Shown here piece by piece: positions 1-64,000 of a stretch of 64,000 bases of DNA. This DNA comes from an uncultured Candidatus Saccharibacteria bacterium (GTDB lineage: Bacteria; Patescibacteriota; Saccharimonadia; Saccharimonadales; JAUPVS01): NCBI GenBank assembly GCA_964410185.1, contig CAYPFM010000002.1, positions 6,047 through 70,046 of the forward strand, in the 5' to 3' direction. Both the position numbers and the translations under genes were made by a program. Numbering within the stretch: position 1 is the first letter of the stretch; every line of letters starts with the position of its first letter. Below the pieces are notes generated by a model that saw only the letters and a list, made by a program, of their open reading frames with translations, had not been told where the DNA came from and did no database searches.

Positions 1-1293
1 CAGCTGACTGACTTGGTGATTATCGTCGTAGCCGCCGATGATGGCCTGAAGCCCCAGACTCTCGAAGCCATCCGCTTTGCCCGCAAGGCTGGTGTCAAGA
101 TGATCGTCGCCGTCAATAAGATTGATAAAGAAGGCGCCGACGTCAACCGCATCAAACAACAGCTGTCCGAACAAGACTTACTGATTGAAGAGTGGGGTGG
201 TGACACGGTGGTGGTTGAAGTTTCGGCCAAGACCAAGCAGAACATCGACCAACTCTTAGACATGGTCTTGCTCGTCGCTGACGTTGAAGACCTCAAGGCT
301 GACTACGATGGTCCGGCCCGTGGTCTGATTATTGAAGCTCACATGGAAACCGGTCGCGGCCCAGTCGCCGAAGCCTTGGTTACCCAAGGAACCCTCAAGC
401 CAGGTGACTTTGTAGTGGCTGGCACGGCCTACGGCAAGATTCGGAATTTAGACGGAACAGACAAACAGCCAATCAAAACAGCCACTCCGTCGACCCCTGT
501 TGTCATGAGTGGCTTCAAGGAACTCCCGGAGTTTGGTGATGAATTTGTGGCTGTCGCCAACGAGAAGATTGCCCGCACCCAGGTTGAAACCAACAAGCAG
601 CTTAAGAAGACCGGCAGCAACAACCAGATGAGCAGCGGGGAATTACTGCGGGTGATTAACCGTAGCAACGAACTACAGGAGCTGAACGTTATTATTAAGG
701 CTGACGTACAAGGGTCGCTGACCTCTGTTATTGACAGCCTCAAGACGCTCGATACTGATGAAGTCGCCATCCGCGTGGTTAGCTCTGGTGTCGGCGCTGT
801 CAACGAGAACGACCTCCACCTGGCCCACAGTAGTGGCGCTTTGGTGTACGGCTTTAACGTCTCGGTTCCAACCAACATTAAGCAAACTGCCGCCCGCGAC
901 AAGATCAGCCTGCGCCTCTTCCACGTTATTTATGAACTGATTGATGATGCCAAGACCGCCCTGAGCGAAATGCTGCGACCCCAGATTGTCGAAACCGACC
1001 TCGGTCGTTTGGTCGTGAAGGGTGTCTTTGCTACCACTAAAACAGAGGTTATCTGCGGTGGTGAAGTAACCAAGGGCAAGCTAGAGCTGCCAGCCTTGGC
1101 GCGCGTGATGCGTGGTGATGAGCAGCTGGCCGAGGTTGAAGTGACCAACCTCAAGCGTGGCCCGCAGGATGCCAAAGAAGTGGTTGAAGGTGAAATGTGT
1201 GGCATGAGCCTCAAGACTACCAGTAAGCTGTTGGTAGAAGAGGGCGACCGAATTGAACTCTTCCGCCGCGAAACTGTTCACCGCAAGCTCTAA
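1..1293 (+). CDS. infB: Translation initiation factor IF-2, C-terminal ~430 aa (5' end lies off-window)
   Basis: Frame is open from base 1. Contains the end of the GTPase domain (NKIDK) and the IF-2 domain II/C1/C2 pattern (GPVAEALVTQGTLKPGD, IIKADVQGSL, VTNLKRGPQDAKEV). Confidence 0.9.
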   Translation, partial: QLTDLVIIVVAADDGLKPQTLEAIRFARKAGVKMIVAVNKIDKEGADVNRIKQQLSEQDLLIEEWGGDTVVVEVSAKTKQNIDQLLDMVLLVADVEDLKADYDGPARGLIIEAHMETGRGPVAEALVTQGTLKPGDFVVAGTAYGKIRNLDGTDKQPIKTATPSTPVVMSGFKELPEFGDEFVAVANEKIARTQVETNKQLKKTGSNNQMSSGELLRVINRSNELQELNVIIKADVQGSLTSVIDSLKTLDTDEVAIRVVSSGVGAVNENDLHLAHSSGALVYGFNVSVPTNIKQTAARDKISLRLFHVIYELIDDAKTALSEMLRPQIVETDLGRLVVKGVFATTKTEVICGGEVTKGKLELPALARVMRGDEQLAEVEVTNLKRGPQDAKEVVEGEMCGMSLKTTSKLLVEEGDRIELFRRETVHRKL

Positions 1294-1304
1294 CAGGAGT
1301 GACT

Positions 1305-1499
1305 ATGGACATTGACCCCAATCCACCGCAGTCTCTGGCCGAAATTATTCAACAACGCATGGATGCTGATGCTACCGCCGCCGTGGGGCGCGAACGCCAA
1401 GCAGTTCGCTATCGCCGAGCGGTACGAAACGGTGTGGTGGCGGGGCTACTAGTGATGTTATTGGTTGGTTTGAGCTTTTTGCTTAAATCACTGATTTAA
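1305..1499 (+). CDS. Small hypothetical membrane protein (64 aa)
   Basis: AGGAG lies 5 nt upstream of ATG 1305. C-terminal hydrophobic helix VVAGLLVMLLVGLSFLL. No family recognised. Confidence 0.5.
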   Translation: MDIDPNPPQSLAEIIQQRMDADATAAVGRERQAVRYRRAVRNGVVAGLLVMLLVGLSFLLKSLI

Positions 1500-1530
1500 T
1501 GCGGTACAATAGGAGTAAGGAGCACAAAAA

Positions 1531-1902
1531 ATGTTTAAACTAGACGACAATTTACTACAAGAACTCGGCCTCGGCACCTTGCCAGCTGTCGAAAAGAACA
1601 AGATGCTTGGTCATATCTATGAAACTCTCGAAATGCGTGTTGGTATGACATTGGCTCAACAGATGTCAGAAGACCAGCTCAAGGAGTTCGAAAGCTTCAT
1701 CGATAGTAACGACGAAGCCGGCGCACTGAAGTGGCTCGAAACCAATTTCCCTAACTACAAACAGGTTGTGGCCGATGAGCTAGAGAAGTTAAAGGTCGAA
1801 ATTAAGGCTGCCGCACCGCAGATTGTGGCCGCCGCTGCTCAACAACCAATTGCCCCACAGGCTCCAGCTGCTCCACAAGTACCTGATCAGCCCGCTGCCT
1901 AG
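1531..1902 (+). CDS. Hypothetical small helical protein with Ala/Pro/Gln-rich tail (DUF5663-like, from memory)
   Basis: AAGGAG lies upstream. 123 aa, with N-terminus MFKLDDNLLQELGL..EKNKML and a low-complexity C-terminus AAPQIVAAAAQQPIAPQAPAAPQVP. Confidence 0.6.
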   Translation: MFKLDDNLLQELGLGTLPAVEKNKMLGHIYETLEMRVGMTLAQQMSEDQLKEFESFIDSNDEAGALKWLETNFPNYKQVVADELEKLKVEIKAAAPQIVAAAAQQPIAPQAPAAPQVPDQPAA

Positions 1903-1903
1903 T

Positions 1904-2059
1904 ATGGCTATCAAACCTGTTTGTGACCAGTGTGGCCAAGAGCTGCAAGACTTTGGTGCCATTGTATTAAGTCCACCCGACGAAAAAAGCCAGGTACGCA
2001 AGTTTCATCTCTGTAAAGATTGCTATCAGAAGCTAGAGTTTGTTGGCGTAGCCAGCTAG
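1904..2059 (+). CDS. Small zinc-ribbon-like protein (51 aa)
   Basis: ATG lies 2 nt after the upstream stop. Two CxxC pairs (CDQC, CKDC). Its 3' end overlaps the convergent fmt 3' end by 27 bp. Confidence 0.5.
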   Translation: MAIKPVCDQCGQELQDFGAIVLSPPDEKSQVRKFHLCKDCYQKLEFVGVAS

Positions 2060-2962
2060 GAAGCCTTCGACCGTCATCTCGGCTTTTCCAGCCGGTTTGA
2101 GCTTGTCGATGGCCAATGACTGCTCACCGGTGCCAATAATCAATTGTTTGGCTTCTACGAGGGTCTGGCCGGGTTTTAGTTGGTGGTCGGTAACGTGTGC
2201 TTGGGTGATAACAACCTCTTTGCCGGCCAGTTCGGTGCGACTTTGGGGCCAGCCAGTGAAGGCGCGGATTTCACGCTCTAACTGTTGGGCTGGCTTTTCC
2301 CAGTCGATAATGCCGTCTGCTTTGGTGAGTTTTCGAGAGTAGCTGGGTTGTTTTTGGATGGTCATCATGGCCGAGACTTCTTCCTGGGAGCGGGGGACGC
2401 ATTGGCCGTCGAGGTAGGCGGGCAGAATCTCTGTTAATAACGCATCACTGAGCAGAATCAGGTCCTCGGTTAGAACAGGGGTGGTGATGTCTTTGGGCAT
2501 GTCATAGATGCCCTGGGCCAGGAGTGGCCCCTCATCCATTTTTTCAACGATGAGCATCAAGCTGACCCCTGTTTGCTCCTGGCCGGATAGCACGCTGAAG
2601 GTAATGGGGTCGGCACCCCGCCATTCTGGTAACAGGGAGAAGTGGCTGTTGACGATGCCAAAGGGGAAGTAGTCGATGACAGCCTGACTGATGATGATGC
2701 CGTAGTCGATAACGATACCAACTTCGCTGCTGACAGGTTTATTGGCAAAAACCTCGTCCAACTCCTGCTTGTCACGGGTAAGCAAGGTTTTGAGGCCAAG
2801 TTTTTCGGCTAATTCCAAAACCGGCACGGCACCACGATGATGTTCAGCGCGTGGTTTGGTCACCACGGCCTCAATCGTAAAATTTTTGTTCAATAATTCT
2901 AGCGACTTGGCAGCGACTGGACCGCTACCAAAGAAGACGATTGTCTTTGATGTCTTTGTCAT
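2033..2962 (-). CDS. fmt: Methionyl-tRNA formyltransferase
   Basis: N-terminus TIVFFGSGPVAAKSLELL, catalytic SHFSLLPEWRGADPI, and a C-terminal domain. ATG 2962 was chosen because the longer ORF-track start (3142) would run through def. Confidence 0.9.
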   Translation of the reverse strand: MTKTSKTIVFFGSGPVAAKSLELLNKNFTIEAVVTKPRAEHHRGAVPVLELAEKLGLKTLLTRDKQELDEVFANKPVSSEVGIVIDYGIIISQAVIDYFPFGIVNSHFSLLPEWRGADPITFSVLSGQEQTGVSLMLIVEKMDEGPLLAQGIYDMPKDITTPVLTEDLILLSDALLTEILPAYLDGQCVPRSQEEVSAMMTIQKQPSYSRKLTKADGIIDWEKPAQQLEREIRAFTGWPQSRTELAGKEVVITQAHVTDHQLKPGQTLVEAKQLIIGTGEQSLAIDKLKPAGKAEMTVEGFLAGYANKL

Positions 2963-3503
2963 AGTCGAGCGGCTCCAGTTTGCCGTGTTCGTTAAGTTTA
3001 TAGAAAGCTTCGGGTATGTCTTTGATGTGATCGATGAAGACTTTGCCTTTGGTATGATCGATTTCGTGCTGGAAGACGCGGGCCAGAAAGCCTTCGGCGG
3101 TGACGCGGAACTCGCGACCGTTGATATCTTGGGCTTTGACACGGACTTTGCTGTACCGGCTTACCTTGCCGTAGATATCTTTGATGCTCAGGCAGCCCTC
3201 GAAGTCTTCAACCTGCTCGCCTTCGAATTTGGTGATCTCGGGGTTAATAAAAACCTGAAATGAGCGATCGTTCTTGTCGTCAAAGTTACTACGGACGACC
3301 ACGACTCGGTACAATTGGTCGATCTGAACAGCGGCCAGGGCCACGCCAACTTCATGATCACGGCTGTCTTCCCAATCCAAAGTCGCCGCTTCCATGTTGT
3401 TAATAAGACTTTTTATCTCGTCGGTAACGAGCCCAACTTTGCGTGATGGCTGACGTAAGTGGTCGTTGGGCAGAGTAATAATTGTGTCTTTGGGTGTTTT
3501 CAT
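2925..3503 (-). CDS. def: Peptide deformylase
   Basis: All three PDF motifs are present: GVALAAVQ, EGCLS and QHEIDH. Confidence 0.92.
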   Translation of the reverse strand: MKTPKDTIITLPNDHLRQPSRKVGLVTDEIKSLINNMEAATLDWEDSRDHEVGVALAAVQIDQLYRVVVVRSNFDDKNDRSFQVFINPEITKFEGEQVEDFEGCLSIKDIYGKVSRYSKVRVKAQDINGREFRVTAEGFLARVFQHEIDHTKGKVFIDHIKDIPEAFYKLNEHGKLEPLDYDKDIKDNRLLW

Positions 3504-3511
3504 TACCGAAT

Positions 3512-3520
3512 AGTATATCA
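3512..3520 (-). promoter_or_regulatory. Extended -10 promoter of def-fmt
   Basis: The minus strand reads TGaTATACT. The ATG (3503) lies 8 nt downstream. Confidence 0.5.
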
Positions 3521-3535
3521 GATAGGTTCATTGGC

Positions 3536-3592
3536 TATAACCTCTGGCTGCGGCTTCGGCCTGTCGGCCTGCAGATGCAGCCAGAGGTTATA
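3536..3592 (-). repeat. Conserved-core hairpin repeat, copy R1 (core on + strand)
   Basis: A perfect 16-bp outer stem TATAACCTCTGGCTGC/GCAGCCAGAGGTTATA encloses the core GGCTTCGGCCTGTCGGCCTGCAGAT. Confidence 0.8.
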
Positions 3593-3659
3593 CCCAAGAA
3601 CCCCTCCGCACACCCTGGATAACAACACCCAAAGACTTAATTAGATGAACGTTCGGTAA

Positions 3660-3735
3660 GGGGCTGCTTGTTATGGAGTACTGCATCTGCAGACCCTTGA
3701 GGTCGAAGCCGCAGTGCGAGGTGACAAGCAGCCCC
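3660..3735 (-). repeat. Conserved-core hairpin repeat, copy R2 (core on - strand), abutting the priA stop codon
   Basis: Outer stem GGGGCTGCTTGT/ACAAGCAGCCCC. The core is CTGCATCTGCAG..GTCGAAGCCGCAG. The innermost stem is changed in a compensatory way (GACC/GGTC instead of GGCC/GGCC). Confidence 0.75.
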
Positions 3736-5670
3736 TTAGAGTAGGTTCAGCGGATCCAGGTCATGGGTCCAGTTGGCTGGCAGCAGGGGTAACACCTTCA
3801 GTAACTCCTTGCGATCCTTGGCCTTGATGACCAGTTGCCACTGGTATTTGCCACCGACTTTTTCGTAGAAGCTGGGGGTGGGGCCAATTACCTCGATGCG
3901 GAGGCCACTGGATTGGAGTTTGTCGACCAGTGTTTGGGCGGCAGACCGAGCGCTGGCTGAGGTGGCGCGGGCACAGCTGAGCTTGAGACAGTGATAGAAG
4001 GGCGGGAAGCCGTAGTCTTTTCTTTCTTTGAGTTGGTACTGGTAGAAGTCATCCCAATCTTGGGCGACGGCGGCCTTAATGGGCGGGCTGTCGGGGGCGT
4101 AGCTCTGGATGATGACGGTGCCACCGATGTGGCCGCGGCCGACACGGCCGATGACCTGGGTGAGTAGTTGGTAGGTTTGTTCTTCGGCGGTGTAGTCGGG
4201 GAAGTACAGCCCAGAGTCGGCCACCACTACGCCCACAAGAGTCAATCGGGGCAGGTCGAGCCCTTTAGCTAGCATCTGAGTGCCCACCAAGATGTCGACA
4301 TCACCACTGGTGACGGCCTGATAGTTTTGCTCCAGACTTTCGGATTTGAGGTTGTCGGTGTCGAAGCGTTGGATGCGAGCCTGAGGGAAGGTCTTGGCCA
4401 GTTCGGTGGTCAGTGACTTGGTGCCAACGCCTTTAAAGATCAGGTCGGTGCCCTGACAGACCGGGCAACTGCTGGGAACATTGTCGGTAAAGCCACAGGT
4501 ATGGCAGCGCAGGCGATGGTGGTCACCGTGGAAGGTCAGGGGCAGGTCGCAGTTGGGGCAGGTGGCCTGCCAGCCACAGGTCTGACAGAGTACCAACCGA
4601 GCCGTGCCGCGCCGGTTTAACAAGATGAGAATCTGTTGTTTGGCGTTCAGTGTCTTTTGTACCTCTGTTAGTAGCTTATTCGACAGGTGTGGGTGCGTCG
4701 AAAATTCGTCTCTGTCTTTGAGGTCGACCACGACGATGTTCTTGTCGGTGTGCTCTCCGGCCGGTCGATCAGTTAGGCGGATAATCGGCACCTTCTTGGC
4801 TTCGGCCAAGGCGTATTCACCCACCGGTGGAGTAGCTGTTCCCAATACCAGCCTGGCCTTATGCAGGTGAGCCAGCTGTGAGGCCACGCGCAAAGCCTGG
4901 TAGTACGGCGCCTGTTCCTGTTTGTAGGCGTTGTCGTGGGCTTCGTCGACGACAATCAGGCCGAGGTTCTTAACAGGAGTAAAAAGGGCTGAACGGGGCC
5001 CAATAATGACGACTGGCCCGGTGGCTTGCAAGATCTGCAGCCAAACTGTTCGTCGCTGGGCGGGCGAGAGCTGCGAGTGCACCACAATAACAGGGAAGGC
5101 CAGACTGTCACGAACGCGTTGCTCGAGCTGCGGGGTCAGGCCGATTTCGGGAGTTAACAGCATGACTGAACGCCCTTTTTGCAGCTCCTGCTGGGCCAGC
5201 TCAAGGTATACGCGGGTTTTACCGGTACCGGTGTCACCGTGGAGCAGGTAGGTACCAGGCTGGTTCATCTGCTGGACGGCTGCAGCCTGTTGCGGGATGA
5301 GGGGTGGCATTGGTGTGGGCTGCAGGCTGGCGCTGGGCGGGACGGCGTCGGCGATGTCACGCTTGCGGAGCAAGCTACTGGGTAGCAGGATTTGGGCCAG
5401 TATCCCCAAGGGAGCCGGGTAATAGTGGCGCAACCAATCGAGGAGGGCCAGGGTTTCGGTGGGGACCGGCTGGGTGGTGACGACTTTGTTGATCGGTTTG
5501 GTAGCGAAGGAGGGCTTGCCAACTTCTTTCAGCACAACGCCAACGACTGGCTTATTCCTCAGTGGAACGACCACGATTGAGCCCACTGGCAGCACATTAT
5601 CAGACAGGTAGGTGAGCGGTTCCTTCCCATGAAATTGCTGAGAGCTGACTAAAACCTCGTAGAAGTGCAT
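3736..5670 (-). CDS. priA: Primosomal protein N' (replication restart helicase PriA)
   Basis: Walker A GDTGTGKT, DEAH box VVDEAHD, and a Cys-rich zinc region CQTCGWQATCPNC..CHTCG..CPVC. ATG 5670 is preferred over TTG 5697 (see the TATAAT-N6-ATG feature). Confidence 0.9.
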   Translation of the reverse strand: MHFYEVLVSSQQFHGKEPLTYLSDNVLPVGSIVVVPLRNKPVVGVVLKEVGKPSFATKPINKVVTTQPVPTETLALLDWLRHYYPAPLGILAQILLPSSLLRKRDIADAVPPSASLQPTPMPPLIPQQAAAVQQMNQPGTYLLHGDTGTGKTRVYLELAQQELQKGRSVMLLTPEIGLTPQLEQRVRDSLAFPVIVVHSQLSPAQRRTVWLQILQATGPVVIIGPRSALFTPVKNLGLIVVDEAHDNAYKQEQAPYYQALRVASQLAHLHKARLVLGTATPPVGEYALAEAKKVPIIRLTDRPAGEHTDKNIVVVDLKDRDEFSTHPHLSNKLLTEVQKTLNAKQQILILLNRRGTARLVLCQTCGWQATCPNCDLPLTFHGDHHRLRCHTCGFTDNVPSSCPVCQGTDLIFKGVGTKSLTTELAKTFPQARIQRFDTDNLKSESLEQNYQAVTSGDVDILVGTQMLAKGLDLPRLTLVGVVVADSGLYFPDYTAEEQTYQLLTQVIGRVGRGHIGGTVIIQSYAPDSPPIKAAVAQDWDDFYQYQLKERKDYGFPPFYHCLKLSCARATSASARSAAQTLVDKLQSSGLRIEVIGPTPSFYEKVGGKYQWQLVIKAKDRKELLKVLPLLPANWTHDLDPLNLL

Positions 5671-5676
5671 ACCTCT

Positions 5677-5682
5677 ATTATA
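5677..5682 (-). promoter_or_regulatory. -10 element placed for a leaderless priA mRNA
   Basis: The minus strand reads TATAAT-AGAGGT-ATG, with exactly 6 nt of spacing. Confidence 0.45.
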
Positions 5683-5794
5683 GACCGTCGTTGTCAAAAG
5701 CTAGGTGTTGTAAAGTCGTACAATTGCGACTATACTCTTGTTTGTTAGGAGTGATTTGGACGTTGTCCGAATAACAATAAGCGGGAAAAACTGT

Positions 5795-6082
5795 ATGCTA
5801 GATGTGTTTATAACCTCTCGAGTCCGACGCAAGATCATTGTGGTCTATGCCAAGTACCCCGACTTTAAGACCCACGTCCGTGGCCTGGCCAAGCTTATCA
5901 AGGAAGACGCCGGCAACATCCAGCGTGAACTGAAGCGCCTGGAAAAGATTGGTTTCCTCATTAGCGAGAAGCAGGGAAACACCAAGATTTACCACACCAA
6001 CAAGCATTTTCCCATCTTTAAAGAATTACAAAGTATCGTCTTAAAGTCGCAGCGGTTGAACCAAAAGCGACAAAGCTCTTGA
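5795..6082 (+). CDS. Winged-helix (ArsR/MarR-like) transcriptional regulator, 95 aa
   Basis: MLDVFITSRVRRKIIVVY...LAKLIKEDAGNIQRELKRLEKIGFLISEKQGN fits an HTH plus wing pattern. It is divergent from priA. Confidence 0.6.
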   Translation: MLDVFITSRVRRKIIVVYAKYPDFKTHVRGLAKLIKEDAGNIQRELKRLEKIGFLISEKQGNTKIYHTNKHFPIFKELQSIVLKSQRLNQKRQSS

Positions 6083-6107
6083 AAAACTTTCCCTGTTAGG
6101 CTATACT
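6079..6107 (+). promoter_or_regulatory. Sigma70-like promoter of rpsU
   Basis: TTGAAA-N17-TATACT. The ATG lies 9 nt after the -10, so the leader is very short. Confidence 0.6.
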
Positions 6108-6116
6108 TTTACGGAT

Positions 6117-6332
6117 ATGATTCAAGTAACACGCAAAGATTCAAAAGAATCACTCGAAAACCTTCTACGCCGCTTCAACCGCAAGGTGCAGCAGTCTGGT
6201 GTTTTGAGCACTGTTAAGATGAACCAACGCTTTGAGAAGCCGATCAGCAAGCGCGATCGCCGTACCAAAGCTATCATCCGCAAACAGCGCAAGAACATCA
6301 AGATCAAGAAGATGAAGCTCGGCCAGAAGTAA
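6117..6332 (+). CDS. rpsU: 30S ribosomal protein S21
   Basis: 71 aa and highly basic. SLENLLRRFNRKVQQSGVL..KPISKRDRR is typical of bS21. Confidence 0.9.
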   Translation: MIQVTRKDSKESLENLLRRFNRKVQQSGVLSTVKMNQRFEKPISKRDRRTKAIIRKQRKNIKIKKMKLGQK

Positions 6333-6353
6333 ACTTCTTGTCGTGACAATGTG

Positions 6354-6378
6354 AACCGGCTGGTGGGCCGGTTTTTTC
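6354..6378 (+). terminator. Intrinsic terminator after rpsU
   Basis: A 7-bp stem AACCGGC/GCCGGTT with loop TGGTGG, then TTTTTT. Confidence 0.7.
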
Positions 6379-6384
6379 ATGTCC

Positions 6385-6543
6385 TTTTTGCTTGCTATGG
6401 TTTTTGGAGCACGAGTTAACGAGTTTTTAAGAATTCAGATTAATAGAGTTAAGAATGTTAACAGAGGTGGAATTCTTACATAAGTTAATCTGAATTCTTA
6501 CCTTTTGGTTAAGTGGCGCTCCAAAAACCATAGTAGACAAAAA
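6385..6543 (+). mobile_element. MITE-like palindromic element, copy 1 (~159 bp)
   Basis: Terminal inverted repeats TTTTTGCTTGCTATGGTTTTTGGAGCAC / G(C)GCTCCAAAAACCATAG.AGACAAAAA. Subterminal IR ATTCAGATTAA / TTAATCTGAAT. The interior is AT-rich. No ORF. Confidence 0.7.
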
Positions 6544-6597
6544 GGGGTGTAAACTAAGCTACCAAACCGCTCCCATCTCTGGTACACTTGGGGTGAA

Positions 6598-7050
6598 ATG
6601 ACAATAAAAGAGCAGATTGACCAAGACCTAAAGACAGCCATGCTGGCCGGTGATAGCCAGGCAGTATCTGTTTTGCGTGGGCTCAAGGGTGCTATCTTGA
6701 ACGTCGAAATCCAAAAGGGGACGCGCGAGCAGGGGCTGAGTGACGAAGAAGTTATCGCCGTCTTTACCAAGGAAGCCAAGAAGCGCCAAGAGAGTGCCGA
6801 GATGTACAAGCAGGGCAATAGCCCCGACAGGGCCAAGGCCGAAGAAGAGGAGAAGGCAATCATTGATAAATACTTGCCGCAGCAGTTATCTGACGCTGAT
6901 TTGGCTGTAATTGTTGATGAAGCCATTCTGGCAACAGGGGCGGCCGGGCCGCAGGCCATGGGACAGGTGATTGGCGCCGTTAAGGCTAAAACAGCCGGCC
7001 AGGCCGACGGAGGCCGCATCGCAGCGATGGTAAAGGAGAAGTTGGCATGA
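6598..7050 (+). CDS. GatB/YqeY domain-containing protein
   Basis: MTIKEQIDQDLKTAMLAGD..VLRGLKGAILN..YLPQQLSDADL is the typical YqeY pattern. Confidence 0.85.
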   Translation: MTIKEQIDQDLKTAMLAGDSQAVSVLRGLKGAILNVEIQKGTREQGLSDEEVIAVFTKEAKKRQESAEMYKQGNSPDRAKAEEEEKAIIDKYLPQQLSDADLAVIVDEAILATGAAGPQAMGQVIGAVKAKTAGQADGGRIAAMVKEKLA

Positions 7051-7583
7051 TTATCTTTATGGGTGTAGCTGGTAGTGGTAAGAGTTCACAGGGGCGACAA
7101 CTGGCCGACGAACGGGGCTTGCCGTGGCTTTCCACCGGTGAATTCCTGCGCATGATGATTGCCGGCGAAAAGCGCAAGGACATGCTGAACGGTAAGCTGT
7201 TGGGCGACGAAGAAATCATCACCATGGTACAGAAGATCTTCGCGGTCGTCGACACTGACGAAGAGTTCATTCTGGATGGCTTCCCACGCACCGAGGCTCA
7301 GGCCGATTGGTTGCTTAGCCAGGTCAAGTATGGGCAGCTGGATGTGTCGGCGGTGATTCACCTGCAGGCTTCCGAAGAAGTGGTGAGCAAGCGTCTGCTG
7401 AGTCGTGGTCGCCAAGATGACACCGAAGAGGCGATTCGCGAACGTTTTAACGAGTACGAGCAGGCTGTATTGCCAATTTTGGAGCACTTTAAGGCGGCTG
7501 GCATCAAGGTGATTGATATTAATGCCGACCAGCCAGTCGAAGAAGTTCATAAACTGATTGATGAAGCACTGAACCAGGCCTAA
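7047..7583 (+). CDS. adk: Adenylate kinase (short-lid form)
   Basis: P-loop GVAGSGKSS, DGFPRTEAQADWL, and a short lid RGRQDD..IRERF. Its start overlaps the upstream stop (ATGA). Confidence 0.8.
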   Translation: MIIFMGVAGSGKSSQGRQLADERGLPWLSTGEFLRMMIAGEKRKDMLNGKLLGDEEIITMVQKIFAVVDTDEEFILDGFPRTEAQADWLLSQVKYGQLDVSAVIHLQASEEVVSKRLLSRGRQDDTEEAIRERFNEYEQAVLPILEHFKAAGIKVIDINADQPVEEVHKLIDEALNQA

Positions 7584-7589
7584 GTAGGA

Positions 7590-8342
7590 ATGTTTACCAG
7601 AGTTAAGACCCCAGCCGAAATTGCGGCCATGCGCACCAGCGGTCATATGCTGGCCACGGTGTTGCAGTACCTTCGGAAAGAAATAAAAGCCGGCCAGACC
7701 ACCAAAGATTTGGCCAATCTGGCAGCAACGCGCCTAGAGGAACTCGGTGGTAAACCAGCCTTTTTGGGTTACCATGGCTTCCCCGACGTCATCTGTATCT
7801 CTGTTAACGACGAGGTCGTACACGGTATCCCCGGTGACATGGTGCTGAAGAACGGTGACGTGGTTGGTTTAGACTTTGGCGTGGTTTACGACGGTATGAT
7901 CACCGATGGGGCGATTACCGTTATCGTCGGCGGTAAGGCCGACAAGAAGGTCATGGAGTTGGTCCGCGACACCGAAGCCTCGATGCTGACCGGTATCGAA
8001 ACGCTGCGCGACGAAGTGCGCGTTGGTGATATTGGTTTTGCGGTTGAAGCCGTTCTGAACAAGGGTGGTTACGGGATTGTTCGAGATTTGGTTGGTCACG
8101 GTGTTGGTCATCAGTTGCACGAGGACCCCAATATTCCCAACTACGGGCGTCACGGCAATGGCCCAACGCTCCGAGCCGGCATGACGATTGCCATTGAGCC
8201 AATGGCCACCCTTGGCGGTGATGACGTCGTGGTAGCCGACGATGGCTGGACCATTCAGACGCGCGACGGCTCGCTGTCGGCTCACTTTGAGCACACTATC
8301 TTGATTACAAAGGATGGCTACGAAATTTTGACCCAGGTGTAG
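7590..8342 (+). CDS. map: Type I methionine aminopeptidase
   Basis: Metal-ligand context VVHGIPG, DFGVVYDGMITD, GHGVGHQLHE, EPM and EHTILIT. Confidence 0.92.
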   Translation: MFTRVKTPAEIAAMRTSGHMLATVLQYLRKEIKAGQTTKDLANLAATRLEELGGKPAFLGYHGFPDVICISVNDEVVHGIPGDMVLKNGDVVGLDFGVVYDGMITDGAITVIVGGKADKKVMELVRDTEASMLTGIETLRDEVRVGDIGFAVEAVLNKGGYGIVRDLVGHGVGHQLHEDPNIPNYGRHGNGPTLRAGMTIAIEPMATLGGDDVVVADDGWTIQTRDGSLSAHFEHTILITKDGYEILTQV

Positions 8343-8357
8343 GATAAGCGCTATACT
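8328..8357 (+). promoter_or_regulatory. Promoter of ftsA (leaderless arrangement)
   Basis: TTGACC-N18-TATACT lies inside the map 3' end. Exactly 6 nt (GCTTGC) separate the -10 from ATG 8364. Confidence 0.55.
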
Positions 8358-8363
8358 GCTTGC

Positions 8364-9602
8364 ATGCGTGATTCTTCACCGAGCCATTTCATCGGGCTTG
8401 ATATTGGTACCAGCACTGTTCGATGTGTGATTGGTATGCTCGAAGAAGGTGGTCGGCTAGCAGTTATCGGCCATGGCAGCGCCCCCAACATCGGTATGCG
8501 CAAAGGCGCTATCGTTCACATTGATGATGTTATCGAATCGGTGGTGCAAGCTGTAACAGAGGCCGAGCGCCTGTCTGGCATTCAAGTCCACCGGGCCACC
8601 GTTAACATCAATGGCTCACACGTCATGGGGATGAATTCTAAGGGCGTTATTGCCATCAGCGCCGCTAACAGGGAGATTACGGTAGAAGACCGCCTACGGG
8701 TCGAAGAAGCTGCCACAATTGTAAAATTACCGCCTAACAGAGAGATCATTCAGGTCTTTGCCAAGAACTACCGCCTGGACGGCCAGGACAACATCAAGGA
8801 TCCGGTTGGCATGCGTGGCGTTCGCCTTGAGGTGGACACCCATATCGTGACCGCCGCCACCCCTAATATGCGCAGTTTAGACATCGTCCTCGACAAGGCT
8901 CATGTCCAAGCCTCGCACCACACGGTCAGCAGCCTAGCTGCTGCCGAGGCGGTGTTGAACCGCCAACAAAAGGAAGCCGGCACCATTTTGCTCGACATTG
9001 GCGCTGGTACCACCAATCTGGCCGTTATTGAAGACGGTGAGGTCCAGCACGTGGCCGTTATCCCAATCGGGGGTATCCATATTACCAACGATCTGGCAAT
9101 TGGCCTTAAAACCGACCTAGACGTGGCTGAGGCCGTAAAGTTGGAGCATGCCACCCTCGGCAAGCCCAAGAAGTCGGTCGCCAAGGTAACTGTCGACGGT
9201 GTCGAGCACAGTTTTGATAGTGAAGAAGTTCAGATGATCACCGAAGCCCGCGTCGAAGATCTTTTGGAGTACGTCGACAAGGAGCTCAAGAAGATTCAGC
9301 GTTCCCGTAAACTCCCTGGTGGGGTGGTTATTACCGGTGGCACCTCCAAGTTGCCCGGCCTGGCTAGCTTCACCAAAGAAAAACTACAGCTGGCGGCCCG
9401 AATTGGCCAACTCCAAGCTGTTGGCGGGCTCATGGACACGGTTGAAGACCCCAGTTACTACACGGCCGTTGGCCTGATGACCCTGGACATGCTGCTCATG
9501 CCCCTCGGCGACGGTGGTCACCGCCAACTCGGGGAACAGTCCAGCGCCGCCGTTATGGGCTTTTTGGACGGCATTATGCGCCGCATTAAACCAAAGCGTT
9601 AA
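8364..9602 (+). CDS. ftsA: Cell division protein FtsA
   Basis: Actin-fold motifs GLDIGTSTVRCVIG and LLDIGAGTTNLAVIEDG. 412 aa, upstream of ftsZ. Confidence 0.9.
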   Translation: MRDSSPSHFIGLDIGTSTVRCVIGMLEEGGRLAVIGHGSAPNIGMRKGAIVHIDDVIESVVQAVTEAERLSGIQVHRATVNINGSHVMGMNSKGVIAISAANREITVEDRLRVEEAATIVKLPPNREIIQVFAKNYRLDGQDNIKDPVGMRGVRLEVDTHIVTAATPNMRSLDIVLDKAHVQASHHTVSSLAAAEAVLNRQQKEAGTILLDIGAGTTNLAVIEDGEVQHVAVIPIGGIHITNDLAIGLKTDLDVAEAVKLEHATLGKPKKSVAKVTVDGVEHSFDSEEVQMITEARVEDLLEYVDKELKKIQRSRKLPGGVVITGGTSKLPGLASFTKEKLQLAARIGQLQAVGGLMDTVEDPSYYTAVGLMTLDMLLMPLGDGGHRQLGEQSSAAVMGFLDGIMRRIKPKR

Positions 9603-9613
9603 CTGGGACGACC

Positions 9614-9997
9614 ATGAATAAAAAGATTAAAATTGCCTTAATCGAAGATGACCAGGCTATTGTTCAGATGTATACCATGCGCTTTGGCTTTAGCGACGAC
9701 CTCGAGGTCAAAGTGGCCAACGACGGCGCCAGTGGTCTGGAACTGATTAAAAACTACCAGCCAGACGTTATTCTGCTGGATATGATGATGCCGACCATGA
9801 GCGGGGCGGAGATGCTCACGCAATTGCGGGCTCTGCCAAACGGCACCGACTACCGGGTTATTGCTCTGACAAACATGAAAGATGATGACATTATGGCCAG
9901 AATCAACAGATTGGGCGTGCAATATTACCTGGTAAAGGCCGAGATACCACCCGAGCAAATCGAGGCTCATATTCGCGAACTGGCTTCCAAAAACTAA
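9614..9997 (+). CDS. Stand-alone response-regulator receiver domain protein (CheY-like, 127 aa)
   Basis: Contains the acidic pocket IEDD, phospho-acceptor context VILLDMMMP, ALTN and a conserved Lys (YLVKA). No output domain. Confidence 0.85.
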   Translation: MNKKIKIALIEDDQAIVQMYTMRFGFSDDLEVKVANDGASGLELIKNYQPDVILLDMMMPTMSGAEMLTQLRALPNGTDYRVIALTNMKDDDIMARINRLGVQYYLVKAEIPPEQIEAHIRELASKN

Positions 9998-10036
9998 CCC
10001 CTAATCGTCATTGCACAACTTTTGTATCCAAAGCGG

Positions 10037-10065
10037 TTGTTTATATCTGTTATAACTACTATAAT
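10037..10065 (+). promoter_or_regulatory. Promoter of the giant sensor kinase gene
   Basis: TTGTTT-N17-TATAAT. It also contains TCTGTTATAAC (extended -10-like). Confidence 0.5.
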
Positions 10066-10112
10066 TAACCATAGGCGCTTTAGGCGTCGAATCAAACAAA
10101 AAAACCAAAACA

Positions 10113-13100
10113 ATGAGACGCGGCAAAAAACTATTGTCATTCGCGGCCAGTTTACTACTATTGGCTAGTTTGTTGTTGCCTCTTATAACCCCTGGTAAAG
10201 CCCATGCCGATCCCGGCCCCCCAGGTCAGACCAAGTGGTCATCCATACCGATTACTACCTGTCAGCAGCTGCAAGATATTAACAATGATTTAACCGCCAC
10301 CTACACACTGAGCAACAACCTTAACTGTACCGGCTTTGGTTTTATCACTATTGGCGAAGATGGGAGCGGTGTTCCGACCGGGAGTTTTGAGGGTCGTCTA
10401 TATGGGCAAGGGCACACTATTAGCGGGCTGGACGTATCATTGTTCAGATCGGTTGTGTATGGTGTTGTGGCTAATTTGAACTTGTCATCGAGCCTGAGCT
10501 TTAGTGCGAGCCATGAGGTTTCGGGTTTTCTGGCCAAACAAATCAGCGCGGCAGTGGTGAGTGATGTGCATGTTACTGGTGCAGCTACCATGAACTGGCT
10601 CGGCGTTGGTGTTGGTGGTTTGGTCGGGAGCGCTACCAATGTATCCATCATTAGGTCATCGGCAGTGGTGAGCATGGGGGGAACGGCAGGATCGACCGAG
10701 TATGGGGGGCTTGTTCTATACGGGGACAATGTTCAAATACGGGATAGCTATGCGGTAAGCACGATGGCTATAAGCACAATGAGCGTAGAGCACGCCGGTG
10801 GCCTCTTGGTGTATGGTGTCAACGTCAGCATTACTAATTCTTATGCCAGTGGGACGATTGACGTCCCCGGTAATATACACGAAATTGGCGGTCTGGCTTG
10901 GTATAACCAGGGCACGGGCGCACACGTAACCAATAGTTTTAGCACACTTCAGGGGGTGGGCCTGTGTAACGGTGGGCAGAGCTGTACTGGTCTGGTTACG
11001 TTTGCCAATGATAGCTTAGATCTTTCTTCGGATTATTTTGATCAGACGGTCGTGGGGACCAGCCTGTGTACGAGCAGCGTAACCAATACCATCTGTCATC
11101 GCGTTAACACCGACGGCTCTCAGAGTAATTATTTTAACAGTAATTCAACCAACCCACCTCTGAACGGTTGGGATTTTAGCAGTACTTGGGTGACAACGGC
11201 GGGTCTACCAACCCTACGCAGCTTTTCTAATCCCTCACCCCAGCCGGGCCCAGTTGCGCAACTTACCACCAGTATCGGTTCGCCAACCGCTGTTAACTTG
11301 AACTGGGCGTTGCCGGCCAGCACCGGTTCAGCACCATTACTAGCCGAACAGGTTAATTACCAGAAGGTTGGCGAAACAACTTGGCAAAAGGTTTCGGCGA
11401 CGGATATTAATTCCTACTCATCTTCGGCGACTAATTTTTCTGGTACCAGTTTGGCAGTGACCGGTTTGCTGCCCAATACAAGCTATAACTTTGAGGTGGT
11501 TTTGTATAACCAAGACGGTTACTTTTCGACCGCGACTGCCACTGGTGTTACAGCAACGCCAGGCTTCGCCGTCATCAATACCTGCCAACAACTACAAGCT
11601 GTGACAAACGGCTTGTATGATAACTATGAACTAGGGCGAAACATTGACTGTAGCGACTCTATTAACTGGGGTGGTGGGCAGGGTTTTGTGCCCATTGGCT
11701 GTAACCCAGCTGGAGGGGAGGCCTACGGTAACTTCTTTGGTACGTTTGAGGGAAACAACTACACGATTAGTAACATTCACGTTGATGGCGGGTTGATGTG
11801 TAACGCAAAGGCAATCTTTGGTGCCACCAACGATGCGCTGATTCAAGATGTTAACATCGTTAATCCGGTTATTAAGGGAAGCGCGTCGAATAACTATTCA
11901 AACGCGGTGCTGGTGAGTGCCGACAAGGGGAGTACCCTAAGTAATATTCATATTAGCGGTGACGTACTGGGTGACGATAATCTGATCATTGCTGGCTTGG
12001 TAGCCATTACAAGCGGCACGGCAGCGACTAATATCAGCCGAGTAAGCTTTACCGGTAGCATTAACGCACAACTTACTACGGTGGGTGGTTTTGGTGGTTT
12101 GATTGGCTACCAGCAAGCGCCAGTCGTCATCAGCGATAGCTACGCGCAAATTAATATTACTGATGTTAGTAGCTACGCCTACGGTGGCTACATCGGTGGT
12201 TTGGTCGCCTATAGTTCAGCCCCTATTAACGTAACTCATAGCTACGCTTCGCTAAACTTTGATGGCAGTGGTAGCGTGACTGCCGATGGTACTCTGTTGG
12301 CGATAGGGGGGTTGATTGGCTATACGCCCGACACAGCTCCAACTTTAACCGGTAACTTTGCCCGGACCCAGATTGTAGGCTTTAGCGGCAATCCCGTAAG
12401 TTTTGGTGGAATGGTGGGCGTTATCAGTAACTCTAATCCTGGAGGTGGTTCTCCTCCAATCGACTTCAGTGGTAACTACTTTGATGCCGATCTGATTGGA
12501 ACCAATCAATGTGCGGGCAGTTTAGTGGGAGGGGACAGTATCTACGCCCACCCGGCTACCTGTACCGCTATCAGTGGTCAGCCAAACTACTTCAATAATA
12601 ATTCAACTAATCCGCCCCTTGATAGTTGGGATTTTAACAACATCTGGGAGATTACTAGTACGTTACCGGTGTTTGGGCGAAAGGTGCTGACAACTGTAAC
12701 TCCTATTCCTGCCAACCGACTGGTATCAAGAAGGCCCAAGACTGCTAGCCGAACAACCATCCCAGCGCAAACGGTTGCTCCTCAGCCGGTGAACATATCT
12801 ACCCTTCCTCGTGCCGAAGTGCGAGTAACTACTAGTTCAACACCTTCGGCGCCACAGGGTATTATCGCCCAGCTGCGGCGACTGGTGAGCCGCGTGCCAG
12901 CAGTGGTGCTGGTGAACTTCCCATATGCTCTGTTTGGGCTGCTGCTTCTGGCGGCATTAGCATTGCTGATTGAGGTAGCACGCCAAACAAAACGACTGCA
13001 GCATCTGAACGTGTTGTTAGAAAAGCAACGCTCTGTGGCCGAAAAGCGGGACACTTTCTGGCACCTGGCTGCTAATTACTTACGGGCGCCAATTACTCTG

Positions 13101-14240
13101 CTGATGGGTGGCGCCGATTTGTTAGCCCTTAGCAAGCTTGATTCACGCGAGGCACATCAGTTAACAACACTGAGCCAACGGTTACAAACCAAGGTTGCAA
13201 GCATCATGCATCAGATTGAGCACAGTCGTACCTTGCAAAACATTAAAACGCCCGCCGCCGAGAAACCCCATAGGGTATGGCGTTCAGTTGGATTTTGGCT
13301 ACCAGTTGTTACTGTGGCGGTTTTAATGGTTCTAACCGATTATGTGGCTCAATCGTGGCGAGATTTGCACTTGAGCACAATTAGCCTGACGACCCAGGCG
13401 CTGGCCTATTTGCTAGCCGCCCTGGCTCTGTACTGGGTGCTCAGCGCCTTGGGCTTAGTAAGTCGACGTCGCCGCAATGCTGAGCGTTTGCTACAGCAGC
13501 AATCACAGGCACTTGATGCGGCACGCTTGCGCCTCATGCGCCAGACCGCTACCGAGCTCGATGCCGACGTCAATCATCTGCAAACTGTTTTGCTCAATCT
13601 TTCGTCCAACACACAGGCCAAGCCAATCATGCAAGAGGGCGCCAGCCGTCTCCGCCACTTGGTTGATAGCTTCCAGCTATTGATTAGTGCCCAGAACCAT
13701 CGCCTGGGTGGCCTGTCGCCGGCTGGCGCCCACACCAACCTCGACCACGTCCTAAAGTTTAGCTTAGCCGAACTTGAGCCCAAGATTACTGCCAAAAACT
13801 TAACTGTTAAGTTGCCTGCTCAGCAACGCCTACAAGTGCCGGGCAACGCTGATCTTAACAGTCAGGTTGTCAGTAGTATTTTGTCTAACGCCATTGCGTT
13901 TAGTCCATCTGGTAGCACTATTCGCGTACGTGTTGAGCAGACCGATTCGGGCGCCCATTTACAAATTACCGATCACGGTCCAGGCATTACTCCAGCTCAA
14001 CAAGCCCACCTCTTTGAGCCGTTTACTAAAGCCGACGGCCAAACAGGCTTGCAGCTTGACCACGACGGCCTGGGTATTAATCTCTATCTGGATCGCCAAA
14101 TTATGAATTACTTGGGTGGACGCATTGGCGTTGAGAGTACTCCCGGTCAAGGAACGACCGTTGAACTTGTTTGGCCCCAAACCACCGGTTCTGCGGCTCA
14201 TCCGGGCACACTGGTACACCCACAAACATCGGTCGCTTAA
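10113..14240 (+). CDS. Giant sensor histidine kinase-like protein. Order: signal peptide, two GLUG-repeat modules separated by an Fn3-like domain, 3 TM helices, C-terminal HATPase_c.
   Basis: Signal peptide ends AHA. There are repeated GGLVG..I..SYA (GLUG-like) units in two ~370-aa modules; each module starts TCQQLQ and ends NYFN.NSTNPPL..WDF. The ATPase boxes are SNAIAFSP (N), DHGPGI (G1), LFEPF (F) and GLGINL (G2). The HisKA-like segment is FWHLAANYLRAPIT. Confidence 0.8.
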   Translation: MRRGKKLLSFAASLLLLASLLLPLITPGKAHADPGPPGQTKWSSIPITTCQQLQDINNDLTATYTLSNNLNCTGFGFITIGEDGSGVPTGSFEGRLYGQGHTISGLDVSLFRSVVYGVVANLNLSSSLSFSASHEVSGFLAKQISAAVVSDVHVTGAATMNWLGVGVGGLVGSATNVSIIRSSAVVSMGGTAGSTEYGGLVLYGDNVQIRDSYAVSTMAISTMSVEHAGGLLVYGVNVSITNSYASGTIDVPGNIHEIGGLAWYNQGTGAHVTNSFSTLQGVGLCNGGQSCTGLVTFANDSLDLSSDYFDQTVVGTSLCTSSVTNTICHRVNTDGSQSNYFNSNSTNPPLNGWDFSSTWVTTAGLPTLRSFSNPSPQPGPVAQLTTSIGSPTAVNLNWALPASTGSAPLLAEQVNYQKVGETTWQKVSATDINSYSSSATNFSGTSLAVTGLLPNTSYNFEVVLYNQDGYFSTATATGVTATPGFAVINTCQQLQAVTNGLYDNYELGRNIDCSDSINWGGGQGFVPIGCNPAGGEAYGNFFGTFEGNNYTISNIHVDGGLMCNAKAIFGATNDALIQDVNIVNPVIKGSASNNYSNAVLVSADKGSTLSNIHISGDVLGDDNLIIAGLVAITSGTAATNISRVSFTGSINAQLTTVGGFGGLIGYQQAPVVISDSYAQINITDVSSYAYGGYIGGLVAYSSAPINVTHSYASLNFDGSGSVTADGTLLAIGGLIGYTPDTAPTLTGNFARTQIVGFSGNPVSFGGMVGVISNSNPGGGSPPIDFSGNYFDADLIGTNQCAGSLVGGDSIYAHPATCTAISGQPNYFNNNSTNPPLDSWDFNNIWEITSTLPVFGRKVLTTVTPIPANRLVSRRPKTASRTTIPAQTVAPQPVNISTLPRAEVRVTTSSTPSAPQGIIAQLRRLVSRVPAVVLVNFPYALFGLLLLAALALLIEVARQTKRLQHLNVLLEKQRSVAEKRDTFWHLAANYLRAPITLLMGGADLLALSKLDSREAHQLTTLSQRLQTKVASIMHQIEHSRTLQNIKTPAAEKPHRVWRSVGFWLPVVTVAVLMVLTDYVAQSWRDLHLSTISLTTQALAYLLAALALYWVLSALGLVSRRRRNAERLLQQQSQALDAARLRLMRQTATELDADVNHLQTVLLNLSSNTQAKPIMQEGASRLRHLVDSFQLLISAQNHRLGGLSPAGAHTNLDHVLKFSLAELEPKITAKNLTVKLPAQQRLQVPGNADLNSQVVSSILSNAIAFSPSGSTIRVRVEQTDSGAHLQITDHGPGITPAQQAHLFEPFTKADGQTGLQLDHDGLGINLYLDRQIMNYLGGRIGVESTPGQGTTVELVWPQTTGSAAHPGTLVHPQTSVA

Positions 14241-14279
14241 CAGCTGTCCCACACTTCCTCCTCGCCAACTACACCCCAC

Positions 14280-14420
14280 GGCATACCATTTAATCTATTC
14301 TTAATGTTTCAGATTAACTTTGTTAATAGTTAAGAGGTTTTTAATTAAAAACCTCTTAACATTCCTTCAATTATTAAAATACTTAACAAACATTATTAAA
14401 ACCAGATTAAATGGTATGCC
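14280..14420. repeat. 141-bp AT-rich palindromic element with 17-bp perfect terminal inverted repeats and a central 30-bp perfect palindrome
   Basis: The TIRs are GGCATACCATTTAATCT (14280-14296) and AGATTAAATGGTATGCC (14404-14420). The central palindrome TTAAGAGGTTTTTAATTAAAAACCTCTTAA spans 14330-14359. It shares CAGATTAA and TTAATCT..TTCTTA words with the MITE-like family. Confidence 0.65.
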
Positions 14421-14547
14421 AAATGGCATAGCTTGCTGGAAGGAGTGTTGGAGTAGGATTGTGTTGAGCAGGGTGGATACAAAAAATGGGCATCGGCGGC
14501 CGGGCCGGACACAAAATTTGACATGGCTCAATGCGGCCGCAGGTTGG

Positions 14548-14576
14548 TTGAACTCTTTTTTTGGTTGCTGTATACT
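14548..14576 (+). promoter_or_regulatory. Promoter of ftsZ
   Basis: TTGAAC-N17-TATACT, 38 nt upstream of ATG 14615, with GAAGGGG Shine-Dalgarno in between. Confidence 0.55.
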
Positions 14577-14614
14577 CCAAAGAGTAAACTAGAGTTGTAA
14601 GAAGGGGAAAATAC

Positions 14615-15916
14615 ATGCCACAAGTTGCTCCAGCTATCGAGACGTTTGCCCGTATTAAGGTGGTAGGCGTTGGCGGAGCCGGTGGGGCCGCTGTTAACCG
14701 CATGATTGAAGCCGGTGTTGACGGTGTTGAATTCATCGTCATTAATACTGATGCGCAAGCCCTTCATCACTCTAAGGCTCAACATAAAATTCATATTGGC
14801 AAGGAAGCCACTCGTGGCTTAGGGGCAGGTGCTGACCCAAGTATGGGCGAAAAGGCGGCCGAAGAATCTCGCGAAGAGATTACCAAGGCGATTCAAGGGG
14901 CTGACATGGTCTTTGTCACCTTGGGAGCTGGTGGCGGTACTGGTTCGGGCGCTGGTCATATTGTGGCGCAGATTGCTCAACAGAATGGTGCGCTAGTTGT
15001 GGGCTTTGCTACTCGACCATTCGCTTTTGAGGGCGAGAAGCGCCGCCGTAACGCCGACGTTGCCATTGCCAACCTGCGTGGCTCGGTCGACACTTTGATT
15101 ACGATTCCTAATGACCGACTGCTTCAGACTATCGACCGCAGCACGCCGCTGCTAGAGGCCTTTAAGGTTGCCGATGATGTCTTACGACAGGGCGTCCAGG
15201 GTATTTCTGACCTGATTACCGTACACGGCCTGATTAACCTCGACTTTGCCGATGTGAAGACGGTTATGAAGAACGCCGGTTCAGCCCTGATGGGTATTGG
15301 TCGTGCCAGTGGTGAAGACCGGGCTGTGAAGGCGGCGCAACAGGCGATTGAATCACCATTGCTGGAGATTTCGATTGATGGCGCCCGCGGTATTCTGTTT
15401 AACGTTATCGGTGGTAACGATATCTCGATGCACGAAATCAACACCGCTGCCGAGGCGATTACCAATGCTGCTGACCCAGATGCCAACATTATCTTTGGTG
15501 CTACCATCAACCCAGAGGTGGAAGGCGAAATTATTATTACTGTTGTCGCTACCGGCTTTGACGACACCTACTATGCCAATCGGCAGACCCCTAAGAAAGA
15601 TTTGGCTAAGCTGGCCGAAGAAGAGGCCAAGAAAGAAGCCGAAGCTGCCGCCGATCCGCAAGATGTTGAAACCATTAACATGTCGCTTGATGACAGCACG
15701 ACGCTGACTGGAGCCGACGACTTTCACGCTGATCCGTCAGATGTGCCAAACATCTGGACGCTCAACCCCGACGCAGCCGATAAGCACGAGGACGACAAAC
15801 CCGAACTCGCGCCAACTGACACAGAAGAAGAACGAGCCATGGACGAACCATCATTTTTAAAACGTTTACGAAACAAGCGCAAGAACAAGCCCGAAAAAAC
15901 AGATACAAACGACTAG
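14615..15916 (+). CDS. ftsZ: Cell division protein FtsZ
   Basis: Tubulin signature GGGTGSGA, plus NTDAQAL and a C-terminal acidic/basic tail. GAAGGGG Shine-Dalgarno lies upstream. Confidence 0.95.
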
Positions 15917-15954
15917 TTTTGTACTAAATATTACACCAAAGAAGTGCTTGCAAA

Positions 15955-16003
15955 GCACCATAGATAGGGCTATCATTTAAAGTACAAGCGCTATATATGG
16001 TGG
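15955..16003 (+). promoter_or_regulatory. Putative tandem NrdR boxes upstream of nrdR-nrdJ
   Basis: GCACCATAGATAGGGC (15955-70) matches the remembered consensus acaCwAtATaTwGtgt at 11/16 positions, and GCGCTATATATGGTGG (15988-16003) at 12/16. Their centres are ~33 bp apart. Confidence 0.4.
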
Positions 16004-16167
16004 AGGGTACCACTGAAAACGCTCGCACGTTCAGAAACAAACAGTCACAAAAACGAATCGAAACAAGAGAACAATACCGAATAGCTGGATACAAAAGCGT
16101 ATCCAGATTGTCGGGCTCTCTTAGAAACGCTTCGTATAACAGACTGTACATAATAGGAGGGGAGAGC

Positions 16168-16641
16168 ATGAAGTGTAATCAATGCCATCATCCCGATACA
16201 AAAGTAATCGAGTCACGCGACGTGGCTGACGGTAGCGCTATTCGGCGCCGACGCCAGTGCAACCACTGTGATTATCGGTTCACTACCTATGAGCGCCTAG
16301 AACGGCCGCAGCTGATCGTCATTAAGAATGATGGCACCAGACAGCTGTTTAGCCGTGAAAAGCTGCTCAGTGGGTTGTATCGGGCATGTGAAAAGACTCC
16401 TGTCACGAGTGTTCAACTTGAACGAGTAGTCACCGATATCGAAAACCAGCTGTATGCTTGTGGCGAAATCGAGATTTCTTCAACCAAGATTGGAACAGAG
16501 GTGATGGAGCAGCTTGCAGCGCTGAATGAGGTAGCCTACGTCCGTTTTGCGAGTGTTTACCGACGATTTAAAGATATCGCCGGGTTCGAAAAAGAACTTT
16601 CGCAGATCCGTGACATCAAGGCAGCTCAAGTTAAGCAATAA
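16168..16641 (+). CDS. nrdR: Transcriptional repressor NrdR
   Basis: MKCNQCHH...CNHC zinc ribbon followed by an ATP-cone. AGGAGGGGAG lies upstream of ATG 16168. The ORF-track 5' extension was rejected. Confidence 0.9.
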   Translation: MKCNQCHHPDTKVIESRDVADGSAIRRRRQCNHCDYRFTTYERLERPQLIVIKNDGTRQLFSREKLLSGLYRACEKTPVTSVQLERVVTDIENQLYACGEIEISSTKIGTEVMEQLAALNEVAYVRFASVYRRFKDIAGFEKELSQIRDIKAAQVKQ

Positions 16642-16743
16642 GCGCAGGCTCAAGGGTTCAAAAGGGTTCAAACAAAAACATCAAAAAATTAAATACTAAA
16701 ACCTTATGTGTGAGAGCAAGAGGGGTAAAAGGGGATAAAAGAC

Positions 16744-19563
16744 ATGGGACAGACAACTAGTTTAGGAATGCGCCGGCTGTTTACACAGCCAAAAACCAAG
16801 GCTTACGACCAGCTAACATGGGTCAAGCGAGATTCGGTTCTGACTAATCCAATGACCAACAAGGCTGTCTTTGAGCAGTTTGATGTTGAGTTTCCAGAGG
16901 GCTGGTCGCAAAACTCAATTAACATTGTGGCTCAAAAGTACTTTACTGGTACGCCGGGCACCAAAGAGCGTGAAGATTCACTTCGTAAACTGATTGACCG
17001 GGTGGCCGACACGGTTACTCGCCAAGGTCTGCAAGAGGCCTATTTTGAGTCCGAAACAGAGGCCGAAGACTTCCGTGAGGAGCTCAAACTAATTTTGGCG
17101 ACCCAACGTGCCGCCTTTAACTCCCCAGTTTGGTTTAACATTGGCGCCCCCGAACGCTCTCAACAGGCTAGCGCCTGCTTTATTCTTGGTATCGAAGACA
17201 CCATGCAATCAATTCTTAACTGGTATACCGAAGAAGGCATGATCTTTAAGGGTGGTTCGGGTTCCGGCGTGAACTTGAGCGTTATCCGTTCATCAGTTGA
17301 AAAGCTTGGTAAGAGTGCTGGAACGGCCTCTGGTCCACTGAGCTTTATGCGTGGAGCCGATTCATCAGCTGGCGCTATTAAGAGTGGTGGTAAGACCCGT
17401 CGCGCCGCCAAGATGGTAATTTTGAACGCCGATCACCCCGACGTTGAAGAGTTTGTCTGGTGTAAGGCTATCGAAGAGCGTAAAGCCCGTGTGCTCGAGG
17501 CCGCAGGCTATGACATGAGCCTTGATGGTAAAGACATCTACTCGGTTCAATATCAGAATGCCAACAACTCGGTGCGTGTGACTGATGAGTTCATGCAATC
17601 GGTGCTCGATGATGACAGCTGGGATCTTAAGTCCGTTAAGACCGGTGAGACCGTCAAAACCGTGCGAGCCAAAGAGCTCTTCCGCCAGATCAACCAAGCT
17701 GCTTGGGAATGTGCCGACCCCGGTATGCAGTTCGACACCACCATCAACCGCTGGCACACCGCGCCTAACGCTGGTCGCATTAACGCCAGCAACCCTTGTA
17801 GCGAGTACATGCACCTCGATAACTCGGCCTGTAACTTGGCGAGCATCAACCTGTTGAAGTACCTCAAGGATGACTTTAGCTTCGACATCGAAGCCTTCAA
17901 GCACACTGTTGAAGTGATGTTCACCGCTCAAGAAATCTTGGTCGGCTACTCCGAGTACCCAACTGTTTCCATCGGTAAGACCGCCAAGGCCTACCGCGAA
18001 CTCGGTTTGGGTTACGCCAACCTTGGCGCGCTGTTGATGGCCCAAGGTTTGCCATATGACTCCGAAGAAGGCCGCGCTCAAGCTGCTGCTATTACCGCGC
18101 TGATGACCGGTCACGCCTACGCTACCAGCGCTCGCATTGCCCGCCGGGTTGGCCCATTTGCCGGCTTCCGCAAGGACCGCGAGGCCATGCTACGTGTGCT
18201 TAAGATGCACCGCGAAGAGGTTAGCAACATCGATGCCTCATCTGTTAGCGAAGAGCTATTAAGTGCTGCGGCCAGTGCCTGGGATGACGCCGTTGAGCTT
18301 GGCAGCCTGTACGGCGTGCGTAACTCACAAGCCAGCGTTTTGGCCCCAACCGGGACAATTGGCTTAATGATGGACTGCGATACCACCGGTATCGAGCCAG
18401 ACCTCGGCCTGGTTAAGGTCAAGAAGTTGGTCGGTGGTGGCACCATGCACATCGTTAACCAAACCGTGCCACGTGCACTCAAGGCACTGGGCTACGATCG
18501 AGCTCAAGTCGACGAGATTGTTGCCTACATTGATGTCGAAAAAACAATACTTGGGGCACCGCACCTCAAGAAGGAGCATGAAAATGTCTTTGCTTGCGCC
18601 ATGGGTGAGAACTCCATTCACTACATGGGTCACGTCAAGATGATGGCCGCCGTGCAGCCATTCCTCTCTGGTGCCATCAGTAAAACCATTAACATGCCAG
18701 AAGAAGCCACCGTCGAAGACGTTGAGCAACTGCACATCGAATCATGGAAGATGGGCCTCAAGGCTGTGGCCATCTACCGCGACAACTGCAAGGTTGGCCA
18801 GCCATTGTCGATGGGCAAGAAGGAAGGCGCTGTCGAAGACGCCGCCAAGGCTGCTGCCGCTACCGTCGCACCAGCTGAGGTGGTCGAGAGTATGAATGAT
18901 CGCATCATCGTTCGGGGCGCGGTTCGCCGTGAGCTACCGAAGATGCGCACCGCCAAGACCTTCTCCTTCAAGGTTGCGGACAGCAAGGGCTTCATGACGG
19001 TTGGCGAGTTCGAAGACGGCACCGCCGGTGAAATCTTCGTCAACGTCAGCAAACAGGGTTCTACTTTAAGAGGTATTCTGGACGCGTTTGCCATTAGTGT
19101 CAGCCACGGCTTGCAGTTTGGCGTACCGCTGAAGGACTACGTAAAGTCTTTGACCAGCATGTCCTTCGCGCCAGCTGGTATTACAGACGACCCAGACATC
19201 CGTACGGCCTCCTCAATCATCGATTACATCGCAAGACGACTGGCACTAACCTATTTGCCATTCGACGACCGCCTAGAGCTTGGATTAGCCTCAATGGACG
19301 ATATGCCCGACGAGCAGACCAGCCTACTCGGTGATGTGGTCCAGGAAGCCTTTGACGAGCAGCCAGCCACGATGGTGAGTGAAGAACCTCAGATTACGAT
19401 CAAAGAGGTGCGAACTGACCCCGTGGCCGCCATCAAGCAAGAAGTGAAATCACAGTCTGCCGATGACACGGCGCCGATTTGCTTCAACTGTGGCAACCAG
19501 ACGCAGCGCGCGGGAAGCTGCTACGTCTGTAGCTCCTGTGGCTCCACAACGGGCTGTAGCTAA
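16744..19563 (+). CDS. nrdJ: Class II (adenosylcobalamin-dependent) ribonucleotide reductase
   Basis: Active-site NPCSEYMHLDNSACNLASINL, plus a C-terminal Cys-rich zinc-finger tail CFNCGNQ..CYVCSSCG..GCS as in many class II RNRs. Confidence 0.9.
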   Translation: MGQTTSLGMRRLFTQPKTKAYDQLTWVKRDSVLTNPMTNKAVFEQFDVEFPEGWSQNSINIVAQKYFTGTPGTKEREDSLRKLIDRVADTVTRQGLQEAYFESETEAEDFREELKLILATQRAAFNSPVWFNIGAPERSQQASACFILGIEDTMQSILNWYTEEGMIFKGGSGSGVNLSVIRSSVEKLGKSAGTASGPLSFMRGADSSAGAIKSGGKTRRAAKMVILNADHPDVEEFVWCKAIEERKARVLEAAGYDMSLDGKDIYSVQYQNANNSVRVTDEFMQSVLDDDSWDLKSVKTGETVKTVRAKELFRQINQAAWECADPGMQFDTTINRWHTAPNAGRINASNPCSEYMHLDNSACNLASINLLKYLKDDFSFDIEAFKHTVEVMFTAQEILVGYSEYPTVSIGKTAKAYRELGLGYANLGALLMAQGLPYDSEEGRAQAAAITALMTGHAYATSARIARRVGPFAGFRKDREAMLRVLKMHREEVSNIDASSVSEELLSAAASAWDDAVELGSLYGVRNSQASVLAPTGTIGLMMDCDTTGIEPDLGLVKVKKLVGGGTMHIVNQTVPRALKALGYDRAQVDEIVAYIDVEKTILGAPHLKKEHENVFACAMGENSIHYMGHVKMMAAVQPFLSGAISKTINMPEEATVEDVEQLHIESWKMGLKAVAIYRDNCKVGQPLSMGKKEGAVEDAAKAAAATVAPAEVVESMNDRIIVRGAVRRELPKMRTAKTFSFKVADSKGFMTVGEFEDGTAGEIFVNVSKQGSTLRGILDAFAISVSHGLQFGVPLKDYVKSLTSMSFAPAGITDDPDIRTASSIIDYIARRLALTYLPFDDRLELGLASMDDMPDEQTSLLGDVVQEAFDEQPATMVSEEPQITIKEVRTDPVAAIKQEVKSQSADDTAPICFNCGNQTQRAGSCYVCSSCGSTTGCS

Positions 19564-19583
19564 CAGCTACACACCCTAGGGGA

Positions 19584-19614
19584 AAGAACCGGCCGCTTGG
19601 TCGGTTCTTTTTTT
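19584..19614 (+). terminator. Intrinsic terminator after nrdJ
   Basis: AAGAACCGGC-CGCTTG-GTCGGTTCTT followed by TTTTTT. Confidence 0.75.
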
Positions 19615-19710
19615 GTGCCCCAGCTAACAGAGTAAACGGACATAAAATGTTGTAATAAATATACACATTTAAGACAAAGTTCATAATTTTTGACCGAGCG
19701 GAAACACGAA

Positions 19711-19719
19711 TGCTATGCT
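19711..19719 (+). promoter_or_regulatory. Extended -10 placed for a leaderless mRNA of the 90-aa CDS
   Basis: TGcTATGCT-GGCTCT-ATG (N6). Confidence 0.4.
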
Positions 19720-19725
19720 GGCTCT

Positions 19726-19998
19726 ATGAAAGGTGGAATCACGCATGAACCAGTGACTATGTCGGCGCTACGAGAGCTGCTTACGGAGATGTTTGCAGTG
19801 CACGAGCAGCACATGTTGCAGAGCATGGAGACCATGATGGATGCCAAAATTAACCAACTGGATCACAACTTAACAGAGCTGATTAATGACTGCATGGAGC
19901 GAATCGATGAGCGGTTCAACCGTCTGGAGCGGGAAGTGGCCAAGCTGAAGAAGGGGATGCGGGTGATTAATACCCTTCAGGCGGCCTTCAAGCAGTGA
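19726..19998 (+). CDS. Hypothetical coiled-coil protein (90 aa)
   Basis: Heptad-like ..INQLDHNLTELINDCMERIDERFNRLEREVAKLKK. ATG is preceded by TGcTATGCT-N6. No family recognised. Confidence 0.45.
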   Translation: MKGGITHEPVTMSALRELLTEMFAVHEQHMLQSMETMMDAKINQLDHNLTELINDCMERIDERFNRLEREVAKLKKGMRVINTLQAAFKQ

Positions 19999-20299
19999 CT
20001 TTAGGGCTAAAAAAGAATGATAAACGAGGTGCAGCTGTGGATAACTTAAGCGGAATTTTTCACTAGTTGTTAAAAACGCAACGGTCAATGTGGCCATGAC
20101 AAATATCATGAAGCTAACCTATCAGACATAAGCGTCATGGAAATGTAAGAATTACATCAGAAAAATTGGCAAAAATGACCAGAATTTTGCGATTCGGTTG
20201 CATACAATTTTGTGCCTAAAACCCCTTGTGTATCAGGGGTAGAGAGCGCATAATTTTACTTGAAGTTCGAATTAATAAAAACCTAACAGCAGAAACCAC

Positions 20300-21211
20300 G
20301 TGGATACAAAAATTACACAACCTGGATACCGCTTTACCCCACAGACTGCTGGTTTTTCTTTACACGCGCGCGGGCGTGCACACGCGTATACGCGGGCCCG
20401 CGTAGGCATGGCTGTGATGGGTTTGCTCCTGCTGGTTAACCTGTTGCTGCCAGCCGCAGTTGCGGCTGCAACCCAAGCCTACGCCACCCAGGACAAGACG
20501 ATTACCAAGGGCATGGCCGTTGCGATTGCTGCCACCCAGCCAGCTGCTGGTGCTGACGCTCCCACCAATGTTGAGAAGTCGAGCGTGGGTCATGCCAGCA
20601 AAACCTTGGGCGTGGTGGTTGATCCGGCGAAGGACGCTGTTTCGGTGAGCGCCGAGGGTGGTCAGGTCTACGTTGCTACCACTGGTAGCGCCATGGTCTA
20701 CGTTACCGACCTCAACGGAACGATTCACAAGGGTGATTTACTGGCACCATCACCACTCCAGGGTGTACTGATGCGTGGCGTTGATGGCAGTCGGGGTATC
20801 CTGGGTATTGCCGTTGCTGATTTTTCATCCAAGACGGCACAGTCGGTGACGGTCAAAGACGAGGGCAGCCAGATCAAGGCCAAGGTGGGTCTGCTCCAGA
20901 TCAACATGGATACCAAGTTCACCACCAACGCACCCAACGCTGGCAAGACATTGCTGCAACGGGTTGGCGAGGCGGTCGTCCACCACGAGGTCAGCACGGT
21001 TCAGGTGCTGGTGGCGTTGGTGATTTTGTGTTTACTGCTGGTGGTTGAAGGTGGAATCATCTACGGCGCCATCAGCAGTTCAATTGTTTCATTAGGGCGC
21101 AACCCGTTGGCGAAGGCCACCATCATGAAGGGTCTTGGGCAGATTACCGTTTTGGTGATTGCCATTTTGGCCGTTGGGCTTGCAGCTGTTTACCTGGTGT
21201 TGTGGATATAA
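20300..21211 (+). CDS. Hypothetical membrane protein (N-terminal anchor, beta-rich ectodomain, C-terminal TM hairpin)
   Basis: GTG start; ATG 20408 is an alternative. Hydrophobic LLLLVNLLLPAAVAAA, and two C-terminal helices (VLVALVILCLLLVVEGG, ITVLVIAILAVGLAAVYLVLW). Its stop lies 3 nt before the giant gene. Confidence 0.55.
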   Translation: MDTKITQPGYRFTPQTAGFSLHARGRAHAYTRARVGMAVMGLLLLVNLLLPAAVAAATQAYATQDKTITKGMAVAIAATQPAAGADAPTNVEKSSVGHASKTLGVVVDPAKDAVSVSAEGGQVYVATTGSAMVYVTDLNGTIHKGDLLAPSPLQGVLMRGVDGSRGILGIAVADFSSKTAQSVTVKDEGSQIKAKVGLLQINMDTKFTTNAPNAGKTLLQRVGEAVVHHEVSTVQVLVALVILCLLLVVEGGIIYGAISSSIVSLGRNPLAKATIMKGLGQITVLVIAILAVGLAAVYLVLWI

Positions 21212-21214
21212 GCT

Positions 21215-24200
21215 ATGGAAGAATCAGCACCACAAAACCTACCACCGAAAGACGACATCATGACTCCTCTGGATAGTCTTGAGGGAACGACTCAGATGAA
21301 CGTCACACCAACCGTTGGCACCAGCCTAGACGGTGGGAGTGTAGCAGCACCGGCCCCAAATCGTGACCCAGTTCAGATTAGCGATGGTGGCGAAACAGAT
21401 GTTACCGAGGCTGCGTTGCCGGCCAATCGTTTTGCTGAGTTCTGGCACAACAAACTAATCCGTCGGGTTAGTTTGGCTTCGGGCATTTTGCTGGGCCTGA
21501 TCGCGATCTTGGTGATTGGTACGTTGATCTTCCAGAAGACCCACAAGGTGAGCCTGTCGCAAGCTGAGCGGGTTGCTCAAATCAAAGACCAGTCGGTTAA
21601 CCTGAAGGATACAACGGCCACAGCTGGCCCGGCTAGTCTGCGGGTTGGCGTTTCGACCTTCTTCGTCAACGGTGACGCCTCGGTGCAGGGCGTACTTCGG
21701 TTTAGCAACGGCAGTAGCTACGGTCAGTTCGATTCTAGCCAGGTTAGCGGTAGCCAAACCTACAAGCTGCCGAACTCCTCTGGTACCATCTGTTTGGATA
21801 GCGGCAACTGTTCGTTCGCCTCGGCCTCGGCCTTAGCTGCCGTCCAGAACGCGGCATCATCTGCTGGTGCTGCCGCTGGTGCTGCTCAAGCCACGGCCTT
21901 GGCCACTCAGTACATCGGTGGCAGCGGTATTACGGTATCTGGTAGCGTCATCACTAACTCCGGTGTTCTTTCAGTCAACGGCTCGGTCGGGGCAATTAAC
22001 TTACAAGGGACGGCCAACCAGATTGCCATTACCAACGCCAACGGAACAATTAGTTTGGCGTTGCCGCAGGATATTGGGTTGGCCAGCACGCCAACCTTTG
22101 GTGGCCTGGTGCTGAACAGCGTTGGAACGCAAAACGGCTTTAACTTGTGTGACTCGTCTAACAACTGTAGTTATGGGATTAACTCAATCGTCCAAGGTGG
22201 TAATGGTTTTGGTACGGACGTGATCGTAGGTGCCAACGATAACTCAGGGCTGCAGCTGATTACCAATAACACCACGCGACTCAGTATCACCAATAACGGC
22301 GTCATTACCTTGGGCGGTGCCAACAGTGACCGCATCACAGCCTTAGCCCAGTTTAGCGGCGGGACACCACTGGTCTTCCAGGGTGCCACCGACGACTTCT
22401 TTACGACCTCTTTGGTTATCACCAATCCAACCTCTAACCGTAATATCATCCTGCCGAACGCCGATGGTACGGTTTGTTTGAGCTCTGGTAACTGTAGTGG
22501 TGCCGGTGGTTATGGTGATGTCTTGAACGGCGGTAATAACTTTAACAGTACGGCCAACTTGGGTACCAACGACAACTTTGGCTTGAACCTCAAAACCAAC
22601 AACGTCACCCGATTTATGATTAGCAACACTGGTGCTACAACCTTACTGGGCAATGTGACGTCGTCGGCTGACGCGATTTTGGGTACCAACAGCAGTAACC
22701 GGTTGACGATTAACTCGCAGATTTCGGGTGCTACGCCGTTTGTGTTCCAGGGCGCCACTAATGATTCGTTTACCACCACCTTTACCATTACCGACCCAAC
22801 CGCTAACCGCAACATTACCTTCCCAAATGCCGATGGCACGGTCTGTTTGAGTAGCGGCAACTGTACCGGTCCGGTTGGAACCGGCGACGTCCTGCAGGGT
22901 GGTAACAACTTTGGCGGCACGATGGTACTGGGCAGTAACGACAACTTTGGCTTCAACCTAAAAACCAACAATACGAATCGTCTGACAATTAGCAACACTG
23001 GTGCGGCGGCCTTTACTGGTGATTTATCGGTGGCTGGCAACAATGTGTTTGGAACCAATAGTGCGAACCGGATTACCTTTAATGGCGAAGTATTGGGCGG
23101 CGCGCCACTGGTCTTCCAGGGTGCTACCGACAATGCCTTTGCCACCTTCCTGCTGGTAGCCGACCCAACTGCCACCCGTACGATTACACTGCCAAACGCT
23201 GATGGTACCATCTGTTTGAGTAGCGGTAACTGTACAACGTCGGGCGGTTCTGGTGACGTTAACAACGGTGGCAACAACTTTAATAGCACGATGAGCTTGG
23301 GTACCAACGATAACTTTGGCCTAAATCTCAAAACTAATAACACAACTCGCTTGAGTATTAGTAACGGTGGGCAGGTGACGGTGCAAGGGAACTTTGTGGT
23401 GAACGGCGACACACTGTTGGGTGCAACCAGCGCCCAATCTGTTACCATGCAGGCCCAAAACCTATTCGCGCCAAACGACCTCAATATTGATACGTACACC
23501 CAGTACATTGATACCACCAACAACCAAGTGGGCTTTGGTACCTTGCCACTGGGCACCGCCCGCGTCGGCATTTTAGCCACCAACGGCGGCGATGGTTTGA
23601 CGGTCAACAACGGCTTGAGTGCCGGTAACATCGCTAACTTCCAAGACAATGGTGTGAACGTGGTGACGATTGCCAACGAAGGTGCCACTACCTTCCGTAA
23701 TGCAACCAACTCGGTGGCCGCCTTCCAGGTTCAAAATGCCGCTGGAGCAACTATTGTGAACACCGATACCACCAACCGAACACTAAATGTGAACGGTGGA
23801 CCAAGCACCTACAGCTTTACAGCCAGCGGACCACTTTTGAGCCCGAAGGTTGACTATACAGTTGGAGCAAACCCATTGGGGGCCACTTATGGCGACTTTA
23901 ATGGTGATGGCTTCCAAGATTTAGCGATCGTAAACTCAGGCAGCAACACAGTCTCGATTTTGATGAATAATGGCAACGGCACGTTTGCAAACAAAGTCGA
24001 TTATACAACTGGCGTAGCACCGTTTGATGTTATTAGTGCCGACTTTAATGGTGATGGCAAGCCCGATATTGCGGTCGTTAACAACAGCGGTGGTGTAGGT
24101 GGCGGAAGAATGTCGGTCTTTATAAACAACGGCAACGGCACCTTTGCCGCCAAAGTCGACTACGTCACGAGTGATGGGCCATATTCAATCGTAACTGGCG

Positions 24201-27200
24201 ACTTTAACAGCGACGGTAAAGCCGATTTGGCGGTTATGGCATCATCCAGTAACGCCGTTTCGGTCTTTATGGGTAACGGCAACGGCACCTTTGCCGCCAA
24301 GGTTGATTACTCGGCGGGTAATTCTCCATCCAGCCTAACGACCGCCGATTTTAACGGCGATGGCAAACTTGATTTGGCGCTGGCGAGTCCAGGGACCAGT
24401 AGTGTTTCGGTATTAATGAACAACGGCAACGGCACCTTTGGTGCAGCAGTGAATTACCCGGGTGGCGGGGGTGCCCAGAGTATTCACGCGGTTGACTTAA
24501 ATGGTGATGGCTTCCCAGACTTGACGGTCGCTAATCTTGGGGCAAACACTATTTCGGTCTTCATGAATAACGGCAACGGCACCTTCGGTGCCAAAGTTGA
24601 TTACACCTCGGCGGCCGGTCCAATCATTATAAGTAACGGGGATATCAATGGCGATGGGCACCAAGATGTGGTCGTTGCCAATGTTACCGCTGGTACGATT
24701 TCTGTCTTTATAAACAACGGCAACGGCACTTTATCTCCTAAAGTCGACTTTACCAGTGGGGGCGGGCCGCGAGGCTTGGCAATTACTGACTTCAATGGTG
24801 ATGGTAAGACGGATGTAGTGGCATCTAATAATAATGGCGGCGTGACGGCTTCGGTATTCCTTGGCAACGGAACAACCACAACTATTAAGAATAGTCTTTC
24901 TGTGACCACCGCCTCGGCCTTTAATACCGCACTCTTTATTAAGGCTGCCGCCAACCAATCAGCCGACCTGCTTCGGGTAGCTGATAGTAACGGGAATAAC
25001 GCCATTTTAAGTCTGGGGGGTACCGGCTCATTATTTGTTAAGAATACAACCGACAGCACCACGGCGTTGCAACTGCAAAACGTTGCTGGAACCAATGTTC
25101 TAACTGCCGACACGACTAACAGTCGGGTAGGGGTGAATCTTGGCACCTTTGTGACCCCAAGCAACACCCTTACCGTGAACGGCATCACCACGGCTGACAG
25201 TCTGGCTCAGGTGGCAATTGGCACCGGCTCAGTCACGAATAAAGGATTGGTGATTCAGGGTGTAGCTAGCCAATCGGCCGACCTATTCCAAACCCAAACT
25301 AGTACTGGAGCGGTTACCGCCAGCATTGGCGCCACGGGCGCGGCATTATTTAAGAATAGTGCCAACAGTACCACGGCCTTCCAGGTGCAAAATGCCGCCG
25401 GCTCTAACATTATGAACATTGATTCAACCAATCGAACGTTACAAGTTAACGGGGGGCCAAGTACCTACACGTTAACTAGTCCTGGGGCATTGTTGGCGGC
25501 GAAAGTTGACTACACGACCTCTGGTGGAGCCGGCGGCCGTGGGGCGGCAACTGGTGACTTTAATGGTGATACCTGGCCAGACCTGGTGTACGTCAACAAG
25601 TCGGCTGGAACAATTTCTGTCTTAATGAACAACGGCAACGGCACTTTTGCGGCGCCCGTAAACTACACGGCTGGTACGGCCGCCAACTACGCCACCGTGG
25701 CCGATTTCAACGGTGACGGCAAACCCGACATTGCGGTGAGTAATAACGGGGTGGCGACAGTCTCAGTATTTATTAACAACGGTGATGGCACCTTTGCCGC
25801 CCAAGCAACCTACGCCATCGGGGCTGGTGCACAAGGTATTACTTCGGCCGATTTCAACGGTGACGGCAAACCCGACATTGCGGTTAATAACCAAACCGAT
25901 GGTACGGTCTCGGTTCTTATTAATAACGGCAACGGCACCTTTGCTACCCAAGTAACGTACGCAGCAACAAGTGGTCCACGTATGATTACAGCGGCCGACT
26001 TTAACAATGACGGCAAACCCGACCTAGCTGTAGCAGTGAATGGTGGCAATAAGCTTGGTATATTCTTGAACAATGGTAATGGCACCTTTGCGGCTATGGC
26101 ATCATACACTAGTGGTACTGGACCGTTTGGTGTAACGGCTGGCGACTATAACGGTGACGGTTTTAACGATGTTGCAGTAGGGAATACCATCGGCACTATT
26201 TCGGTGTTTATGAACAACGGCAACGGCACTTTTGCTCCAAAGGTTGACTATGCGGCGGCCACAACTGCTCCTGACGGTATGGGATCAGCCGATCTGACCG
26301 GAGACGGCAAGGCGGATATTATAGTAGCTAATGCTGCGGCTGGTAGTTCGGTTGTGTCGGTCTATGCCAATAATGGCAATGGCACCTTCGCTGCTCGCCA
26401 AGATGTAACAGCCGGCAACCAACCATTCAGCGTAGCCATTGCCGACTACAATAAAGACGGTAAGTTGGACGTGGCCACGGGCAATAACTCAACGCCAGGT
26501 ATTTCGGTCTACATGGGCACAGGTAGTTCGAGTACAGTTAAAAATAGCTTGTCTGTTACGTCGGCCGGCACCACCGACACGAGTTTGTATATTAAGGCGG
26601 TTAGCAGCCAAACTGGTGATTTGATCCGTGTAGCTGATAGCTCGGGTAACAACCCGATTTTGAGTTTATCAGCCACCGGTTCATTCTTATTACATAACTC
26701 AACCGATAGTACTACAGCCTTCTTATTACAGAACGTTGCCGGTGGCTACACGGCAGTGGCTGACACGGTTAATAATCGCTTTGGCATTAACACTGGTAGT
26801 ATCGTTGCGAGCAACACGTTGACGGTGAACTCGGCAACCACGGCCGACAGCTTGGCTCAAGTTATGATTGGTACCAACGCTACTACCAATAAAGGTTTGG
26901 TCTTGCAAGGTGTGGCCAGCCAGACGGCTAACTTGTTTGAAGCCCAGGATAGCACCGGAACCGTGGTGGCTAGCATTGGCGCCACCGGTACGGCTACATT
27001 GGCAGCCACGGCCGCATCATCGAACCTTGGTACGCTCACTTTGAATTCGCCGGGCTTGCCGGATAACTTTAGTCTTGGCGCATCAGTGTCAGTGAACGGC
27101 TACGTTTACGCGATTGGTGGCTCGAATGGGGCGGCCAAGAATAGCGTGTACTATGGCAAACTGAACCCTGACGGCACAGTTAGCGCCTGGACCACTTCGG

Positions 27201-30200
27201 GGAACACCTTGCCGGTGGCACTCTTCCAGCTGAATGCGGTTGCAACCAACGGCTATATATATGCAGTCGGCGGCACCACGGGTGGTGGTTCGACAGTAGC
27301 CACTGTTTACTACAGCAAGGTGAATAGTGATGGATCGATTGGTGCCTGGACAGCCACGACCAGCTTGCCAGCAGTTAGAAGTAGCGTGTCAATTGCGACG
27401 GCTAACGGTTATGTATACGTGGTTGGTGGTACTAACGGAACGAGCCCACAAAACACCGTTTATTACGCCCAAACCCAAAGCGACGGTACACTAGGTGCCT
27501 GGACCACTTCGGGCAATACGTTGCCGGCTATACGATCATCCACCGGTTACGGTGTCGCCAACGGCTTTATGTATGTGATTGGTGGTACCAATGGTACGAC
27601 GGCTCAGAATACGGTTTACTATGCGGCGCTCAACAGCGATGGAACGGTTGGTGCCTGGACAACCTCTGGCAGTACGCTACCTGGTATTCGCAGTGGTACC
27701 ACGGCGGTAATCGCCAATAACAATGTCTTTGTATTCGGTGGCTTAAATGCTGGAGTGCCACAAGCCAGCATCTATACCACTACCTTGAATGCCAACGGTA
27801 CGGTTAACGCCTGGACGACAGCCACGGCGACGGTACCACTATCGATGTACCAAACTACCGCTGTTGCCGCCAACGGCTACGCCTATCTGTTTGGTGGCTA
27901 TGATGGTACGACGCTGTACGGCCGCATGTACTATGCCCGTTTGCCTGGGTTGAGCACCGGTGCGGTGGTTAACAGCACCTCAACTAGCATCTATGGTAGT
28001 TTACAGATTCAAAACGCCGATGGCACCAGCTTGCTGTTCGCTAACAATATCGCCAACACTATTACGGTTGGCGCGCCTTCGGAAAATCCAACCCTGTTTG
28101 TGCTGGGAACCAAGACATCGGCCGGCGACCCAGCTGGCACTAATGGTGCCATGTACTACAACACCAACACCAACAAGTTCCGCTGCTACGAAAACAATGC
28201 CTGGATTAACTGTTCGGCAGCCGGCGGGGCGGGAACTGGTGATATTACACACACTGGGAACGCCTTTGGTTCGGCCATCACAATCGGGTCAATAGACAAC
28301 CAAACATTAAGTCTTATTACCAACAACGTAGCCCGGGCCACCTTTGATACCTCCGGCAATCTATACCTCGGTAATGGCGTCACAGCTGCTTCACCAAGCA
28401 ACTTCTCGATTCTTGGGACTGGTAGTAGCACGGCTGGGACGACCGGTGGCGCAATTACGATTCGAGCCGGTGCCGGTGCTTCAACAGGTGTTGGTAGTAA
28501 CGGTGGTATCTTCAACTTCTACGGTGGTGACGCCGGCGGTAGTGGTAATAATAACGGTGGCGGCTTTACGCTGAATGGTGGGCAGGGAATTAACGCCGGT
28601 AACGGTGGTGGCGTGTCTATTCAGGGTGGTGGTGCCGACACTGGCTTGGGTGGAAATGTCACAATTGACGGTGGTACATCGCTAAATTCCACTAACGGTA
28701 CAGTCTCGATTGGCACTAATGCTACTTCTGCTTTGAGTTTAGGTAAGAATGGCATAAACACCACCCTAAATGGTAGTTCAGTCGTTATTGGTAACCTGAT
28801 TGGCTCAACATCGGTGACCCTGCAGGCTGGCACCGGTAATGTCCAAATTGGTAATGCTACGGCTGACGGCACTGGTACGCTGCTAGTTTTGGATACTAAA
28901 AACACGGCTGGTGATCCAACCGGAGCAGCTGGTGGCATGTACTACAATAGTTCCATTGGTAAGTTCCGCTGTTACGAAAATGGCGCCTGGGCTAACTGTA
29001 TCGGCGCGGCTGGGGCAGGCAGTGGCGACATTGTTCATACTGGTAACAACTTTGGCGCGCCAATCATTATCGGTAGCTTAGATGCCCAAACATTAAGTTT
29101 GTACACCAACAACGTGGCCCGAGCCACCTTTGATACTTCGGGTAATATCTATCTTGGAAACGGTGTTACTAACGCGGCGCCAGCTGCTTCTGCCATTATT
29201 GGAACCGGTAGCTCGGCAGCCACCGTAGCCGGTTCGGCCATCAGTATCACTGGTGGTGCAGGGAACACGAGCGGTGCTGGTGGGGCTGTGACGATTACAG
29301 GAGGTACGCCGGGTACCACCGGTAATGGCGGCGCTCTGACGCTCAAATCTGGTGCTGGTGGCGCAACATCTGGAACCAGCGGTGCGGTGGTCTTGCAAAG
29401 TGGAAACGTTTCGCTTGGAGCCTCTGGTTCGGTAACTGTCGATAATGGTTCATCGGCCAGCGGTTCACCGGTCTTTAGCCTGGGTGGCACTAATGCCCGA
29501 ACCATTAGCTTGGGTAACACTACCGCTGCCACTACAACTTCAATTCAGGGCGGTACTGGTGCATCAGCAATCGGTATCCAGGCCGGTGCCGGCGGTATCA
29601 TTAGTATCGGCACCACGGCTAATAACTCTATCGCCATTGGCAGCACGGCTACCACGATTGCCGGTACCATCGCCATCGGTAGCAGCGCCCAAACCGGTAC
29701 TATCACGCTTGGTCAGTCCACTTCGGCCAGCGGTCAAACACTGAACATCCAAAATGGTGCCACTACTGGCACCACAGCGGTTAATATTCTATCTGGTGCC
29801 GGCTCGGCCGGTACCGCTAGCCTGCTCATGGGTAACAACGCCCGGGTTACCCAAATTGACCTTGGTAACGTTGCTGCAGCAGCAGCTCGTACCATTAACA
29901 TTGGTACTGGCTCTAACACAGTTGGAATTGATACCATTAACATTGGTACTGGTGCCACCAGTGTGTTAACTGGTAAGACCATTAACATCGGTACCGGTAC
30001 CCCAACTGGTTCGGGTACTAACAGCATCACCATGGGGACCTTAACCGGCGCCAGTACGACCTCCATCCAGGGTGGAACTGGTTTGGGTGCGATACAGATC
30101 CAGTCCAATGGTGGCTTAATCTCAATTGGCACCAGCTCTACCAGCCCGGTCTTTATTGGGGGTACTGCTGGTAACAATCAAGTAAAGATTACCGGTGGGA

Positions 30201-33200
30201 CCAGTGGCGTCACCATTGGTGACGGCGGCGTCGCTAACACCTTGCAGTTTGGTAACACTACTGGAGCAGTTACCCAAACAATTAACGTTGGTACTAATGC
30301 GACGGCGAGTTCACAGACCAACGTAACAATCGGTTCGGTAATTGGTGCTAGCACAACAACCTTGCAATCCGGTACAGCCGGAGTGACTGTTAGTACCGGC
30401 GCTGCGAACTCGACTACCGCTTTGCAAGTTAAGCGGGCCGACACAACGACAGCCTTGGTGGTTGATACGTCTAGCAACAAAGTAAACATTGGTACCGGTA
30501 GCGTTCCTGGTATTCCAGGTGCATTCACTCTTGGTGCAACCAGTAGTCCGACTGGACAAGGCGGCCACGCTATGGCCAGCGCCAACATGGCCGGTGGCAA
30601 ATTTGTATACTTATTACCTGGCAATAGCAACACCGTCTACTATGCCGTCCAAAATGCTGATGGCAGCTTGGGGGCCTGGACGGCCGGTCCAACACTTCCA
30701 GCTACTTTGTTTGGTACTATGATGACGATCGATGCTACGAATAACTACATTTACGTTATCGGTGGTTATACGAGCAGCGTTAGTGGTACAGCCGCCGCTA
30801 ACAAGGTCTACTATAGTGCTCTGAACACCTCGACTGGTGCACCGGGCGCTTGGTCAACCAGTGCCAATAACCTGAGCACGGCCGTTGGTCTGGGTGCAGC
30901 ATTTGTAAGTAATGGCAAATTGACCGTTCTTGGTGGCGCTACTCAAGTTGGCGGCTATGGTTGCTCCTTCCAGACCTGCTTATTACCTCTTAGTGGAACC
31001 GAAATTGCTAACACCCAAACGAGTACGCTCACAGCTGGCGCGCCCGGCGCCTTTGCCGGTAGCACCGCCTTGCCACAGGCTTTGGCTAACTTTGGCTTTA
31101 CTACCAATGGATTCACCACTTATGTTTTTGGTGGGCTCGACTCGACCAACACTAGCGCCACGGTTTTCTATACCAACTTTTTATCGGGCGGTGCACTTGG
31201 CAGCTGGACAACGCAACCTATTGGCGAGAACAACGGTGGATTTGGTCAGACTGCTGCGTATAGCTCAACAACTGGATATATATATGACCTCGGTGGAGCA
31301 AAATATTATAATGGCTCAAGCTGGCTATCCTTGCCATCCACACTGCTTCCATTTGGAGCAGCTGATATACCAACGATAGTTGGCTCTTACATGTATCAGA
31401 TGATTGGAACTAGCTCTGGTCTGGGCACCAGCTACAACTATACTCTTATACCACCTGCCACTGGTACAAGCCTGAATGTTAGTGGTAATCAAAATAACTA
31501 CGGCTTTTTTGTCCAACAATCATCCTTGAATGCAACGGCCGCCTTCCAAGTTCAAAATGCAGGCGGTACCGGAATCCTAACAGTCGATACAACCAATGGC
31601 GCGGTAAAGATTAACTCTACAGGTACCGTTGGTACGGTTGAGAAGTTCCGGGTCAACACCCCAACCACCGTTGATAACTTGGCGAATACTATCCTTTCGG
31701 CCAACGCTGCTACTTCAAAGGCTTTGGTGGTTCAGGGTGCTGCCAGCCAGACTGCTAACCTCCTTGAGTTGCAGACCTCAACTGGTAGTAAAGTCGCCAG
31801 CTTTAACAGCAACGGTGTCCTCGACCTGAGTGCCGCCAGTGGTGCCGCTCCAGCCGGCACGGGCATTACCTTGGGCGATAAGATTTCGCTCGGTAGCGCC
31901 GGTTCGTACACCAACTCATATGGTCTTGGCCTCCAAAACAACGCCTTGGTTCTGTACGCGGGCAACAGTGCTTCGGCCACCATCTCGATGCGCGCCGCAG
32001 CCAACGGTGGCCAGTACTCTAACGGCGGCGACAGCTTCACCTTCAACCCAACCACTGGTGCCCAAGTTAATAACATTCAATCGGCCAGCGCCGTTGGCTT
32101 AACGGTTAAAGGCGCTGTTAGTCAGACCGCTAGCTTGCAAGAGTGGCAGGACTCCACTGGCGTGGCCTTAGCTGGGGTTAGTGCCGCCGGTACGCTAACC
32201 TTTAATAACCTCGGGGCCACCACCTCAGCAGTCGACATTACGACGGGTGGGGTAGGGACTGCTTCAATCCTACTTGGAGCAAATGCTGGCTATATTCAAA
32301 AATGGCTTGGTAGTGGCAATGACAACGTCTTGGTAACGGTTGCTCCAAATGCTACAGTCGGGACGCCAACCCAAAGTGGTGGTTTGATCTTGCTCGGCAC
32401 CAGCTACTGGAACGGCTCGGCGGCAGTTAGTGAAAATTTGCAATTACAGTCACAGCGTAATAGTACCAATGCTGGTGATTACTTCCTGCAAGTGAGAGGC
32501 GGTATTAAAATCGATAACCAATACAGTGGTGCAGTTGCTACCGTTGTCCGTGGCGCCAGTGGTCAGGTTGCGCACCTACAAGACTGGCAAGATTACGCAG
32601 GCATTGTCCTGGCTTCCATCGATGCTAGCGGCAACATGACGCTGAACGGCTCGCTGAATATTGCCACAGGCACACTCAAGGTCGCCGGTGTTGATCGCAT
32701 CGATAACAGCGGTAACCTGGTTAATGTGACCTTTAACGGTAATACCATCGGGGTTGGTTACGGTGGTACTGGTAGTACTACCTTCACGGCCAATGGCCTA
32801 TTGTTTGGCAATGGATCTGGCGCCATTCAGGCGACCGCCGCCGGTAACAGTGGCCAGTGTTTAATTGCCACCACTGGTAGCGCGCCAACCTGGGGTTCAT
32901 GCGCACCAGCCTCCGCCGGCAACGTTAACCAGGGCGGCAATAACTTTGGGGCGGCCGTAACACTGGGTGCAACCGACAACTTTGGTATTAATCTGTTGGC
33001 CAACAACACGGCTGTGGCTCGCTTCTCGGCTAGTGGTCAGGCAGTCTTCCAAAACGGTGCCGACTCGGTAACTGCTCTGCAGGTCCAGAACGCTGGCGGC
33101 ACTAGCCTATTCACCATCGACAGCACTAACTCGCGCGTCTACGTTGGTAACCCAACCGCTGATGGCACCGGTACGCTGCTGGTTCTGGATACCAAGAACA

Positions 33201-33754
33201 CCGGTGGTGATCCAACCGGCGTCAACGGTGGCATGTACTACAACAGCAATCTCGGTAAGTTCCGCTGTTACGAAAATGGTAACTGGAAAGACTGTATCTA
33301 CAATGTCCGAACTGCTTCCAAGACGGCCGACCAAACCTTTAGCGCCACCAGCTACGCCGACGTCAGTGATCTGTCATTCAGCGTTCTAGCCAACAAGGTT
33401 TACAAGCTCAACTGTACGCTGCTGGTCTCGGTTCCAAGTGGTACCAACGGTGGTAACTTGTCCACCAACGGCCCAGCCAGCCCAAGCCAACTGACTGCCA
33501 CCTTTGCCAAGTCGCTCGACCAGTCCAGCGGTGACAACTACGCCACCAGCAGTAGCTACGACGACGCCAGTGCCGCCACCACCTTTAAGGTCAACACCGT
33601 TTCGACCGGTTCCAACCGCTTCATTGTCAGCTACAACGCCATCTTGGTGAACGGCGTCAACAACGGCACCTGGAGCTTGCGCTCTAAGGCCTTCGATGGC
33701 AGCAGCTCGATTACCATGTATGCCAATAGTTCATGTGACCTAAGGCCGTTATAA
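21215..33754 (+). CDS. Giant (4179 aa) membrane-anchored surface protein. Contains tail-fibre-like repeats, 2x FG-GAP/VCBS propellers, 2x Kelch-like propellers, Gly-rich beta-helix-like tracts and a C-terminal tip domain.
   Basis: A single uninterrupted ORF. N-terminal TM is SLASGILLGLIAILVIGTLIF. 123-aa repeats end LPNADGTVCLSSGNC. There are 14 DFNGDGKPD..NNGNGTFA blades. Six NGYVYAIGG...DGT.GAWTT blades form the first Kelch-like block. The motif GMYYN...KFRCYEN.W..C occurs three times. Confidence 0.85.
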   Translation: MEESAPQNLPPKDDIMTPLDSLEGTTQMNVTPTVGTSLDGGSVAAPAPNRDPVQISDGGETDVTEAALPANRFAEFWHNKLIRRVSLASGILLGLIAILVIGTLIFQKTHKVSLSQAERVAQIKDQSVNLKDTTATAGPASLRVGVSTFFVNGDASVQGVLRFSNGSSYGQFDSSQVSGSQTYKLPNSSGTICLDSGNCSFASASALAAVQNAASSAGAAAGAAQATALATQYIGGSGITVSGSVITNSGVLSVNGSVGAINLQGTANQIAITNANGTISLALPQDIGLASTPTFGGLVLNSVGTQNGFNLCDSSNNCSYGINSIVQGGNGFGTDVIVGANDNSGLQLITNNTTRLSITNNGVITLGGANSDRITALAQFSGGTPLVFQGATDDFFTTSLVITNPTSNRNIILPNADGTVCLSSGNCSGAGGYGDVLNGGNNFNSTANLGTNDNFGLNLKTNNVTRFMISNTGATTLLGNVTSSADAILGTNSSNRLTINSQISGATPFVFQGATNDSFTTTFTITDPTANRNITFPNADGTVCLSSGNCTGPVGTGDVLQGGNNFGGTMVLGSNDNFGFNLKTNNTNRLTISNTGAAAFTGDLSVAGNNVFGTNSANRITFNGEVLGGAPLVFQGATDNAFATFLLVADPTATRTITLPNADGTICLSSGNCTTSGGSGDVNNGGNNFNSTMSLGTNDNFGLNLKTNNTTRLSISNGGQVTVQGNFVVNGDTLLGATSAQSVTMQAQNLFAPNDLNIDTYTQYIDTTNNQVGFGTLPLGTARVGILATNGGDGLTVNNGLSAGNIANFQDNGVNVVTIANEGATTFRNATNSVAAFQVQNAAGATIVNTDTTNRTLNVNGGPSTYSFTASGPLLSPKVDYTVGANPLGATYGDFNGDGFQDLAIVNSGSNTVSILMNNGNGTFANKVDYTTGVAPFDVISADFNGDGKPDIAVVNNSGGVGGGRMSVFINNGNGTFAAKVDYVTSDGPYSIVTGDFNSDGKADLAVMASSSNAVSVFMGNGNGTFAAKVDYSAGNSPSSLTTADFNGDGKLDLALASPGTSSVSVLMNNGNGTFGAAVNYPGGGGAQSIHAVDLNGDGFPDLTVANLGANTISVFMNNGNGTFGAKVDYTSAAGPIIISNGDINGDGHQDVVVANVTAGTISVFINNGNGTLSPKVDFTSGGGPRGLAITDFNGDGKTDVVASNNNGGVTASVFLGNGTTTTIKNSLSVTTASAFNTALFIKAAANQSADLLRVADSNGNNAILSLGGTGSLFVKNTTDSTTALQLQNVAGTNVLTADTTNSRVGVNLGTFVTPSNTLTVNGITTADSLAQVAIGTGSVTNKGLVIQGVASQSADLFQTQTSTGAVTASIGATGAALFKNSANSTTAFQVQNAAGSNIMNIDSTNRTLQVNGGPSTYTLTSPGALLAAKVDYTTSGGAGGRGAATGDFNGDTWPDLVYVNKSAGTISVLMNNGNGTFAAPVNYTAGTAANYATVADFNGDGKPDIAVSNNGVATVSVFINNGDGTFAAQATYAIGAGAQGITSADFNGDGKPDIAVNNQTDGTVSVLINNGNGTFATQVTYAATSGPRMITAADFNNDGKPDLAVAVNGGNKLGIFLNNGNGTFAAMASYTSGTGPFGVTAGDYNGDGFNDVAVGNTIGTISVFMNNGNGTFAPKVDYAAATTAPDGMGSADLTGDGKADIIVANAAAGSSVVSVYANNGNGTFAARQDVTAGNQPFSVAIADYNKDGKLDVATGNNSTPGISVYMGTGSSSTVKNSLSVTSAGTTDTSLYIKAVSSQTGDLIRVADSSGNNPILSLSATGSFLLHNSTDSTTAFLLQNVAGGYTAVADTVNNRFGINTGSIVASNTLTVNSATTADSLAQVMIGTNATTNKGLVLQGVASQTANLFEAQDSTGTVVASIGATGTATLAATAASSNLGTLTLNSPGLPDNFSLGASVSVNGYVYAIGGSNGAAKNSVYYGKLNPDGTVSAWTTSGNTLPVALFQLNAVATNGYIYAVGGTTGGGSTVATVYYSKVNSDGSIGAWTATTSLPAVRSSVSIATANGYVYVVGGTNGTSPQNTVYYAQTQSDGTLGAWTTSGNTLPAIRSSTGYGVANGFMYVIGGTNGTTAQNTVYYAALNSDGTVGAWTTSGSTLPGIRSGTTAVIANNNVFVFGGLNAGVPQASIYTTTLNANGTVNAWTTATATVPLSMYQTTAVAANGYAYLFGGYDGTTLYGRMYYARLPGLSTGAVVNSTSTSIYGSLQIQNADGTSLLFANNIANTITVGAPSENPTLFVLGTKTSAGDPAGTNGAMYYNTNTNKFRCYENNAWINCSAAGGAGTGDITHTGNAFGSAITIGSIDNQTLSLITNNVARATFDTSGNLYLGNGVTAASPSNFSILGTGSSTAGTTGGAITIRAGAGASTGVGSNGGIFNFYGGDAGGSGNNNGGGFTLNGGQGINAGNGGGVSIQGGGADTGLGGNVTIDGGTSLNSTNGTVSIGTNATSALSLGKNGINTTLNGSSVVIGNLIGSTSVTLQAGTGNVQIGNATADGTGTLLVLDTKNTAGDPTGAAGGMYYNSSIGKFRCYENGAWANCIGAAGAGSGDIVHTGNNFGAPIIIGSLDAQTLSLYTNNVARATFDTSGNIYLGNGVTNAAPAASAIIGTGSSAATVAGSAISITGGAGNTSGAGGAVTITGGTPGTTGNGGALTLKSGAGGATSGTSGAVVLQSGNVSLGASGSVTVDNGSSASGSPVFSLGGTNARTISLGNTTAATTTSIQGGTGASAIGIQAGAGGIISIGTTANNSIAIGSTATTIAGTIAIGSSAQTGTITLGQSTSASGQTLNIQNGATTGTTAVNILSGAGSAGTASLLMGNNARVTQIDLGNVAAAAARTINIGTGSNTVGIDTINIGTGATSVLTGKTINIGTGTPTGSGTNSITMGTLTGASTTSIQGGTGLGAIQIQSNGGLISIGTSSTSPVFIGGTAGNNQVKITGGTSGVTIGDGGVANTLQFGNTTGAVTQTINVGTNATASSQTNVTIGSVIGASTTTLQSGTAGVTVSTGAANSTTALQVKRADTTTALVVDTSSNKVNIGTGSVPGIPGAFTLGATSSPTGQGGHAMASANMAGGKFVYLLPGNSNTVYYAVQNADGSLGAWTAGPTLPATLFGTMMTIDATNNYIYVIGGYTSSVSGTAAANKVYYSALNTSTGAPGAWSTSANNLSTAVGLGAAFVSNGKLTVLGGATQVGGYGCSFQTCLLPLSGTEIANTQTSTLTAGAPGAFAGSTALPQALANFGFTTNGFTTYVFGGLDSTNTSATVFYTNFLSGGALGSWTTQPIGENNGGFGQTAAYSSTTGYIYDLGGAKYYNGSSWLSLPSTLLPFGAADIPTIVGSYMYQMIGTSSGLGTSYNYTLIPPATGTSLNVSGNQNNYGFFVQQSSLNATAAFQVQNAGGTGILTVDTTNGAVKINSTGTVGTVEKFRVNTPTTVDNLANTILSANAATSKALVVQGAASQTANLLELQTSTGSKVASFNSNGVLDLSAASGAAPAGTGITLGDKISLGSAGSYTNSYGLGLQNNALVLYAGNSASATISMRAAANGGQYSNGGDSFTFNPTTGAQVNNIQSASAVGLTVKGAVSQTASLQEWQDSTGVALAGVSAAGTLTFNNLGATTSAVDITTGGVGTASILLGANAGYIQKWLGSGNDNVLVTVAPNATVGTPTQSGGLILLGTSYWNGSAAVSENLQLQSQRNSTNAGDYFLQVRGGIKIDNQYSGAVATVVRGASGQVAHLQDWQDYAGIVLASIDASGNMTLNGSLNIATGTLKVAGVDRIDNSGNLVNVTFNGNTIGVGYGGTGSTTFTANGLLFGNGSGAIQATAAGNSGQCLIATTGSAPTWGSCAPASAGNVNQGGNNFGAAVTLGATDNFGINLLANNTAVARFSASGQAVFQNGADSVTALQVQNAGGTSLFTIDSTNSRVYVGNPTADGTGTLLVLDTKNTGGDPTGVNGGMYYNSNLGKFRCYENGNWKDCIYNVRTASKTADQTFSATSYADVSDLSFSVLANKVYKLNCTLLVSVPSGTNGGNLSTNGPASPSQLTATFAKSLDQSSGDNYATSSSYDDASAATTFKVNTVSTGSNRFIVSYNAILVNGVNNGTWSLRSKAFDGSSSITMYANSSCDLRPL
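22130..23400 (+). repeat. In-frame 369-bp (123-aa) tandem repeats inside the giant gene (3 full units plus a partial unit)
   Basis: The codons for ADGT(V/I)CLSSGNC recur at 22460, 22829 and 23198, exactly 369 bp apart. Confidence 0.85.
23694..27006 (+). repeat. In-frame 1656-bp (552-aa) tandem duplication inside the giant gene. Each unit is a 7-blade FG-GAP/VCBS propeller plus a linker.
   Basis: Unit starts AFQVQNAAG...NRTL.VNGGPSTY lie at 23694 and 25350. Each unit has seven NNGNGTF-type blades and ends ..KGLV.QGVASQ.A.LF..Q.STG.V.ASIGATG. Confidence 0.8.
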
Positions 33755-33824
33755 GGATGATGTCATGAGAAACAGATTGAAATTAACCATAAGAAGTAAG
33801 ATACTGTAAGGGTCAGGGTTCACC

Positions 33825-35135
33825 ATGGACAAACACAAACAATTCACCGAAACAATCCATCCCGTAGGCACGGTGCTTGAGCCCGCCTCATCTGACAACA
33901 CGCCCGTACTGCACGAAGCGCCGCCACTAGAATCGTCCAGCCAGGCGGGGGACACCGCACCAGTTGAAGCCAACACGAGCGGTACAGGTCGTATCCAAGC
34001 AATCCTCTCGAACCGATACGCCCTGGGTGGCATAGTTGGCTTTGGCTTGCTCTTGCTGGTGGGCGGCAGCATCTTTGTGGGCCAGCATTATATGAAGAAA
34101 GGGCCGCAAGTTGTTACAGACAGCACGAAGCTCGATCAAAAAACATTGCTGATTGACTCCGATAAACACAGCGTTGGTGTTGTCACCACCACAGGGCCGG
34201 ACGGCTTAGAGGTCCAGGCTACTGTTTCGGCCACGCCACAAGACTCGGCCAATATTAGGATGGGGCTCATCAAGGGCACCGATCCGAGTATTTTGTTTGA
34301 AGATAGTCAAAAGAATAGCTGGCAGGTTTTGGCGGCCAGCGGTTCATTCCAAATTATTCAAGGCACCCAAGCACGAGCTAAACTCGATGACAAAGCCCTG
34401 TCGCTGACCAACGCCCTGAACGTTGGCAGTGATGCCACAGTCACCGGAACAACTTCGCTGAACGGCAGCACTAACATCGGTAAAGACGGCAGCTCCTTGC
34501 TGACCATCCAGGGCACCAAAGTGGCGATTCCGAATAATCTCAACTTTGCCAACAACACGTTTGTGATTGAGGGCAGCAAGGGTAACGTGGCGGTTGGCGC
34601 GGCCTCTGCCAGTGGCTACAAACTACTCGTTGCCGGTAGCATTAAGTCCAACTCCAATATCTACGCCGACGGCCAGGTACTGGCCGGAGCGGGAAGTGCC
34701 AAGAACCCGAGTTTTGCCTTTAATAACAATACCAACACCGGTATTTATGAGGTTGCCCTGAATGTGGTGGGCGTATCAGCGGCCGGCTCTCAGGTTCTGC
34801 AGGTTCAGCCCGGTGTGGTCTTCACTGTTAATGGTGCCAACATCGAAGCTGATGGCTACTTGCGCGCTGGTCGAGGTGGTTCAAATCCCTTCTTCCAGAT
34901 CATGCGTTATACTGGGACACTCGATGGCTCGGGTAGTGCGACGGTGGCGACCGGCCTTGGCACTGGCAACACCCGAGTCCTCTCGGTCCAAGCTTTTTAC
35001 AGAGGGAATGGTAACGAGGCACTGCCACTTAATATCGACGCCGTTAACGGTAGTAGCGTGGTAATTTCGGGCGGAATCCCCGGACGACAATACCGTACAG
35101 CAGTTATTTATAGCTCCGACGCCGCCGGCTGGTAG
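33825..35135 (+). CDS. Membrane-anchored tail-fibre-like protein (436 aa)
   Basis: TM is GGIVGFGLLLLVGGSIFVG. The ectodomain shows a fibre-like pattern (SAKNPSFAFNNNTNTGIYE, LLVAGSIKSNSNIYADG) reminiscent of phage tail-fibre repeats. Confidence 0.7.
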   Translation: MDKHKQFTETIHPVGTVLEPASSDNTPVLHEAPPLESSSQAGDTAPVEANTSGTGRIQAILSNRYALGGIVGFGLLLLVGGSIFVGQHYMKKGPQVVTDSTKLDQKTLLIDSDKHSVGVVTTTGPDGLEVQATVSATPQDSANIRMGLIKGTDPSILFEDSQKNSWQVLAASGSFQIIQGTQARAKLDDKALSLTNALNVGSDATVTGTTSLNGSTNIGKDGSSLLTIQGTKVAIPNNLNFANNTFVIEGSKGNVAVGAASASGYKLLVAGSIKSNSNIYADGQVLAGAGSAKNPSFAFNNNTNTGIYEVALNVVGVSAAGSQVLQVQPGVVFTVNGANIEADGYLRAGRGGSNPFFQIMRYTGTLDGSGSATVATGLGTGNTRVLSVQAFYRGNGNEALPLNIDAVNGSSVVISGGIPGRQYRTAVIYSSDAAGW

Positions 35136-35146
35136 TTCAGTCGTAC

Positions 35147-35194
35147 CTTCTTGCAACGGCTTCGGCCTGGCGGCCTGCAGATGCAGATAAGAAG
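35147..35194 (+). repeat. Conserved-core hairpin repeat, copy R3
   Basis: CTTCTT..GCAACGGCTTCGGCCTGGCGGCCTGCAGATGCAG..AAGAAG, starting 12 nt after the stop of the 436-aa gene. Confidence 0.75.
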
Positions 35195-35239
35195 TCATAA
35201 GCCTACAGATTTCTTTAAAAAAGTGGTAGCATAAGGGGA

Positions 35240-35503
35240 ATGAAAGCAGTTATTTTATATCACCCCAATTCTGAGCATGCCCGGATTGTCGAGGAGTACG
35301 TCCACAACTTTTCGCTCGGCAACAGCCACAAGATTGATCTCATGAGTTTGGAGACGCGCGAAGGCGCAGCCGAGGCAACATTGTACGACATTGTAAGTTA
35401 CCCAGCTTTGATGATAATAGACGAGTCTGGCCGTTTACAAAAAGTTTGGCAGGGCTCGACCATGCCGCTCATGAACGAAGTCGCCGGCTATCTTGTCGCT
35501 TAA
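35240..35503 (+). CDS. Small hypothetical protein (87 aa), possibly thioredoxin-fold without CxxC
   Basis: MKAVILYHPNSEHARIVEEY...YPALMIIDESGRLQKVWQG shows a beta-alpha-beta pattern. There are no cysteines. Confidence 0.5.
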   Translation: MKAVILYHPNSEHARIVEEYVHNFSLGNSHKIDLMSLETREGAAEATLYDIVSYPALMIIDESGRLQKVWQGSTMPLMNEVAGYLVA

Positions 35504-35521
35504 GCCGTTCTAAGCTATACT
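35493..35521 (+). promoter_or_regulatory. Promoter of the ileS leader
   Basis: TTGTCG-N17-TATACT overlaps the end of the upstream small CDS. Confidence 0.55.
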
Positions 35522-35527
35522 AACCCC

Positions 35528-35764
35528 TGTAGCAATACACCCACAATTTGGTAAATCCCTTGGAGCGGCCATCAACCGCAATCTCTTATACAGAGAAGGG
35601 AGTGGAAAGAACGGCAAGCCTGCCAACTAGACTCCACCGGCAAATGCCCGTCACAGCAATAATTAAGCGCTAAAAGAATCATTTCTTTTGGAAATCAGAT
35701 GGAACCATCCGCACGCATACAGCAACGCGGATTCTGATAACCGGAAAGAAATGATTTTTTCTTT
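35528..35764 (+). promoter_or_regulatory. T-box-like leader RNA upstream of ileS
   Basis: The hairpin GCGG-CCAUCAA-CCGC (35565-35579) displays AUC (Ile codon) followed by A. The antiterminator-like element is AUCAGA-[UGGAACC bulge]-AUCCGC...GCGGAU-UCUGAU (35694-35738). An outer 12-bp helix pairs 35677-88 with 35745-56, and a U-run follows at 35757-64. Confidence 0.55.
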
Positions 35765-35785
35765 ATAAACCCAGAAGGAGACAAG

Positions 35786-38731
35786 ATGAAGTTCAAACAA
35801 GGCAGTCGCCGCAAAGCCCTCGAATACGAAAAGGACTTGGTGCAGTATTGGAAACAAAATCAGACTTTTGAAAAGTCGGTGAACAACCGGCCTAAGTCCA
35901 ATGCATACATTTTTTATGACGGCCCACCATTTATCACTGGCGTGCCACATCATGGGAATTTGCTGTGCACGATTATCAAAGACGCCGTGCCACGCTACTG
36001 GACCATGAAAGGCAAGCACGTCGAACGAACCTGGGGTTGGGACTGCCACGGACTGCCGGCCGAAGTCTTTACCGAAAAGAAGCTGGGTATTCACGACCGC
36101 CGCGACATCGGCACCAAGATTAGCCTCGAAGAATACATTACCACCTGCCGCGACAACATGGTGCAGACCGGTGACCTCTGGGAAAACACCATCGACCGGA
36201 TTGGTCGCTGGGTCGACTTTAAGGGCTCCTACAAAACCATGGACAAAGACTACATGGAATCAGTCTGGTGGGCCTTTAAGCAACTCTACGAAAAAGGCAA
36301 GATCTACGAAGGTGAGCGGGTGCTGATGTACTGTACCCGCGACGCCACGCCGATTAGTAAGGCTGAAGTCGCCATGGACAATAGCTATCAAGACGTCACC
36401 GATCCATCGGTCTACGTCAAGTTCAAGTTAGCTGACCGTGATGCCTACTTGCTCGCTTGGACGACCACGCCGTGGACATTGCCGTCCAACAGCGCGATTG
36501 CCGTCAATAAGGACCTCGAATATGCCGAAGTTGAGCTAGAAGGGGAGCATTTCATCCTGGCCAAGGACTTGCTCGACAAGGCTCTGACGGACGAAAAACA
36601 TCAGGTATTGAACTATAAAGTTGTTCAAACTTTCAAGGGCGAACAATTAATTGGGCAGGCCTATCTACCCCTGTTTAAAGAGCATAAAGAGCTGGCCAAG
36701 CAGGGTGCCTTTAAGGTCTATCACGCCGACTTTGTCCATGCCGAAGACGGCACCGGCATCGCCCACGAATCGCCAGCCTATGGCGAGGAAGACTATCTTT
36801 TGAGCAAACAAGCGCGGTTCCCGATGATTCTGAATACTGACGACAGCGGCTTATATACGGAAGGCGAATGGAAGGGCCAACTGGTCTGGGATGCGAACAA
36901 GACAATTGCCAAAACCTTGCACGAGCGCGGGGATGTTTGGAAGATCGACTACATCACCCACAGCTATCCGCACTGCCACCGTTGTGGCACCAAGCTGATG
37001 TACCGCGCTCACCCCAGCTGGTTCATGGACATTGATGGTCAGCGTACCGAAATGCTCGAACAAAACGGCGACGTCAACTGGTTCCCAAGCCACATCAAAG
37101 ACGGTCGCTTCGCCAAAACCGTCCAGTCGGCACCAGACTGGAACCTCAGCCGCGACCGCTTCTGGGCCACCGCCATGCCAGTTTGGAAGGGCACCGACAA
37201 AGACGGCAAAGAACACATCAAAGTTGTTGGCAGCTACGCCGAGTTAAAAGAGTTATCCGGCGTCGAACTTGACGACTACCACCGCCCGTGGGTCGACGAC
37301 ATCACCTTTAAAATCGACGGTGTGGTTTACCAGCGCATCGATAAGGTCTTGGACTGCTGGTTCGAAAGCGGCTCTATGCCATTTGCCCAGTTCCACTATC
37401 CGTTCGAGAACGTCCAAAAGTTCGAAGAAAATTTCCCGGGCGACTTCGTGGTCGAGTACGTCGGCCAGGTGCGCGCTTGGTTCTACTATATGCACGCCGT
37501 CAGCGTGGGCTTGTTTGGCAAAAGTGCCTTCAAGAACGTGGTCGTGACCGGCTCGGTTATGGGCACCGACGGCAAGAAGCTGAGCAAGTCGCTCGGCAAC
37601 TACACTGACCCGAACGAGGTCATGGACCAATACAGCTCCGATGCCCTGCGTTTTGTGCTGCTCAGCGCGCCACTATTAAACGGCGAAGACTTCACCCTCA
37701 AAGATAAAGAAGTGGCTGACGTAAACCGCAAGTTGGCCATGATCTGGAACATGTACGACTTCTTTACATTGTATGCCGACGTTGACGGCTGGGCCTGGGA
37801 CGGCTCCTTGTCCGACCCAACCGAAGACCTGGAAAATCCGTTGGATCAATGGATTGTCTCGCGTGTGCACCAGCTATCGACCGTGGTTGACGAACACATG
37901 CAGAAGTACGACATTCCAAACGCCATGAAACCATTGCTAGAATTCGTCGACGACGCCAGCAACTGGTACGTCCGCCGCAGTCGCAAACGCTTCTGGAAGA
38001 GCGACAACGACGGCGACAAGCAAGCTGCCTACCGCACCCTGCATTACGTCCTGGTGCAAACTTCTATGATTTTCGCGCCGTTCACACCGTTCCTATCCGA
38101 AGAACTGTATCGCTCGCTGACTGGCGGTGAATCGGTCCACCTGCTCGACTGGCCAGAGGCCGGTCACATCAATGAGCTACTGGTTCGCAACATGCGCTTG
38201 CTGCGCCATCTAATTACCATCGGTTTGAGCCTGCGTGCCGAGGCCGCTATTAAAGTGCGCCAGCCGTTGGCCAGCGTCACCTTGCAGGAAGGTTATCGCT
38301 CCTACTTAACCGACGACATGCTCGAGATTCTTAAAGAAGAATTAAATGTTAAGAAAGTGAAATTTGATGACAGTAAGTTCGATGCCGAAAAATCCTTTTT
38401 GGAAAACCTGGAAGCCGGCAACTTTAGTCAGCTGCATCGCCTCGAACTAGATACGGCCTTAACTCCAGCGCTGCGCCAAGAAGGCTTGATGCGCGAAGTC
38501 GTGCGCCAGGTCCAAAACGCTCGCAAGCAAGCTGACTTGCAGGTGGACGACCGAATCGAACTGAGTTTGGAAACCGCCGACGCTGACTTGGCTGCGGCAA
38601 TCACCAAACACGCCGACGAAATTGTGGCCGAGACGCTGGCTGTTAAATTAGTGAAACACGAACTTAAGCACGTCACGACCGCCAAGGTCGAAAGCGCTGT
38701 GCTGACGATTTCGCTACAAAAGTCTGCCTAG
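35786..38731 (+). CDS. ileS: Isoleucyl-tRNA synthetase (type 2-like)
   Basis: HIGH motif PHHGNLL, KMSKS motif KLSKSLGN, and a CP1 editing region with TTTPWTLPSN. Confidence 0.95.
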   Translation: MKFKQGSRRKALEYEKDLVQYWKQNQTFEKSVNNRPKSNAYIFYDGPPFITGVPHHGNLLCTIIKDAVPRYWTMKGKHVERTWGWDCHGLPAEVFTEKKLGIHDRRDIGTKISLEEYITTCRDNMVQTGDLWENTIDRIGRWVDFKGSYKTMDKDYMESVWWAFKQLYEKGKIYEGERVLMYCTRDATPISKAEVAMDNSYQDVTDPSVYVKFKLADRDAYLLAWTTTPWTLPSNSAIAVNKDLEYAEVELEGEHFILAKDLLDKALTDEKHQVLNYKVVQTFKGEQLIGQAYLPLFKEHKELAKQGAFKVYHADFVHAEDGTGIAHESPAYGEEDYLLSKQARFPMILNTDDSGLYTEGEWKGQLVWDANKTIAKTLHERGDVWKIDYITHSYPHCHRCGTKLMYRAHPSWFMDIDGQRTEMLEQNGDVNWFPSHIKDGRFAKTVQSAPDWNLSRDRFWATAMPVWKGTDKDGKEHIKVVGSYAELKELSGVELDDYHRPWVDDITFKIDGVVYQRIDKVLDCWFESGSMPFAQFHYPFENVQKFEENFPGDFVVEYVGQVRAWFYYMHAVSVGLFGKSAFKNVVVTGSVMGTDGKKLSKSLGNYTDPNEVMDQYSSDALRFVLLSAPLLNGEDFTLKDKEVADVNRKLAMIWNMYDFFTLYADVDGWAWDGSLSDPTEDLENPLDQWIVSRVHQLSTVVDEHMQKYDIPNAMKPLLEFVDDASNWYVRRSRKRFWKSDNDGDKQAAYRTLHYVLVQTSMIFAPFTPFLSEELYRSLTGGESVHLLDWPEAGHINELLVRNMRLLRHLITIGLSLRAEAAIKVRQPLASVTLQEGYRSYLTDDMLEILKEELNVKKVKFDDSKFDAEKSFLENLEAGNFSQLHRLELDTALTPALRQEGLMREVVRQVQNARKQADLQVDDRIELSLETADADLAAAITKHADEIVAETLAVKLVKHELKHVTTAKVESAVLTISLQKSA

Positions 38732-38742
38732 ACCTGTTTGCT

Positions 38743-38924
38743 GACCGGCGGTTTCGTGACATTACTTTTTGCTTGCTATGGTTTTTGGAGCACGAGTTAA
38801 CGAGTATTTAATGATTCAGATTAACTTATTTAAGAAAGGTGAGCTAGGATTATTAACATTTTTAATCTGAATTCTTACCTTTTGGTTAAACGGTGCTCCA
38901 AAAACCATAGCAGCACTGGAGGAG
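38743..38924 (+). mobile_element. MITE-like palindromic element, copy 2 (plus a ~20-bp flank shared with copy 3)
   Basis: Same TIRs and subterminal IRs. From 38755 to 38921 it is base-for-base the reverse complement of 47732-47898 (checked by hand). Confidence 0.75.
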
Positions 38925-38961
38925 CGGCGAACTAGCCGGCTTTAAACCGTCGGTCAAGGTG

Positions 38962-38990
38962 TTGACGGCGTGGGTCTAATCTGTTAATAT
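38962..38990 (+). promoter_or_regulatory. Promoter of rplU
   Basis: TTGACG-N17-TAATAT with a TGt extended -10. ATG 39003 would leave a ~6-nt leader. Confidence 0.6.
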
Positions 38991-39002
38991 CCTTTGGTAC
39001 CT

Positions 39003-39311
39003 ATGAAAAAAGCTGTCATTACAACTGGTGGACATCAATTCCTCGTAACCGAAGGCGAAACGCTGGAAGTCGAGCTGATGCATGCCGACAAAAAGTCGGT
39101 CAGTTTTGACGCACTCCTGGTTATTGATGGCGACAAGACCACTGTTGGTACGCCAACCGTGAAGGACGTTAAAGTCACCGCCGAAGTCCTTGCTGATGAT
39201 GTTGCGGGCACCAAAGTCACCGCCATCCGTTACAAGCCAAAGAAACGTGTGCACAAGGTGCATGGCCATCGCCAGCATCACACGCAAATCAAAATCACTA
39301 AGATTTCATAA
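39003..39311 (+). CDS. rplU: 50S ribosomal protein L21
   Basis: MKKAVITTGGHQFLVTEGETLEVE...VTAIRYKPKKRVHKVHGHRQHHTQIKI. ATG 39003 lies downstream of the predicted TSS. Confidence 0.9.
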   Translation: MKKAVITTGGHQFLVTEGETLEVELMHADKKSVSFDALLVIDGDKTTVGTPTVKDVKVTAEVLADDVAGTKVTAIRYKPKKRVHKVHGHRQHHTQIKITKIS

Positions 39312-39336
39312 AAGGCCTCGAGAAGAGGCCTTTTTA
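39311..39336 (+). terminator. Intrinsic terminator after rplU
   Basis: AAAGGCCTC-GAGAA-GAGGCCTTT followed by TT. Confidence 0.7.
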
Positions 39337-39368
39337 AATGGCCAACAATTTGCTAAGCTTATGTTTAG

Positions 39369-40130
39369 ATGTCAGAGGTAATCGCGATACTAAACCAAAA
39401 GGGGGGCGTGGGCAAAACAACCACGGCTATTAATTTGGCTGCCTACCTGCAGAAAATGGGGAAGTCGGTGTTGCTGGTTGACCTCGATCCGCAAGGCAAC
39501 GCCACCAGCGGCCTCGGTCTCGACAAGCATAGCCAAGAGGGCGGCACCTACGAATTACTACTTGGGCAGATTGACCTTGGCCAAGCGGTCAAGCCGGTTC
39601 AGAATGGCGGCTTTTACATTGTGCCGACTAACGCCAATCTTGCCGCCGTTGAGGTGGAGCTGGTTAGTAAGCCGAACCGCGAGCAAGCCCTCAAGGACGC
39701 GCTCAAGCAGGCCACGTACGACTACATCCTAATTGATTGTCCGCCGGCGCTCAGCCTGCTCACTATCAACGCGCTGACGGCCGCGCACTACATGATTATT
39801 CCAGTCCAAGCCGAATACTATGCGCTCGAAGGACTTGGGCAGCTGTTGCAAGTCTTCCAACAGGTAAAGTCTAACCTCAACCCGGGCCTCGAAATTATGG
39901 GTGTGGTGGTGACCATGTTCGACAGCCGCACCAGCCTTTCGGAGCAGGTGTTAACAGAGGTCAAGAAGCATTTTAACGACAAGTTATTTACCACCATCAT
40001 CCCGCGCAATGTTCGGCTGGCGGAGGCACCGAGTTACGGTCAGCCGATTCTGCAACATGATAAATGGTCTAAGGGCGCTCGCGCCTATAAACAGCTTGCC
40101 AAGGAGGTAGTAGACTATGGCCAAAAGTAA
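39369..40130 (+). CDS. parA: Chromosome partitioning ATPase ParA/Soj
   Basis: Deviant Walker A NQKGGVGKTTT, plus DLDPQGNAT and IDCPPAL. Confidence 0.9.
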   Translation: MSEVIAILNQKGGVGKTTTAINLAAYLQKMGKSVLLVDLDPQGNATSGLGLDKHSQEGGTYELLLGQIDLGQAVKPVQNGGFYIVPTNANLAAVEVELVSKPNREQALKDALKQATYDYILIDCPPALSLLTINALTAAHYMIIPVQAEYYALEGLGQLLQVFQQVKSNLNPGLEIMGVVVTMFDSRTSLSEQVLTEVKKHFNDKLFTTIIPRNVRLAEAPSYGQPILQHDKWSKGARAYKQLAKEVVDYGQK

Positions 40131-40977
40131 AGCCGGCCTCGGCCGCGGTTTTGAAACCCTGATTCCAACCAACTTTGACAATTCTTTGTTGCTCGACGAG
40201 CAAGACCGGATACAAAAGTTGCTCATCACTGACATTAAGCCGGGCAAACAACAGCCGCGAACCGAGTTTGACGAGACCTTGCTCAAAGAGCTAGCCAGTT
40301 CAATCAAGCAACACGGTATCTTGCAGCCACTGATTGTCCGCAACGAAAGTGGCACCTATTACATCGTGGCTGGCGAACGCCGCTGGCGAGCCGCCCAACT
40401 AGCGGGCCTTAAGCATGTGCCAGCGATTGTGCGCAGCCTTGAAGAGCTCGAAGAGTTGGAGATGGCCTTGGTCGAAAACGTCCAACGCGAAGATCTGTCA
40501 CCACTCGATCAGGCGATGTCGATCCACCGGTTACTCCACCAGTTTAATTTGTCGCAAGAGGCAGTCGCTAACCGGCTGGGTAAAGCTGTGCCAACCGTTG
40601 GTAACATCGTGCGTTTGCTAAACCTGCCGCCCAAGGCCCAGGAAGCTTTGCGGGATGGCTTGATTACCGAGGGTCACGCTCGCGCCGTCTTAGCCCTTAA
40701 GGATAAGCCCGAAAAACAGACCGAACTACTCGAGCTGATTATTAAGAACAAGTGGACGGTGCGCCAGGCCGAACAATTTGTGGTGGCGACTCGTAAGGGC
40801 GCCCAAACCGAAGTCGCTCACAAACAGTTGGCTACCACCACGCCAGCGACCGAAAAACTCGGCAAGAAGCTCGGCACGCCCGTCACGATTCGACGAACCG
40901 CAAAGGGCGGGAAGCTCGAAATTGCTTTCAAGACCAACAAAGAACTAGACGATCTAATCAAAACCCTGAATAAGTAG
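40117..40977 (+). CDS. parB: Chromosome partitioning protein ParB/Spo0J
   Basis: ParB box GERRWRAA, LQPLIVR, and an HTH. Overlaps parA by 14 bp. Confidence 0.9.
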   Translation: MAKSKAGLGRGFETLIPTNFDNSLLLDEQDRIQKLLITDIKPGKQQPRTEFDETLLKELASSIKQHGILQPLIVRNESGTYYIVAGERRWRAAQLAGLKHVPAIVRSLEELEELEMALVENVQREDLSPLDQAMSIHRLLHQFNLSQEAVANRLGKAVPTVGNIVRLLNLPPKAQEALRDGLITEGHARAVLALKDKPEKQTELLELIIKNKWTVRQAEQFVVATRKGAQTEVAHKQLATTTPATEKLGKKLGTPVTIRRTAKGGKLEIAFKTNKELDDLIKTLNK

Positions 40978-40979
40978 CT

Positions 40980-41672
40980 TTAGAAACGTTCGGCTTTGTT
41001 GAACGGATAGACGCGGAGGCCCAGACGGCCAACGATATTGCCGGCCGGAACGGTGCCAAAGTAGCGTGAATCGAGTGAATTGCTGCGGTTATCGCCACAG
41101 ACGAAGACTTCGCCAGGAGGCACCGTCAGGTCAACGTCGCCAATTGTTTCGGTGATAACTTTGCCGTAGTCCATGGTTTTGTCCGGAGAGAAGCCCTCGG
41201 GGTGTTCTTGGTTGTAGACGGTCAGCTGGCCATCTTTGACGACGACGCGCTCACCCGGCAAGGCAATGACGCGCTTGATCAGCTGCTTTTCGGCTTCGCC
41301 GAGGCCAGAGCTATCGGGGTGATTGAAGATGATAATTTCGCCCCGTGGTGGAATGTAGGCATGATGCGTAATGCGGGCGATGGTGCGAGGAACTTTGACT
41401 ACAATCAGACGGTCGCGGTTTTGCAGGGTAGTCTGCATGCTGGGACCGTCAACTTCGTAGGACTGGAACACAAAAGCCGTTAAGAGCAGGGCAATTGCGG
41501 GAGCTAAGGCCAAGAGGATAATCGTTGAGATAACCCCTTTAATGCCTTCCTTTTCGGCGACTCGTGGTTCTGGAGGCTCAACCGGCTCGACCGGACTGAC
41601 TGGCGCTGGCTGGACAGGGTGACCAGGGGTTGGCGTCGGCTGCACGGGGTTAGGAGTTATGTCATCATTCAT
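40980..41672 (-). CDS. lepB: Signal peptidase I
   Basis: N-terminal TM, catalytic SMQTTL (Ser box), RGEIIIF, KRVIALPGE (Lys box) and GDNRSNSLDSR. Confidence 0.88.
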   Translation of the reverse strand: MNDDITPNPVQPTPTPGHPVQPAPVSPVEPVEPPEPRVAEKEGIKGVISTIILLALAPAIALLLTAFVFQSYEVDGPSMQTTLQNRDRLIVVKVPRTIARITHHAYIPPRGEIIIFNHPDSSGLGEAEKQLIKRVIALPGERVVVKDGQLTVYNQEHPEGFSPDKTMDYGKVITETIGDVDLTVPPGEVFVCGDNRSNSLDSRYFGTVPAGNIVGRLGLRVYPFNKAERF

Positions 41673-41714
41673 TACAGGTTTTCACTATACGCTAAAAGAA
41701 CCAAAAGGCATATG

Positions 41715-41743
41715 TTTACGGCGGCCGACTAAACCGCTATACT
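41715..41743 (+). promoter_or_regulatory. Promoter of the LCP gene
   Basis: TTTACG-N17-TATACT. The ATG lies 13 nt downstream. Confidence 0.5.
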
Positions 41744-41756
41744 GAGACCCACCCGT

Positions 41757-43379
41757 ATGGATAATTTTAGACGACCCCCGCGTACAAAACGAGGCTTCGC
41801 CGTAGACGGCATTCTTAAATCTCCCAAAACTCCTGCTTCTGGGGTTGGTGACTTCAAACGGCGACCAATCACCACCACCTCTACCAAGCAAACAGTTGGG
41901 AACTTTAAGCAGACAGAAGGCTTCAAAGCCACTGTCCAGCCCTCGGTGCCTGTTTCGGTATCCCGCAAAACCCCTAAAGTAGCCAGCGAACCGCCGGTTA
42001 AAAAGAAGCGTGGACTCTTCCATCGACGCAAAAAAGACAAACTCCATAAGCCCGTCCATCGCTGGCGGACCCTTGTTAAGCGAACGGCTATTATTTTATT
42101 TGTCCTGATGTTTGTTGGGGGCGGTTTGGTAGGCGCCAAGGCCTACATGAAGTCCCGCAAGGTCCTTAAGGGAGGTGGTTCAGCCCCATCTTTGCAGGCC
42201 AATGTTGCCCCAGCCTTGCTCAAAGGCGAAGGCGACGGCCGTATTAATATTCTGCTACTTGGACGAGGTGGTGCCGGCCACGATGGACCTGATTTAACAG
42301 ATACGATTATTGTGGCTAGTGTCGACCCGGTTCACCACGAAGCCGCTCTGATGAGCATCCCGCGCGACCTTTGGATCAAACCGACCGGTGGCTATAGTTA
42401 CACCAAGATTAACTCCATATATGCGAATGCTAAATATGCCGTCCAGAATGGTAAAAAGATTCCGAACCAACAGCAGGCCGCCGATCAGGCAGGTGAGGAC
42501 GCTATCGAAAAGACCATCGAAGATACATTCGGTATCCCGATTCACTATCACGTCATTGTCGACTTCGAGGCCTTCCGCAAAGCCATCGACACGGTTGGCG
42601 GCGTTGATATTAATGTCAAAACAGCCTTAGTTGATCCAACTGTTGCTTGGGAAAATAACTGGAAGGCCACCATCGCGCCAGTTGGCCAAAACCATATGAA
42701 CGGCAAAACAGCCTTGCTCTATGCTCGTTCTCGTCATGGTAGTGCCCGTGGTGACTTTGACCGGAGTGAACGCCAACGCGAGATTATGATTGCTCTCAAG
42801 GAAAAGGTCTTTACCCTCGGTACCTTCAGTAACCCCGTTAAAATTTCGCAGCTACTGGACGCCTTTGGCGACCACGTGCAAACAAACTTTGGCAGCAGCG
42901 AAGTGAAGCGCCTATACGCCATCGCCAAAGATATTCCGTCTGCCAAAGTCACGTCAGTAGGTTTGGCCGATCCGCCGAATGACTACATCACGACGGGAAT
43001 GGTGAATGGGCAGTCGGTGGTGATTCCAAAGGCTGGCATCGGCAATTATGACGCGATTAAGAGTTACGTACGCAACACCCTCAAGGATAGCTACCTACGT
43101 GATGAGAATGCGAGCATCGTTATTCTAAATGGAACCAATAAGCCCGGCTTGGCAACCACGCGGGCCACCGAGCTGAAGTCATTTGGCTACAATGTTACGA
43201 CGGTCGGCGATGCTCCAACCAAAACCTACACCCAGACGCTGCTTATTGATAGGCGAAGCGGTGCCAAGAAGTATACCCAGCACTACTTAGAGAATCGCTT
43301 GGGAGTCAAAGCCACCACGGCACTTCCAGCTGGTGTTGACGCCGGCACGGCCGATTTTGTGATAGTATTAGGACAATAA
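41757..43379 (+). CDS. LCP (LytR-CpsA-Psr) family cell-envelope phosphotransferase with C-terminal LytR_C domain
   Basis: Basic N-terminus plus a TM. LCP core is INILLLGRGG..PDLTDTIIVASVD..SIPRDLW..RSRHGS..GDFDRSERQ. C-terminus is IVILNGTNKPGLA. Confidence 0.85.
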   Translation: MDNFRRPPRTKRGFAVDGILKSPKTPASGVGDFKRRPITTTSTKQTVGNFKQTEGFKATVQPSVPVSVSRKTPKVASEPPVKKKRGLFHRRKKDKLHKPVHRWRTLVKRTAIILFVLMFVGGGLVGAKAYMKSRKVLKGGGSAPSLQANVAPALLKGEGDGRINILLLGRGGAGHDGPDLTDTIIVASVDPVHHEAALMSIPRDLWIKPTGGYSYTKINSIYANAKYAVQNGKKIPNQQQAADQAGEDAIEKTIEDTFGIPIHYHVIVDFEAFRKAIDTVGGVDINVKTALVDPTVAWENNWKATIAPVGQNHMNGKTALLYARSRHGSARGDFDRSERQREIMIALKEKVFTLGTFSNPVKISQLLDAFGDHVQTNFGSSEVKRLYAIAKDIPSAKVTSVGLADPPNDYITTGMVNGQSVVIPKAGIGNYDAIKSYVRNTLKDSYLRDENASIVILNGTNKPGLATTRATELKSFGYNVTTVGDAPTKTYTQTLLIDRRSGAKKYTQHYLENRLGVKATTALPAGVDAGTADFVIVLGQ

Positions 43380-44149
43380 TGAAGGTTCTACCCACGCGTA
43401 TTAAGAAGTTAAAGCCCAAAAAGGGCTTGGCCAGCGTCTTCCATTTAATTTTGACCCTGCTGCTGCCAATTTTGGTGTACGTTCTGGTGGCCATGCACTT
43501 CGCTTTGGCGGCCGTGGCCCTTATCCTACTCAGTAAATGGCGCATGTTCGCTGTTAAGCCGCGCCACTGGCCGGCCAACATTCGGGCCAATGCCATTGAT
43601 ATCATCGTCGGCTTGTCACTGGTGGTCTTTATGATGACCGCACAGCAGGCCGGTTCACAACTGTTCCAGATGTTCTGGGCGGCCATGTACGCCGTTTGGC
43701 TGCTGTTCATCAAACCTGGTTCACAAGTTATCTCGGTTTCAGTCCAGGCCTTAATCGGCCAATTCCTCGGGCTAACCGCCTTATTTGTGCGCTTTGGTGG
43801 GGTTGACCCAGCCTTTCTGGTTTTGGCGTCGTGGGGCGTCTGCTATCTCGCGGCTCGACACTTCTTAGCCAGCTTTGACGAGCCGCTGACCAGATTCTTT
43901 TCGTATCTTTGGGGCTACTTTGGGGCCACCACGGTTTGGATTCTCAGCCACTATTTGTTGTCGCGCGGTGCCTTCTTCCAGCCGGTCCTGCTGATTAATG
44001 TGATTAGCTTTGGCTTAGCAACGCTGTACTACCTCCAAGAGACTGATCGGCTGTCACGATTCTATCAGCGGCAGATTACTTTTATTGTTTTGTCAGTGGT
44101 GGTGATTCTGGTAATTTTGCCGTTTGTCCTGTGGGACAAAACCATCTAG
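43379..44149 (+). CDS. Hypothetical polytopic membrane protein (256 aa)
   Basis: Six to eight hydrophobic helices. Its start overlaps the LCP stop (TAATGA). No family recognised. Confidence 0.6.
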   Translation: MKVLPTRIKKLKPKKGLASVFHLILTLLLPILVYVLVAMHFALAAVALILLSKWRMFAVKPRHWPANIRANAIDIIVGLSLVVFMMTAQQAGSQLFQMFWAAMYAVWLLFIKPGSQVISVSVQALIGQFLGLTALFVRFGGVDPAFLVLASWGVCYLAARHFLASFDEPLTRFFSYLWGYFGATTVWILSHYLLSRGAFFQPVLLINVISFGLATLYYLQETDRLSRFYQRQITFIVLSVVVILVILPFVLWDKTI

Positions 44150-44209
44150 TTGACCAACATTCTCATTCCATTCTCAGATTGAAATGATAAAACAGAGGAG
44201 ACAAACTAA

Positions 44210-45379
44210 GTGAAAGAACCAGACATGAAAGCGCCTCAAACCCCCCAACTGACTACGACTGTGCGACGCCTGCCTTTTGTGGGTGTTATTGCCATCCTTT
44301 TGCTGGGCACAACCAGTGGCTTCTTGGGCGGTTGGTATGGTGCCCGCCACGGTTTTAATGACATGAGCACTGCCAACCAAAAGCAAGTCATTTCTTCGGA
44401 GAGTAATTTGATTAGCCAAATCGCCAAAGACGTTGGTCCTAGTGTCGTCTCGGTTAACGTGACGGGCGAAACGGCTCAGACGCGCTTTCGGGCTGGTGGC
44501 ACCCAAGAAAGTGCCGGGACTGGCTTTATCGTGAGCAGTAACGTCATCATTACCAACCGCCACGTGGTGCCCGCCGGTACCACCAACGTTGATGTGGTGC
44601 TGGCTGACGGTACGCAGCTGGACGACGTCACCATCTTGGGCCGCACGAGCGCAAGTGATCCGCTGGACGTGGCCTTCCTAAAAGTCAACGACACCAAGGG
44701 GAAGACGCTCAAGCCAGCCAAGCTGGGTGATTCAACCAAAATGCAGATTGGTGATAAAGTCGTGGCAATTGGCAATGCGCTCGGTCAGTTCCAGAACACT
44801 GTGACGTCAGGCATTATCTCTGGCTACGGGCGTGATTTGGAAGCCGGCGACGGCAGTAGTGGCAGCACCGAACAGCTCCAGGACTTATTCCAAACCGATG
44901 CGGCCATTAACCAGGGTAACTCGGGTGGTCCATTGGTGAACATCAATGGTGAGGTGATTGGCATTAATACCGCCGTGGCTGGCGATGCTCAGAACATTGG
45001 CTTCTCAATTCCAATTAATGATGTCAGCGGCCTCATCAAGGGTGTGTTGGCCACCGGCAAGCTAGAACGACCATACCTGGGTGTGCACTATGTCTCGATT
45101 ACTGACGACTACGCTGTTGCCAATGGCCTACCGGTTAAACGGGGCGCCTACATTCAGCCGGGTGAAGCTGGCATCGTCGCCGGCAGCCCAGCCGCTATAG
45201 CCGGCTTAAAGGGTGGTGACATTATCACCAAAGTGAACGAAGTAAACGTTGACGAAACCCACAGCTTATCAACGCTACTGGGCCGCTATGGCGTCAGTCA
45301 AAAGGTGACCCTGACAGTGGTTCGTGACGGCAAAACGCAAACAATCACAGCCGTGCTTGACGCCGCGCCACAAGCTTAA
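44210..45379 (+). CDS. htrA: HtrA/DegP-family serine protease with PDZ domain
   Basis: Catalytic triad contexts TNRHVV, DVAFLKV and GNSGGPL, plus a PDZ (GSPAAIAGLKGGDII). AGAGGAG Shine-Dalgarno lies 9 nt before GTG 44210; ATG 44225 is an alternative. Confidence 0.88.
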   Translation: MKEPDMKAPQTPQLTTTVRRLPFVGVIAILLLGTTSGFLGGWYGARHGFNDMSTANQKQVISSESNLISQIAKDVGPSVVSVNVTGETAQTRFRAGGTQESAGTGFIVSSNVIITNRHVVPAGTTNVDVVLADGTQLDDVTILGRTSASDPLDVAFLKVNDTKGKTLKPAKLGDSTKMQIGDKVVAIGNALGQFQNTVTSGIISGYGRDLEAGDGSSGSTEQLQDLFQTDAAINQGNSGGPLVNINGEVIGINTAVAGDAQNIGFSIPINDVSGLIKGVLATGKLERPYLGVHYVSITDDYAVANGLPVKRGAYIQPGEAGIVAGSPAAIAGLKGGDIITKVNEVNVDETHSLSTLLGRYGVSQKVTLTVVRDGKTQTITAVLDAAPQA

Positions 45380-46179
45380 TTACTGAATACTTGAATAAAG
45401 TCCTGGCCGTCCTGGAGTGTATAGCCATGTGTACGCGCCAGTTGGGCGAGATAATGGTGCTGGGCAGGTAGGGCTTCTGTAAGGATGTAGCCACGATGCT
45501 TAATCGTTTTGAGTTGCTCAAACAAACGCCGATACAGATCGAGGCCGTCCGGGCCAGCGAATAAGGCTACAGCTGGCTCATTGGTAGCGGCTTGGTTGAG
45601 CGCATATCCATCTGGCACATAGGGAAGATTGGCGAGAATTGTTGCATCAGCGGGCGACGTCAGGCCTTCCAGGAGGTCGGCTTCTTGCAGGTCGACGGTG
45701 GCTTGATGCTTGACGCAGTTATCACGAGCGACCTTTAAGGCGGCGGGGCTAATGTCGGTGGCGAGCACCTGGACCGCGCCCAGCTCGCAAGCCACAGTGA
45801 TAGCGATAGCGCCGGAGCCAGTACCGACGTCAACCACTGTTCTTTGGGCTGTTTTGGGCAGCTTCAAAAACAGCTCAATCATGGCTTCGGTCTCGGGGCG
45901 GGGCACTAAAACAGACTCATTAACAAAAAATTCGCGGCCATAGAACTCGGCTTTACCGCGGATATAAGCCAGCGGTTGGTGTTGTTTGCGCCGTTCAATA
46001 GCGGCAGTGAGTTGAGCGAGTTGTTCGTTGCTCAACAGTAGGTCTGGCTCGGCCAAAACCTGAGCACTATTTTTATTCAATAAATCTGCCAAAAGCACAA
46101 GGGCATCCAGGCGGGCGGTTTGAATGTTGGCATCTTGGAGTTGTTGGGTGGTCGCCTGGAGCCAGTCGTTAACCGTCAT
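45376..46179 (-). CDS. prmC: Release-factor glutamine N5-methyltransferase PrmC/HemK
   Basis: SAM motif [10 protein letters not shown] and catalytic NLPYV (NPPY variant). Translationally coupled to prfA by an 11-bp overlap. Confidence 0.88.
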
Positions 46180-47227
46180 GGCTAATCAGCTCACGCTCAT
46201 AGCTCTGTAGCTTTTCGATCAAGTCATCGATTTCGCCACTCAGCGCGCCTGGAATGTTACTGCGGCTGTAGCCAATCCGGTGGTCGGTAATGCGGTCTTG
46301 TGGGAAGTTATAAGTGCGAATCTTCTCGGAGCGATCACCAGAACCAATTAACTTCTTGCGCGAGTCAGACAGAACCTTTTGTTCTTCTTCCAACTTCTGG
46401 GCTAACAGGCGGGAACGGAGCACGCTCATGGCCTTGGCCTTGTTCTTGATTTGCGACTTTTCATCCTGGTTGCTGACCACTAAACCAGAGGGCAGGTGGG
46501 TAATCCGAACAGCCGAGTCAGTGGTGTTAACCGATTGGCCGCCGTGGCCACCGGAACGATAGACATCGATGCGCAGGTCATTGGGGTTAATTTCGATGTC
46601 CGATTCTTCGGCCTCCGGCAAGACGGCCACAGTCACAGTGGAGGTATGAATCCGACCCTGACTTTCGGTGGCAGGCACCCGCTGGACGCGGTGGACGCCG
46701 GCTTCGAACTTAAACGTGCGGTAGGCCTCCAGGCCACGAATGGCGAAAATAATTTCTTTAAAACCGCCAGCCTCACTAGGGCTTTCGTTAAGCAACTCCA
46801 GCTTGTAGCTGTGGTTCTCGGCAAAGCGAGCGTACATGCGATAGAGTTCACCGGCAAACAAAGCCGCCTCATCGCCACCGGCTGCCGCGCGGATTTCGAT
46901 AATGCAGTCACGCTCATCGTTGGGGTCTTTGGGCGTCAGGGCTTCTTCTAGAGCGGCATCAACCTCATTGAGGATGGCCTTAAGGTCGCGTAGCTCGGTG
47001 GCCACCATCTCCGCCATTTCCGGGTCGCTGCTAACGTCCATCTCTTCGGCCTGAACTTGGGCAATGCGAGCAGCCGACCGCTTATCAAACAGCGCCAACA
47101 AGCCCTCGAGCTGGCTCTGACGGCGGGCTAGTTTGGGGTAGCTGGGATCACTAAAAATACTTGGATCTTGCAGCTGCTTTTGCAGCGCTTCGTATTCTTG
47201 GCGTAAACTGGCTTCTTTTTCTTCCAT
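46169..47227 (-). CDS. prfA: Peptide chain release factor 1
   Basis: GGQ motif [10 protein letters not shown] and an RF1-type PAT tripeptide ([10 protein letters not shown]). Confidence 0.95.
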
Positions 47228-47242
47228 AATTCAGTCCTTAGT

Positions 47243-47281
47243 ATAAACAAAAACCGCCCGTTCTGTACGAAAAGGCGGTTT
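47243..47281 (-). terminator. Intrinsic terminator after rpmE (upstream of prfA)
   Basis: The minus-strand RNA reads AAACCGCC-UUUUCGUACAGAACG-GGCGGUUU followed by UUGUUU. Confidence 0.65.
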
Positions 47282-47296
47282 AACGAGCTTAGGTAG

Positions 47297-47653
47297 TTAT
47301 TTGTCAGCAGTTGCTGGCGCAGCTTTGGCTTCGACTTCTTCTTCGTCGTCGTCAGTCTTGCGGACGCGAACCTTGGCCGCAGCCTTCTTGCGTGCGTCCA
47401 AAGCCTTTTGGGCTGCAGCAGCGCGGTTCTTGAACTTATCAACGCGACCTTCGATGTCAACGATACGTTCTTCACCAGTGAAGAAGGGGTGGGACGAGCT
47501 GCTAATGTGCACCTTTACCAATGGGTATTCAACGCCATCGAGGGTGGTGGTTTCGTCAGTCTCGACCGTTGAACGGGTCAAATACTTGGTACCGTTGTTC
47601 AGGTCCTCAAAGACGACCTGGCGGTAATTGGTGGGGTGTAAATCTTTTTTCAT
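47297..47653 (-). CDS. rpmE: 50S ribosomal protein L31, type B (no Zn-binding Cys) with charged C-terminal extension
   Basis: [15 protein letters not shown]...HPFFTGEE. There is no CxxC. A ~40-aa tail is rich in K, A, D and E. Confidence 0.88.
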
Positions 47654-47731
47654 AGTCAGGTGGCAATTATACACATCTGTTAGCGTTTGGTCAACAGGGG
47701 AGCGGAAGTTTTAAAACATTGTGCCAGCCTA

Positions 47732-47901
47732 GCTATGGTTTTTGGAGCACCGTTTAACCAAAAGGTAAGAATTCAGATTAAAAATGTTAATAATCCTAGC
47801 TCACCTTTCTTAAATAAGTTAATCTGAATCATTAAATACTCGTTAACTCGTGCTCCAAAAACCATAGCAAGCAAAAAGTAATGTCACGAAGCCGCTGCCG
47901 G
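47732..47901 (-). mobile_element. MITE-like palindromic element, copy 3 (an inverted, identical twin of copy 2)
   Basis: Its reverse complement reads GTGACATTACTTTTTGCTTGCTATGGTTTTTGGAGCACGAGTTAACGAGTATTTAATGATTCAGATTAA..., identical to copy 2. Confidence 0.75.
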
Positions 47902-47902
47902 C

Positions 47903-47931
47903 TTGGCAAACACTGCTCAATCTGTTACACT
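47903..47931 (+). promoter_or_regulatory. Promoter of rpsB-tsf
   Basis: TTGGCA-N17-TACACT with a TGt extended -10, leaving a ~110-nt leader before ATG 48047. Confidence 0.6.
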
Positions 47932-48046
47932 AGGTGAGTAATAAATTAAAGCAGTCTGGGATTCAGATCCTCCAACGCATAACCTGCCTCCAGGTGGCCG
48001 CGGCACCCAGATGAAGATCAAGGATCAAAAGAAAGGTTATAACACT

Positions 48047-48826
48047 ATGGCTACAACAGATGTAGACATCAAACAACTATTAGAAGCCGGCGCGCATTTT
48101 GGCCACAAAAGCAGTCGCTGGCACCCTAAGATGGCGCCGTATATTCACAGCAAGCGCAACGGTAGCCACATCATCGATCTGACTAAGACGGTGACTGAGC
48201 TCGAAAAGGCGCTTAAGTTCATCCAGCAAACCGCCCAGGATGGCAAGCAAGTTTTGTTTGTCGGTACCAAGCGACAGGCCAAGGACATTCTTAAGACCGC
48301 AGCCGTCGACACCAACATGCCATACGTTACCGAACGTTGGCTCGGTGGCATGATGACCAACAAAGCCACTATTGGCGGTCGTATCAAGCACCTCAAGGAC
48401 CTCGAATCACGCATGGAATCTGGCGCCCTGGCTGCCAAGTACAACAAGCTCGAAGTTCAGCGCTTCCAAGAAGAAATCGACGAAATGAACCACAACTACA
48501 GTGGTGTTAAAGAAATGTCGCCAAAGCCCGGTGCTTTGTTCATCGTTGACATTATCCAAGAAGATAACGCTGTTAAAGAGGCTCGTACCCTGGGCATTCC
48601 AATCGTTGCTATTGTTGACACTAACACCGACCCAACCTTGATTGACTATCCAATTCCTGCCAACGATGATGCTATCAAGACCATCCAGCTTATTACCGAC
48701 TACGTCGTTGCTGCCATCAAGGCCGGCAAAGCCAAGGCTAAGCCTGCTAAGGACGAAGCTGACAAAGACGAAAAAGCTGCCGAACGCGTTGTTTTGGGAG
48801 TAGAAACACCTAAGGAGGAAAAATAA
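48047..48826 (+). CDS. rpsB: 30S ribosomal protein S2
   Basis: LLEAGAHFGHKSSRWHPKM..FVGTKRQA..ERWLGGMMTN. ATG 48047 is preferred over the ORF-track start 48011. Confidence 0.93.
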   Translation: MATTDVDIKQLLEAGAHFGHKSSRWHPKMAPYIHSKRNGSHIIDLTKTVTELEKALKFIQQTAQDGKQVLFVGTKRQAKDILKTAAVDTNMPYVTERWLGGMMTNKATIGGRIKHLKDLESRMESGALAAKYNKLEVQRFQEEIDEMNHNYSGVKEMSPKPGALFIVDIIQEDNAVKEARTLGIPIVAIVDTNTDPTLIDYPIPANDDAIKTIQLITDYVVAAIKAGKAKAKPAKDEADKDEKAAERVVLGVETPKEEK

Positions 48827-48828
48827 CC

Positions 48829-49425
48829 ATGGCCGTATCAATCGAAGACATTAAGCGACTTAAGAATCTAACTGGTGTTGGTTTGACTGACGCCAAGGCT
48901 GCTCTCGACGCTGAAAATGGTGATTTTGACAAAGCCCTGGCTGCCATGCGCAAAAAAGGCCTGACCAAGGCCGAGAAGCGTGGTGAGCGCGAAGCCCGCG
49001 CCGGATTGATCGGTAACTACAACCACGATGGCCGCATCGGCGTCTTGGTAGAAGTAAACTGCGAAACCGACTTTGTGGCCCGCAACGAAATCTTCGTCGA
49101 CTTCGTTAAGGACGTGGCCATGCACATCGCGGCTTCTTCGCCGCAGTATGTCAGCATGGAAGACATTCCAGCCGAAGACCGCGACAAAGCTGCTAAAGAA
49201 TTTACCGAGAAGGCCAAGGCCGAAGGTAAGCCAGACAACATGCTCGACAAAATTGTTGACGGCATGCTCAAGAAGCACTTTGCCGAAAAGTGTCTGCTCG
49301 ACCAGCCCTTTGTAAAGAATCCCGACGTCACCGTTGGTGATTTCGTCAAAGAACACAATGCCAAGTTGGGTGAAAACATCGTAGTGCGCCGCTTTAACCG
49401 CATGGCGCTCGGCGAAATCAGCTAG
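48829..49425 (+). CDS. tsf: Elongation factor Ts (short form)
   Basis: UBA-like N-terminus IKRLKNLTGVGLTDAKAAL, plus VEVNCETDFVARNE. Confidence 0.92.
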   Translation: MAVSIEDIKRLKNLTGVGLTDAKAALDAENGDFDKALAAMRKKGLTKAEKRGEREARAGLIGNYNHDGRIGVLVEVNCETDFVARNEIFVDFVKDVAMHIAASSPQYVSMEDIPAEDRDKAAKEFTEKAKAEGKPDNMLDKIVDGMLKKHFAEKCLLDQPFVKNPDVTVGDFVKEHNAKLGENIVVRRFNRMALGEIS

Positions 49426-49500
49426 TTTTTGAACATAGCCTCGTACTACGTCCTCGCCCCTTACGGGCTGCGGATGTAGTACTCACCTATATTCAAAAAC
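49425..49500 (+). repeat. Long imperfect hairpin after tsf, related to R4 in its outer arm but with a different apex
   Basis: GTTTTTGAA.ATAGCCTC...GTACTAC..GCCC-CTTAC-GGGC..GTAGTAC...TTCAAAAAC. The 5' arm resembles the R4 arm GGTTTTGAGGCGTAGCCTC. Confidence 0.6.
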
Positions 49501-49512
49501 CGTAATACCCGT

Positions 49513-49518
49513 TAGAAT
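49513..49518 (+). promoter_or_regulatory. -10 element placed for a leaderless frr mRNA
   Basis: TAGAAT-AAAAGC-ATG (N6). The spacer is the same as at msrA. Confidence 0.45.
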
Positions 49519-49524
49519 AAAAGC

Positions 49525-50088
49525 ATGAATCCAAACGATGTTATCACGCAAGCCAAGTCCAAGTTCAACGCTACAGTTACACACTTCGAAGAAGAGTTAA
49601 AGAAATTAAGAACCGGCCGTGCTCACGGCGGAATGCTCGACAATATTACGGTTGAGGCCTACGGCACGCCAATGCCAATGAATCAGGTGGCCAACGTCAC
49701 CGCTCCCGAAGCGCAGTTATTGCAAGTGACGCCGTTTGACCCCTCAAACTTAGCCGCCATTAGCGCCGCTATTCGCGACAACCAAAGTTTGGGCATGAAT
49801 CCGAGCGATGATGGTCATGTCATCCGCATCTCCGTGCCCGCACTAACCGAGGAGCGCCGCCGCGAAATTACCAAGCAGGTTGGCAGTAAGCTCGAAGAGT
49901 GCATGATTGCCTTGCGGGGCACCCGTCACGAAACCCTCGACATGTTCAACCAAGCCAAAAAGGATAAAGATTTAGGTGAAGACGAAGTCAAGCGTTTGAA
50001 CGCTCAGGTCGAAGACGCCATGGGGCAGGCTAAGGCCAAGGCAGAAGCCGCCGCCAAAGCTAAAGAACACGAAATAATGACTGTCTAG
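49525..50088 (+). CDS. frr: Ribosome recycling factor
   Basis: LKKLRTGRAHGGMLDNITVEAYG..IRISVPALTEERRRE. Confidence 0.93.
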   Translation: MNPNDVITQAKSKFNATVTHFEEELKKLRTGRAHGGMLDNITVEAYGTPMPMNQVANVTAPEAQLLQVTPFDPSNLAAISAAIRDNQSLGMNPSDDGHVIRISVPALTEERRREITKQVGSKLEECMIALRGTRHETLDMFNQAKKDKDLGEDEVKRLNAQVEDAMGQAKAKAEAAAKAKEHEIMTV

Positions 50089-50090
50089 GC

Positions 50091-50783
50091 ATGTCAAACA
50101 CCGCAGAGATTCTACCAAATCACCTCGGCATTATCATGGATGGTAATCGACGTTGGGCCAAGCAACAGGGCTTGCCAACGCTCAAGGGTCATCGCCAGGG
50201 TCTGGAGGTCTTTAAAGACATCTCGTTGGCGGCATTCGAACGCGGCATTAAGTATGTGTCAGCCTATGTTTTTTCGAGCGAAAATTGGCAACGGACCGAA
50301 GATGAGGTGTCGTACCTGATGAGTCTAGTTAATAAGGGTATCGCCAAGCACCTGGATAGCTTTCATCAGGCCGGCATTAAGTTGGTGATGCTCGGCGCGC
50401 GTAGTGGTATCGATGACAAAATCCTCGAGACCATCGATGCGGCAATCGTCAAAACCAAAAATAATCTTAAGGGCACCTTGGCACTTTGTTTCAATTATGG
50501 TGGGCACGACGAGATTGCCCAGGCTGCTCAGACCTTGCTTGATAACGGCGAAACTACCATTACAGCGGCAAAGCTCGAGACAGCCCTTTATGCTCCTGAT
50601 GTACCGCCCGTCGATCTGATTATTCGTACTTCAGGTGAGCAGCGCTTGAGTGGTTTTATGCTGTGGCGTGCGGCCTACAGCGAGCTATATTTTACCGAAA
50701 CCTTCTGGCCGGCCTTTACGATCGCCGATTTGGACCTGGCTCTTAACGAATACGCCTGTCGGCAACGAAGGTTTGGTAGCTAG
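50091..50783 (+). CDS. uppS: Isoprenyl transferase (undecaprenyl-diphosphate synthase family)
   Basis: HLGIIMDGNRRWA, FSSENWQR and IRTSGEQRLSGFMLW. Confidence 0.92.
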   Translation: MSNTAEILPNHLGIIMDGNRRWAKQQGLPTLKGHRQGLEVFKDISLAAFERGIKYVSAYVFSSENWQRTEDEVSYLMSLVNKGIAKHLDSFHQAGIKLVMLGARSGIDDKILETIDAAIVKTKNNLKGTLALCFNYGGHDEIAQAAQTLLDNGETTITAAKLETALYAPDVPPVDLIIRTSGEQRLSGFMLWRAAYSELYFTETFWPAFTIADLDLALNEYACRQRRFGS

Positions 50784-51914
50784 ATGCCACTTTTCTTGCT
50801 GATTATGGGTTTGATTATGTTTGTCGGCCTGGTGGTGGTGCACGAGTTTGGGCACTTTATAGCCGCCCGCCGCAACGGTATTGAGGTCGAAGAGTTTGGC
50901 ATTGGCTTTCCGCCACGTGCCAAAGTTATCACGCGCAAAAAGGGGACGACCTACACTTTAAATTGGCTACCGCTGGGTGGCTTCGTCAAACTAAAGGGTG
51001 AACACGACGCCGACACCGCCAAGGGCAGTTTTGGGGCCGCCACATTGGGTGCCAAGGTCAAGGTGATGGTGGCCGGAGTCGGTATGAATCTCATTACGGC
51101 CTTTGCCATATTTACGCTGTTGGCCCTGATTGGTATGCCCAAGCTGCTCGATAATCAGTTCACCGTCAAAAGCGACACCAAGGTGACACGCCAGGAGGTT
51201 CTGGTGGGCTATGTTGAACCGGACTCGCCAGCCCAAAAAGCTGGTTTAACCCCAACCAGCCAGCTTGTCAGTATCGGCCTGCCAGGCCAGACGCCAGTTA
51301 TGATAACGAGCCAGGATCAACTGCCGACTGTCACCAAGCAGTTTGCCGGCCAAACGGTTGACGTGACAGTGAAAAAAGGCGACGTGACCGCAGTTAAACA
51401 AGTGTCGCTGCGCAGCCAACAGCAAGTCGATGACAGCAAAAAAACCAGTGAACCCAAAGGCTATTTAGGCATTAGTCCGTCAGAGTATGTCATGCAACGA
51501 TCGACCTGGTCGGCACCAATTGTGGCCGGTGGCTTGGTGGGGCAGCTTACTTCGGCAACCCTGAAGGGCCTTGGCGGTGCGGTCGGTAACTTATTCCAAG
51601 GTCACGTCAAGGAGGCCAGCTCGCAGGTGTCGGGGCCGGTCGGCGTTTTTGTGATTATTAAGGATGGCAGCTTCTTGGGGATTCAGTACGTGCTGCTCAT
51701 CGTCGCGGTGATTTCTTTGACGTTGGCGATTATGAATATTTTACCGATTCCAGCCCTGGATGGCGGGCGACTCTTCTTGATTTTGTTCTACCGCCTTATC
51801 CGCCGGCCGCTGACTGCCGAGCGGGAAGAGCTGATTAACGGTTTGGGTATGGTTTGTTTGCTGATTCTGATAGCGCTGATAACCTTCGTCGACTTTAAAC
51901 GGTTCATCTTCTAA
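50784..51914 (+). CDS. rseP: RIP metalloprotease RseP (site-2 protease, M50)
   Basis: HEFGHFIAA (HExxH), a central PDZ, and NILPIPALDGGRL. Confidence 0.85.
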   Translation: MPLFLLIMGLIMFVGLVVVHEFGHFIAARRNGIEVEEFGIGFPPRAKVITRKKGTTYTLNWLPLGGFVKLKGEHDADTAKGSFGAATLGAKVKVMVAGVGMNLITAFAIFTLLALIGMPKLLDNQFTVKSDTKVTRQEVLVGYVEPDSPAQKAGLTPTSQLVSIGLPGQTPVMITSQDQLPTVTKQFAGQTVDVTVKKGDVTAVKQVSLRSQQQVDDSKKTSEPKGYLGISPSEYVMQRSTWSAPIVAGGLVGQLTSATLKGLGGAVGNLFQGHVKEASSQVSGPVGVFVIIKDGSFLGIQYVLLIVAVISLTLAIMNILPIPALDGGRLFLILFYRLIRRPLTAEREELINGLGMVCLLILIALITFVDFKRFIF

Positions 51915-52690
51915 TGCCAGACGTAAGTGCCAACACCGTGCCGGCCAAAAAGCCTGTTAATCCCATCACCTGGGGGCCGTTGGCGGCAATTATTGTTACG
52001 GTCACGATTTACTTTGCGGCCCAATTCTTTGGTGCCTTGCTAATTCTGGCTGCCGCCAAATTCAATGGCTTCAGTTCGGAGCAGACCAAAACCTGGGTTG
52101 ATCAGGTCGGTCCACAGTTCTTTTTTGTGGTTATTGTCGAAGCTACTAGTTTAGGTGCACTGTGGCTGTTTTTACGGAGCCGAAAAGCGAACTTCAAAAC
52201 CCTAGGCTTAGTACGGCCGCACTGGGTGGATTTGGGCTGGACGCTCATCGGTTTTGCCATGTATCTGCCCATACTGTTAATCGTTATGGCAGCGGTAAAG
52301 GCCTGGTTCCCAGAGGTCAATTTTGATCAACAGCAACAGATTGGCTTCACAGGCACGCATGGCGCGGCGTTGCTGCCGGTTTTTGTGAGCCTGGTGGTAT
52401 TACCGCCTGTTGCTGAGGAGATCATGACGCGGGGCTTCTTGTTCCTGGGGCTTAAAAATAAACTGCCGGTTATTTGGGCCGCCATTGTAACCAGCTTTAT
52501 CTTTGCGACTGCTCATTTACAGGCTGGCAGCGGTGCGCCATTACTCTGGACGGCGGCGATCGACACTTTCGTACTGTCGATGGTGCTGATCTTTCTGAGG
52601 CAGAAAACCGGCCGGCTCTGGTCCTCGATTGGCTTGCACATGATCAAAAACGGGCTAGCCTTCGCGGCACTCTTTATATTTGTTCGGTAA
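51914..52690 (+). CDS. CPBP family intramembrane glutamic endopeptidase (CAAX protease-like)
   Basis: Motifs EEIMTRGF, FIFATAHL and HMIKNG in a polytopic membrane protein. Confidence 0.8.
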   Translation: MPDVSANTVPAKKPVNPITWGPLAAIIVTVTIYFAAQFFGALLILAAAKFNGFSSEQTKTWVDQVGPQFFFVVIVEATSLGALWLFLRSRKANFKTLGLVRPHWVDLGWTLIGFAMYLPILLIVMAAVKAWFPEVNFDQQQQIGFTGTHGAALLPVFVSLVVLPPVAEEIMTRGFLFLGLKNKLPVIWAAIVTSFIFATAHLQAGSGAPLLWTAAIDTFVLSMVLIFLRQKTGRLWSSIGLHMIKNGLAFAALFIFVR

Positions 52691-52838
52691 AATGGTATGA
52701 TATCGCCAATGTGTTACGCAATGACCTTTGAACTTGATGTGCCCACACCGCCCGCCGGGCGTTAATTCGATATAACTTTTTATATACAGAAAACAACGCT
52801 CCTCAAGTCACCGAGGGGCATTTTTATTGGAGAACAAG

Positions 52839-53606
52839 ATGAGTAAACTAGTCGTAAAAAAATTCAGTTCCGCCCTGGTTACCAACCGCGAGGGCATCGA
52901 CCACACGGCCATTAAGAGTTATGTGGCCGGCATGGCGGACAGTTACTACTGGGGTGGTGATGGTTTGATTATCATCACTTCTGGCGCCAAGGTTGCCGGG
53001 CGGGCGCGTGCCGAGGCGGTTTATGGTCGCGAAGCCGCCAAAAAAATGACCTCACAGCAGCTCTCGACGATTGGGGCGACAGCCATATTTAATGCTTGGG
53101 AAGCAGCCTTTGAGGGCCAGGGTATTCTGTCCGCCAGCGTGGCGGTCACACACCGCCAGTTGGCTGGCCGGTCACTGTGGGGCCGATTGTCGAACCGCCG
53201 TGAAAAGAGTGTCTTCACCGAGATGATTCATAACAACATTGCTTCGGGCGTGCCGGTAAACATCAATGAGTCAGACGGTACCAGCATTGCCGAACTCTTT
53301 AAGGAAAACGACGGCCTGGGTTGTCACGTAGCCATCGCGGCGGACGCCGACGAGTACCAGATGTTTACCAAAAATGGTGGGCTGGTGGACGAAGATGGTC
53401 AGCTGGTTGGAGAGATTAATCCCGACAATATCGACTGGGCCCGTGGTCTCGTCGCCAGCCGCGACATCAGTGCTACCGGCACCGGCGGCTTTTTGGCCAA
53501 AATTGAGGCCGGCTGGGAAGCTGCCCAGGCTGGTATCGCTACCAGCATCGCTGCTCCCAACGAAGATATGACAGGCCAGCAGGTCACCCGCTTTGTGGTA
53601 GGATAA
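52839..53606 (+). CDS. Amino-acid kinase family protein, glutamate 5-kinase (ProB)-like, no PUA domain
   Basis: VVKKFSSALVT, IIITSGAKVAGR, PVNINESD and GTGGFLAKIEAG parallel ProB motifs (VVKLGTS, IVTSGAIAAGR, PVINEND, GTGGMSTK). GGAG Shine-Dalgarno lies before ATG 52839. Confidence 0.7.
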   Translation: MSKLVVKKFSSALVTNREGIDHTAIKSYVAGMADSYYWGGDGLIIITSGAKVAGRARAEAVYGREAAKKMTSQQLSTIGATAIFNAWEAAFEGQGILSASVAVTHRQLAGRSLWGRLSNRREKSVFTEMIHNNIASGVPVNINESDGTSIAELFKENDGLGCHVAIAADADEYQMFTKNGGLVDEDGQLVGEINPDNIDWARGLVASRDISATGTGGFLAKIEAGWEAAQAGIATSIAAPNEDMTGQQVTRFVVG

Positions 53607-53610
53607 GGGC

Positions 53611-54861
53611 ATGAAAGTATCCCAATTGTTTACCAAAACCCGCAAAGACGCTCCCGCCGATGAGGAAGCCCGTAACGCCCAACTGTTAATTCAGGCTGGC
53701 TTTATTCACAAAGAGATGGCTGGCGTTTACGCGTTCTTGCCGCTTGGTAAGAGGGTGCTCGAAAACATTACCCAGATTGTCCGCGAAGAAATGGATGCCA
53801 TGGGCGCCCAAGAAGTGCAGATGACAGTACTGCAGCCCAAGGACATTTGGGAAAAAACCGACCGTTGGGATGACAAAAAGGTCGACAACTGGTTCAAGAC
53901 CAAACTGGTCAACGGCACCGAGCTTGGTGTTGGTCTGACGCACGAGGAGCCAATCGTCGACGCCCTCAAAGATTACGTCGACTCCTACAAGGACTTACCA
54001 CTCTTCGTTTACCAGATTCAAACCAAATTCCGCAACGAAAAACGAGCCAAGAGCGGCTTGTTGCGCGGCCGCGAATTCACCATGAAAGACATGTACTCGC
54101 TGGCTCGCAGCCAAGAGGAACACGCCGAACTTTACGAAAAAGCCGCCAAGGTCTATACCAAGGTTTACGAACGGCTGGGCTTGGGCGATAGCACCTATCG
54201 TACCTACGCTGACGGGGGTATTTTTACCGACAAGTTTAGCGATGAGTACCAAACCATCAGTCCAGTCGGCGAAGACACCATTTATGTAGACGAAGCCAAG
54301 AAAATTGCCATTAACGAAGAGATTTACACCCCCGAAAACCTCGCCAAAGTCGGCCTCAAAAAAGCAGATTTGGTTCAGAAGAAAGCCGTCGAAGTAGGGA
54401 ATATCTTCCCGCTGGAAAGCAAATACACCGACGCGCTCGATGTCTATTACACCGACGAAAATGGCGAAAAGCAATCGATAATTATGGGCTGCTACGGTAT
54501 TGGCATTAGTCGCTTAATGGGCGTCATTGCCGAGCATTTTTCTGACGACAAAGGTCTGGTCTGGCCCGAAAACATCGCGCCGGCTAAGGTTTACCTGGCC
54601 CGCCTGGGCGAGGACGAAACGGTTGTTAAGGCCGCCGACCAGCTCTATAAGGATTTGCAAACAGCCGGGATTGCGGTACTCTATGATGACCGCGATGTGC
54701 GGGCTGGCGAAAAGTTCGCCGACGCCGATTTGATCGGCCTTCCATATCGTATCGTGGTTAGCGCTAAGTCGCTCGAAAATGAACAAGTTGAACTCAAAAA
54801 GCGAACCAGCCAGGAGGTGACATTACTGGCGGCCAGCGAAGTCGTAGCAAGCCTAAAATAA
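53611..54861 (+). CDS. proS: Prolyl-tRNA synthetase, bacterial-like but lacking the INS editing domain (416 aa)
   Basis: The N-terminus SQLF.KT.KD.P.DEEA.N.QLLIQAGFI..MAGVY..LPLG is bacterial ProRS-like. Motif 2 is FRNE.R...GLLRGREF, motif 3 is GCYGIGISRL. Only ~40 aa occupy the position where INS normally sits. Confidence 0.9.
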   Translation: MKVSQLFTKTRKDAPADEEARNAQLLIQAGFIHKEMAGVYAFLPLGKRVLENITQIVREEMDAMGAQEVQMTVLQPKDIWEKTDRWDDKKVDNWFKTKLVNGTELGVGLTHEEPIVDALKDYVDSYKDLPLFVYQIQTKFRNEKRAKSGLLRGREFTMKDMYSLARSQEEHAELYEKAAKVYTKVYERLGLGDSTYRTYADGGIFTDKFSDEYQTISPVGEDTIYVDEAKKIAINEEIYTPENLAKVGLKKADLVQKKAVEVGNIFPLESKYTDALDVYYTDENGEKQSIIMGCYGIGISRLMGVIAEHFSDDKGLVWPENIAPAKVYLARLGEDETVVKAADQLYKDLQTAGIAVLYDDRDVRAGEKFADADLIGLPYRIVVSAKSLENEQVELKKRTSQEVTLLAASEVVASLK

Positions 54862-54873
54862 GCCACAATTGTC

Positions 54874-54882
54874 TGTTATAAT
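54874..54882 (+). promoter_or_regulatory. Extended -10 promoter of greA
   Basis: TGtTATAAT is a perfect extended -10. The leader is ~69 nt. Confidence 0.55.
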
Positions 54883-54957
54883 AGACCCGAATAGGGTAGG
54901 GCAAAACAGACATTTGTCGTAACATTGTCGTAAAGTCACCAAAGAGAGGACAGACCT

Positions 54958-55416
54958 ATGAAGAAATCATTCCACCTAACCGCCGAAGGCATTGCCGAAC
55001 TAAAAGCTGAGGTCGCTGGCCTCATTGCTGAACGTGGCCCTGTCGCTGAGCGCATTAAGGCTGCCCGTGAATTTGGTGACCTCGCCGAAAACGCCGAATA
55101 CACCTCCGCCCGCCAAGAACAAGAACGTGTCGAAAGCCGCATCGCCGAAATCGAACACATTTTGCTGAACGTTGAACTGATTAAAAAGCCAAAAGGTGAC
55201 AGTAAAGTCCAGCTCGGCTCCAAAGTCAGCCTCAAAGGCAACGGCAAAACCAAAGACTTCCAGGTTGTTGGCACCGTCGAAGCCGACCCGCTGAATGGCA
55301 AGATCTCTGACGAATCACCAATCGGCCAAGCCCTCCTCGGCAAGAAAGTTGGCGACAGCGTCGAAATCACCACTCCTGCCGAAAGCCACACCTACACCGT
55401 CGCCGCGATTAGCTAG
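54958..55416 (+). CDS. greA: Transcription elongation factor GreA
   Basis: Coiled-coil with DLAENAEYTSARQEQ, and a C-terminal domain ISDESPIGQALLGKKVGD. Confidence 0.92.
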   Translation: MKKSFHLTAEGIAELKAEVAGLIAERGPVAERIKAAREFGDLAENAEYTSARQEQERVESRIAEIEHILLNVELIKKPKGDSKVQLGSKVSLKGNGKTKDFQVVGTVEADPLNGKISDESPIGQALLGKKVGDSVEITTPAESHTYTVAAIS

Positions 55417-55568
55417 TTTTCTCTCCGCGCATTACTGCGTCGATTGTTCCAGTGCTCCTTCACCGTACGAGTACGTACGGCTCAGTCCGCGCTTCACAAT
55501 TTCCTTGTACTGCATCGGAGATAAAGCCTAGCTTTAGCAAAGGGAAATCTTTATACTAGGTAAGAATT

Positions 55569-57086
55569 ATGGCCACACTAAAAGAATTTCGCGATGAGCG
55601 ACTACGTAAACTCGAAGACCTGAAAAAACTGGGCGTAAATCCGTACCCAGCCGATAGTCATCGCACGCATCATCTCAAACAAGTGACCGATGATTTCGAC
55701 AAGCTCAAAAACAAAACAGTTACTGTTGTTGGCCGCATTAAATCAATCCGTAAGTTTGGCAAGCTGGCGTTCGTGGTAGTCAAGGATGCGAATGGGGAAG
55801 TCCAACTCTTTTGGCGCCACAACGATGATGCTCAGGTCGACCACGCAAAAAGTGAGATTGCCCAAGGTGAGCTGAATTTGCTAGACTCCGGCGACTTCGT
55901 GGAAGCGACCGGTCCAGTTATTAAGACTCAAACCGGTGAGATCTCAGTCGATGTTCAAAAACTACGCTTACTGACCAAAGCCTTGCGCCCGATGCCCAGC
56001 GACCAAAGTGGCTTTACTAACAAAGAAGAACGTCTGCGTCGCCGCTACATCGACATCAACACCAATAAGGATGTCTACGACCGCTTTGTCCGCCGCAGCA
56101 AGTTCTGGCAGGCAACCCGCGACTTTATGAACAAAGAAGGTTTCATCGAAATCAATACTTCGGTTCTGGAGCACACCACTGGTGGTGCCGATGCCAACCC
56201 GTTTGTTACACACATGGATGCCCTCGACCAAGACTTCTACCTGCGCATCAGTCACGAACTACCCCTGAAGCGCCTAATTGGAGCCGGGTACGAAAAAGTC
56301 TATGACCTTGGCCCACGCTTTCGGAACGAAAACTATAGTGATGAGCATTTACCTGAACACGTAGCCTTTGAAAGTTACGCCGCCTATCAAGATTATGAAG
56401 ATGGTATGGAATTATACGAACGCTTGTTCAAATACGTTGCCATGGAAACCTGGGGCACCTTGCAGTTCGAAGACGTGCACGGCTTTAAAATTGACCTCGA
56501 ACCTAAGTGGCCGGTGGTGCGATACCCGGATATTATGAAAGAGAAGTTTGCTGTTGACGTGTTCAACCCAGATCTCGCGCAGCTCAAAAAGATTTTAACC
56601 GACCATAAAGTTAAGCTCGACGGCGAAGTGAACGTCAACCGAGCCATGGACAGTGTTTGGAAGCTGATCCGCAAAGAATCTGCCGGTCCTTTCTGGCTCG
56701 TTCACGAACCACTGTCGATTTCGCCACTCGCCAAGCAAGACCCGTCCGACCCACGTGTGACTCAGCGTTTTCACCCGGTTATTGCCGGTTCGGAGCTGGG
56801 TAACGGTTATTCGGAGCTGAATGATCCAATCGACCAACTCGGTCGCTTCCTTGAACAGCAAAAAATGCGCGATGCCGGCGATGCCGAAGCCCAAATGTTG
56901 GACATCGACTTTGTCGAAATGCTCGAATACGGCATGCCACCAACCTGTGGCTGGGGCCACTCCGAACGCTTCTTCTGGTTCTTCGAAGGCGTCACCGCCC
57001 GCGAAGGCGTGCCATTCCCACAACTCCGCAAAGAAACCGACAGTGTCACTAAAGCAATCTACCCCGAAGTAAAATTCGAGAAGTAA
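55569..57086 (+). CDS. lysS: Lysyl-tRNA synthetase (class II)
   Basis: OB-fold N-terminus (VGRIKSIRKFGKLAFVVVKD), motif 2 FRNE..S..HLPE, and motif 3 GWGHSERF. Confidence 0.95.
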   Translation: MATLKEFRDERLRKLEDLKKLGVNPYPADSHRTHHLKQVTDDFDKLKNKTVTVVGRIKSIRKFGKLAFVVVKDANGEVQLFWRHNDDAQVDHAKSEIAQGELNLLDSGDFVEATGPVIKTQTGEISVDVQKLRLLTKALRPMPSDQSGFTNKEERLRRRYIDINTNKDVYDRFVRRSKFWQATRDFMNKEGFIEINTSVLEHTTGGADANPFVTHMDALDQDFYLRISHELPLKRLIGAGYEKVYDLGPRFRNENYSDEHLPEHVAFESYAAYQDYEDGMELYERLFKYVAMETWGTLQFEDVHGFKIDLEPKWPVVRYPDIMKEKFAVDVFNPDLAQLKKILTDHKVKLDGEVNVNRAMDSVWKLIRKESAGPFWLVHEPLSISPLAKQDPSDPRVTQRFHPVIAGSELGNGYSELNDPIDQLGRFLEQQKMRDAGDAEAQMLDIDFVEMLEYGMPPTCGWGHSERFFWFFEGVTAREGVPFPQLRKETDSVTKAIYPEVKFEK

Positions 57087-57088
57087 GC

Positions 57089-57460
57089 GTGCAAGTTCCC
57101 ACCGACGACGAATTTGACGACTTGGTCAGCCACGCCCTCGATTCATTGCCGCAAAAATACACCAGCAAGTTGCTGGGCAGTGTAGCGATTGTCTATGCCG
57201 ACGAGCCCACCCAGCAACAGCGCGAACAGCTCCAGTTACGCGGTGACCAAACACTGCTTGGTTTATACGAAGGCGTGCCGCTGCCAGCCCGTGGCGGTAT
57301 GACCAAGCTGCTGCCCGATAAGATTACATTGTTCAAAATCCCCCTGGCCATGCACAGTATTGATCACGAGGCTATGCAAGAAAACGTTCGTCACACCCTC
57401 TGGCACGAGATGGCACATTACTTTGGCTTGGACCATAAGCGCATCCACGAGCTCGAATAA
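57089..57460 (+). CDS. Minimal zincin-like metallopeptidase family protein (DUF1025-like)
   Basis: HTLWHEMAHYFGLD (HExxH). 123 aa with a GTG start 3 nt after the lysS stop. Confidence 0.65.
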   Translation: MQVPTDDEFDDLVSHALDSLPQKYTSKLLGSVAIVYADEPTQQQREQLQLRGDQTLLGLYEGVPLPARGGMTKLLPDKITLFKIPLAMHSIDHEAMQENVRHTLWHEMAHYFGLDHKRIHELE

Positions 57461-57477
57461 TCCTGTATGATGAGAGC

Positions 57478-57792
57478 ATGAAAGCAACCTTCAACAATCA
57501 AACCATCGCCGAGGCTGACAAAGCCGATTTAATTTACATCGAAGGGAACTGGTATTTCCCACCAGCTGCCGTGAAACAGGAGTTACTCGAAAAGAGTGAT
57601 ACCCCGTATACCTGTCCCTGGAAAGGCGTCTGCCAATACTTTAACGTTGTGGTCGGTGACCAAACTGCCAAAGACTGCGCTTGGTCTTACCCCGAGCCGC
57701 TCGAAACAGCCATCGAAATCGTCAAAAACAGCTCCGGCAAAGACTTCAGTAACTACGTCGCGTTCTACCAGCAAGTCACCGTCGGCGAATAA
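57478..57792 (+). CDS. DUF427 domain-containing protein
   Basis: IYIEGNWYFPPAAV...CPWKGVCQYFNV matches the DUF427 pattern as I recall it. Confidence 0.7.
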   Translation: MKATFNNQTIAEADKADLIYIEGNWYFPPAAVKQELLEKSDTPYTCPWKGVCQYFNVVVGDQTAKDCAWSYPEPLETAIEIVKNSSGKDFSNYVAFYQQVTVGE

Positions 57793-57868
57793 GGTTTTGA
57801 GGCGTAGCCTCCTGTTGCGGCTTCGGCCTGGCGGCCTGCAGATGCAACAGCAAACTACGCTCAAAACC
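57793..57868 (+). repeat. Conserved-core hairpin repeat, copy R4, immediately after the DUF427 stop
   Basis: Outer stems GGTTTTGAG.CGTAG/CTACGCTCAAAACC and CTGTTGC/GCAACAG surround the core GGCTTCGGCCTGGCGGCCTGCAGAT. Confidence 0.8.
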
Positions 57869-57910
57869 ACGTCAACGGAACTGTTGTGTTGAAATCGTAA
57901 CGTGGCTAAT

Positions 57911-57996
57911 AAGAGGTCTTAGCAATAGTAAGCACTGCATCTACAGGCCGCCAGGCCGAAGCCGCAGTGTGCACTATTGACTAAGACCTCTTTTTG
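57911..57996 (+). repeat. Conserved-core hairpin repeat, copy R5 (core inverted), followed by a T-run and so a probable intrinsic terminator
   Basis: Outer stem AAGAGGTCTTAG.AATAGT/ACTATT.ACTAAGACCTCTT. Core is GCACTGCATCTACAGGCCGCCAGGCCGAAGCCGCAGTGTGC. TTTTT follows. Confidence 0.75.
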
Positions 57997-58041
57997 GGGC
58001 ATGATTACACTATAGAGACCAACTAAGGAGGACTAACGTAT

Positions 58042-58593
58042 ATGGCAAAAAAATCTGATAATACCGCCGTTTACTGGTGGGCACTAACTCTTCGTGGCGT
58101 TGCTGCGATTATGTTTGGTGCAGCTGCAGTGTTCTGGCCAGGCCTAACACTTGTAACTCTCGTCTATCTCATCAGTGCGTTCGTACTGGTAGCTGGACTT
58201 ATTAACGTTGTAGAAGGTGTCGTATCAATCGGCCAACACCGCGCTTGGGCTTTGACGCTCTTCCTCGGTTTGTTGCAGGTTGGTGTAGGTGTTTACTTGC
58301 TTCGACACCCACAAGTAACCTTCGCTACCTTCATCTTGGTAGCCGGTTTGATGTTCATCGCTCGCGGTATCCTCGAAGTTGTTGTTGCATTGGCAGAAGA
58401 TGGCGTCAGCGCCACCGGCCGCATGCTGACAATTGTCGCCGGTATCTTCGCGTTCTTGGTTGGTGTGCTTTTGCTCTTCCAGCCAGTCGCCAGCGGTGTT
58501 GCTTTTGTCTGGATCCTTGGCTTGTACGCCTTGGTTACCGGTCCAATCATGATCGCCGTATCACTCGACGTCAAAAAAGCACTCGAACAATAA
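58042..58593 (+). CDS. HdeD/DUF308 family membrane protein
   Basis: YWWALTLRGVAAIMFGAAAVFWPG and six helices. AAGGAGG Shine-Dalgarno lies upstream. Confidence 0.7.
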   Translation: MAKKSDNTAVYWWALTLRGVAAIMFGAAAVFWPGLTLVTLVYLISAFVLVAGLINVVEGVVSIGQHRAWALTLFLGLLQVGVGVYLLRHPQVTFATFILVAGLMFIARGILEVVVALAEDGVSATGRMLTIVAGIFAFLVGVLLLFQPVASGVAFVWILGLYALVTGPIMIAVSLDVKKALEQ

Positions 58594-58697
58594 CAATACC
58601 TAAATCAGTCCCGGTCTCTCTAAACCACTCAACCGCCTCGCAAGGGGCGGTTGTTTTATCTATGGTACATTTCCGACTGCACCTATCCTGCAATCCA

Positions 58698-58840
58698 TTT
58701 TCTTTGCTATGGTTTTTGGAGCACGAGTTAATCAGTTTTTAAGAATTCAGATTAAATAACTTCAGAATGTTATTAACTTAGTTAATCTGAATTCTTACCT
58801 TTTGGTTAAATGGTGCTCCAAAAACCATAGCAGGCAAAAA
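58698..58840 (+). mobile_element. MITE-like palindromic element, copy 4 (shorter centre)
   Basis: GCTATGGTTTTTGGAGCACGAGTTAA...TTAATCTGAATTCTTACCTTTTGGTTAAATGGTGCTCCAAAAACCATAGCAGGCAAAAA. The centre is 26 bp. Confidence 0.7.
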
Positions 58841-58877
58841 CCTATGTAGGTTAACTCGCGCCAAACCACGAACAGCG

Positions 58878-58883
58878 TATACT
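58878..58883 (+). promoter_or_regulatory. -10 element placed for a leaderless msrA mRNA
   Basis: TATACT-AAAAGC-ATG (N6). Confidence 0.45.
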
Positions 58884-58889
58884 AAAAGC

Positions 58890-59375
58890 ATGAATCAAGA
58901 AGCGATTTTCGCCGCGGGCTGTTTTTGGGGAGTGCAATTTTACTTTGATCAAATCCCTGGTGTTACGCACACCGAAGTTGGCTACACCGGCGGCCACACC
59001 CAGAACCCAACCTACGAAGAAGTTTGCACGCATACTACCGGCCATGCCGAAGCCGTCCTGGTTGGTTTTGATCCCAGCCAAGTCAGCTACCAAACCTTGC
59101 TCAAACATTTTTTTCGTATGCACGACCCAACCCAGTTGAATCGCCAGGGTCCAGACATTGGTGATAGCTACCGCAGCACCATTTTTTACTTTAGTGACGA
59201 ACAAAAGGCGCAGGCCGAAAAGGCGAAAGCCGAAGCCCAAAAGAACTTCACAGAACCGATTGTTACTCAGATCGTCAGGCCCGATGTTTTTTACCCAGCC
59301 GAGGACTACCACCAAAAGTATGCCGAACGGACCGGGCGGGGAATGTGCCACATTCCGTACCAATCTGTTAGCTAA
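58890..59375 (+). CDS. msrA: Peptide-methionine (S)-S-oxide reductase MsrA
   Basis: Catalytic GCFWGVQ, plus GYTGG and HDPTQLNRQGPDIG..YRS. Confidence 0.93.
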   Translation: MNQEAIFAAGCFWGVQFYFDQIPGVTHTEVGYTGGHTQNPTYEEVCTHTTGHAEAVLVGFDPSQVSYQTLLKHFFRMHDPTQLNRQGPDIGDSYRSTIFYFSDEQKAQAEKAKAEAQKNFTEPIVTQIVRPDVFYPAEDYHQKYAERTGRGMCHIPYQSVS

Positions 59376-59378
59376 CTG

Positions 59379-59387
59379 TGCTAAAGT
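59379..59387 (+). promoter_or_regulatory. Extended -10 placed for a leaderless heliorhodopsin mRNA
   Basis: TGcTAAAGT-AGAGGC-ATG (N6), located just after the msrA stop. Confidence 0.4.
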
Positions 59388-59393
59388 AGAGGC

Positions 59394-60299
59394 ATGGCAA
59401 AAAAATCTACTACCAAAAAACCTGTTAAGAAATCAGTCAAATCAGCTGCGTCAACCAGCAAGACCAGTAAGGCCACGAAGGCTGTGCAGCCTGCCAAGGT
59501 CGCCACGAAGGTAAAGGTCAAAAAGCCGATTACTTTCGCTAGCCTCAATAAATGGAATCTTGTGATGGCCGCGTTGCACTTTATCCAGGGTGTGGCCGTG
59601 GTTATTCTCAGCACCAACGCCAGCTTCCCAGTCACCACCAGCTACCTCACACTCGATACGCTTGCTTCCAAGAGCGGCAGTCCAGTTTTGGTGTCGGCTA
59701 GTCGACACCTTGCCGATATAAACCTGGCCTACCTCGTGGCGGCCTTTTTCTTTATATCCGCTGCAGCCCATCTGTTTATCGCCACTGTTTATCGTAAGAC
59801 CTACGAAGCTGACCTCAAGCGTGGTGTTAACAAGGCACGTTGGTTTGAATACAGCATCAGTGCCAGCATTATGATGATCGCCATCGCCATGTTGAGCGGT
59901 GTCTACGATGTATCCAGTTTATTGATGATCTTCGCACTCGACTTCGTTATGAACATGATGGGACTAGTTATGGAAGTGCACAACCAGACCACCAAAAAGA
60001 CCAGCTGGCTGAGCTACATTATTGGTTGTATTGCCGGCATCGTGCCATGGATTGTCTTTGCTATCTACGTAGCTGGCGCTCGCAACTACGGCAGTGGCCA
60101 GATTCCAAGCTTCGTCTATTGGATCTACTTGAGTATGTTCATCTTCTTCAGTAGCTTTGCCGTTAATATGTTCTTGCAGTATCGCAAGATTGGTAAGTGG
60201 GCCGACTACCTGTACGGCGAACGCGTATACATGATCTTGAGTTTAGTCGCTAAGTCGCTGCTCGCCTGGCAGGTCTTCTTTGGAGCCTTGCGACCGTAA
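59394..60299 (+). CDS. Heliorhodopsin with ~45-aa Lys-rich N-terminal extension
   Basis: Seven TM helices. It matches remembered HeR-48C12 blocks: ALHFIQ (H23 region), AAAHLF (H80), RWFEYSISASIMMIAIA (counterion Glu), GCIAGIVPWIV, FFSSFAVNMFLQY and GERVYMILSLVAKSLLAWQVF (Schiff-base Lys). Confidence 0.85.
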   Translation: MAKKSTTKKPVKKSVKSAASTSKTSKATKAVQPAKVATKVKVKKPITFASLNKWNLVMAALHFIQGVAVVILSTNASFPVTTSYLTLDTLASKSGSPVLVSASRHLADINLAYLVAAFFFISAAAHLFIATVYRKTYEADLKRGVNKARWFEYSISASIMMIAIAMLSGVYDVSSLLMIFALDFVMNMMGLVMEVHNQTTKKTSWLSYIIGCIAGIVPWIVFAIYVAGARNYGSGQIPSFVYWIYLSMFIFFSSFAVNMFLQYRKIGKWADYLYGERVYMILSLVAKSLLAWQVFFGALRP

Positions 60300-60307
60300 G
60301 CACTGAT

Positions 60308-60931
60308 ATGAAGCATGTCATCTTTGACTTCGACGGCACGCTGGTAGACAGTTTGCCGGTAGTGATCGAGATCTTCCACCAGGTGGTGCCAGATTTTCCT
60401 TTGCCCGAAACCGAGCTGGCCAAGCTACGCGAAATGCCGCCGCGCGAGATTCTTAAGTACAGTGGCATCCCATACTGGCGACTGCCGAAGCTGTTACTTC
60501 AGGGCAAACGCCTCCTGGGACAGCACTTAGACGAACTCAAAGTCTTTCCGGGGATTGATGATGTCGTCAAAAGCCTCCATCAGGCGGGTTACCAAATCTC
60601 GGTGGTAAGTTCCAATAGCGAAGAAAACATTCGTAATGTCTTAAAGCGGGAAGGGATTGAGGCCTATTTTGCCGGTGTCTACGGTAACGTCGGGCTCTTT
60701 AACAAAACGCGCGCCTTCAAGGTGGTACTCAAAGACCAGCAGGCCACCGTCAAAGATGCTATTTACATCGGTGACGAGGTTCGTGACATCGAAGCTGCCC
60801 ACAAGGGCAATATCCCTGTTATCTCGGTCACCTGGGGCTACAACGGTGAAAAAATCTTAACCAAGTACAAGCCAACCTACTTGGCGCACACTCCCCAAGA
60901 GATGCTAAAAATTATTCAGGAAGCCGCCTAA
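60308..60931 (+). CDS. HAD-superfamily hydrolase (phosphoglycolate phosphatase-like)
   Basis: Motif I is FDFDGTLVDS, motif II VVSSNS, motif IV GDEVRDIEAA. Confidence 0.85.
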   Translation: MKHVIFDFDGTLVDSLPVVIEIFHQVVPDFPLPETELAKLREMPPREILKYSGIPYWRLPKLLLQGKRLLGQHLDELKVFPGIDDVVKSLHQAGYQISVVSSNSEENIRNVLKREGIEAYFAGVYGNVGLFNKTRAFKVVLKDQQATVKDAIYIGDEVRDIEAAHKGNIPVISVTWGYNGEKILTKYKPTYLAHTPQEMLKIIQEAA

Positions 60932-60933
60932 CC

Positions 60934-61629
60934 GTGCGACTACATCGTTTCTACACCGGTGCCGACTTGTATCTAGAGCACTATGTTGAACTTACCGACA
61001 AACGTCTGCTCGAACAATGGAACAAAGTCTTGCGCTTTCGCCCCGGCCAAGAAGTCATTCTATTTGATGGCCAAGCCCACGAGCGCCTGTATGTATTAAA
61101 TGAACTTTCCAAAAGTGTCGCCAAGCTAGAGCTGATAACTGACTTTGAACGCCGGTTGCCGAGCCGCAACGTCTACTTGTTTTGGAGCCTGCTTAAAAAA
61201 GATAAAAACGACTGGGTTTTGCAGAAGGCGACCGAGTTGGGGGTCAGCCACTTCGTCCCGCTGCTGGCCGAACGTTCCGAGAAAACTGGCTTCAACAACG
61301 AGCGGGCCGAAAAAATCGTCATGGAAGCCGCCGAGCAGTGTGGCCGCAGCGATTTGCCGTCGGTTCGCCAGCCGGTATTGCTGCAGACCGCTCTCCACGA
61401 ATTTAGCGCCAAGATTCCGCTCTTCGTCTGTGAACAGCATGAGCTCACCAAGCCCAAAACTCCCAACTATAAAGAGGTGGGTGTCTTGATTGGTCCAGAA
61501 GGTGGTTGGAGCGACAAAGAGAAGCAGCTCTTCCTGACCCAAGAAGTCGGCCGTCTGCCTCTGGGAGACTTCACCCTGCGCGCCGAAACCGCCGCCGTTG
61601 TGGCCAGCGCCAAACTGTTGCAAACTTAA
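60934..61629 (+). CDS. rsmE: 16S rRNA (uracil1498-N3)-methyltransferase RsmE
   Basis: MRLHRFY N-terminus with a PUA-like domain. SPOUT C-terminus is GPEGGWSDKE...LGDFTLRAETAA. Confidence 0.85.
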   Translation: MRLHRFYTGADLYLEHYVELTDKRLLEQWNKVLRFRPGQEVILFDGQAHERLYVLNELSKSVAKLELITDFERRLPSRNVYLFWSLLKKDKNDWVLQKATELGVSHFVPLLAERSEKTGFNNERAEKIVMEAAEQCGRSDLPSVRQPVLLQTALHEFSAKIPLFVCEQHELTKPKTPNYKEVGVLIGPEGGWSDKEKQLFLTQEVGRLPLGDFTLRAETAAVVASAKLLQT

Positions 61630-61656
61630 GCAGAATATGCTATAGTAATAGCTAGT

Positions 61657-62370
61657 ATGAAAGAACGTCTTTCGCAACCAAAACCAACCTCTCACCGCAA
61701 GCGCCTTACTCCGGTGATTGTTAAAGCTGCCGCGCCGCTCTTTATGGCCAGCGCCTTTTTAGCCAGTTGCGCCCCAAGCCCCGAGTCACAGGTTGTCGGT
61801 TCGGTGCCCGAGCAGACCTGCCCTAAGCCAGTTCACACCAATGAACAGTTCGAAATTCAGTATGCCGACGAAGCAACTGCCGAAGCAGCCAACGATCTTC
61901 GGGCATGGCTAGAAGAGAGAATCTGCCAAAAGGCTACCCAAGCAGCCCAGAGAATTGTTAAAAACTATCAAGAGGTTGATCACAGTGGACTGGTGCATAA
62001 GGACGCTGGTGTCAGGGGCGGTGTCTACCATGTTGGCTATCGGCTCGCTGAACACGAGTATGCCGATACCAGCTTTGGCCTGAACGCCGAGGGCGGGCCA
62101 GATTTTGGCAACCTGTTGGCGGTTAGCTCCAGCAGACGCGTTACCGAGGATGGGAAGTACGTTGGTATGGAGCGTTACTCGGCTACCAAAACGGACGGCT
62201 TATGGGGCCTTGAGTATTCAAAATCGTATCTAGACCCAAGCCATCGTGGGACTGAACATTTTTCCGCCTCCGAGTCGTTAACCAGTCTACCCCTCCATGC
62301 GACAATGGCTGACCTCGGACAGTTCCGAGCCGACGTCGAACTGCACACGACCTTGCTCGCAGCCGTTTAA
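61657..62370 (+). CDS. Hypothetical lipoprotein (237 aa)
   Basis: Signal peptide with lipobox FLASC. It is a paralogue of the partial ORF at 63443, sharing ...IC..A...A...IKNYQ. Confidence 0.55.
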   Translation: MKERLSQPKPTSHRKRLTPVIVKAAAPLFMASAFLASCAPSPESQVVGSVPEQTCPKPVHTNEQFEIQYADEATAEAANDLRAWLEERICQKATQAAQRIVKNYQEVDHSGLVHKDAGVRGGVYHVGYRLAEHEYADTSFGLNAEGGPDFGNLLAVSSSRRVTEDGKYVGMERYSATKTDGLWGLEYSKSYLDPSHRGTEHFSASESLTSLPLHATMADLGQFRADVELHTTLLAAV

Positions 62371-62379
62371 TCGAAAAAC

Positions 62380-63414
62380 ATGCAAATTATCCCAAAGAGT
62401 CCGGAACAGTTAGAGGCCCAGGTGGCGGCTTTTGCAACCATGGCCGACATTACCGAACCATTTCAGCGCTTATTGATTCGGGAAATTGGTGAGATTGCAG
62501 CCCTTGGCCCACGCGAAGTCAGCGCTGCTTACACTGAGTTTTTACGCCACCCAGACGCCACCCAAGCCGAGTTGCTGGAGAGCCGGGTCGCGCTTGCCGA
62601 ATCGTACCAAGACTTTGCACCAGCTGTTGCCGAAACGGGTTTATTGGCGGCAAGCCATGGTGAGCGCACGAGCAGCCCGTTATACTTGGCGGCCGGTGGC
62701 ATGAGCGCGGCCTTTGCGCTGAACGCACAGAACGAGCAGCTGGTCCTGCGAATCCCAAAAGCCAACAAGAACCAAAGCTATGACAGCAGTAGCCTGGTGG
62801 AACATTACGTTGACGGCTTGATTCGAGGTGTTGGTGTAAACGGGCTGGAACAGATACGAGCCTACTCGTACCGCGACGGCGTCACGATTTCGGAATTTAT
62901 ACCTGGAAACATGGCTGGATTCCTGGAGGCGGACGAGGTAGCCAGCATAACTACGGAACAAACCGAGCAGCTCCTTGATGCCCTCGAGGTGATGGATCAG
63001 AAGGATTTAATACTCGATAGTAAGGCCGGCAATCTGATGTACGACACGGCTGCTGGTTTTAATATTGTTGATTATCACTACCAGGGTCCGGAGCGTTTTG
63101 GGCTGCCACAAACATTGGGCGAAAAGATTGCCAGCAGTCTTAAATTTGTCACCATGACACAAATGCATATGGAAACTGCCGAGGATTTTGAGCGAGAGCA
63201 TCAGATTCTCGTAGCTGGCCTGGCATTTGCTCGTACCTTAGAACAAGCCTGCAAACGCCGTTATCCCGATGACAGTGACCTACTTGATGATCTGGCCCAC
63301 AAGACGCAGCAGCTGGCTGAACGCGTCCAAGTAACCGGTGATCCTATCTGGGTACAATCCCAGATCAATCGCCGCGCCCTACGCAACAATGCAGCTGACT
63401 CTAATTGGCTCTAG
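62380..63414 (+). CDS. Hypothetical protein with protein-kinase-like (PKL) fold signatures
   Basis: Gly-rich AAGGMSAAF, LVLRIPK (VAIK-like Lys), hinge ISEFIPG, catalytic-loop-like LDSKAGNLMYD (DxKxxN), and IVDY in place of DFG. Confidence 0.45.
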   Translation: MQIIPKSPEQLEAQVAAFATMADITEPFQRLLIREIGEIAALGPREVSAAYTEFLRHPDATQAELLESRVALAESYQDFAPAVAETGLLAASHGERTSSPLYLAAGGMSAAFALNAQNEQLVLRIPKANKNQSYDSSSLVEHYVDGLIRGVGVNGLEQIRAYSYRDGVTISEFIPGNMAGFLEADEVASITTEQTEQLLDALEVMDQKDLILDSKAGNLMYDTAAGFNIVDYHYQGPERFGLPQTLGEKIASSLKFVTMTQMHMETAEDFEREHQILVAGLAFARTLEQACKRRYPDDSDLLDDLAHKTQQLAERVQVTGDPIWVQSQINRRALRNNAADSNWL

Positions 63415-63442
63415 TCATCAAAATATGATATAGTTTGCTCTA

Positions 63443-64000
63443 ATGAACCGTTTGAGCACGAGTCCCAACCATCGTAGTCCAGCCCGCAAAGTGCTGCCAT
63501 TTGCGGCGTTTTGCCTCGGTGCTGGTGCGTTGGCAGGTGTTTACGGCAGCTTGAGGGGAGCGCAGTCGACACACCTCCAAGGCACGGTTGTAGCGCCCGA
63601 CTGCACTCGGCCATCTCTGACGGATAGCCTGTCAGCACTCGATAGCAATCAAGACGCGGTTATCCGACTACGTTACCAAGAAGTTCAGGTAGAGATTTGT
63701 GAAGCTGCCTACAAAGGTGCCGCCAATTTGATCAAAAACTATCAAGCCAGCGATGGCCAGCCAACCAGTAGCCAGCGGAAAGAGGAAGCTCGAGACTTAA
63801 CGCGACCTGGCCTGTATGAAGTGACCGTGAGCCAGCGCGACAATACCAAAGCAGTCATGGCCGAATTCGGCACCAATCCCGACGGCACGCCAAACCTAAG
63901 TGACCTCGATTCACTGACCATCTGGCGAGCACAGCCAGGAGCCAGTGCTCCAGATGCAACCGGTCAGGGCATGACCGTTTTGTATCACGATCGTCAGCTG
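63443..64000 (+). CDS. Hypothetical exported/anchored protein, paralogue of 61657-62370 (3' end off-window)
   Basis: The ATG at 63443 opens a frame with no stop to the window edge, which is why it is absent from the ORF track. N-terminal hydrophobic segment is LPFAAFCLGAGALAGV. It shares EIC.AAYKGAANLIKNYQ with the lipoprotein. Confidence 0.5.
   Translation, partial: MNRLSTSPNHRSPARKVLPFAAFCLGAGALAGVYGSLRGAQSTHLQGTVVAPDCTRPSLTDSLSALDSNQDAVIRLRYQEVQVEICEAAYKGAANLIKNYQASDGQPTSSQRKEEARDLTRPGLYEVTVSQRDNTKAVMAEFGTNPDGTPNLSDLDSLTIWRAQPGASAPDATGQGMTVLYHDRQL

Follow-up and report, generated by a model that had tools for sequence, protein, structure and literature searches.

A dispersed family of hairpins with a conserved, irregular tip at gene ends in Saccharimonadales genomes

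The locus and its hairpins

The window, by which we mean the whole 64-kb stretch of DNA that was analysed, includes the genes priA, def, tsf and greA, a gene encoding a 436-aa protein, and genes for DUF427 and DUF308 proteins. It also contains a heliorhodopsin gene, a parA/parB pair and a single ORF of 4179 aa with many FG-GAP and Kelch repeats, the product of which is presumably a giant surface protein. The cumulative GC skew climbs over most of the window, and the parA/parB pair suggests that the window may lie near a replication origin.

Six hairpins with a common tip lie at gene boundaries in the window, i.e. about one per 10 kb (Table 1). Five of these (R1 to R5) had been picked out in a sequence-only reading of the window, and all five proved to be genuine copies where it placed them. 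The core GCGGCTTCGGCCTG[GT]CGGCCTGCAGATGC is matched four times in the window with no more than one mismatch (R1, R3, R4 and R5), while the number expected by chance, from 100 dinucleotide shuffles of the window, is zero. The covariance-model scan that the same reading had proposed brought out a sixth copy, directly after tsf; even when run without its speed filters it gave no seventh copy in the window.

R2, which begins at the stop codon of priA, and R1 together make a convergent doublet in which R2 comes first. R1 is antisense to its flanking genes and lies immediately upstream of the def promoter TGnTATACT. A second convergent doublet opens with R4, directly past the DUF427 stop codon, and is completed by R5; the outer stem of R5 and the T-run that follows read as an intrinsic terminator on the + strand. 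The motif TTGACT in the right arm of R5 is a possible -35 element for the promoter of the DUF308 gene. R3, in which the first base of the core is A and not G, is found 11 nt past the stop codon of the 436-aa gene.

R1, R2, R4 and R5 fold as long hairpins, with free energies of -40 to -53 kcal/mol and z-scores of -4.5 to -8.5. The proposal that the outer arms are always complementary is upheld for these four and fails for R3, which folds to an unconvincing -16.7 kcal/mol (z-score in Table 1) because its arms have decayed; the ortholog of R3 in a relative (L132) is intact and well formed.

The hairpin that begins at the tsf stop codon had been set apart from the others as having a different apex, and this was mistaken. 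It is recovered by a second model built from the copies of other species alone (45 bits, E 3.5e-14) as well as by the A-type model, and its tip, ACGUCCUCG-GCCC...GGGC-U-GCGGAUGU, has the U.C opposition, bulged U and 4-bp apical stem of the other copies. Its core is intermediate between the A and B types described below. The likeness of its outer arms to those of R4 was correctly seen, and the cores of the two differ.

Table 1. Hairpins and other features of the window, with positions in nucleotides from its first base; positions in related loci are marked as such.
Feature	Position	Strand	Remarks
R1 hairpin, A-type core 3550-3578	3531..3597	+	covariance model 74 bits; inverted repeat
R2 hairpin, A-type core 3683-3712, apical stem GACC/GGTC	3660..3735	-	63.5 bits
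R3, near-intact core 35156-35184, arms decayed	35147..35194	+	51.8 bits; fold z -0.54
tsf copy, variant core ACGUCCUCG-GCCC/GGGC-CUGCGGAUGU	49425..49500	+	59 bits (A-type model)
R4 hairpin, A-type core 57817-57845	57793..57868	+	75.9 bits
R5 hairpin, A-type core 57937-57965, CTGTAG variant	57911..57996	-	67.5 bits
MITE-like family, four copies	6393-6535, 38775-38912, 47731-47870 (reverse), 58706-58831		conserved imperfect terminal inverted repeats GCTATGGTTTTTGGAGCAC...
Promoter-like motif ATCTGTTATAAT	3506-3520(-), 38974-38988, 47928-47942, 54866-54882, 10040-10056		also in L141, L142, L146
Likeness of CTGAAYCTNYTNTAA and TGAACCTATCTGATATACT	3736-3752 and 3508-3527; L141 780-801 and 880-897; L146 9975-9995
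Canonical short U-tract terminators	19583-19612, 6355-6380, 47250-47285, 58630-58655
greA hairpin	55417-55530		apex CCGTACGAGTACGTACGG
ORF of 4179 aa	21215-33754		many FG-GAP and Kelch repeats
Heliorhodopsin gene	59394-60299
parA/parB pair	39369-40977

Architecture and covariation of the conserved unit

An alignment of 33 distinct copies, taken as the core with 14 nt on either side, was readily obtained. Conservation is not confined to the 30-nt core, and the conserved architecture spans about 57 nt. At the base there is a 5-bp outer stem, often similar to CAWTAG/CTAWTG, above which lie a 4x4 internal loop that is pyrimidine-rich on its 5′ side (CYUC in about 30 of the 33 copies) and a variable 5-bp stem. 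The apical 29-33 nt are nearly invariant and comprise an irregular core helix and an apical stem-loop. The core helix has the order G-C, C-G, G.U, G.A, C-G, U-A, U.C, C-G and then a bulged U, and the tip is formed by an apical stem of 4 bp (range 4-7 bp) and a U-N-N-C tetraloop. Each of the three oppositions, G.U, G.A and U.C, is kept in 32 or 33 of the 33 copies, and so is the bulged U. Beyond the conserved unit there is a further stem peculiar to each locus, which changes fast yet stays complementary, and which extends the stem to 25-35 bp. The whole hairpins are roughly 57-100 nt long; these lengths are approximate, since boundaries taken from minimum free energy folds over-extend.

When the 33 paralogs are placed on this structure 90.5% of the cells are paired, and 12 of 20 pairs have changed on both sides. 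The covariation score is 0.408 compared with 0.124 in shuffled alignments, none of 500 shuffles reaching the observed value, and it falls to 0.11 or less when the pairing partners are slid. Covariation is strong in the paralogs and also in the six orthologs of R1, and the earlier view of a repeat family under structural constraint is borne out. The compensatory change to GACC/GGTC in the apical stem of R2, noted before, is real; it recurs in four related loci (L124, L126, L143 and L145), and GCCC/GGGC in the tsf copy is a further variant beside the usual GGCC/GGCC and some longer stems. Since the apical stem itself covaries, it is the folded form that is preserved and not the sequence of the duplex.

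A second core type, B, with the sequence GUAGAGUCCUCG...CUGCGGAUAC, occurs in relatives. It differs from the A type by two compensatory double substitutions, by closure of the G.A opposition into a U-A pair, and by a 3-nt AGA bulge, and it retains the G.U and U.C oppositions and the bulged U.

Copies in related genomes

A first scan of a genome collection was made with a loose pattern, and nearly all of the matches listed were due to chance, lying inside genes of GC-rich genomes; at least three were true copies, and among the matches listed these were all in one Saccharimonadales MAG (L093, L097). A tighter core pattern matched 22 metagenome contigs and none of the viral contigs. The 33 further distinct copies found outside the window come from these 22 contigs and from one MAG labelled Candidatus Saccharimonadales. 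Several of the contigs that carry the family are syntenic with the window. Homologs of the proteins encoded in the window are labelled Saccharimonadales, Saccharibacteria or Patescibacteria, and the window is accordingly assigned to a Saccharimonadales genome. No match to the R4 hairpin was found by BLAST in phage and plasmid records. Rfam 15 gave no match in the window at the gathering score, and at E values up to 10 the region 57780-58010 matched generic miRNA hairpins alone, far under threshold.

The family is dense in the clade of the window. No A-type copy was found in the 41 kb scanned of L146 and L147, nor in 61.7 kb of syntenic DNA in L148-L150. L147 has one B-type copy, and at the corresponding spot in L146 there is a degenerate hairpin that is recognised by eye and scored by neither model; the B-type model found no copy in L146, L148 or L149. 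In the literature searched, such repeats have not been reported for Saccharibacteria (Candidatus Saccharimonadota) or for other bacteria of the candidate phyla radiation (CPR). The family is real, apparently undescribed and structurally unusual, although small intergenic palindromic repeats are familiar as a kind.

Position, orientation and strand asymmetry

Nearly all copies are intergenic and lie at gene ends. In about 18 of them the core is 11-33 nt past the stop codon of the upstream gene, so that the stem starts at the stop codon; for the window, the first copies had been described as starting 0-12 nt past a stop codon, and they do. In L122 a tRNA-Val gene, in tandem with one for tRNA-Phe, ends exactly where the copy at 479-552 starts, and the same flank and core sequence is found again in L133 and L135. 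The position is therefore independent of translation, and the elements mark the ends of RNA genes too. Other copies (R1 and its orthologs, R5, L131, L124:279 and L097) are 38-79 nt upstream of a start codon, where they immediately precede extended -10 promoters of the type common in the genome, TCTGTTATAAT, with the core antisense to the gene in question. The promoter-like motif ATCTGTTATAAT, also an extended -10, recurs 15-30 nt upstream of many start codons, and reverse-oriented hairpins adjoin it.

Of the 24 copies that can be classified, ten run antisense to the genes beside them. For single copies between genes of like direction the count is about eight independent loci sense and four antisense, without significant orientation bias, and a few copies lie between divergent genes (L097, L134). 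Doublets occur as eight pairs at six independent loci (R1/R2 and orthologs, R4/R5, and pairs in L123, L124, L138 and L143), every one convergent, with the covariance-model hits 48-91 nt apart; no common spacer motif was seen inside them. The order of core-forward and then core-inverted that had been noted at the two paired loci of the window thus applies to both R1/R2 and R4/R5. U-tracts follow few of the 43 copies, and in the window R5 alone, as had been remarked; canonical short terminators with U-tracts are present elsewhere in the window.

The two strands of the element are not equivalent. In 35 of 39 copies the more stable fold is that of the strand opposite the 'forward' core (mean -44.8 against -38.1 kcal/mol), whatever the direction of the neighbouring genes, and the loops on that strand are mostly GNNA; the core alone adds almost nothing to the difference (-21 against -22 kcal/mol). 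Mismatches were counted over 14 columns to either side of the core, a stretch that takes in both stems and the 4x4 loop. On the forward strand there are 51 A.C-type but 6 G.T-type oppositions (p 6e-10), and 60 pyrimidine-pyrimidine but 12 purine-purine oppositions; on the complementary strand these turn into wobble pairs and purine-purine oppositions. The A.C over G.T bias is the same in kind where the forward strand is sense (26 against 2) and where it is antisense (15 against 2), and is therefore a property of the element and not of transcription. A bias due to replication does not fit either, since the doublets hold both orientations. Either the folding of the complementary strand is selected everywhere, or that strand sits single-stranded and gathers C-to-T changes, in which case the asymmetry could be a mutational signature instead of the result of selection. 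On either reading, a single-stranded stage that is specific to one strand is suggested for the element itself.

The position of many copies just past a stop codon raises the possibility, already put forward in the sequence-only reading, that the hairpins act in cis as 3′-UTR RNA. In that case the tip would be recognised by an RNase or an RNA-binding protein, through which the 3′ ends of mRNAs, their stability or termination would be set. The hairpins would then be a regulatory motif of the host and not a repeat element. Strong covariation with invariant non-Watson-Crick features, and a core that is conserved in place between species, would be expected of such an RNA, and the copy at the tRNA gene 3′ end suits a signal for the end of a transcript. 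Yet that copy does not follow a reading frame, and the antisense copies include R1, which is conserved in six genomes. The copies between divergent genes, the lack of an Rfam match and the absence of the family from syntenic DNA of less close relatives also count against it. Moreover, in sense copies it is the strand opposite the mRNA that folds better, the bias tracks the element and not transcription, and a strand-specific single-stranded stage is hard to square with a motif of the sense strand. We consider this explanation disfavoured, though not negligible.

Inheritance, loss and exchange of copies

R1 is found between priA and def in six genomes in which def is 83-100% identical. Its core is invariant, while the arms are alignable but much diverged, with compensatory changes in 17 of 33 stem pairs. 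R2, R3 and R5 also have orthologs; that of R5 in L137 shows compensatory changes, and R2 is absent from L141 and L145. In L146, where def is 85% identical, the gap between priA and def is 8 nt, and a def promoter of the ATCTGTTATAAT type overlaps the last codons and stop of priA. The corresponding spacer in L147 is 54 nt and holds just a half-remnant of a B-type core; this sequence, GGCCGAGGACTCTGC at 9961-9975, corresponds in reverse complement to the 5′ half of that core, and is probably what is left of a decayed R1-like copy. L097, L148, L149 and L150 have no copy after tsf, and the R4/R5 doublet is absent in L148-L150.

The sequence at the priA stop, CTGAAYCTNYTNTAA, resembles that directly after R1, TGAACCTATCTGATATACT, and element-free L146 has a single overlapping copy. 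This is suggestive, and no more, of a 12-15-nt duplication that parted a once overlapping stop codon and promoter. In a systematic search of the flanks for direct repeats, target-site duplications were at chance level, 2 of 43 copies reaching p<0.05. A GGCGAATAAG/GGCTAATAAG repeat precedes R4 and R5 (p 0.04), and as a target duplication it too is suggestive only. No direct sign of recent movement, such as an insertion polymorphism between strains, was seen.

Cores and arms are found in different combinations. The R2 core is of A type in the window and in the L143 ortholog, but of B type in the L142 and L126 orthologs with an identical apical stem-loop. The orthologous copies of L125 (A type) and L121 (B type) have nearly identical outer arms and apex, and R4 and the tsf copy have arms but not core type in common. 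These mosaics confirm the proposed modularity of arms and cores, and the presence of different cores on common arms points to exchange between copies.

In several copies the gene-side arm overlaps older functional sequence: for L145 and L126 this is the end of the S21 coding region, with its last codons, for L128 some 12 nt of a coding region, and for R5 the likely -35 element of the DUF308 promoter. The opposite arm must then have been matched to the local sequence, as could have been achieved by hairpin-templated copying.

A core unit of roughly 30-60 nt that inserts into the loops of pre-existing terminator hairpins, another suggestion of the sequence-only reading, would explain why the arms are local and the centre common. 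The mosaics are consistent with this, and the outer stems of R5, L093:5177 and L138:2243 are regular, with A and U tracts on either side like the canonical terminators of the genome. Furthermore the hairpin after the S21 gene is coreless in L146 and core-bearing in L145 and L126, with arms that are weakly similar. However, other orthologous sites that are free of the element have no hairpin (priA|def in L146 and tsf|frr in L148 and L150). Besides the core, the conserved region takes in the 5-bp stem, the internal loop with its pyrimidine-rich side and the CAWTAG-like outer stem; in the R1 orthologs the arms, which can still be aligned, have diverged where they stand, through compensatory changes; and most outer stems lack U-tracts. 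Comparison of orthologous sites thus provides one coreless hairpin in favour of insertion and several empty sites against it, and we regard such an origin as unlikely.

Comparison with known repeats

The closest parallel is with REP, BIME and REPIN sequences. REPs are extragenic, mostly downstream of genes, and occur as singletons and as inverted dimers with spacers of 20-100 bp, one type of dimer being preferred; their subfamilies differ by complementary changes in the stem (Di Nocera et al. 2013, PMC3733652). The window family likewise consists of short imperfect palindromes with conserved mismatches and bulges. They are extragenic and mainly downstream of ORFs, with the exceptions between divergent genes in L097 and L134, and they form inverted dimers of one type, all convergent and with a similar spacing. 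Abundance specific to a lineage, vertical persistence, and subfamilies related by complementary stem changes are further likenesses.

There are also differences. The stem of a REP is 6-13 bp long and conserved throughout. In the window family, by contrast, it is the tip of the hairpin that is conserved, the stems are extended by locus-specific arms to 25-35 bp, and the density is about one copy per 10 kb. On size and copy number the comparison is less clear-cut: REP units measure 20-40 bp and are present in many copies per genome, and the window family has a core of 29-33 nt, a conserved architecture of about 57 nt, hairpins of 57-100 nt and six copies in the 64 kb of the window. The unpaired GTAG/CGTC tag of REPs is absent; there is a loose CAWTAG-like preference in columns 1-5, usually paired with the other arm. 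A RAYT transposase (Y1/HUH, Y1_Tnp) was not found in about 25 ORFs of the window and three element-flanking ORFs, and the host belongs to Candidatus Saccharimonadota. With no tag, no RAYT found among these ORFs, and the conserved part at the tip of a longer stem, the family is REP-like and is not REP as defined.

Like MITEs, the elements are small, non-coding, dispersed and intergenic, and able to form long hairpins. In MITEs, the MITE-like family of the window included, it is the terminal inverted repeats that are conserved and the centre that varies, whereas the hairpin family does the reverse. The earlier description of it as the opposite of a normal MITE is apt, given that the outer arms differ by locus and target duplications are at chance level.

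The attC sites of integrons, too, are imperfect hairpins that come immediately past an ORF. They are recognised in folded, single-stranded form, and extrahelical bases determine which strand is chosen, a feature that recalls the strand polarity of the window family. However, attC conserves the base of the hairpin (the R and L boxes) and varies at the tip, and the hairpins described here flank housekeeping genes and not cassettes, with no integrase seen.

Intrinsic terminators share a stable hairpin at or near the stop codon and, in R5 and a few relatives, the U-tract, but most copies have no U-tract, their stems are far longer, the irregular tip is common to the loci, and reverse-oriented copies are conserved. 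It is very improbable that the family consists of ordinary intrinsic terminators alike by descent, or of duplex sites for a nucleoid or regulatory protein: the copies do lie at gene boundaries beside promoters and R5 has its U-tract, but compensatory changes in the apical stem show that intrastrand pairing is kept and not a linear duplex sequence, T-runs follow just a few of 43 copies while canonical short terminators exist elsewhere in the window, and identical tips on unrelated stems are unexpected if the hairpins arose independently.

The tip was also compared with SRP RNA domain IV, domain V of group II introns, SECIS elements of bacteria, DNA uptake sequences and the repeats of invertible promoters, none of which fits. 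These likenesses were dropped because the bulged base falls on the wrong strand, the stops are TAA or TAG, the density is one per 10 kb, the copies are mostly singletons, and there is no match in Rfam.

A possible origin and function

We propose, with a probability of about one half, that the family is a lineage-specific, REP-like dispersed palindromic element of a subclade of Saccharimonadales, the folded tip of which is recognised by a trans-acting protein. The tip is nearly invariant in paralogs and in orthologs with diverged stems, and from this we infer a trans-acting factor that recognises its folded form. A protein-binding site had been the third suggestion for the hairpins. It is the most plausible account of the invariant tip provided that the folded form is what is bound; covariation of the apical stem disfavours the version with a site in duplex DNA.

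On this proposal copies would have accumulated at gene boundaries, past stop codons, past a tRNA gene and just upstream of promoters, and once in place would have been inherited vertically, singly or as convergent doublets. The folded tip would be the recognition site of the protein, as REP hairpins are for the RAYT nuclease, and the protein would handle one strand, the complement of the 'forward' core, in single-stranded form. Gene conversion between copies could maintain and shuffle the core variants. As a side effect or a co-opted role, a transcribed copy would place a very stable stem-loop at the gene end of the transcript, and by analogy with REPs this would probably act, at the RNA level, as a barrier to 3′-exonucleases or as a partial insulator, and not as a canonical terminator.

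Some observations sit less easily with a mobile repeat. The copy density is modest, at six in the window, and neither RAYT, HUH nor any other transposase was recognised with Pfam among the ORFs searched, i.e. about 25 in the window and the three that flank elements in related loci. A core kept in place across six species needs either constraint at the level of the host or ongoing homogenisation, and is not predicted for a purely selfish element.

A more specific and rather speculative form of the proposal, which we think unlikely, is that the hairpins are substrates of an unrecognised strand-specific enzyme of CPR bacteria. Such an enzyme would recognise the irregular folded tip in DNA that is single-stranded, and through it the elements would be spread, converted or maintained, making them a replicator of a new type akin to REP and RAYT. 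The stems would then be specific to each locus through rebuilding from flanking DNA (hairpin-templated synthesis) or through nesting in existing hairpins.

Saccharimonadia genomes are about 1 Mb in size and non-coding DNA is scarce in them. In genomes so small one would not expect a repeat family to occupy as much of the longer intergenic spacers as this one does. Recognition of the tip by a dedicated protein, if it occurs, would make this the first REP-like system of element and enzyme in the candidate phyla radiation within the literature searched, and would offer a handle on how reduced genomes organise their gene ends. The combination of an invariant tip and fast-evolving complementary stems also provides a clean natural case of compensatory or hairpin-templated evolution, and the two covariance models could be used to flag the clade in metagenomes and to improve the annotation of transcript boundaries.

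Other repeats and features

A separate family of MITE-like repeats of about 140 nt has four copies in the window with 84% mean column identity and a variable centre. Three of the four occupy intergenic regions that in relatives (L126, L131 and L097) hold a core hairpin.

CTGCAG is not avoided in the window (21 observed, 17 expected), and avoidance of this restriction site was set aside.

Directly past greA, beginning AGC TAG TTTT..., there is a hairpin of about 110 nt with an unrelated apex. It was rejected as a member of the family since neither covariance model matches it.

LAGLIDADG homing-endonuclease ORFs are absent from the window and are found in L146 (18711-19232) and L147 (18393-18905), where they probably lie inside an rRNA intron.

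What the first reader, a model, noticed from the sequence alone, without database searches (positions are those of the whole stretch)
8364..15916. Two-component pair (orphan receiver plus 1375-aa GLUG/Fn3 sensor kinase) inserted between ftsA and ftsZ
In most bacteria ftsA and ftsZ are adjacent. Here 5 kb separates them. The insert holds a CheY-like receiver with no output domain (9614-9997) and a very large kinase (10113-14240). About 900 aa of the kinase are predicted to be extracellular: two GLUG-repeat modules, each bounded by TCQQLQ and NYFN.NSTNPPL..WDF, flank an Fn3-like domain. All genes are co-oriented, and separate promoters are predicted for ftsA, the kinase and ftsZ. An adhesin-like ectodomain wired to a single-domain regulator inside the division cluster suggests surface or host contact sensing that acts directly on the divisome by protein-protein interaction rather than by transcription. 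For an episymbiotic reduced bacterium, that would be a plausible way to couple division to host attachment. This is inference only.
Basis: partly seen in the sequence, partly recalled or inferred. Interest (0 to 1): 0.68.

Follow-up and report, generated by a model that had tools for sequence, protein, structure and literature searches.

The report
Sensor kinase pair between ftsA and ftsZ
A two-gene signalling cassette (a stand-alone receiver plus a giant surface-exposed sensor kinase with an odd catalytic core) really does sit between the division genes ftsA and ftsZ in this Saccharibacteria genome, but relatives show it is an old, repeatedly lost passenger at a permissive site and give no evidence that it controls division.

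Summary
ftsA (8364-9602), a 127-aa receiver (9614-9997), a 1375-aa kinase (10113-14240) and ftsZ (14615-15916) are co-oriented. The kinase has a signal peptide, two homologous beta-helix modules around an Fn3 domain, and a membrane-anchored kinase core.

Of 80 Saccharimonadales species loci, 78 of the 79 that reach past ftsA have ftsA and ftsZ 70-350 bp apart. Only one shares the insert. Further insert-bearing contigs all fall in one subgroup (FtsA at least 80% identical), and their kinases are monophyletic. This points to one old insertion followed by about four independent clean losses. Distant cassette relatives lie in unrelated neighbourhoods. The slot behind the kinase holds different cargo in each lineage.

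The unexpected part is the kinase core. The H-box hairpin is separated from the ATPase domain by two membrane helices and a second hairpin. The canonical histidine is Asn, with an invariant His one helical turn upstream. About 360 representatives share the architecture, and most of those inspected keep the canonical His.

Best reading: an accessory envelope or contact sensor whose receiver is probably co-transcribed with ftsA and whose target is unknown.

The parts
8328..8357 (+). promoter-like element upstream of ftsA (TTGACC-18-TATACT)
   Evidence: 10 of 12 consensus matches; a consensus match only
8364..9602 (+). ftsA
   Evidence: TIGR01174 1.5e-99
9614..9997 (+). stand-alone receiver (127 aa). 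E11/D12/D13, D56, T86 and K108 are all present. It starts 11 nt after the ftsA stop
   Evidence: spacing of 0-11 nt in all five lineages inspected
10037..10065 (+). kinase promoter-like element TTGTTT-N17-TATAAT in the receiver-kinase spacer, followed by the conserved CATAGGCG...CG(T/C)C motif
   Evidence: conserved in 7 lineages
10113..14240 (+). 1375-aa sensor kinase (whole gene)
10113..10208 (+). signal peptide (aa 1-32, AHA|D)
   Evidence: read directly; inference
10209..11228 (+). beta-helix module A (aa 33-372; Peptidase_M26_N / GLUG-like)
11229..11558 (+). Fn3 domain (aa 373-482)
11559..12698 (+). beta-helix module B (aa 483-862), homologous to module A
   Evidence: E 3e-33
12699..12893 (+). 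Pro/Thr/Ser-rich stalk (aa 863-927), the least conserved segment (26-67% identity)
12894..12980 (+). membrane helix 1 (aa 928-956)
12981..13220 (+). helical hairpin 1 (DHp-like) with the variant H-box FWHLAANYLRAP at aa 982-993 (13056-13091). N988 is at the canonical His position. H984 is invariant in the subfamily
13287..13460 (+). membrane helices 2 and 3 (aa 1059-1079 and 1092-1116)
13455..13694 (+). helical hairpin 2, joined to the ATPase domain. T1147 is at the His-equivalent position
13731..14186 (+). HATPase_c catalytic domain with N (1254-1264), G1 (1287-1292), F (1300-1304) and G2 (1319-1324) boxes
14280..14420 (.). 141-nt hairpin element, 24% GC. It has perfect 14-nt terminal inverted repeats and a central 32-nt palindrome (14329-14360). 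Probably a terminator/insulator or a small mobile element. It is lineage-specific cargo
   Evidence: (z -10.5)
14507..14519 (+). conserved GGACACAAAATTT motif. It follows ftsA within about 10-160 nt in the genomes without the insert that were read (L002-L006) and marks the downstream edge of the inserted DNA
14548..14576 (+). native ftsZ promoter-like element TTGAAC-N17-TATACT, retained
14615..15916 (+). ftsZ

Best explanation
An accessory two-component cassette was inserted once, long ago, directly behind the ftsA stop codon in an ancestor of one Saccharimonadales subgroup. It has been inherited vertically since then and lost repeatedly. The kinase displays about 895 aa outside the membrane (beta-helix, Fn3, beta-helix on a Pro/Thr-rich stalk). 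It most likely senses a cell-surface or envelope ligand, possibly host-derived. Its core is a variant of an uncharacterised HisKA lineage. In that lineage the H-box hairpin follows membrane helix 1, and two more membrane helices plus a second hairpin separate it from the ATPase domain. I infer that ATP bound by the intact ATPase domain phosphorylates the invariant His984, one helical turn above the canonical position (now Asn988). I further infer that the phosphoryl group passes to Asp56 of the adjacent stand-alone receiver. The receiver has no output domain, so it must act by binding another protein. It is probably co-transcribed with ftsA (0-11 nt spacing); the kinase and ftsZ have their own conserved promoter-like elements. 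The position between ftsA and ftsZ is best explained as a permissive intergenic slot, because ftsZ keeps its own promoter. It is not evidence that the target is the divisome. Shown: gene content, domain anatomy, phylogenetic distribution and motif conservation. Inferred: ligand sensing, His984 as the acceptor, phosphotransfer, and output by protein-protein interaction.
For: Domains and motifs.

Distribution: 78 of 79 informative species loci lack the insert. All kinases located between ftsA and ftsZ are monophyletic (100% bootstrap), with two subclades that mirror the two FtsA clades. Losses are clean, with no receiver or kinase remnants.

Context: distant relatives sit in unrelated neighbourhoods and mostly keep the receiver-kinase pairing. 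The cargo behind the kinase varies between lineages. G+C of the kinase (51%) and receiver (48%) is close to the window's (52%), and the cassette and the slot behind it hold no recognisable mobility gene.

Regulation: the ftsZ promoter and the upstream motif are retained. The kinase promoter-like element is conserved.

Kinase core: AlphaFold pTM 0.64. Foldseek's top hits are HK853, DivL, YycG and CusS. Residues of the N, G1 and G2 boxes are invariant and F-box residues nearly so. FWHLAANYLRAP is invariant in the 27 closest full-length relatives (P0001-P0027) and recurs, with single conservative substitutions in three, in the subfamily representatives. Almost all of the 113 more distant sequences carry xHYLRTP in the same columns. 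One of them, P0102, passes Pfam HisKA at aa 249-302, about 210 aa before its HATPase_c domain.

Receiver: it has the full active-site set.

Selection: purifying selection acts on all parts (dN/dS 0.02-0.11). The ectodomain evolves fastest.
Against: Neither hairpin has a histidine at the canonical position, so ordinary autophosphorylation is not assured. I know of no documented precedent for an acceptor His moved by one helical turn. The ligand and the receiver's target are unknown. The whole genomes of the relatives without the insert could not be searched, so relocation rather than loss is not excluded. Tight ftsA-receiver coupling in every lineage, together with retention of this position over a long time, is also what a functional link to division would produce.
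Confidence: 0.55

Rival explanations
1. The ectodomain senses host or surface contact, and the phosphorylated receiver binds FtsA, FtsZ or another divisome protein directly. Division would then be gated by attachment.
For: The receiver has no output domain, so it must act through protein contacts. It starts 0-11 nt after ftsA in every insert-bearing lineage inspected, so its synthesis is probably tied to ftsA. The position has been kept while the kinase diverged to 43-58% identity. FtsA residue 88, in the SHS2/1C domain, is M or V in insert-bearing members of the clade and N or S in those without it. Precedents from my own knowledge: DivK, a stand-alone receiver that controls the Caulobacter cell cycle by protein binding, and WalK localisation at the septum.
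Against: There were about four independent clean losses among close relatives, and the insert is absent from all 72 informative loci outside the subgroup. The same cassette family occurs in non-division contexts. In those contexts the receiver also follows the upstream gene by only 12-26 nt, so tight spacing is not special to ftsA. FtsA position 88 is hypervariable in outgroups, and M and V also occur there without the insert. The discriminating FtsZ columns lie in the gappy C-terminal linker.
Confidence: 0.13
2. A pseudokinase or phosphatase scaffold. With Asn and Thr at the two His-equivalent positions, the protein does not autophosphorylate. It would instead bind nucleotide and the receiver, as DivL does with Tyr in place of His. 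It could sequester or dephosphorylate a receiver that is phosphorylated by acetyl phosphate or by another kinase.
For: N988 aligns with the GacS His in hairpin 1, and T1147 aligns with it in hairpin 2. No member of the subfamily reaches Pfam HisKA. DivL is among the top fold matches.
Against: His984 is invariant in every subfamily sequence that covers the motif, and it lies on the same helix face as the canonical site. ATP-binding residues are invariant or nearly invariant. The cassette keeps a receiver with a complete phospho-acceptor pocket. The window holds no other kinase or receiver.
Confidence: 0.17
3. A phosphorelay or phosphate-sink component. The receiver would be a Spo0F-like shuttle or a sink that feeds, or competes with, a DNA-binding regulator encoded elsewhere. 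The output would then be transcriptional.
For: The best solved-structure matches are the Spo0A and Spo0F receiver domains. Stand-alone receivers often play this role (my own knowledge).
Against: No Hpt protein or second regulator is present in the 64-kb window or next to any family member inspected. Genomes of this group are very small.
Confidence: 0.1

Closest known systems
Class I (HisKA/HATPase_c) membrane sensor kinases, e.g. Thermotoga HK853-RR468 and WalK/YycG
   Same: An HATPase_c domain with N, G1, F and G2 boxes. A helical hairpin is fused to it. The fold matches HK853, YycG and CusS. A cognate receiver gene is adjacent.
   Different: The H-box hairpin is not the one joined to the ATPase domain: two membrane helices and a second hairpin intervene. 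The canonical His is Asn, with an invariant His four residues upstream. The receiver has no DNA-binding domain.
Uncharacterised kinase lineage with HisKA, two membrane helices, a second hairpin and HATPase_c (e.g. P0102, 620 aa)
   Same: The same membrane and hairpin architecture over the whole 308-aa module: 363 representatives at E <= 1e-3 and 268 at E <= 1e-10.
   Different: Almost all of the 113 more distant sequences inspected keep the canonical xHYLRTP His and have ectodomains of about 200 aa. The window's subfamily has FWHLAANYLRAP and ectodomains of 900 to about 1900 aa. P0102 has no adjacent receiver.
Caulobacter DivJ/PleC-DivK-DivL
   Same: A stand-alone receiver acting in a cell-cycle context. 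A kinase-like partner lacks His at the canonical site. DivL is a top fold match.
   Different: DivL carries Tyr at the site and has PAS domains. There is no sequence-level orthology. DivK is essential and conserved in its clade, whereas this cassette is repeatedly lost. No functional evidence was obtained here.
Streptococcal and Gemella M26 IgA1 proteases and GLUG-motif adhesins (N-terminal beta-helix)
   Same: Ectodomain modules A and B hit Peptidase_M26_N and Glug. The model aligns with IgA1-protease structures 6xja, 7uvk and 7uvl.
   Different: No Pfam match to a peptidase catalytic domain was reported. Here the beta-helix is duplicated around an Fn3 domain and fused to a kinase.

Membership tests
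HisKA-type sensor histidine kinase | Phospho-acceptor His at the conserved H-box position of the DHp helix | tested here: not met
   Hairpin 1 has N988 where GacS and the sister lineage have His. Hairpin 2 has T1147. There is no Pfam HisKA hit even at E <= 10. An invariant His984 lies 4 residues upstream.
HisKA-type sensor histidine kinase | HATPase_c catalytic domain with N, G1, F and G2 boxes | tested here: met
   PF02518 2.2e-20. N345, G375, G377, G405 and G407 of alignment A1 are invariant. Foldseek gives E about 1e-11 to HK853.
HisKA-type sensor histidine kinase | H-box hairpin directly contiguous with the catalytic domain | tested here: not met
   In the model, hairpin 1 (aa 957-1036) is separated from the ATPase domain by membrane helices 2 and 3 and by hairpin 2. 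The canonical relative P0102 shows the same layout: HisKA at 249-302 and HATPase_c at 512-619.
HisKA-type sensor histidine kinase | ATP-dependent autophosphorylation and transfer to a receiver Asp | not testable with these tools
   This needs biochemistry.
CheY-like stand-alone receiver | Acidic pair, phospho-acceptor Asp, and conserved Thr/Ser and Lys; no further domain | tested here: met
   E11/D12/D13, D56, T86 and K108 align with Spo0A D10/D11, D56, T84 and K106. Response_reg covers aa 7-120 of 127.
Conserved division (ftsA-ftsZ) cluster gene | Position in the cluster conserved across related genomes | tested here: not met
   Present in 1 of 79 informative species representatives. It is restricted to one subgroup and lost about four times within it.
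Conserved division (ftsA-ftsZ) cluster gene | Physical or genetic interaction with divisome proteins | not testable with these tools
   No multimer prediction or experiment was available. The co-variation scan was inconclusive.
GLUG / Peptidase_M26_N beta-helix surface module | Profile match and beta-helix fold | tested here: met
   PF05342 scores 33.9 bits against a cut-off of 27.7, and Glug scores 21.7 against 20.5. The model has pTM 0.80 and regular beta strands, and matches 6xja, 7uvk and 7uvl.
Mobile genetic element or genomic island | Integrase or transposase, flanking repeats, and deviant composition | tested here: not met
   No mobility gene was recognised in the cassette or in the slot behind it: the small ORFs there have no Pfam match. 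G+C of the kinase (51%) and receiver (48%) is close to the window's 52%. Only the 141-nt hairpin element is AT-rich and repeat-bounded. Flanking direct repeats were not searched for.

The most novel reading that the evidence does not exclude
A Saccharimonadales lineage has wired a contact-sensing kinase of a previously undescribed type into its division operon. The kinase has a bipartite DHp split by a membrane hairpin, and its phospho-acceptor His is relocated by one helical turn. The stand-alone receiver is co-translated with FtsA and modulates FtsA or FtsZ directly, so an epibiont divides only when attached to its host.
Probability: 0.08. Interest if true: 0.8.

Novelty: new variant of a known kind. 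Interest (0 to 1): 0.4.

Why it matters
How ultra-small epibiotic bacteria couple growth and division to host attachment is an open question, and signalling systems are scarce in their genomes. This locus does not answer that question: the comparative evidence makes a division role unlikely. It does give three concrete leads. First, a rapidly evolving, surface-exposed beta-helix/Fn3 sensor is a candidate host- or envelope-recognition protein. Second, an uncharacterised kinase lineage has its H-box hairpin separated from the ATPase domain by a membrane hairpin. Third, within that lineage a subfamily has replaced the canonical His with Asn and fixed a new His one turn away. If that His is phosphorylated, it would extend the known geometry of histidine-kinase autophosphorylation. 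The ftsA-ftsZ spacer is also identified as a recurrent cargo slot in this group.

Tried and rejected
Remnants of the receiver or kinase in the ftsA-ftsZ spacers of L002-L004: tblastn and blastn found none. Only the native ftsZ promoter region matches.

Mobile-element origin: no mobility gene was recognised in the cassette or behind it, and G+C is normal.

Small ORFs between the kinase and ftsZ (window 14320-14592, the L086/L087 120-aa ORF, the L001 239-aa minus-strand ORF): no Pfam match. The window ORF overlaps the AT-rich hairpin and the ftsZ promoter and is probably spurious.

Rfam on 8000-16800: no hit at E <= 1.

Other two-component genes in the window: none.

Positive selection on the ectodomain: dN/dS is only 0.09-0.11 in the pairs that are not saturated. 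That is faster than FtsZ (0.006-0.017) but still purifying.

Co-variation of FtsA or FtsZ with presence of the insert: 2 and 7 discriminating columns. They are either hypervariable in outgroups (FtsA 88) or lie in gappy linkers.

An early reading that the insert was recent and confined to relatives with FtsA at least 91% identical was dropped. L107 (FtsA 80%) and L109 (87%) also carry it, and the kinase tree shows a single origin.

Literature searches on Saccharibacteria or Patescibacteria with histidine kinase, response regulator, ftsA and ftsZ found nothing on this arrangement.

Cluster look-ups gave no organism names for the wider kinase family.
Full report
OBSERVATION

The order is adk 7047-7583, map 7590-8342, ftsA 8364-9602, a 127-aa Response_reg-only protein 9614-9997, a 1375-aa kinase 10113-14240, ftsZ 14615-15916, nrdR, and a class II ribonucleotide reductase. 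All are on the + strand. The ftsA stop and the ftsZ start are 5012 nt apart.

The kinase translation shows a Sec-type signal peptide. TCQQLQ lies at aa 49 and 490, and NYFNxNSTNPPLxxWDF at aa 339 and 825. The two bounded modules are paralogous (30% identity, E 3e-33). An AlphaFold model of aa 33-482 has pTM 0.80. It is a regular beta-helix followed by an Fn3 domain. The beta-helix aligns with the IgA1-protease structures 6xja, 7uvk and 7uvl, and the Fn3 domain with titin and neogenin Fn3 domains. This agrees with the Pfam hits to Peptidase_M26_N, Glug and fn3. With the first membrane helix at aa 928-956, about 895 residues are predicted to lie outside the cell, carried on a poorly conserved Pro/Thr/Ser stalk.

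ORGANISM AND THE SYNTENY TEST

A scan of 185,579 species-representative genomes with FtsA returned 80 loci, nearly all labelled Saccharimonadales or Saccharibacteria. I mapped the window's proteins onto them.

- Of the 79 loci that extend past ftsA, 78 have ftsA and ftsZ separated by about 70-350 bp, within the same adk-map-ftsA-ftsZ-nrdR-RNR backbone.
- Only L001 (FtsA 91% identical) carries the receiver and kinase.

Searching from the kinase side and reading the encoding contigs found further ftsA-receiver-kinase-ftsZ loci: L081-83, L086, L087/88, L092, L108/109 and L107. Their FtsA proteins are 80-95% identical to the window's.

In the FtsA tree these lineages fall in two sister clades that also contain genomes without the insert. 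L081 pairs with L002 (without) at 84% bootstrap. L107 pairs with L005 (without) at 100%. L003/L004, L006 and L007 also lack it. In a concatenated FtsA+FtsZ+RNR tree the insert-bearing set was never monophyletic (0 of 200 bootstraps).

In the kinase tree, however, all kinases located between ftsA and ftsZ form one clade (100%) relative to the next relatives P0012 and P0020. Its two subclades mirror the two FtsA clades. The simplest history is one insertion before those clades split, vertical descent, and about four independent losses, the exact number depending on a weakly supported rooting. The losses are clean. The spacers of L002-L004 contain no receiver or kinase remnant, only the native ftsZ promoter region. 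Among the unbiased species representatives of this subgroup, 1 of 7 keeps the insert.

THE INSERTION SITE

In every insert-bearing lineage inspected, the receiver starts 0-11 nt after the ftsA stop; the two overlap as ATGA in L001. The native ftsZ promoter-like element (TTGAAC-N17-TATACT) is retained downstream of the insert. So is an upstream G(G/T)ACACAAAA(T)TT motif, which follows ftsA within about 10-160 nt in the genomes without the insert that were read.

The receiver-kinase spacer carries a promoter-like element conserved across seven lineages, TTGnnT-N17-(C)TATAAT, followed by a conserved CATAGGCG...CG(T/C)C motif. The likely transcription units are therefore ftsA plus receiver, kinase alone, and ftsZ alone.

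The space between the kinase stop and the GGACACAAA motif differs in each lineage.

- The window has a 141-nt, 24% GC hairpin element at 14280-14420. It has perfect 14-nt terminal inverted repeats and a 32-nt palindrome. Its fold energy is -48.9 kcal/mol (z -10.5). It is unique among all fetched loci and has no Rfam hit.
- L086, L087 and L092 have an ORF of about 100-120 aa with its own promoter.
- L001 has a 239-aa ORF on the minus strand.
- L081 has nothing.

This is what a permissive cargo slot looks like. Because ftsZ has its own promoter, DNA can be added or removed here without polar damage.

THE CASSETTE ELSEWHERE

Kinases 30-41% identical to the window's lie in unrelated neighbourhoods.

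- L084 and L093-96: LPG_synthase_TM, receiver, kinase.
- L085: Dus, receiver, kinase.
- L091: DUF5677, receiver, kinase.
- L089/90 and L098: glycosyltransferases, then the kinase, with no receiver.
- L110: no receiver nearby.

The unit that travels is the receiver-kinase pair, not an association with division genes. In L084, L085 and L091 the receiver also follows the upstream gene by only 12-26 nt (gene tables). The tight spacing behind ftsA is therefore not special.

THE KINASE CORE

This is the unexpected part. Pfam finds HATPase_c but no HisKA domain, even at E <= 10, and no precomputed HisKA hit exists for any of the 27 close relatives.

An alignment and an AlphaFold model of aa 915-1375 (pLDDT 76, pTM 0.64) give this order:

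- membrane helix 1, running into a helical hairpin (hairpin 1, aa 957-1036);
- membrane helices 2 and 3;
- a second helical hairpin (hairpin 2, aa 1115-1194);
- the ATPase domain.

Foldseek matches the model to the DHp+CA cores of HK853, DivL, YycG and CusS over about 225-250 aligned columns. HMMER alignments to GacS place T1147 of hairpin 2 at the His position. They place N988 of hairpin 1 (ANYLRAP against SHEIRTP) at the His position as well (this second alignment is weak, E 0.25).

A full HMMER scan of 1.84 billion representatives with the 308-aa segment from membrane helix 1 to just before the ATPase domain found 363 relatives at E <= 1e-3, of which 268 are at E <= 1e-10. I extracted the H-box columns from the sequences in hand: the 150 listed representatives plus the relatives, 172 aligned in all.

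- All but two or three of the 113 more distant sequences carry xHYLRTP in hairpin 1.
- One of them, P0102, passes the Pfam HisKA threshold at aa 249-302, about 210 residues before its HATPase_c domain.
- The window's subfamily accounts for 51 of the aligned sequences. All 27 close full-length relatives carry FWHLAANYLRAP unchanged, and three representatives show a single conservative substitution.

Hairpin 1 is therefore the true H-box hairpin of this lineage. Its separation from the ATPase domain by a membrane hairpin is ancestral. The window's subfamily has replaced the canonical His with Asn and fixed a new His four residues (one helical turn) upstream. Residues of the N, G1 and G2 boxes are invariant and F-box residues nearly so.

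The adjacent receiver has the complete E11/D12/D13, D56, T86, K108 set. I therefore consider a working kinase that uses His984 more likely than a pseudokinase. This is inference, and I know of no precedent for it.

EVOLUTIONARY RATES

Between lineages whose FtsA proteins are 91-94% identical, the segments differ as follows.

- Receiver: 81-86% identical.
- Cytoplasmic kinase segments: 57-80%.
- Ectodomain modules: 45-60%.
- Stalk: 26-48%.

Where synonymous sites are not saturated, dN/dS is 0.09-0.11 for the ectodomain, 0.04-0.06 for the cytoplasmic part and 0.006-0.017 for FtsZ. The ectodomain thus evolves fast under overall purifying selection, as expected for an exposed recognition surface.

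MECHANISM AND RIVALS

The best-supported account is an accessory envelope or contact-sensing two-component cassette sitting in a permissive slot. Its receiver is expressed with ftsA and acts on an unknown protein partner (confidence 0.55).

The division-coupling model (0.13) keeps three points in its favour: the receiver has no output domain, it is linked to ftsA expression, and the position has been retained for a long time. Repeated loss, absence outside one subgroup, and non-division contexts of the family all weaken it. A scan for FtsA or FtsZ residues that track presence of the insert found only a hypervariable site (FtsA 88) and positions in gappy linkers.

A DivL-like pseudokinase (0.17) and a phosphorelay or sink role (0.10) remain possible.

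Three literature searches found no description of this arrangement or of this kinase type.

VERDICT

The proposed link to the divisome is unsupported, though not excluded. The arrangement is a clade-restricted, dispensable variant. Interest is 0.40, and the novelty class is a new variant of a known kind.

Noticed in passing
window 14280-14420: A 141-nt, 24% GC hairpin element. It has perfect 14-nt terminal inverted repeats (GGCATACCATTTAA) and a central 32-nt perfect palindrome. The RNA fold energy is -48.9 kcal/mol (z -10.5). It is absent from all related loci and has no Rfam match. It could be a terminator/insulator or a miniature mobile element.
   Followed up: partly
window 14507-14519, and the ftsA-ftsZ spacers of L002-L006, L081, L086, L087, L092 and L107: A conserved G(G/T)ACACAAAA(T)TT motif lies about 30-90 nt upstream of the ftsZ -35 element in every Saccharimonadales locus inspected. 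It is a candidate operator or end-of-ftsA signal.
   Followed up: no
P0096-P0208 (e.g. P0102, locus L111 4001-5863): A sizeable uncharacterised kinase lineage, 363 representatives at 50% clustering. Its HisKA hairpin (xHYLRTP) is separated from HATPase_c by two membrane helices and a second helical hairpin. Sizes range from about 600 aa to more than 4000 aa.
   Followed up: partly
L086 5987-6349, L087 5968-6330, L092 about 4440-4760: A conserved ORF of about 100-120 aa with its own promoter and ribosome-binding site lies between the kinase and ftsZ in three lineages. It has no Pfam match and is absent from the window.
   Followed up: partly
L001 15839-16558 (minus strand): A 239-aa ORF on the opposite strand occupies the same slot between the kinase and ftsZ. 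It has no Pfam match.
   Followed up: partly
window 21215-33754: A 4179-aa ORF. A giant ORF at the corresponding position in L081 (about 3661 aa) has Kelch and FG-GAP beta-propeller hits, so this is probably a giant surface protein.
   Followed up: no
window 15997-16641: The mechanical nrdR ORF has an N-terminal extension of about 57 aa before the Zn-ribbon, and many relatives match only from about residue 55. The true start is probably near 16160.
   Followed up: no
FtsA residue 88 (window about 8625-8627): Within the subgroup, insert-bearing genomes have M or V and genomes without the insert have N or S at this SHS2-domain position. The site is hypervariable in outgroups, so the association is probably phylogenetic noise.
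   Followed up: partly

Follow-up and report, generated by a model that had tools for sequence, protein, structure and literature searches.

A candidate T-box leader of ileS in a Saccharibacteria genome, with a putative terminator helix that encloses the antiterminator-type core and competes with Stem III

The stretch of DNA analysed here (64,000 nt; hereafter the window) belongs to a Saccharibacteria (TM7/CPR) genome, in which the element under study is carried by the leader of ileS. The ORF at 35786–38731 encodes IleRS (TIGR00392, 816 bits; cutoff 621). All strings listed in a first-pass annotation of this DNA were found in place by a sequence check, among them TTGTCG-N17-TATACT, for which a promoter had been claimed; a promoter scan recovered the same site and a TAnAnT hexamer stands at the matching place in the aligned relatives. 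An upstream 87-aa ORF (stop at 35503) runs at its end into the −35 hexamer, and transcription would be expected to start at about 35528. The signals at the two ends of the leader are the following.

35493–35521, + strand: putative sigma-70-type promoter from the promoter scan (−35 TTGTCG at 35493–35498, 17-nt spacer, −10 TATACT at 35516–35521)
35776–35788, + strand: Shine-Dalgarno (SD) sequence AGGAG (35776–80) and ileS start codon ATG (35786–88), read from the sequence

The 5′ half of the leader, by which the tRNA would be captured, contains four features.

35565–35579, + strand: ultrashort Stem I, read from the sequence (GCGG at 35565–68, 7-nt loop CCAUCAA at 35569–75, CCGC at 35576–79)
35583–35595, + strand: variable insert hairpin CUCU-UAUAC-AGAG between Stem I and Stem II, from the minimum free energy (MFE) fold
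35598–35638, + strand: Stem II, from the MFE fold, with the S-turn-like strings AAAGAAC on its 5′ side and ACUAGAC on its 3′ side
35639–35653, + strand: Stem IIA hairpin GGC-AAAU-GCC (35639–48) followed by the F-box string CGUCA (35649–53), read from the sequence

Stem I is a 15-nt hairpin with a 4-bp stem and has no distal elbow-binding platform; the same holds for 112 of 121 leaders. Its loop contains the isoleucine Specifier AUC (35571–73) followed by A (35574), upstream of a gene for IleRS. The AUC hairpin is found in the same 112 leaders, with AUC invariant, the next base A in nearly all, and 13 different compensating stems across the set of 121. GCGG-CCAUCAA-CCGC had been proposed as an ultrashort Stem I that displays AUC plus a purine, and these counts bear the proposal out. 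Fast tRNA capture by transcriptional T-boxes is said to depend on a long Stem I with an elbow platform (PMC7583486); the window leader is without one, an observation that counts against a transcriptional model.

Some relatives hold inserts of differing sequence between Stem I and Stem II. Stem II, whose exact pairs were assigned by eye, has a distal hairpin GGCA-AGCC-UGCC at 35613–24. An xxUAGAx string, mostly AGUAGAA, is present in 118 of 120 leaders (ACUAGAC being the version in the window), and the Rfam alignment of one relative (L057) puts the corresponding region on Stem II. In the same alignment CCCGUCA of this relative falls on the F-box, which is CGUCA in the ileS T-box of M. tuberculosis (PMC11297988). 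In the window, the Stem II S-turn and the IIA/B F-box are seen as sequence strings alone.

Further downstream, the T-box discriminator motif 5′-RRRxG-Stem III-AA-3′ (PMC7583486) was found at 35665–35693 in the form of AAGCG, a 9-bp Stem III and AA, with both flanks invariant. The flanks and the core that follows them are listed below.

35665–35669, + strand: RAGxG purine string AAGCG, directly 5′ of Stem III; A, G and G invariant in the leader alignment
35692–35693, + strand: AA linker from Stem III to helix A1, invariant in the leader alignment
35694–35738, + strand: antiterminator-type core made of A1, the UGGAACC bulge, A2 and a 14-nt loop
35694–99 and 35733–38, + strand: helix A1, AUCAGA paired with UCUGAU; covaries
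35700–06, + strand: T-box bulge UGGAACC; UGG.ACC invariant in the leader alignment
35707–12 and 35727–32, + strand: helix A2, AUCCGC paired with GCGGAU; covaries

The first-pass annotation had called A1-UGGAACC-A2 a textbook T-box core, in agreement with the invariance of UGGNACC and the covariation of both helices. At the N of UGGN, 113 leaders have U, 4 have A (the window included) and 4 have C (L010, L036, L047 and L140). As A73 is usual for tRNA-Ile, a UGGA bulge would be mismatched to it, and its presence in the window counts against a tRNA-Ile-sensing model. ARAGORN found only a tRNA-Leu and a tRNA-Trp gene, and no tRNA-Ile gene, in the window and about 140 fetched loci. An identical leader in a JGI contig, which may share the window's sample, speaks against an assembly error as the source of UGGA. 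In the window, A2 has an A-U pair at its foot. A G-U wobble at this position is considered the aminoacyl sensor; it was found in only 24 of 45 relatives, which likewise counts against the model.

A covariance model was built from 45 relatives, with the window left out. It matches the window at 35663–35761 (74.6 bits, E = 1.9e-15) as well as 144 of 160 relatives, with 72 out of 80 loci in the genome set and likewise 72 out of 80 in the metagenome set; each of these matches lies upstream of ileS and on the same strand. Since the pattern is conserved in relatives, it exceeds what would be expected by chance. The Rfam T-box model RF00230 (gathering threshold 93 bits) gave no match in the window at that threshold and none at E ≤ 10 on 35440–35840. 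Two relatives, L057 and L051, align with RF00230 over its full length, at the sub-threshold scores of 27.9 and 19.4 bits; because relatives do align end to end, the miss is ascribed to insensitivity of RF00230 and not to absence of a T-box. Lack of an Rfam match, or loss of the bulge or of the AUC loop in relatives, had been named beforehand as grounds for giving up the T-box reading. The first of these was indeed observed, with the explanation just given, whereas bulge and AUC loop turned out to be conserved. The class II model of TBDB has been searched in Actinobacteria only, and a full-text literature search returned no paper in which T-box occurs together with Saccharibacteria, Patescibacteria or TM7.

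The missing Rfam match, a bulge with UGGA rather than UGGU and the A-U pair at the foot of A2 would also be in keeping with a decayed, non-functional T-box remnant with an ordinary constitutive hairpin downstream. However, hardly any variation is seen in the Specifier, the bulge or the RAG/AA purines, and compensatory changes were found in five helices across 144 leaders from relatives at 65–86% protein identity, so that decay appears very improbable.

Between the purine string and the start of ileS, two helices make use of the same nucleotides.

35670–35691, + strand: Stem III hairpin of the proposed ON state (CUAAAAGAA at 35670–78, loop UCAU at 35679–82, UUCUUUUGG at 35683–91)
35677–35691, + strand: 5′ strand of the outer (putative terminator) helix, from the MFE fold; part of Stem III
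35741–35756, + strand: 3′ strand of the outer helix, CCGGAAAGAAAUGAUU, which pairs with 35677–35691 in the proposed OFF state
35755–35764, + strand: U-tract UUUUUUCUUU at the base of the composite hairpin, the presumed termination site

Three pieces of Stem III form the outer helix 5′ strand: the final 2 nt of the Stem III 5′ strand, the UCAU loop and the complete 3′ strand; in the 12-bp part of the outer helix, AAUCAUUUCUUU (35677–88) is paired with AAAGAAAUGAUU (35745–56). Owing to this overlap, Stem III and the outer helix cannot coexist. A pseudoknot between loop and tail alongside Stem III was considered and set aside on steric grounds, the 4-nt loop not being fully pairable. With the 3′ tail withheld, the MFE fold of the window leader consists of Stem III and A1/A2 (−22.3 kcal/mol); with the tail present, it is the nested hairpin (−30.6 kcal/mol). 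Averaged over 42 leaders, the corresponding energies come to −21.9 and −32.2 kcal/mol. The nested hairpin is also the MFE fold of 35670–35775 (−33.4 kcal/mol, z = −6.3), with none of 200 shuffles as good. In the full-length equilibrium ensemble, A1 is paired with a probability of 0.98 in the window and of 0.93 on average over 95 leaders; over the leaders, the probability of Stem III is 0.01 and that of its 3′ strand being paired downstream of A1 is 0.84.

Both alternative helices are maintained by compensatory changes. In a structure-blind alignment, 99% of the cells of Stem III are paired and 7 of its 9 pairs are compensatory; no permutation out of 5000 was as good in a partner-swap test. For the outer helix, 13 of 15 pairs are compensatory in the MAFFT alignment and 13 of 13 in the covariance model alignment (95% and 83% of cells paired), and its partner-swap test gave −15.3 kcal/mol for cognate versus −8.1 kcal/mol for swapped strands, again with 0 of 5000 permutations as good. 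RNAalifold, run on the MAFFT alignment, predicted A1/A2 only, since the competing helices, together with register shifts, cancel each other out; helix support was drawn from explicit pair counts, partner-swap tests and the covariance model rather than from RNAalifold. Given that covariation supports Stem III as well as the outer helix, the competition is one of terminator versus Stem III. An OFF-state helix built from the 3′ strands of A1/A2, i.e. a canonical terminator or sequestrator, was not found by ensemble folding to 70 nt past the U-run. The first-pass annotation had described the arrangement as nested, with no mutually exclusive pair. The nesting holds, since the outer helix encloses A1/A2 and A1 stays paired; the lack of a mutually exclusive pair does not, since Stem III excludes the outer helix. 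Most likely, A1/A2 is present in both states and Stem III is the switching element.

Subgroup B (about 15–20% of the leaders; e.g. L004, L005 and L010) is built differently: the Stem III hairpin is absent and the nested terminator is kept, its outer helix being formed by the RAG-containing linker AAGUCCC paired with GGGGCUU. The Stem III model is therefore not the whole story for the leader family, and some mechanism independent of Stem III must exist in this subgroup. These leaders lend some weight to a scheme in which the composite hairpin always forms, Stem III is uninvolved, and a tRNA on the exposed UGGN bulge spoils the terminator by its bulk or by distortion; the nested fold does leave the bulge unpaired and A1/A2 intact. 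In the subgroup to which the window belongs, however, Stem III is kept by compensatory changes, and as the covarying Stem III overlaps the outer helix, selection there keeps a state without the outer helix. Besides, an antiterminator alone, without Stem III, shows no appreciable tRNA binding (PMC7583486), and the bulge lies at least 19 bp above the U-tract, where the lower stem could still terminate. For the window we consider this scheme unlikely.

The last nucleotide of the outer helix is 35756, and the U-run (35755–60) is followed by CUUU; in 93 of 95 leaders, U makes up five or more of the 8 nt counted from where the run begins. With a stable hairpin base adjoining a U-tract, the structure qualifies on sequence as an intrinsic (Rho-independent) terminator. 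A simple terminator scanner missed it because its loop is longer than 8 nt. A permissive terminator scan gave 153 matches on one strand and served only to locate a canonical intrinsic terminator, a hairpin with a U7 run, elsewhere in the window (19586–19616); its presence is in keeping with a transcriptional output.

Translational control had been put forward as one way in which the leader might act. This suggestion is not sustained by the data: systematic sequestration of the SD sequence was not found across the leaders (mean probability of the SD being unpaired 0.56, no conserved sequestrator), and in 14 genomes the element lies 0.4–1.6 kb upstream of ileS with one or two other genes between. 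The spacing between element and SD is variable. A wider post-transcriptional scheme would make the OFF duplex of about 30 bp a processing site (e.g. for RNase III), or a means of altering access to the U-rich or SD region, with the U-tract incidental. It draws on several observations: the characterised ileS T-boxes with ultrashort Stem I are all translational; A1 3′ strands are often UCC or CUCC, resembling an anti-SD; one relative (L051), which is without the outer helix and the U-run, has a canonical-type competitor near the SD; and RNase III is reported to cleave a T-box leader in S. aureus (PMC7913692). Against it stand, in addition to the accessible SD and the remote position of the element in the 14 genomes, the U-tract that follows the helix in nearly all leaders and the pairing of A1 throughout, by which its anti-SD-like strand is held and not released. 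Such a scheme appears quite unlikely.

The leader is thus probably a tRNA-Ile-sensing T-box, most plausibly one that attenuates transcription of ileS by means of a terminator invading Stem III. We infer tRNA binding, termination and a docking-dependent protection of Stem III, which would be combined as follows. The ultrashort Stem I, Stem II with its putative S-turn and the putative IIA/F-box element would, on the pattern of the actinobacterial class II ileS T-boxes, capture tRNA-Ile, with its GAU anticodon on AUC, and the 3′ half would fold first as the discriminator RAGxG-Stem III-AA and then as A1-UGGNACC-A2. In the ON state, the NCCA end of the uncharged tRNA would pair with the bulge; uncharged tRNA-Ile would keep Stem III docked and polymerase would read through the U-tract. 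In the OFF state, with tRNA absent or charged, Stem III would be unheld: the next 16 nt (35741–56) would extend A1 downward, displacing the 5′ strand of Stem III and pairing with its loop and 3′ strand. The product would be one long interrupted hairpin (outer helix, A1 and A2) with its base at UUUUUUCUUU, where transcription would stop. In the ileS T-box of M. tuberculosis, Stem III is coaxial on the bottom helix with uncharged tRNA and moves off with a charged-tRNA mimic (PMC12647780), which makes a switch based on Stem III docking physically plausible. As to the broader proposition, namely that a CPR lineage of T-boxes reads tRNA charging via Stem III docking, with a terminator that invades only undocked Stem III and an antiterminator that never melts, we judge the chances to be evenly balanced. 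The literature search found no description of a terminator wired to unzip Stem III in T-boxes.

Comparison with known systems places the leader between two classes of T-boxes. With the actinobacterial class II ileS T-boxes of M. tuberculosis, M. smegmatis and N. farcinica (Sherwood et al. 2015 as cited in PMC7583486; PMC11297988; PMC12647780) it shares ileS as the regulated gene and AUC as the Specifier. Common to both are also the S-turn strings on Stem II, the IIA hairpin followed by the F-box string CGUCA, and the succession of RAG linker, Stem III, AA and A1-UGGNACC-A2 core. Stem I is short and devoid of the elbow-binding distal platform in both. They differ in host (a CPR bacterium here, an actinobacterium there) and in the OFF state: in class II, a sequestrator breaks the antisequestrator (A1/A2) and its 3′ strand pairs with the SD region, whereas in the window leader A1/A2 would persist, Stem III would be attacked, a U-tract follows and the SD would be free.

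With the class I transcriptional T-boxes of Firmicutes (B. subtilis tyrS and glyQS; RF00230), the proposed scheme has in common that uncharged tRNA leads to readthrough, and the leader itself has in common with them the RRRxG-Stem III-AA motif, the 7-nt UGGNACC bulge, an OFF state more stable than the ON state and a U-tract after the hairpin. Class I members, however, have a long Stem I with K-turn, Specifier loop and distal platform where the window leader has an ultrashort one, and the 5′ strand of their terminator is provided by the A1 and A2 3′ strands, terminator and antiterminator being mutually exclusive. In the window, that strand lies upstream of the antiterminator, in Stem III, and the two structures are nested. 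Beyond T-boxes, the wiring may be likened to that of the ZTP, preQ1 and purine transcriptional riboswitches, in which invasion of a ligand-stabilised helix by a downstream strand sets out from an adjacent stacked helix and is blocked at its start by the bound ligand. These switches sense small molecules, whereas here Stem III would be held by tRNA-dependent docking.

As a T-box, the leader would extend this mode of regulation to the Saccharibacteria (CPR), beyond the reach of standard detectors. If the reading as a Stem III-invading attenuator is correct, the window would hold the first natural T-box with A1/A2 intact in the OFF state. The holding of the tRNA 3′ end (A1/bulge/A2) would then be uncoupled from the genetic switch, two functions combined in all T-boxes described to date. 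A transcriptional T-box functioning without a Stem I elbow platform would challenge the rule that such T-boxes need a long one, and evolution would have recruited the undocking of Stem III, known from smFRET in M. tuberculosis, as the primary allosteric output. With a tRNA-binding helix in both states, the leader would serve as a natural construct in which Stem III docking becomes testable as the decision step. Subgroup B would represent a more minimal version, whose terminator has the RAG purine string itself as its lowest part. With respect to annotation, the element was found in about 90% of the Saccharimonadales ileS operons sampled, and in the 14 genomes with intervening genes it putatively also governs unrelated small genes placed before ileS.

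The open reading frame at 35786-38731 encodes isoleucyl-tRNA synthetase (TIGR00392, 816 bits; cutoff 621). The elements of the leader that precedes it are listed below, all on the + strand and, except where indicated, read from the sequence.

35493-98 and 35516-21, +, promoter: TTGTCG, 17-nt spacer, TATACT (a promoter scan agrees)
35565-79, +, Specifier hairpin GCGG-CCAUCAA-CCGC, with AUC at 35571-73
35649-53, +, F-box CGUCA
35670-91, +, Stem III, CUAAAAGAA-UCAU-UUCUUUUGG (sequence, and covariation in relatives)
35677-88 and 35745-56, +, outer helix, AAUCAUUUCUUU paired with AAAGAAAUGAUU, then UUUUUUCUUU
35677-91, +, 5' strand of the outer helix: Stem III loop, Stem III 3' strand and last 2 nt of the Stem III 5' strand
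35694-35738, +, T-box core AUCAGA-UGGAACC-AUCCGC-[14 nt]-GCGGAU-UCUGAU

A sequence check located every string named in the first-pass annotation where it had been placed. The nested hairpin, in which the outer helix encloses the core, is the minimum free energy fold of 35670-35775 (−33.4 kcal/mol, z = −6.3; none of 200 shuffles was as good). The closest IleRS relatives (65-73% identity, full length) all come from Saccharibacteria/Saccharimonadales MAGs; another 80 contigs, from metagenomes, reach 77-86% identity across the N-terminal 273 residues. TGGNACC lies 60-140 nt upstream of the ileS start in most genome and metagenome loci. For the region that spans discriminator (Stem III plus A1/bulge/A2) and terminator, a covariance model built from 45 relatives with the window left out matches window 35663-35761 (74.6 bits, E = 1.9e-15), the sole real match in 64 kb, as well as 72 loci in each of the two sets of 80, genome and metagenome, every match being upstream of ileS and on its strand. 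The identical leader, UGGA included, is carried by a JGI contig encoding an identical IleRS. The observed leader pattern far exceeds chance.

The Rfam T-box model, RF00230, gave no match in the window at the gathering threshold, nor at E <= 10 when just the leader was scanned, and in relatives it scored 27.9 and 19.4 bits, below the threshold of 93. These sub-threshold alignments span the relatives end to end, with Stem I, Stem II, the IIA hairpin/F-box, Stem III and the T-box sequence placed as in the anatomy proposed here, and it is on this and on the conserved parts that the T-box reading was kept. A 4-bp stem with a 7-nt loop presenting AUC at loop positions 3-5, followed in nearly all cases by A, occurs in 112 of 121 leaders; the stem appears in 13 different compensating versions (including GCGG/CCGC, GUGG/CCAC, GCAG/CUGC and ACAG/CUGU). 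The S-turn-like Stem II string AGUAGAA (ACUAGAC in the window) was found in 118 of 120 leaders, and CGUCA is the F-box reported for the T-box of ileS in Mycobacterium tuberculosis (PMC11297988). In the alignment of relatives, the purines of the RAGxG-Stem III-AA motif and UGG.ACC are invariant, and A1 and A2 covary. We regard it as very probable that the leader is a tRNA-Ile T-box. Its decoding half is like that of actinobacterial class II (ultrashort-Stem-I) ileS T-boxes, a likeness proposed earlier that was borne out. Searches with the TBDB class II model covered Actinobacteria only (PMC7778990), and a full-text literature search did not find T-boxes paired with Saccharibacteria, Patescibacteria or TM7.

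By eye, Stem I in many leaders is flanked as UCC-NNN-GA-[Stem I]-GA-GGA, a K-turn pattern (C-stem, 3-nt bulge, tandem G-A pairs). On the 5' side the window reads UCC-CUU-GGA (35556-35564), and its 3' flank consists of AA and an inserted hairpin. Two relatives' loci, L010 and L033, are without the 4-bp/7-nt AUC hairpin and have a longer 5' domain, ~100-230 nt upstream of the bulge, containing GAGUUUCUGAC; their Stem I may be of another type, or their specificity may differ. The L010 bulge is also UGGC.

It had been claimed that the terminator-like helix and the T-box core are nested rather than mutually exclusive. The core is indeed nested, but an exclusive pair exists: the 5' strand of the outer helix is no extra sequence, being made of Stem III parts, so that Stem III (ON state) and the outer helix (OFF state) cannot coexist. 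Covariation among the homologous leaders, the check proposed earlier, revealed compensatory changes in the Specifier stem, A1, A2, Stem III and the outer helix. In a structure-blind MAFFT alignment of 45 leaders, 99% of Stem III cells were paired, with 7 of 9 pairs compensatory (slid controls of the whole ON-state structure, 35-61% paired), and 78% of outer-helix cells were paired despite register slips, with 13 of 15 pairs compensatory (slid controls of the whole OFF-state structure, 38-53%). When 74 leaders were aligned to the covariance model, all 13 outer-helix pairs were compensatory and its segments were 95% and 83% paired, versus 38-51% when slid. Partner swapping, which needs no alignment, gave −15.3 kcal/mol when the tail (the 3' strand of the outer helix) paired with a Stem III 3' region of the same leader versus −8.1 when it came from another leader, and −7.0 versus −3.2 for the two Stem III strands; for both helices none of 5000 permutations reached the observed value, and the result held when each sequence class was represented by a single leader (n = 16). 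These patterns indicate that selection maintains both helices.

Examples of three strands that covary (5' and 3' strands of Stem III, then tail)
CUAAAAGAA; UUCUUUUGG; AAAGAAAUGA
CUUUUGAG; CUCAAAGG; CCUUUGAGG
CUAAGAAGA; UCUUUUUAG; CUAAAUAGGGA

With the tail withheld, the leader folds into the textbook discriminator; with the tail included, it folds into the nested hairpin (−22.3 and −30.6 kcal/mol, respectively, in the window; means of −21.9 and −32.2 over 42 leaders). Ensemble folding of 95 leaders, extended 70 nt beyond the U-run start, left A1 paired (mean P = 0.93; window 0.98) and Stem III lost (P = 0.01), with its 3' strand pairing downstream of A1 (P = 0.84); no alternative helix using the A1/A2 3' strands was found. 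Described T-boxes, in contrast, build their terminators or sequestrators from these strands. Since the leader also falls below the Rfam score, it is a variant of the T-box kind. At L051:3774-4001 the T-box core is present and the outer helix and U-run are absent; a canonical-type competitor can form there between UCCGGC, the A1 3' strand, and GCCGGA, which lies ~10 nt ahead of the SD. Members of the family have evidently swapped platforms.

We infer that the leader binds tRNA and terminates transcription, and lean, with moderate confidence, towards a full model of attenuation through Stem III. Stem III would fold first and A1/A2 after it. Uncharged tRNA-Ile would bind through its anticodon at AUC and its NCCA end at the bulge, with Stem III and the RAG/AA purines docking on A1, and the polymerase would clear the U-tract. 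Without docking, the tail CCGGAAAGAAAUGAUU would invade Stem III by branch migration, lengthening A1 and completing the long hairpin at the U-tract. This model builds on smFRET of the M. tuberculosis ileS T-box, where Stem III stacks coaxially on the antisequestrator bottom helix when the tRNA is uncharged and departs from it when a charged-tRNA mimic is used (PMC12647780).

Several observations favour transcription attenuation over SD masking. At least five U occur in the 8 nt from the U-run start in 93 of 95 leaders, and the same genome has an ordinary hairpin-plus-U terminator, GAACCGGCC-GCUU-GGUCGGUUC-U7, at 19586-19616, just 3' of a stop codon. Consistent SD pairing was not found across leaders (mean P unpaired 0.56), and in six of them a spacer of 134-236 nt precedes the start codon. 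In 14 genomes (L002, L011, L013, L020, L026, L035, L037, L039, L059, L065, L073, L076, L077 and L079) one or two unrelated small genes separate the T-box and terminator from ileS by about 0.4-1.6 kb (370-1640 nt). Named by reading translations, these are GNAT-like, cupin-like, CYTH-like, Tag (DNA-3-methyladenine glycosylase I-like), Nudix and SGNH-hydrolase-like. They often overlap the ileS start codon, so a tRNA-Ile-controlled operon has received different passengers. Attenuation fits poorly with the opinion that a transcriptional T-box requires the long Stem I platform (PMC7583486), and this tension is part of the interest.

The tail in many relatives (e.g. L003:3960-3975 and L078) is AAAGAGGUGAU, strongly SD-like, and its partner AUCACCUCUUU resembles the 16S rRNA 3' end; the window's own tail (AAAGAAAUGAUU; compared at 35741-56) is not SD-like. 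Such tails are probably a by-product of purine/pyrimidine strands, though they may interact with the ribosome.

Subgroup B leaders (genome loci L004, L005, L007, L010, L012, L015, L038, L041, L044, L052 and L071; metagenome examples L082, L086, L105, L125 and L128) have no Stem III hairpin. The linker that contains RAG reads AAGUCCC or AAGCCCC and pairs, directly 5' of the U-tract, with GGGGCUU, enclosing A1/A2. L070, with a 3-bp mini Stem III, looks intermediate. In subgroup B a related but different competition must apply, perhaps RAG docking versus the bottom terminator pairs.

The window bulge UGGA predicts U73. As the last UGGN residue, 113 leaders have U, 4 have A and 4 have C, spread over different Stem III classes; no tRNA-Ile gene was found in the window or in the roughly 140 relatives' loci scanned. 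This residue may covary with the tRNA or be a tolerated mismatch. At the foot of A2 the window has an A-U pair; the G-U wobble sensor, although the commonest state, occurs in only 24 of 45 relatives.

Three loci (L009, L016 and L023) share the window's upstream gene and have no leader in the ~200 nt upstream of ileS. A promoter-like TATAAT-type box lies ~10-20 nt before their ileS start, so some lineages have lost the T-box.

Elsewhere in the window, a 120-140 nt element occurs in four copies (6394-6534, 38775-38911, 47732-47868 and 58706-58831), one beginning 44 nt past the ileS stop codon. Inverted arms GCTATGGTTTTTGGAGCAC, perfect or nearly so, delimit it, a pattern with 8 matches against 0.01 expected, and it may represent a MITE-like or long-hairpin intergenic repeat. 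A single 4179-aa ORF occupies 21215-33754, upstream of the ileS region.
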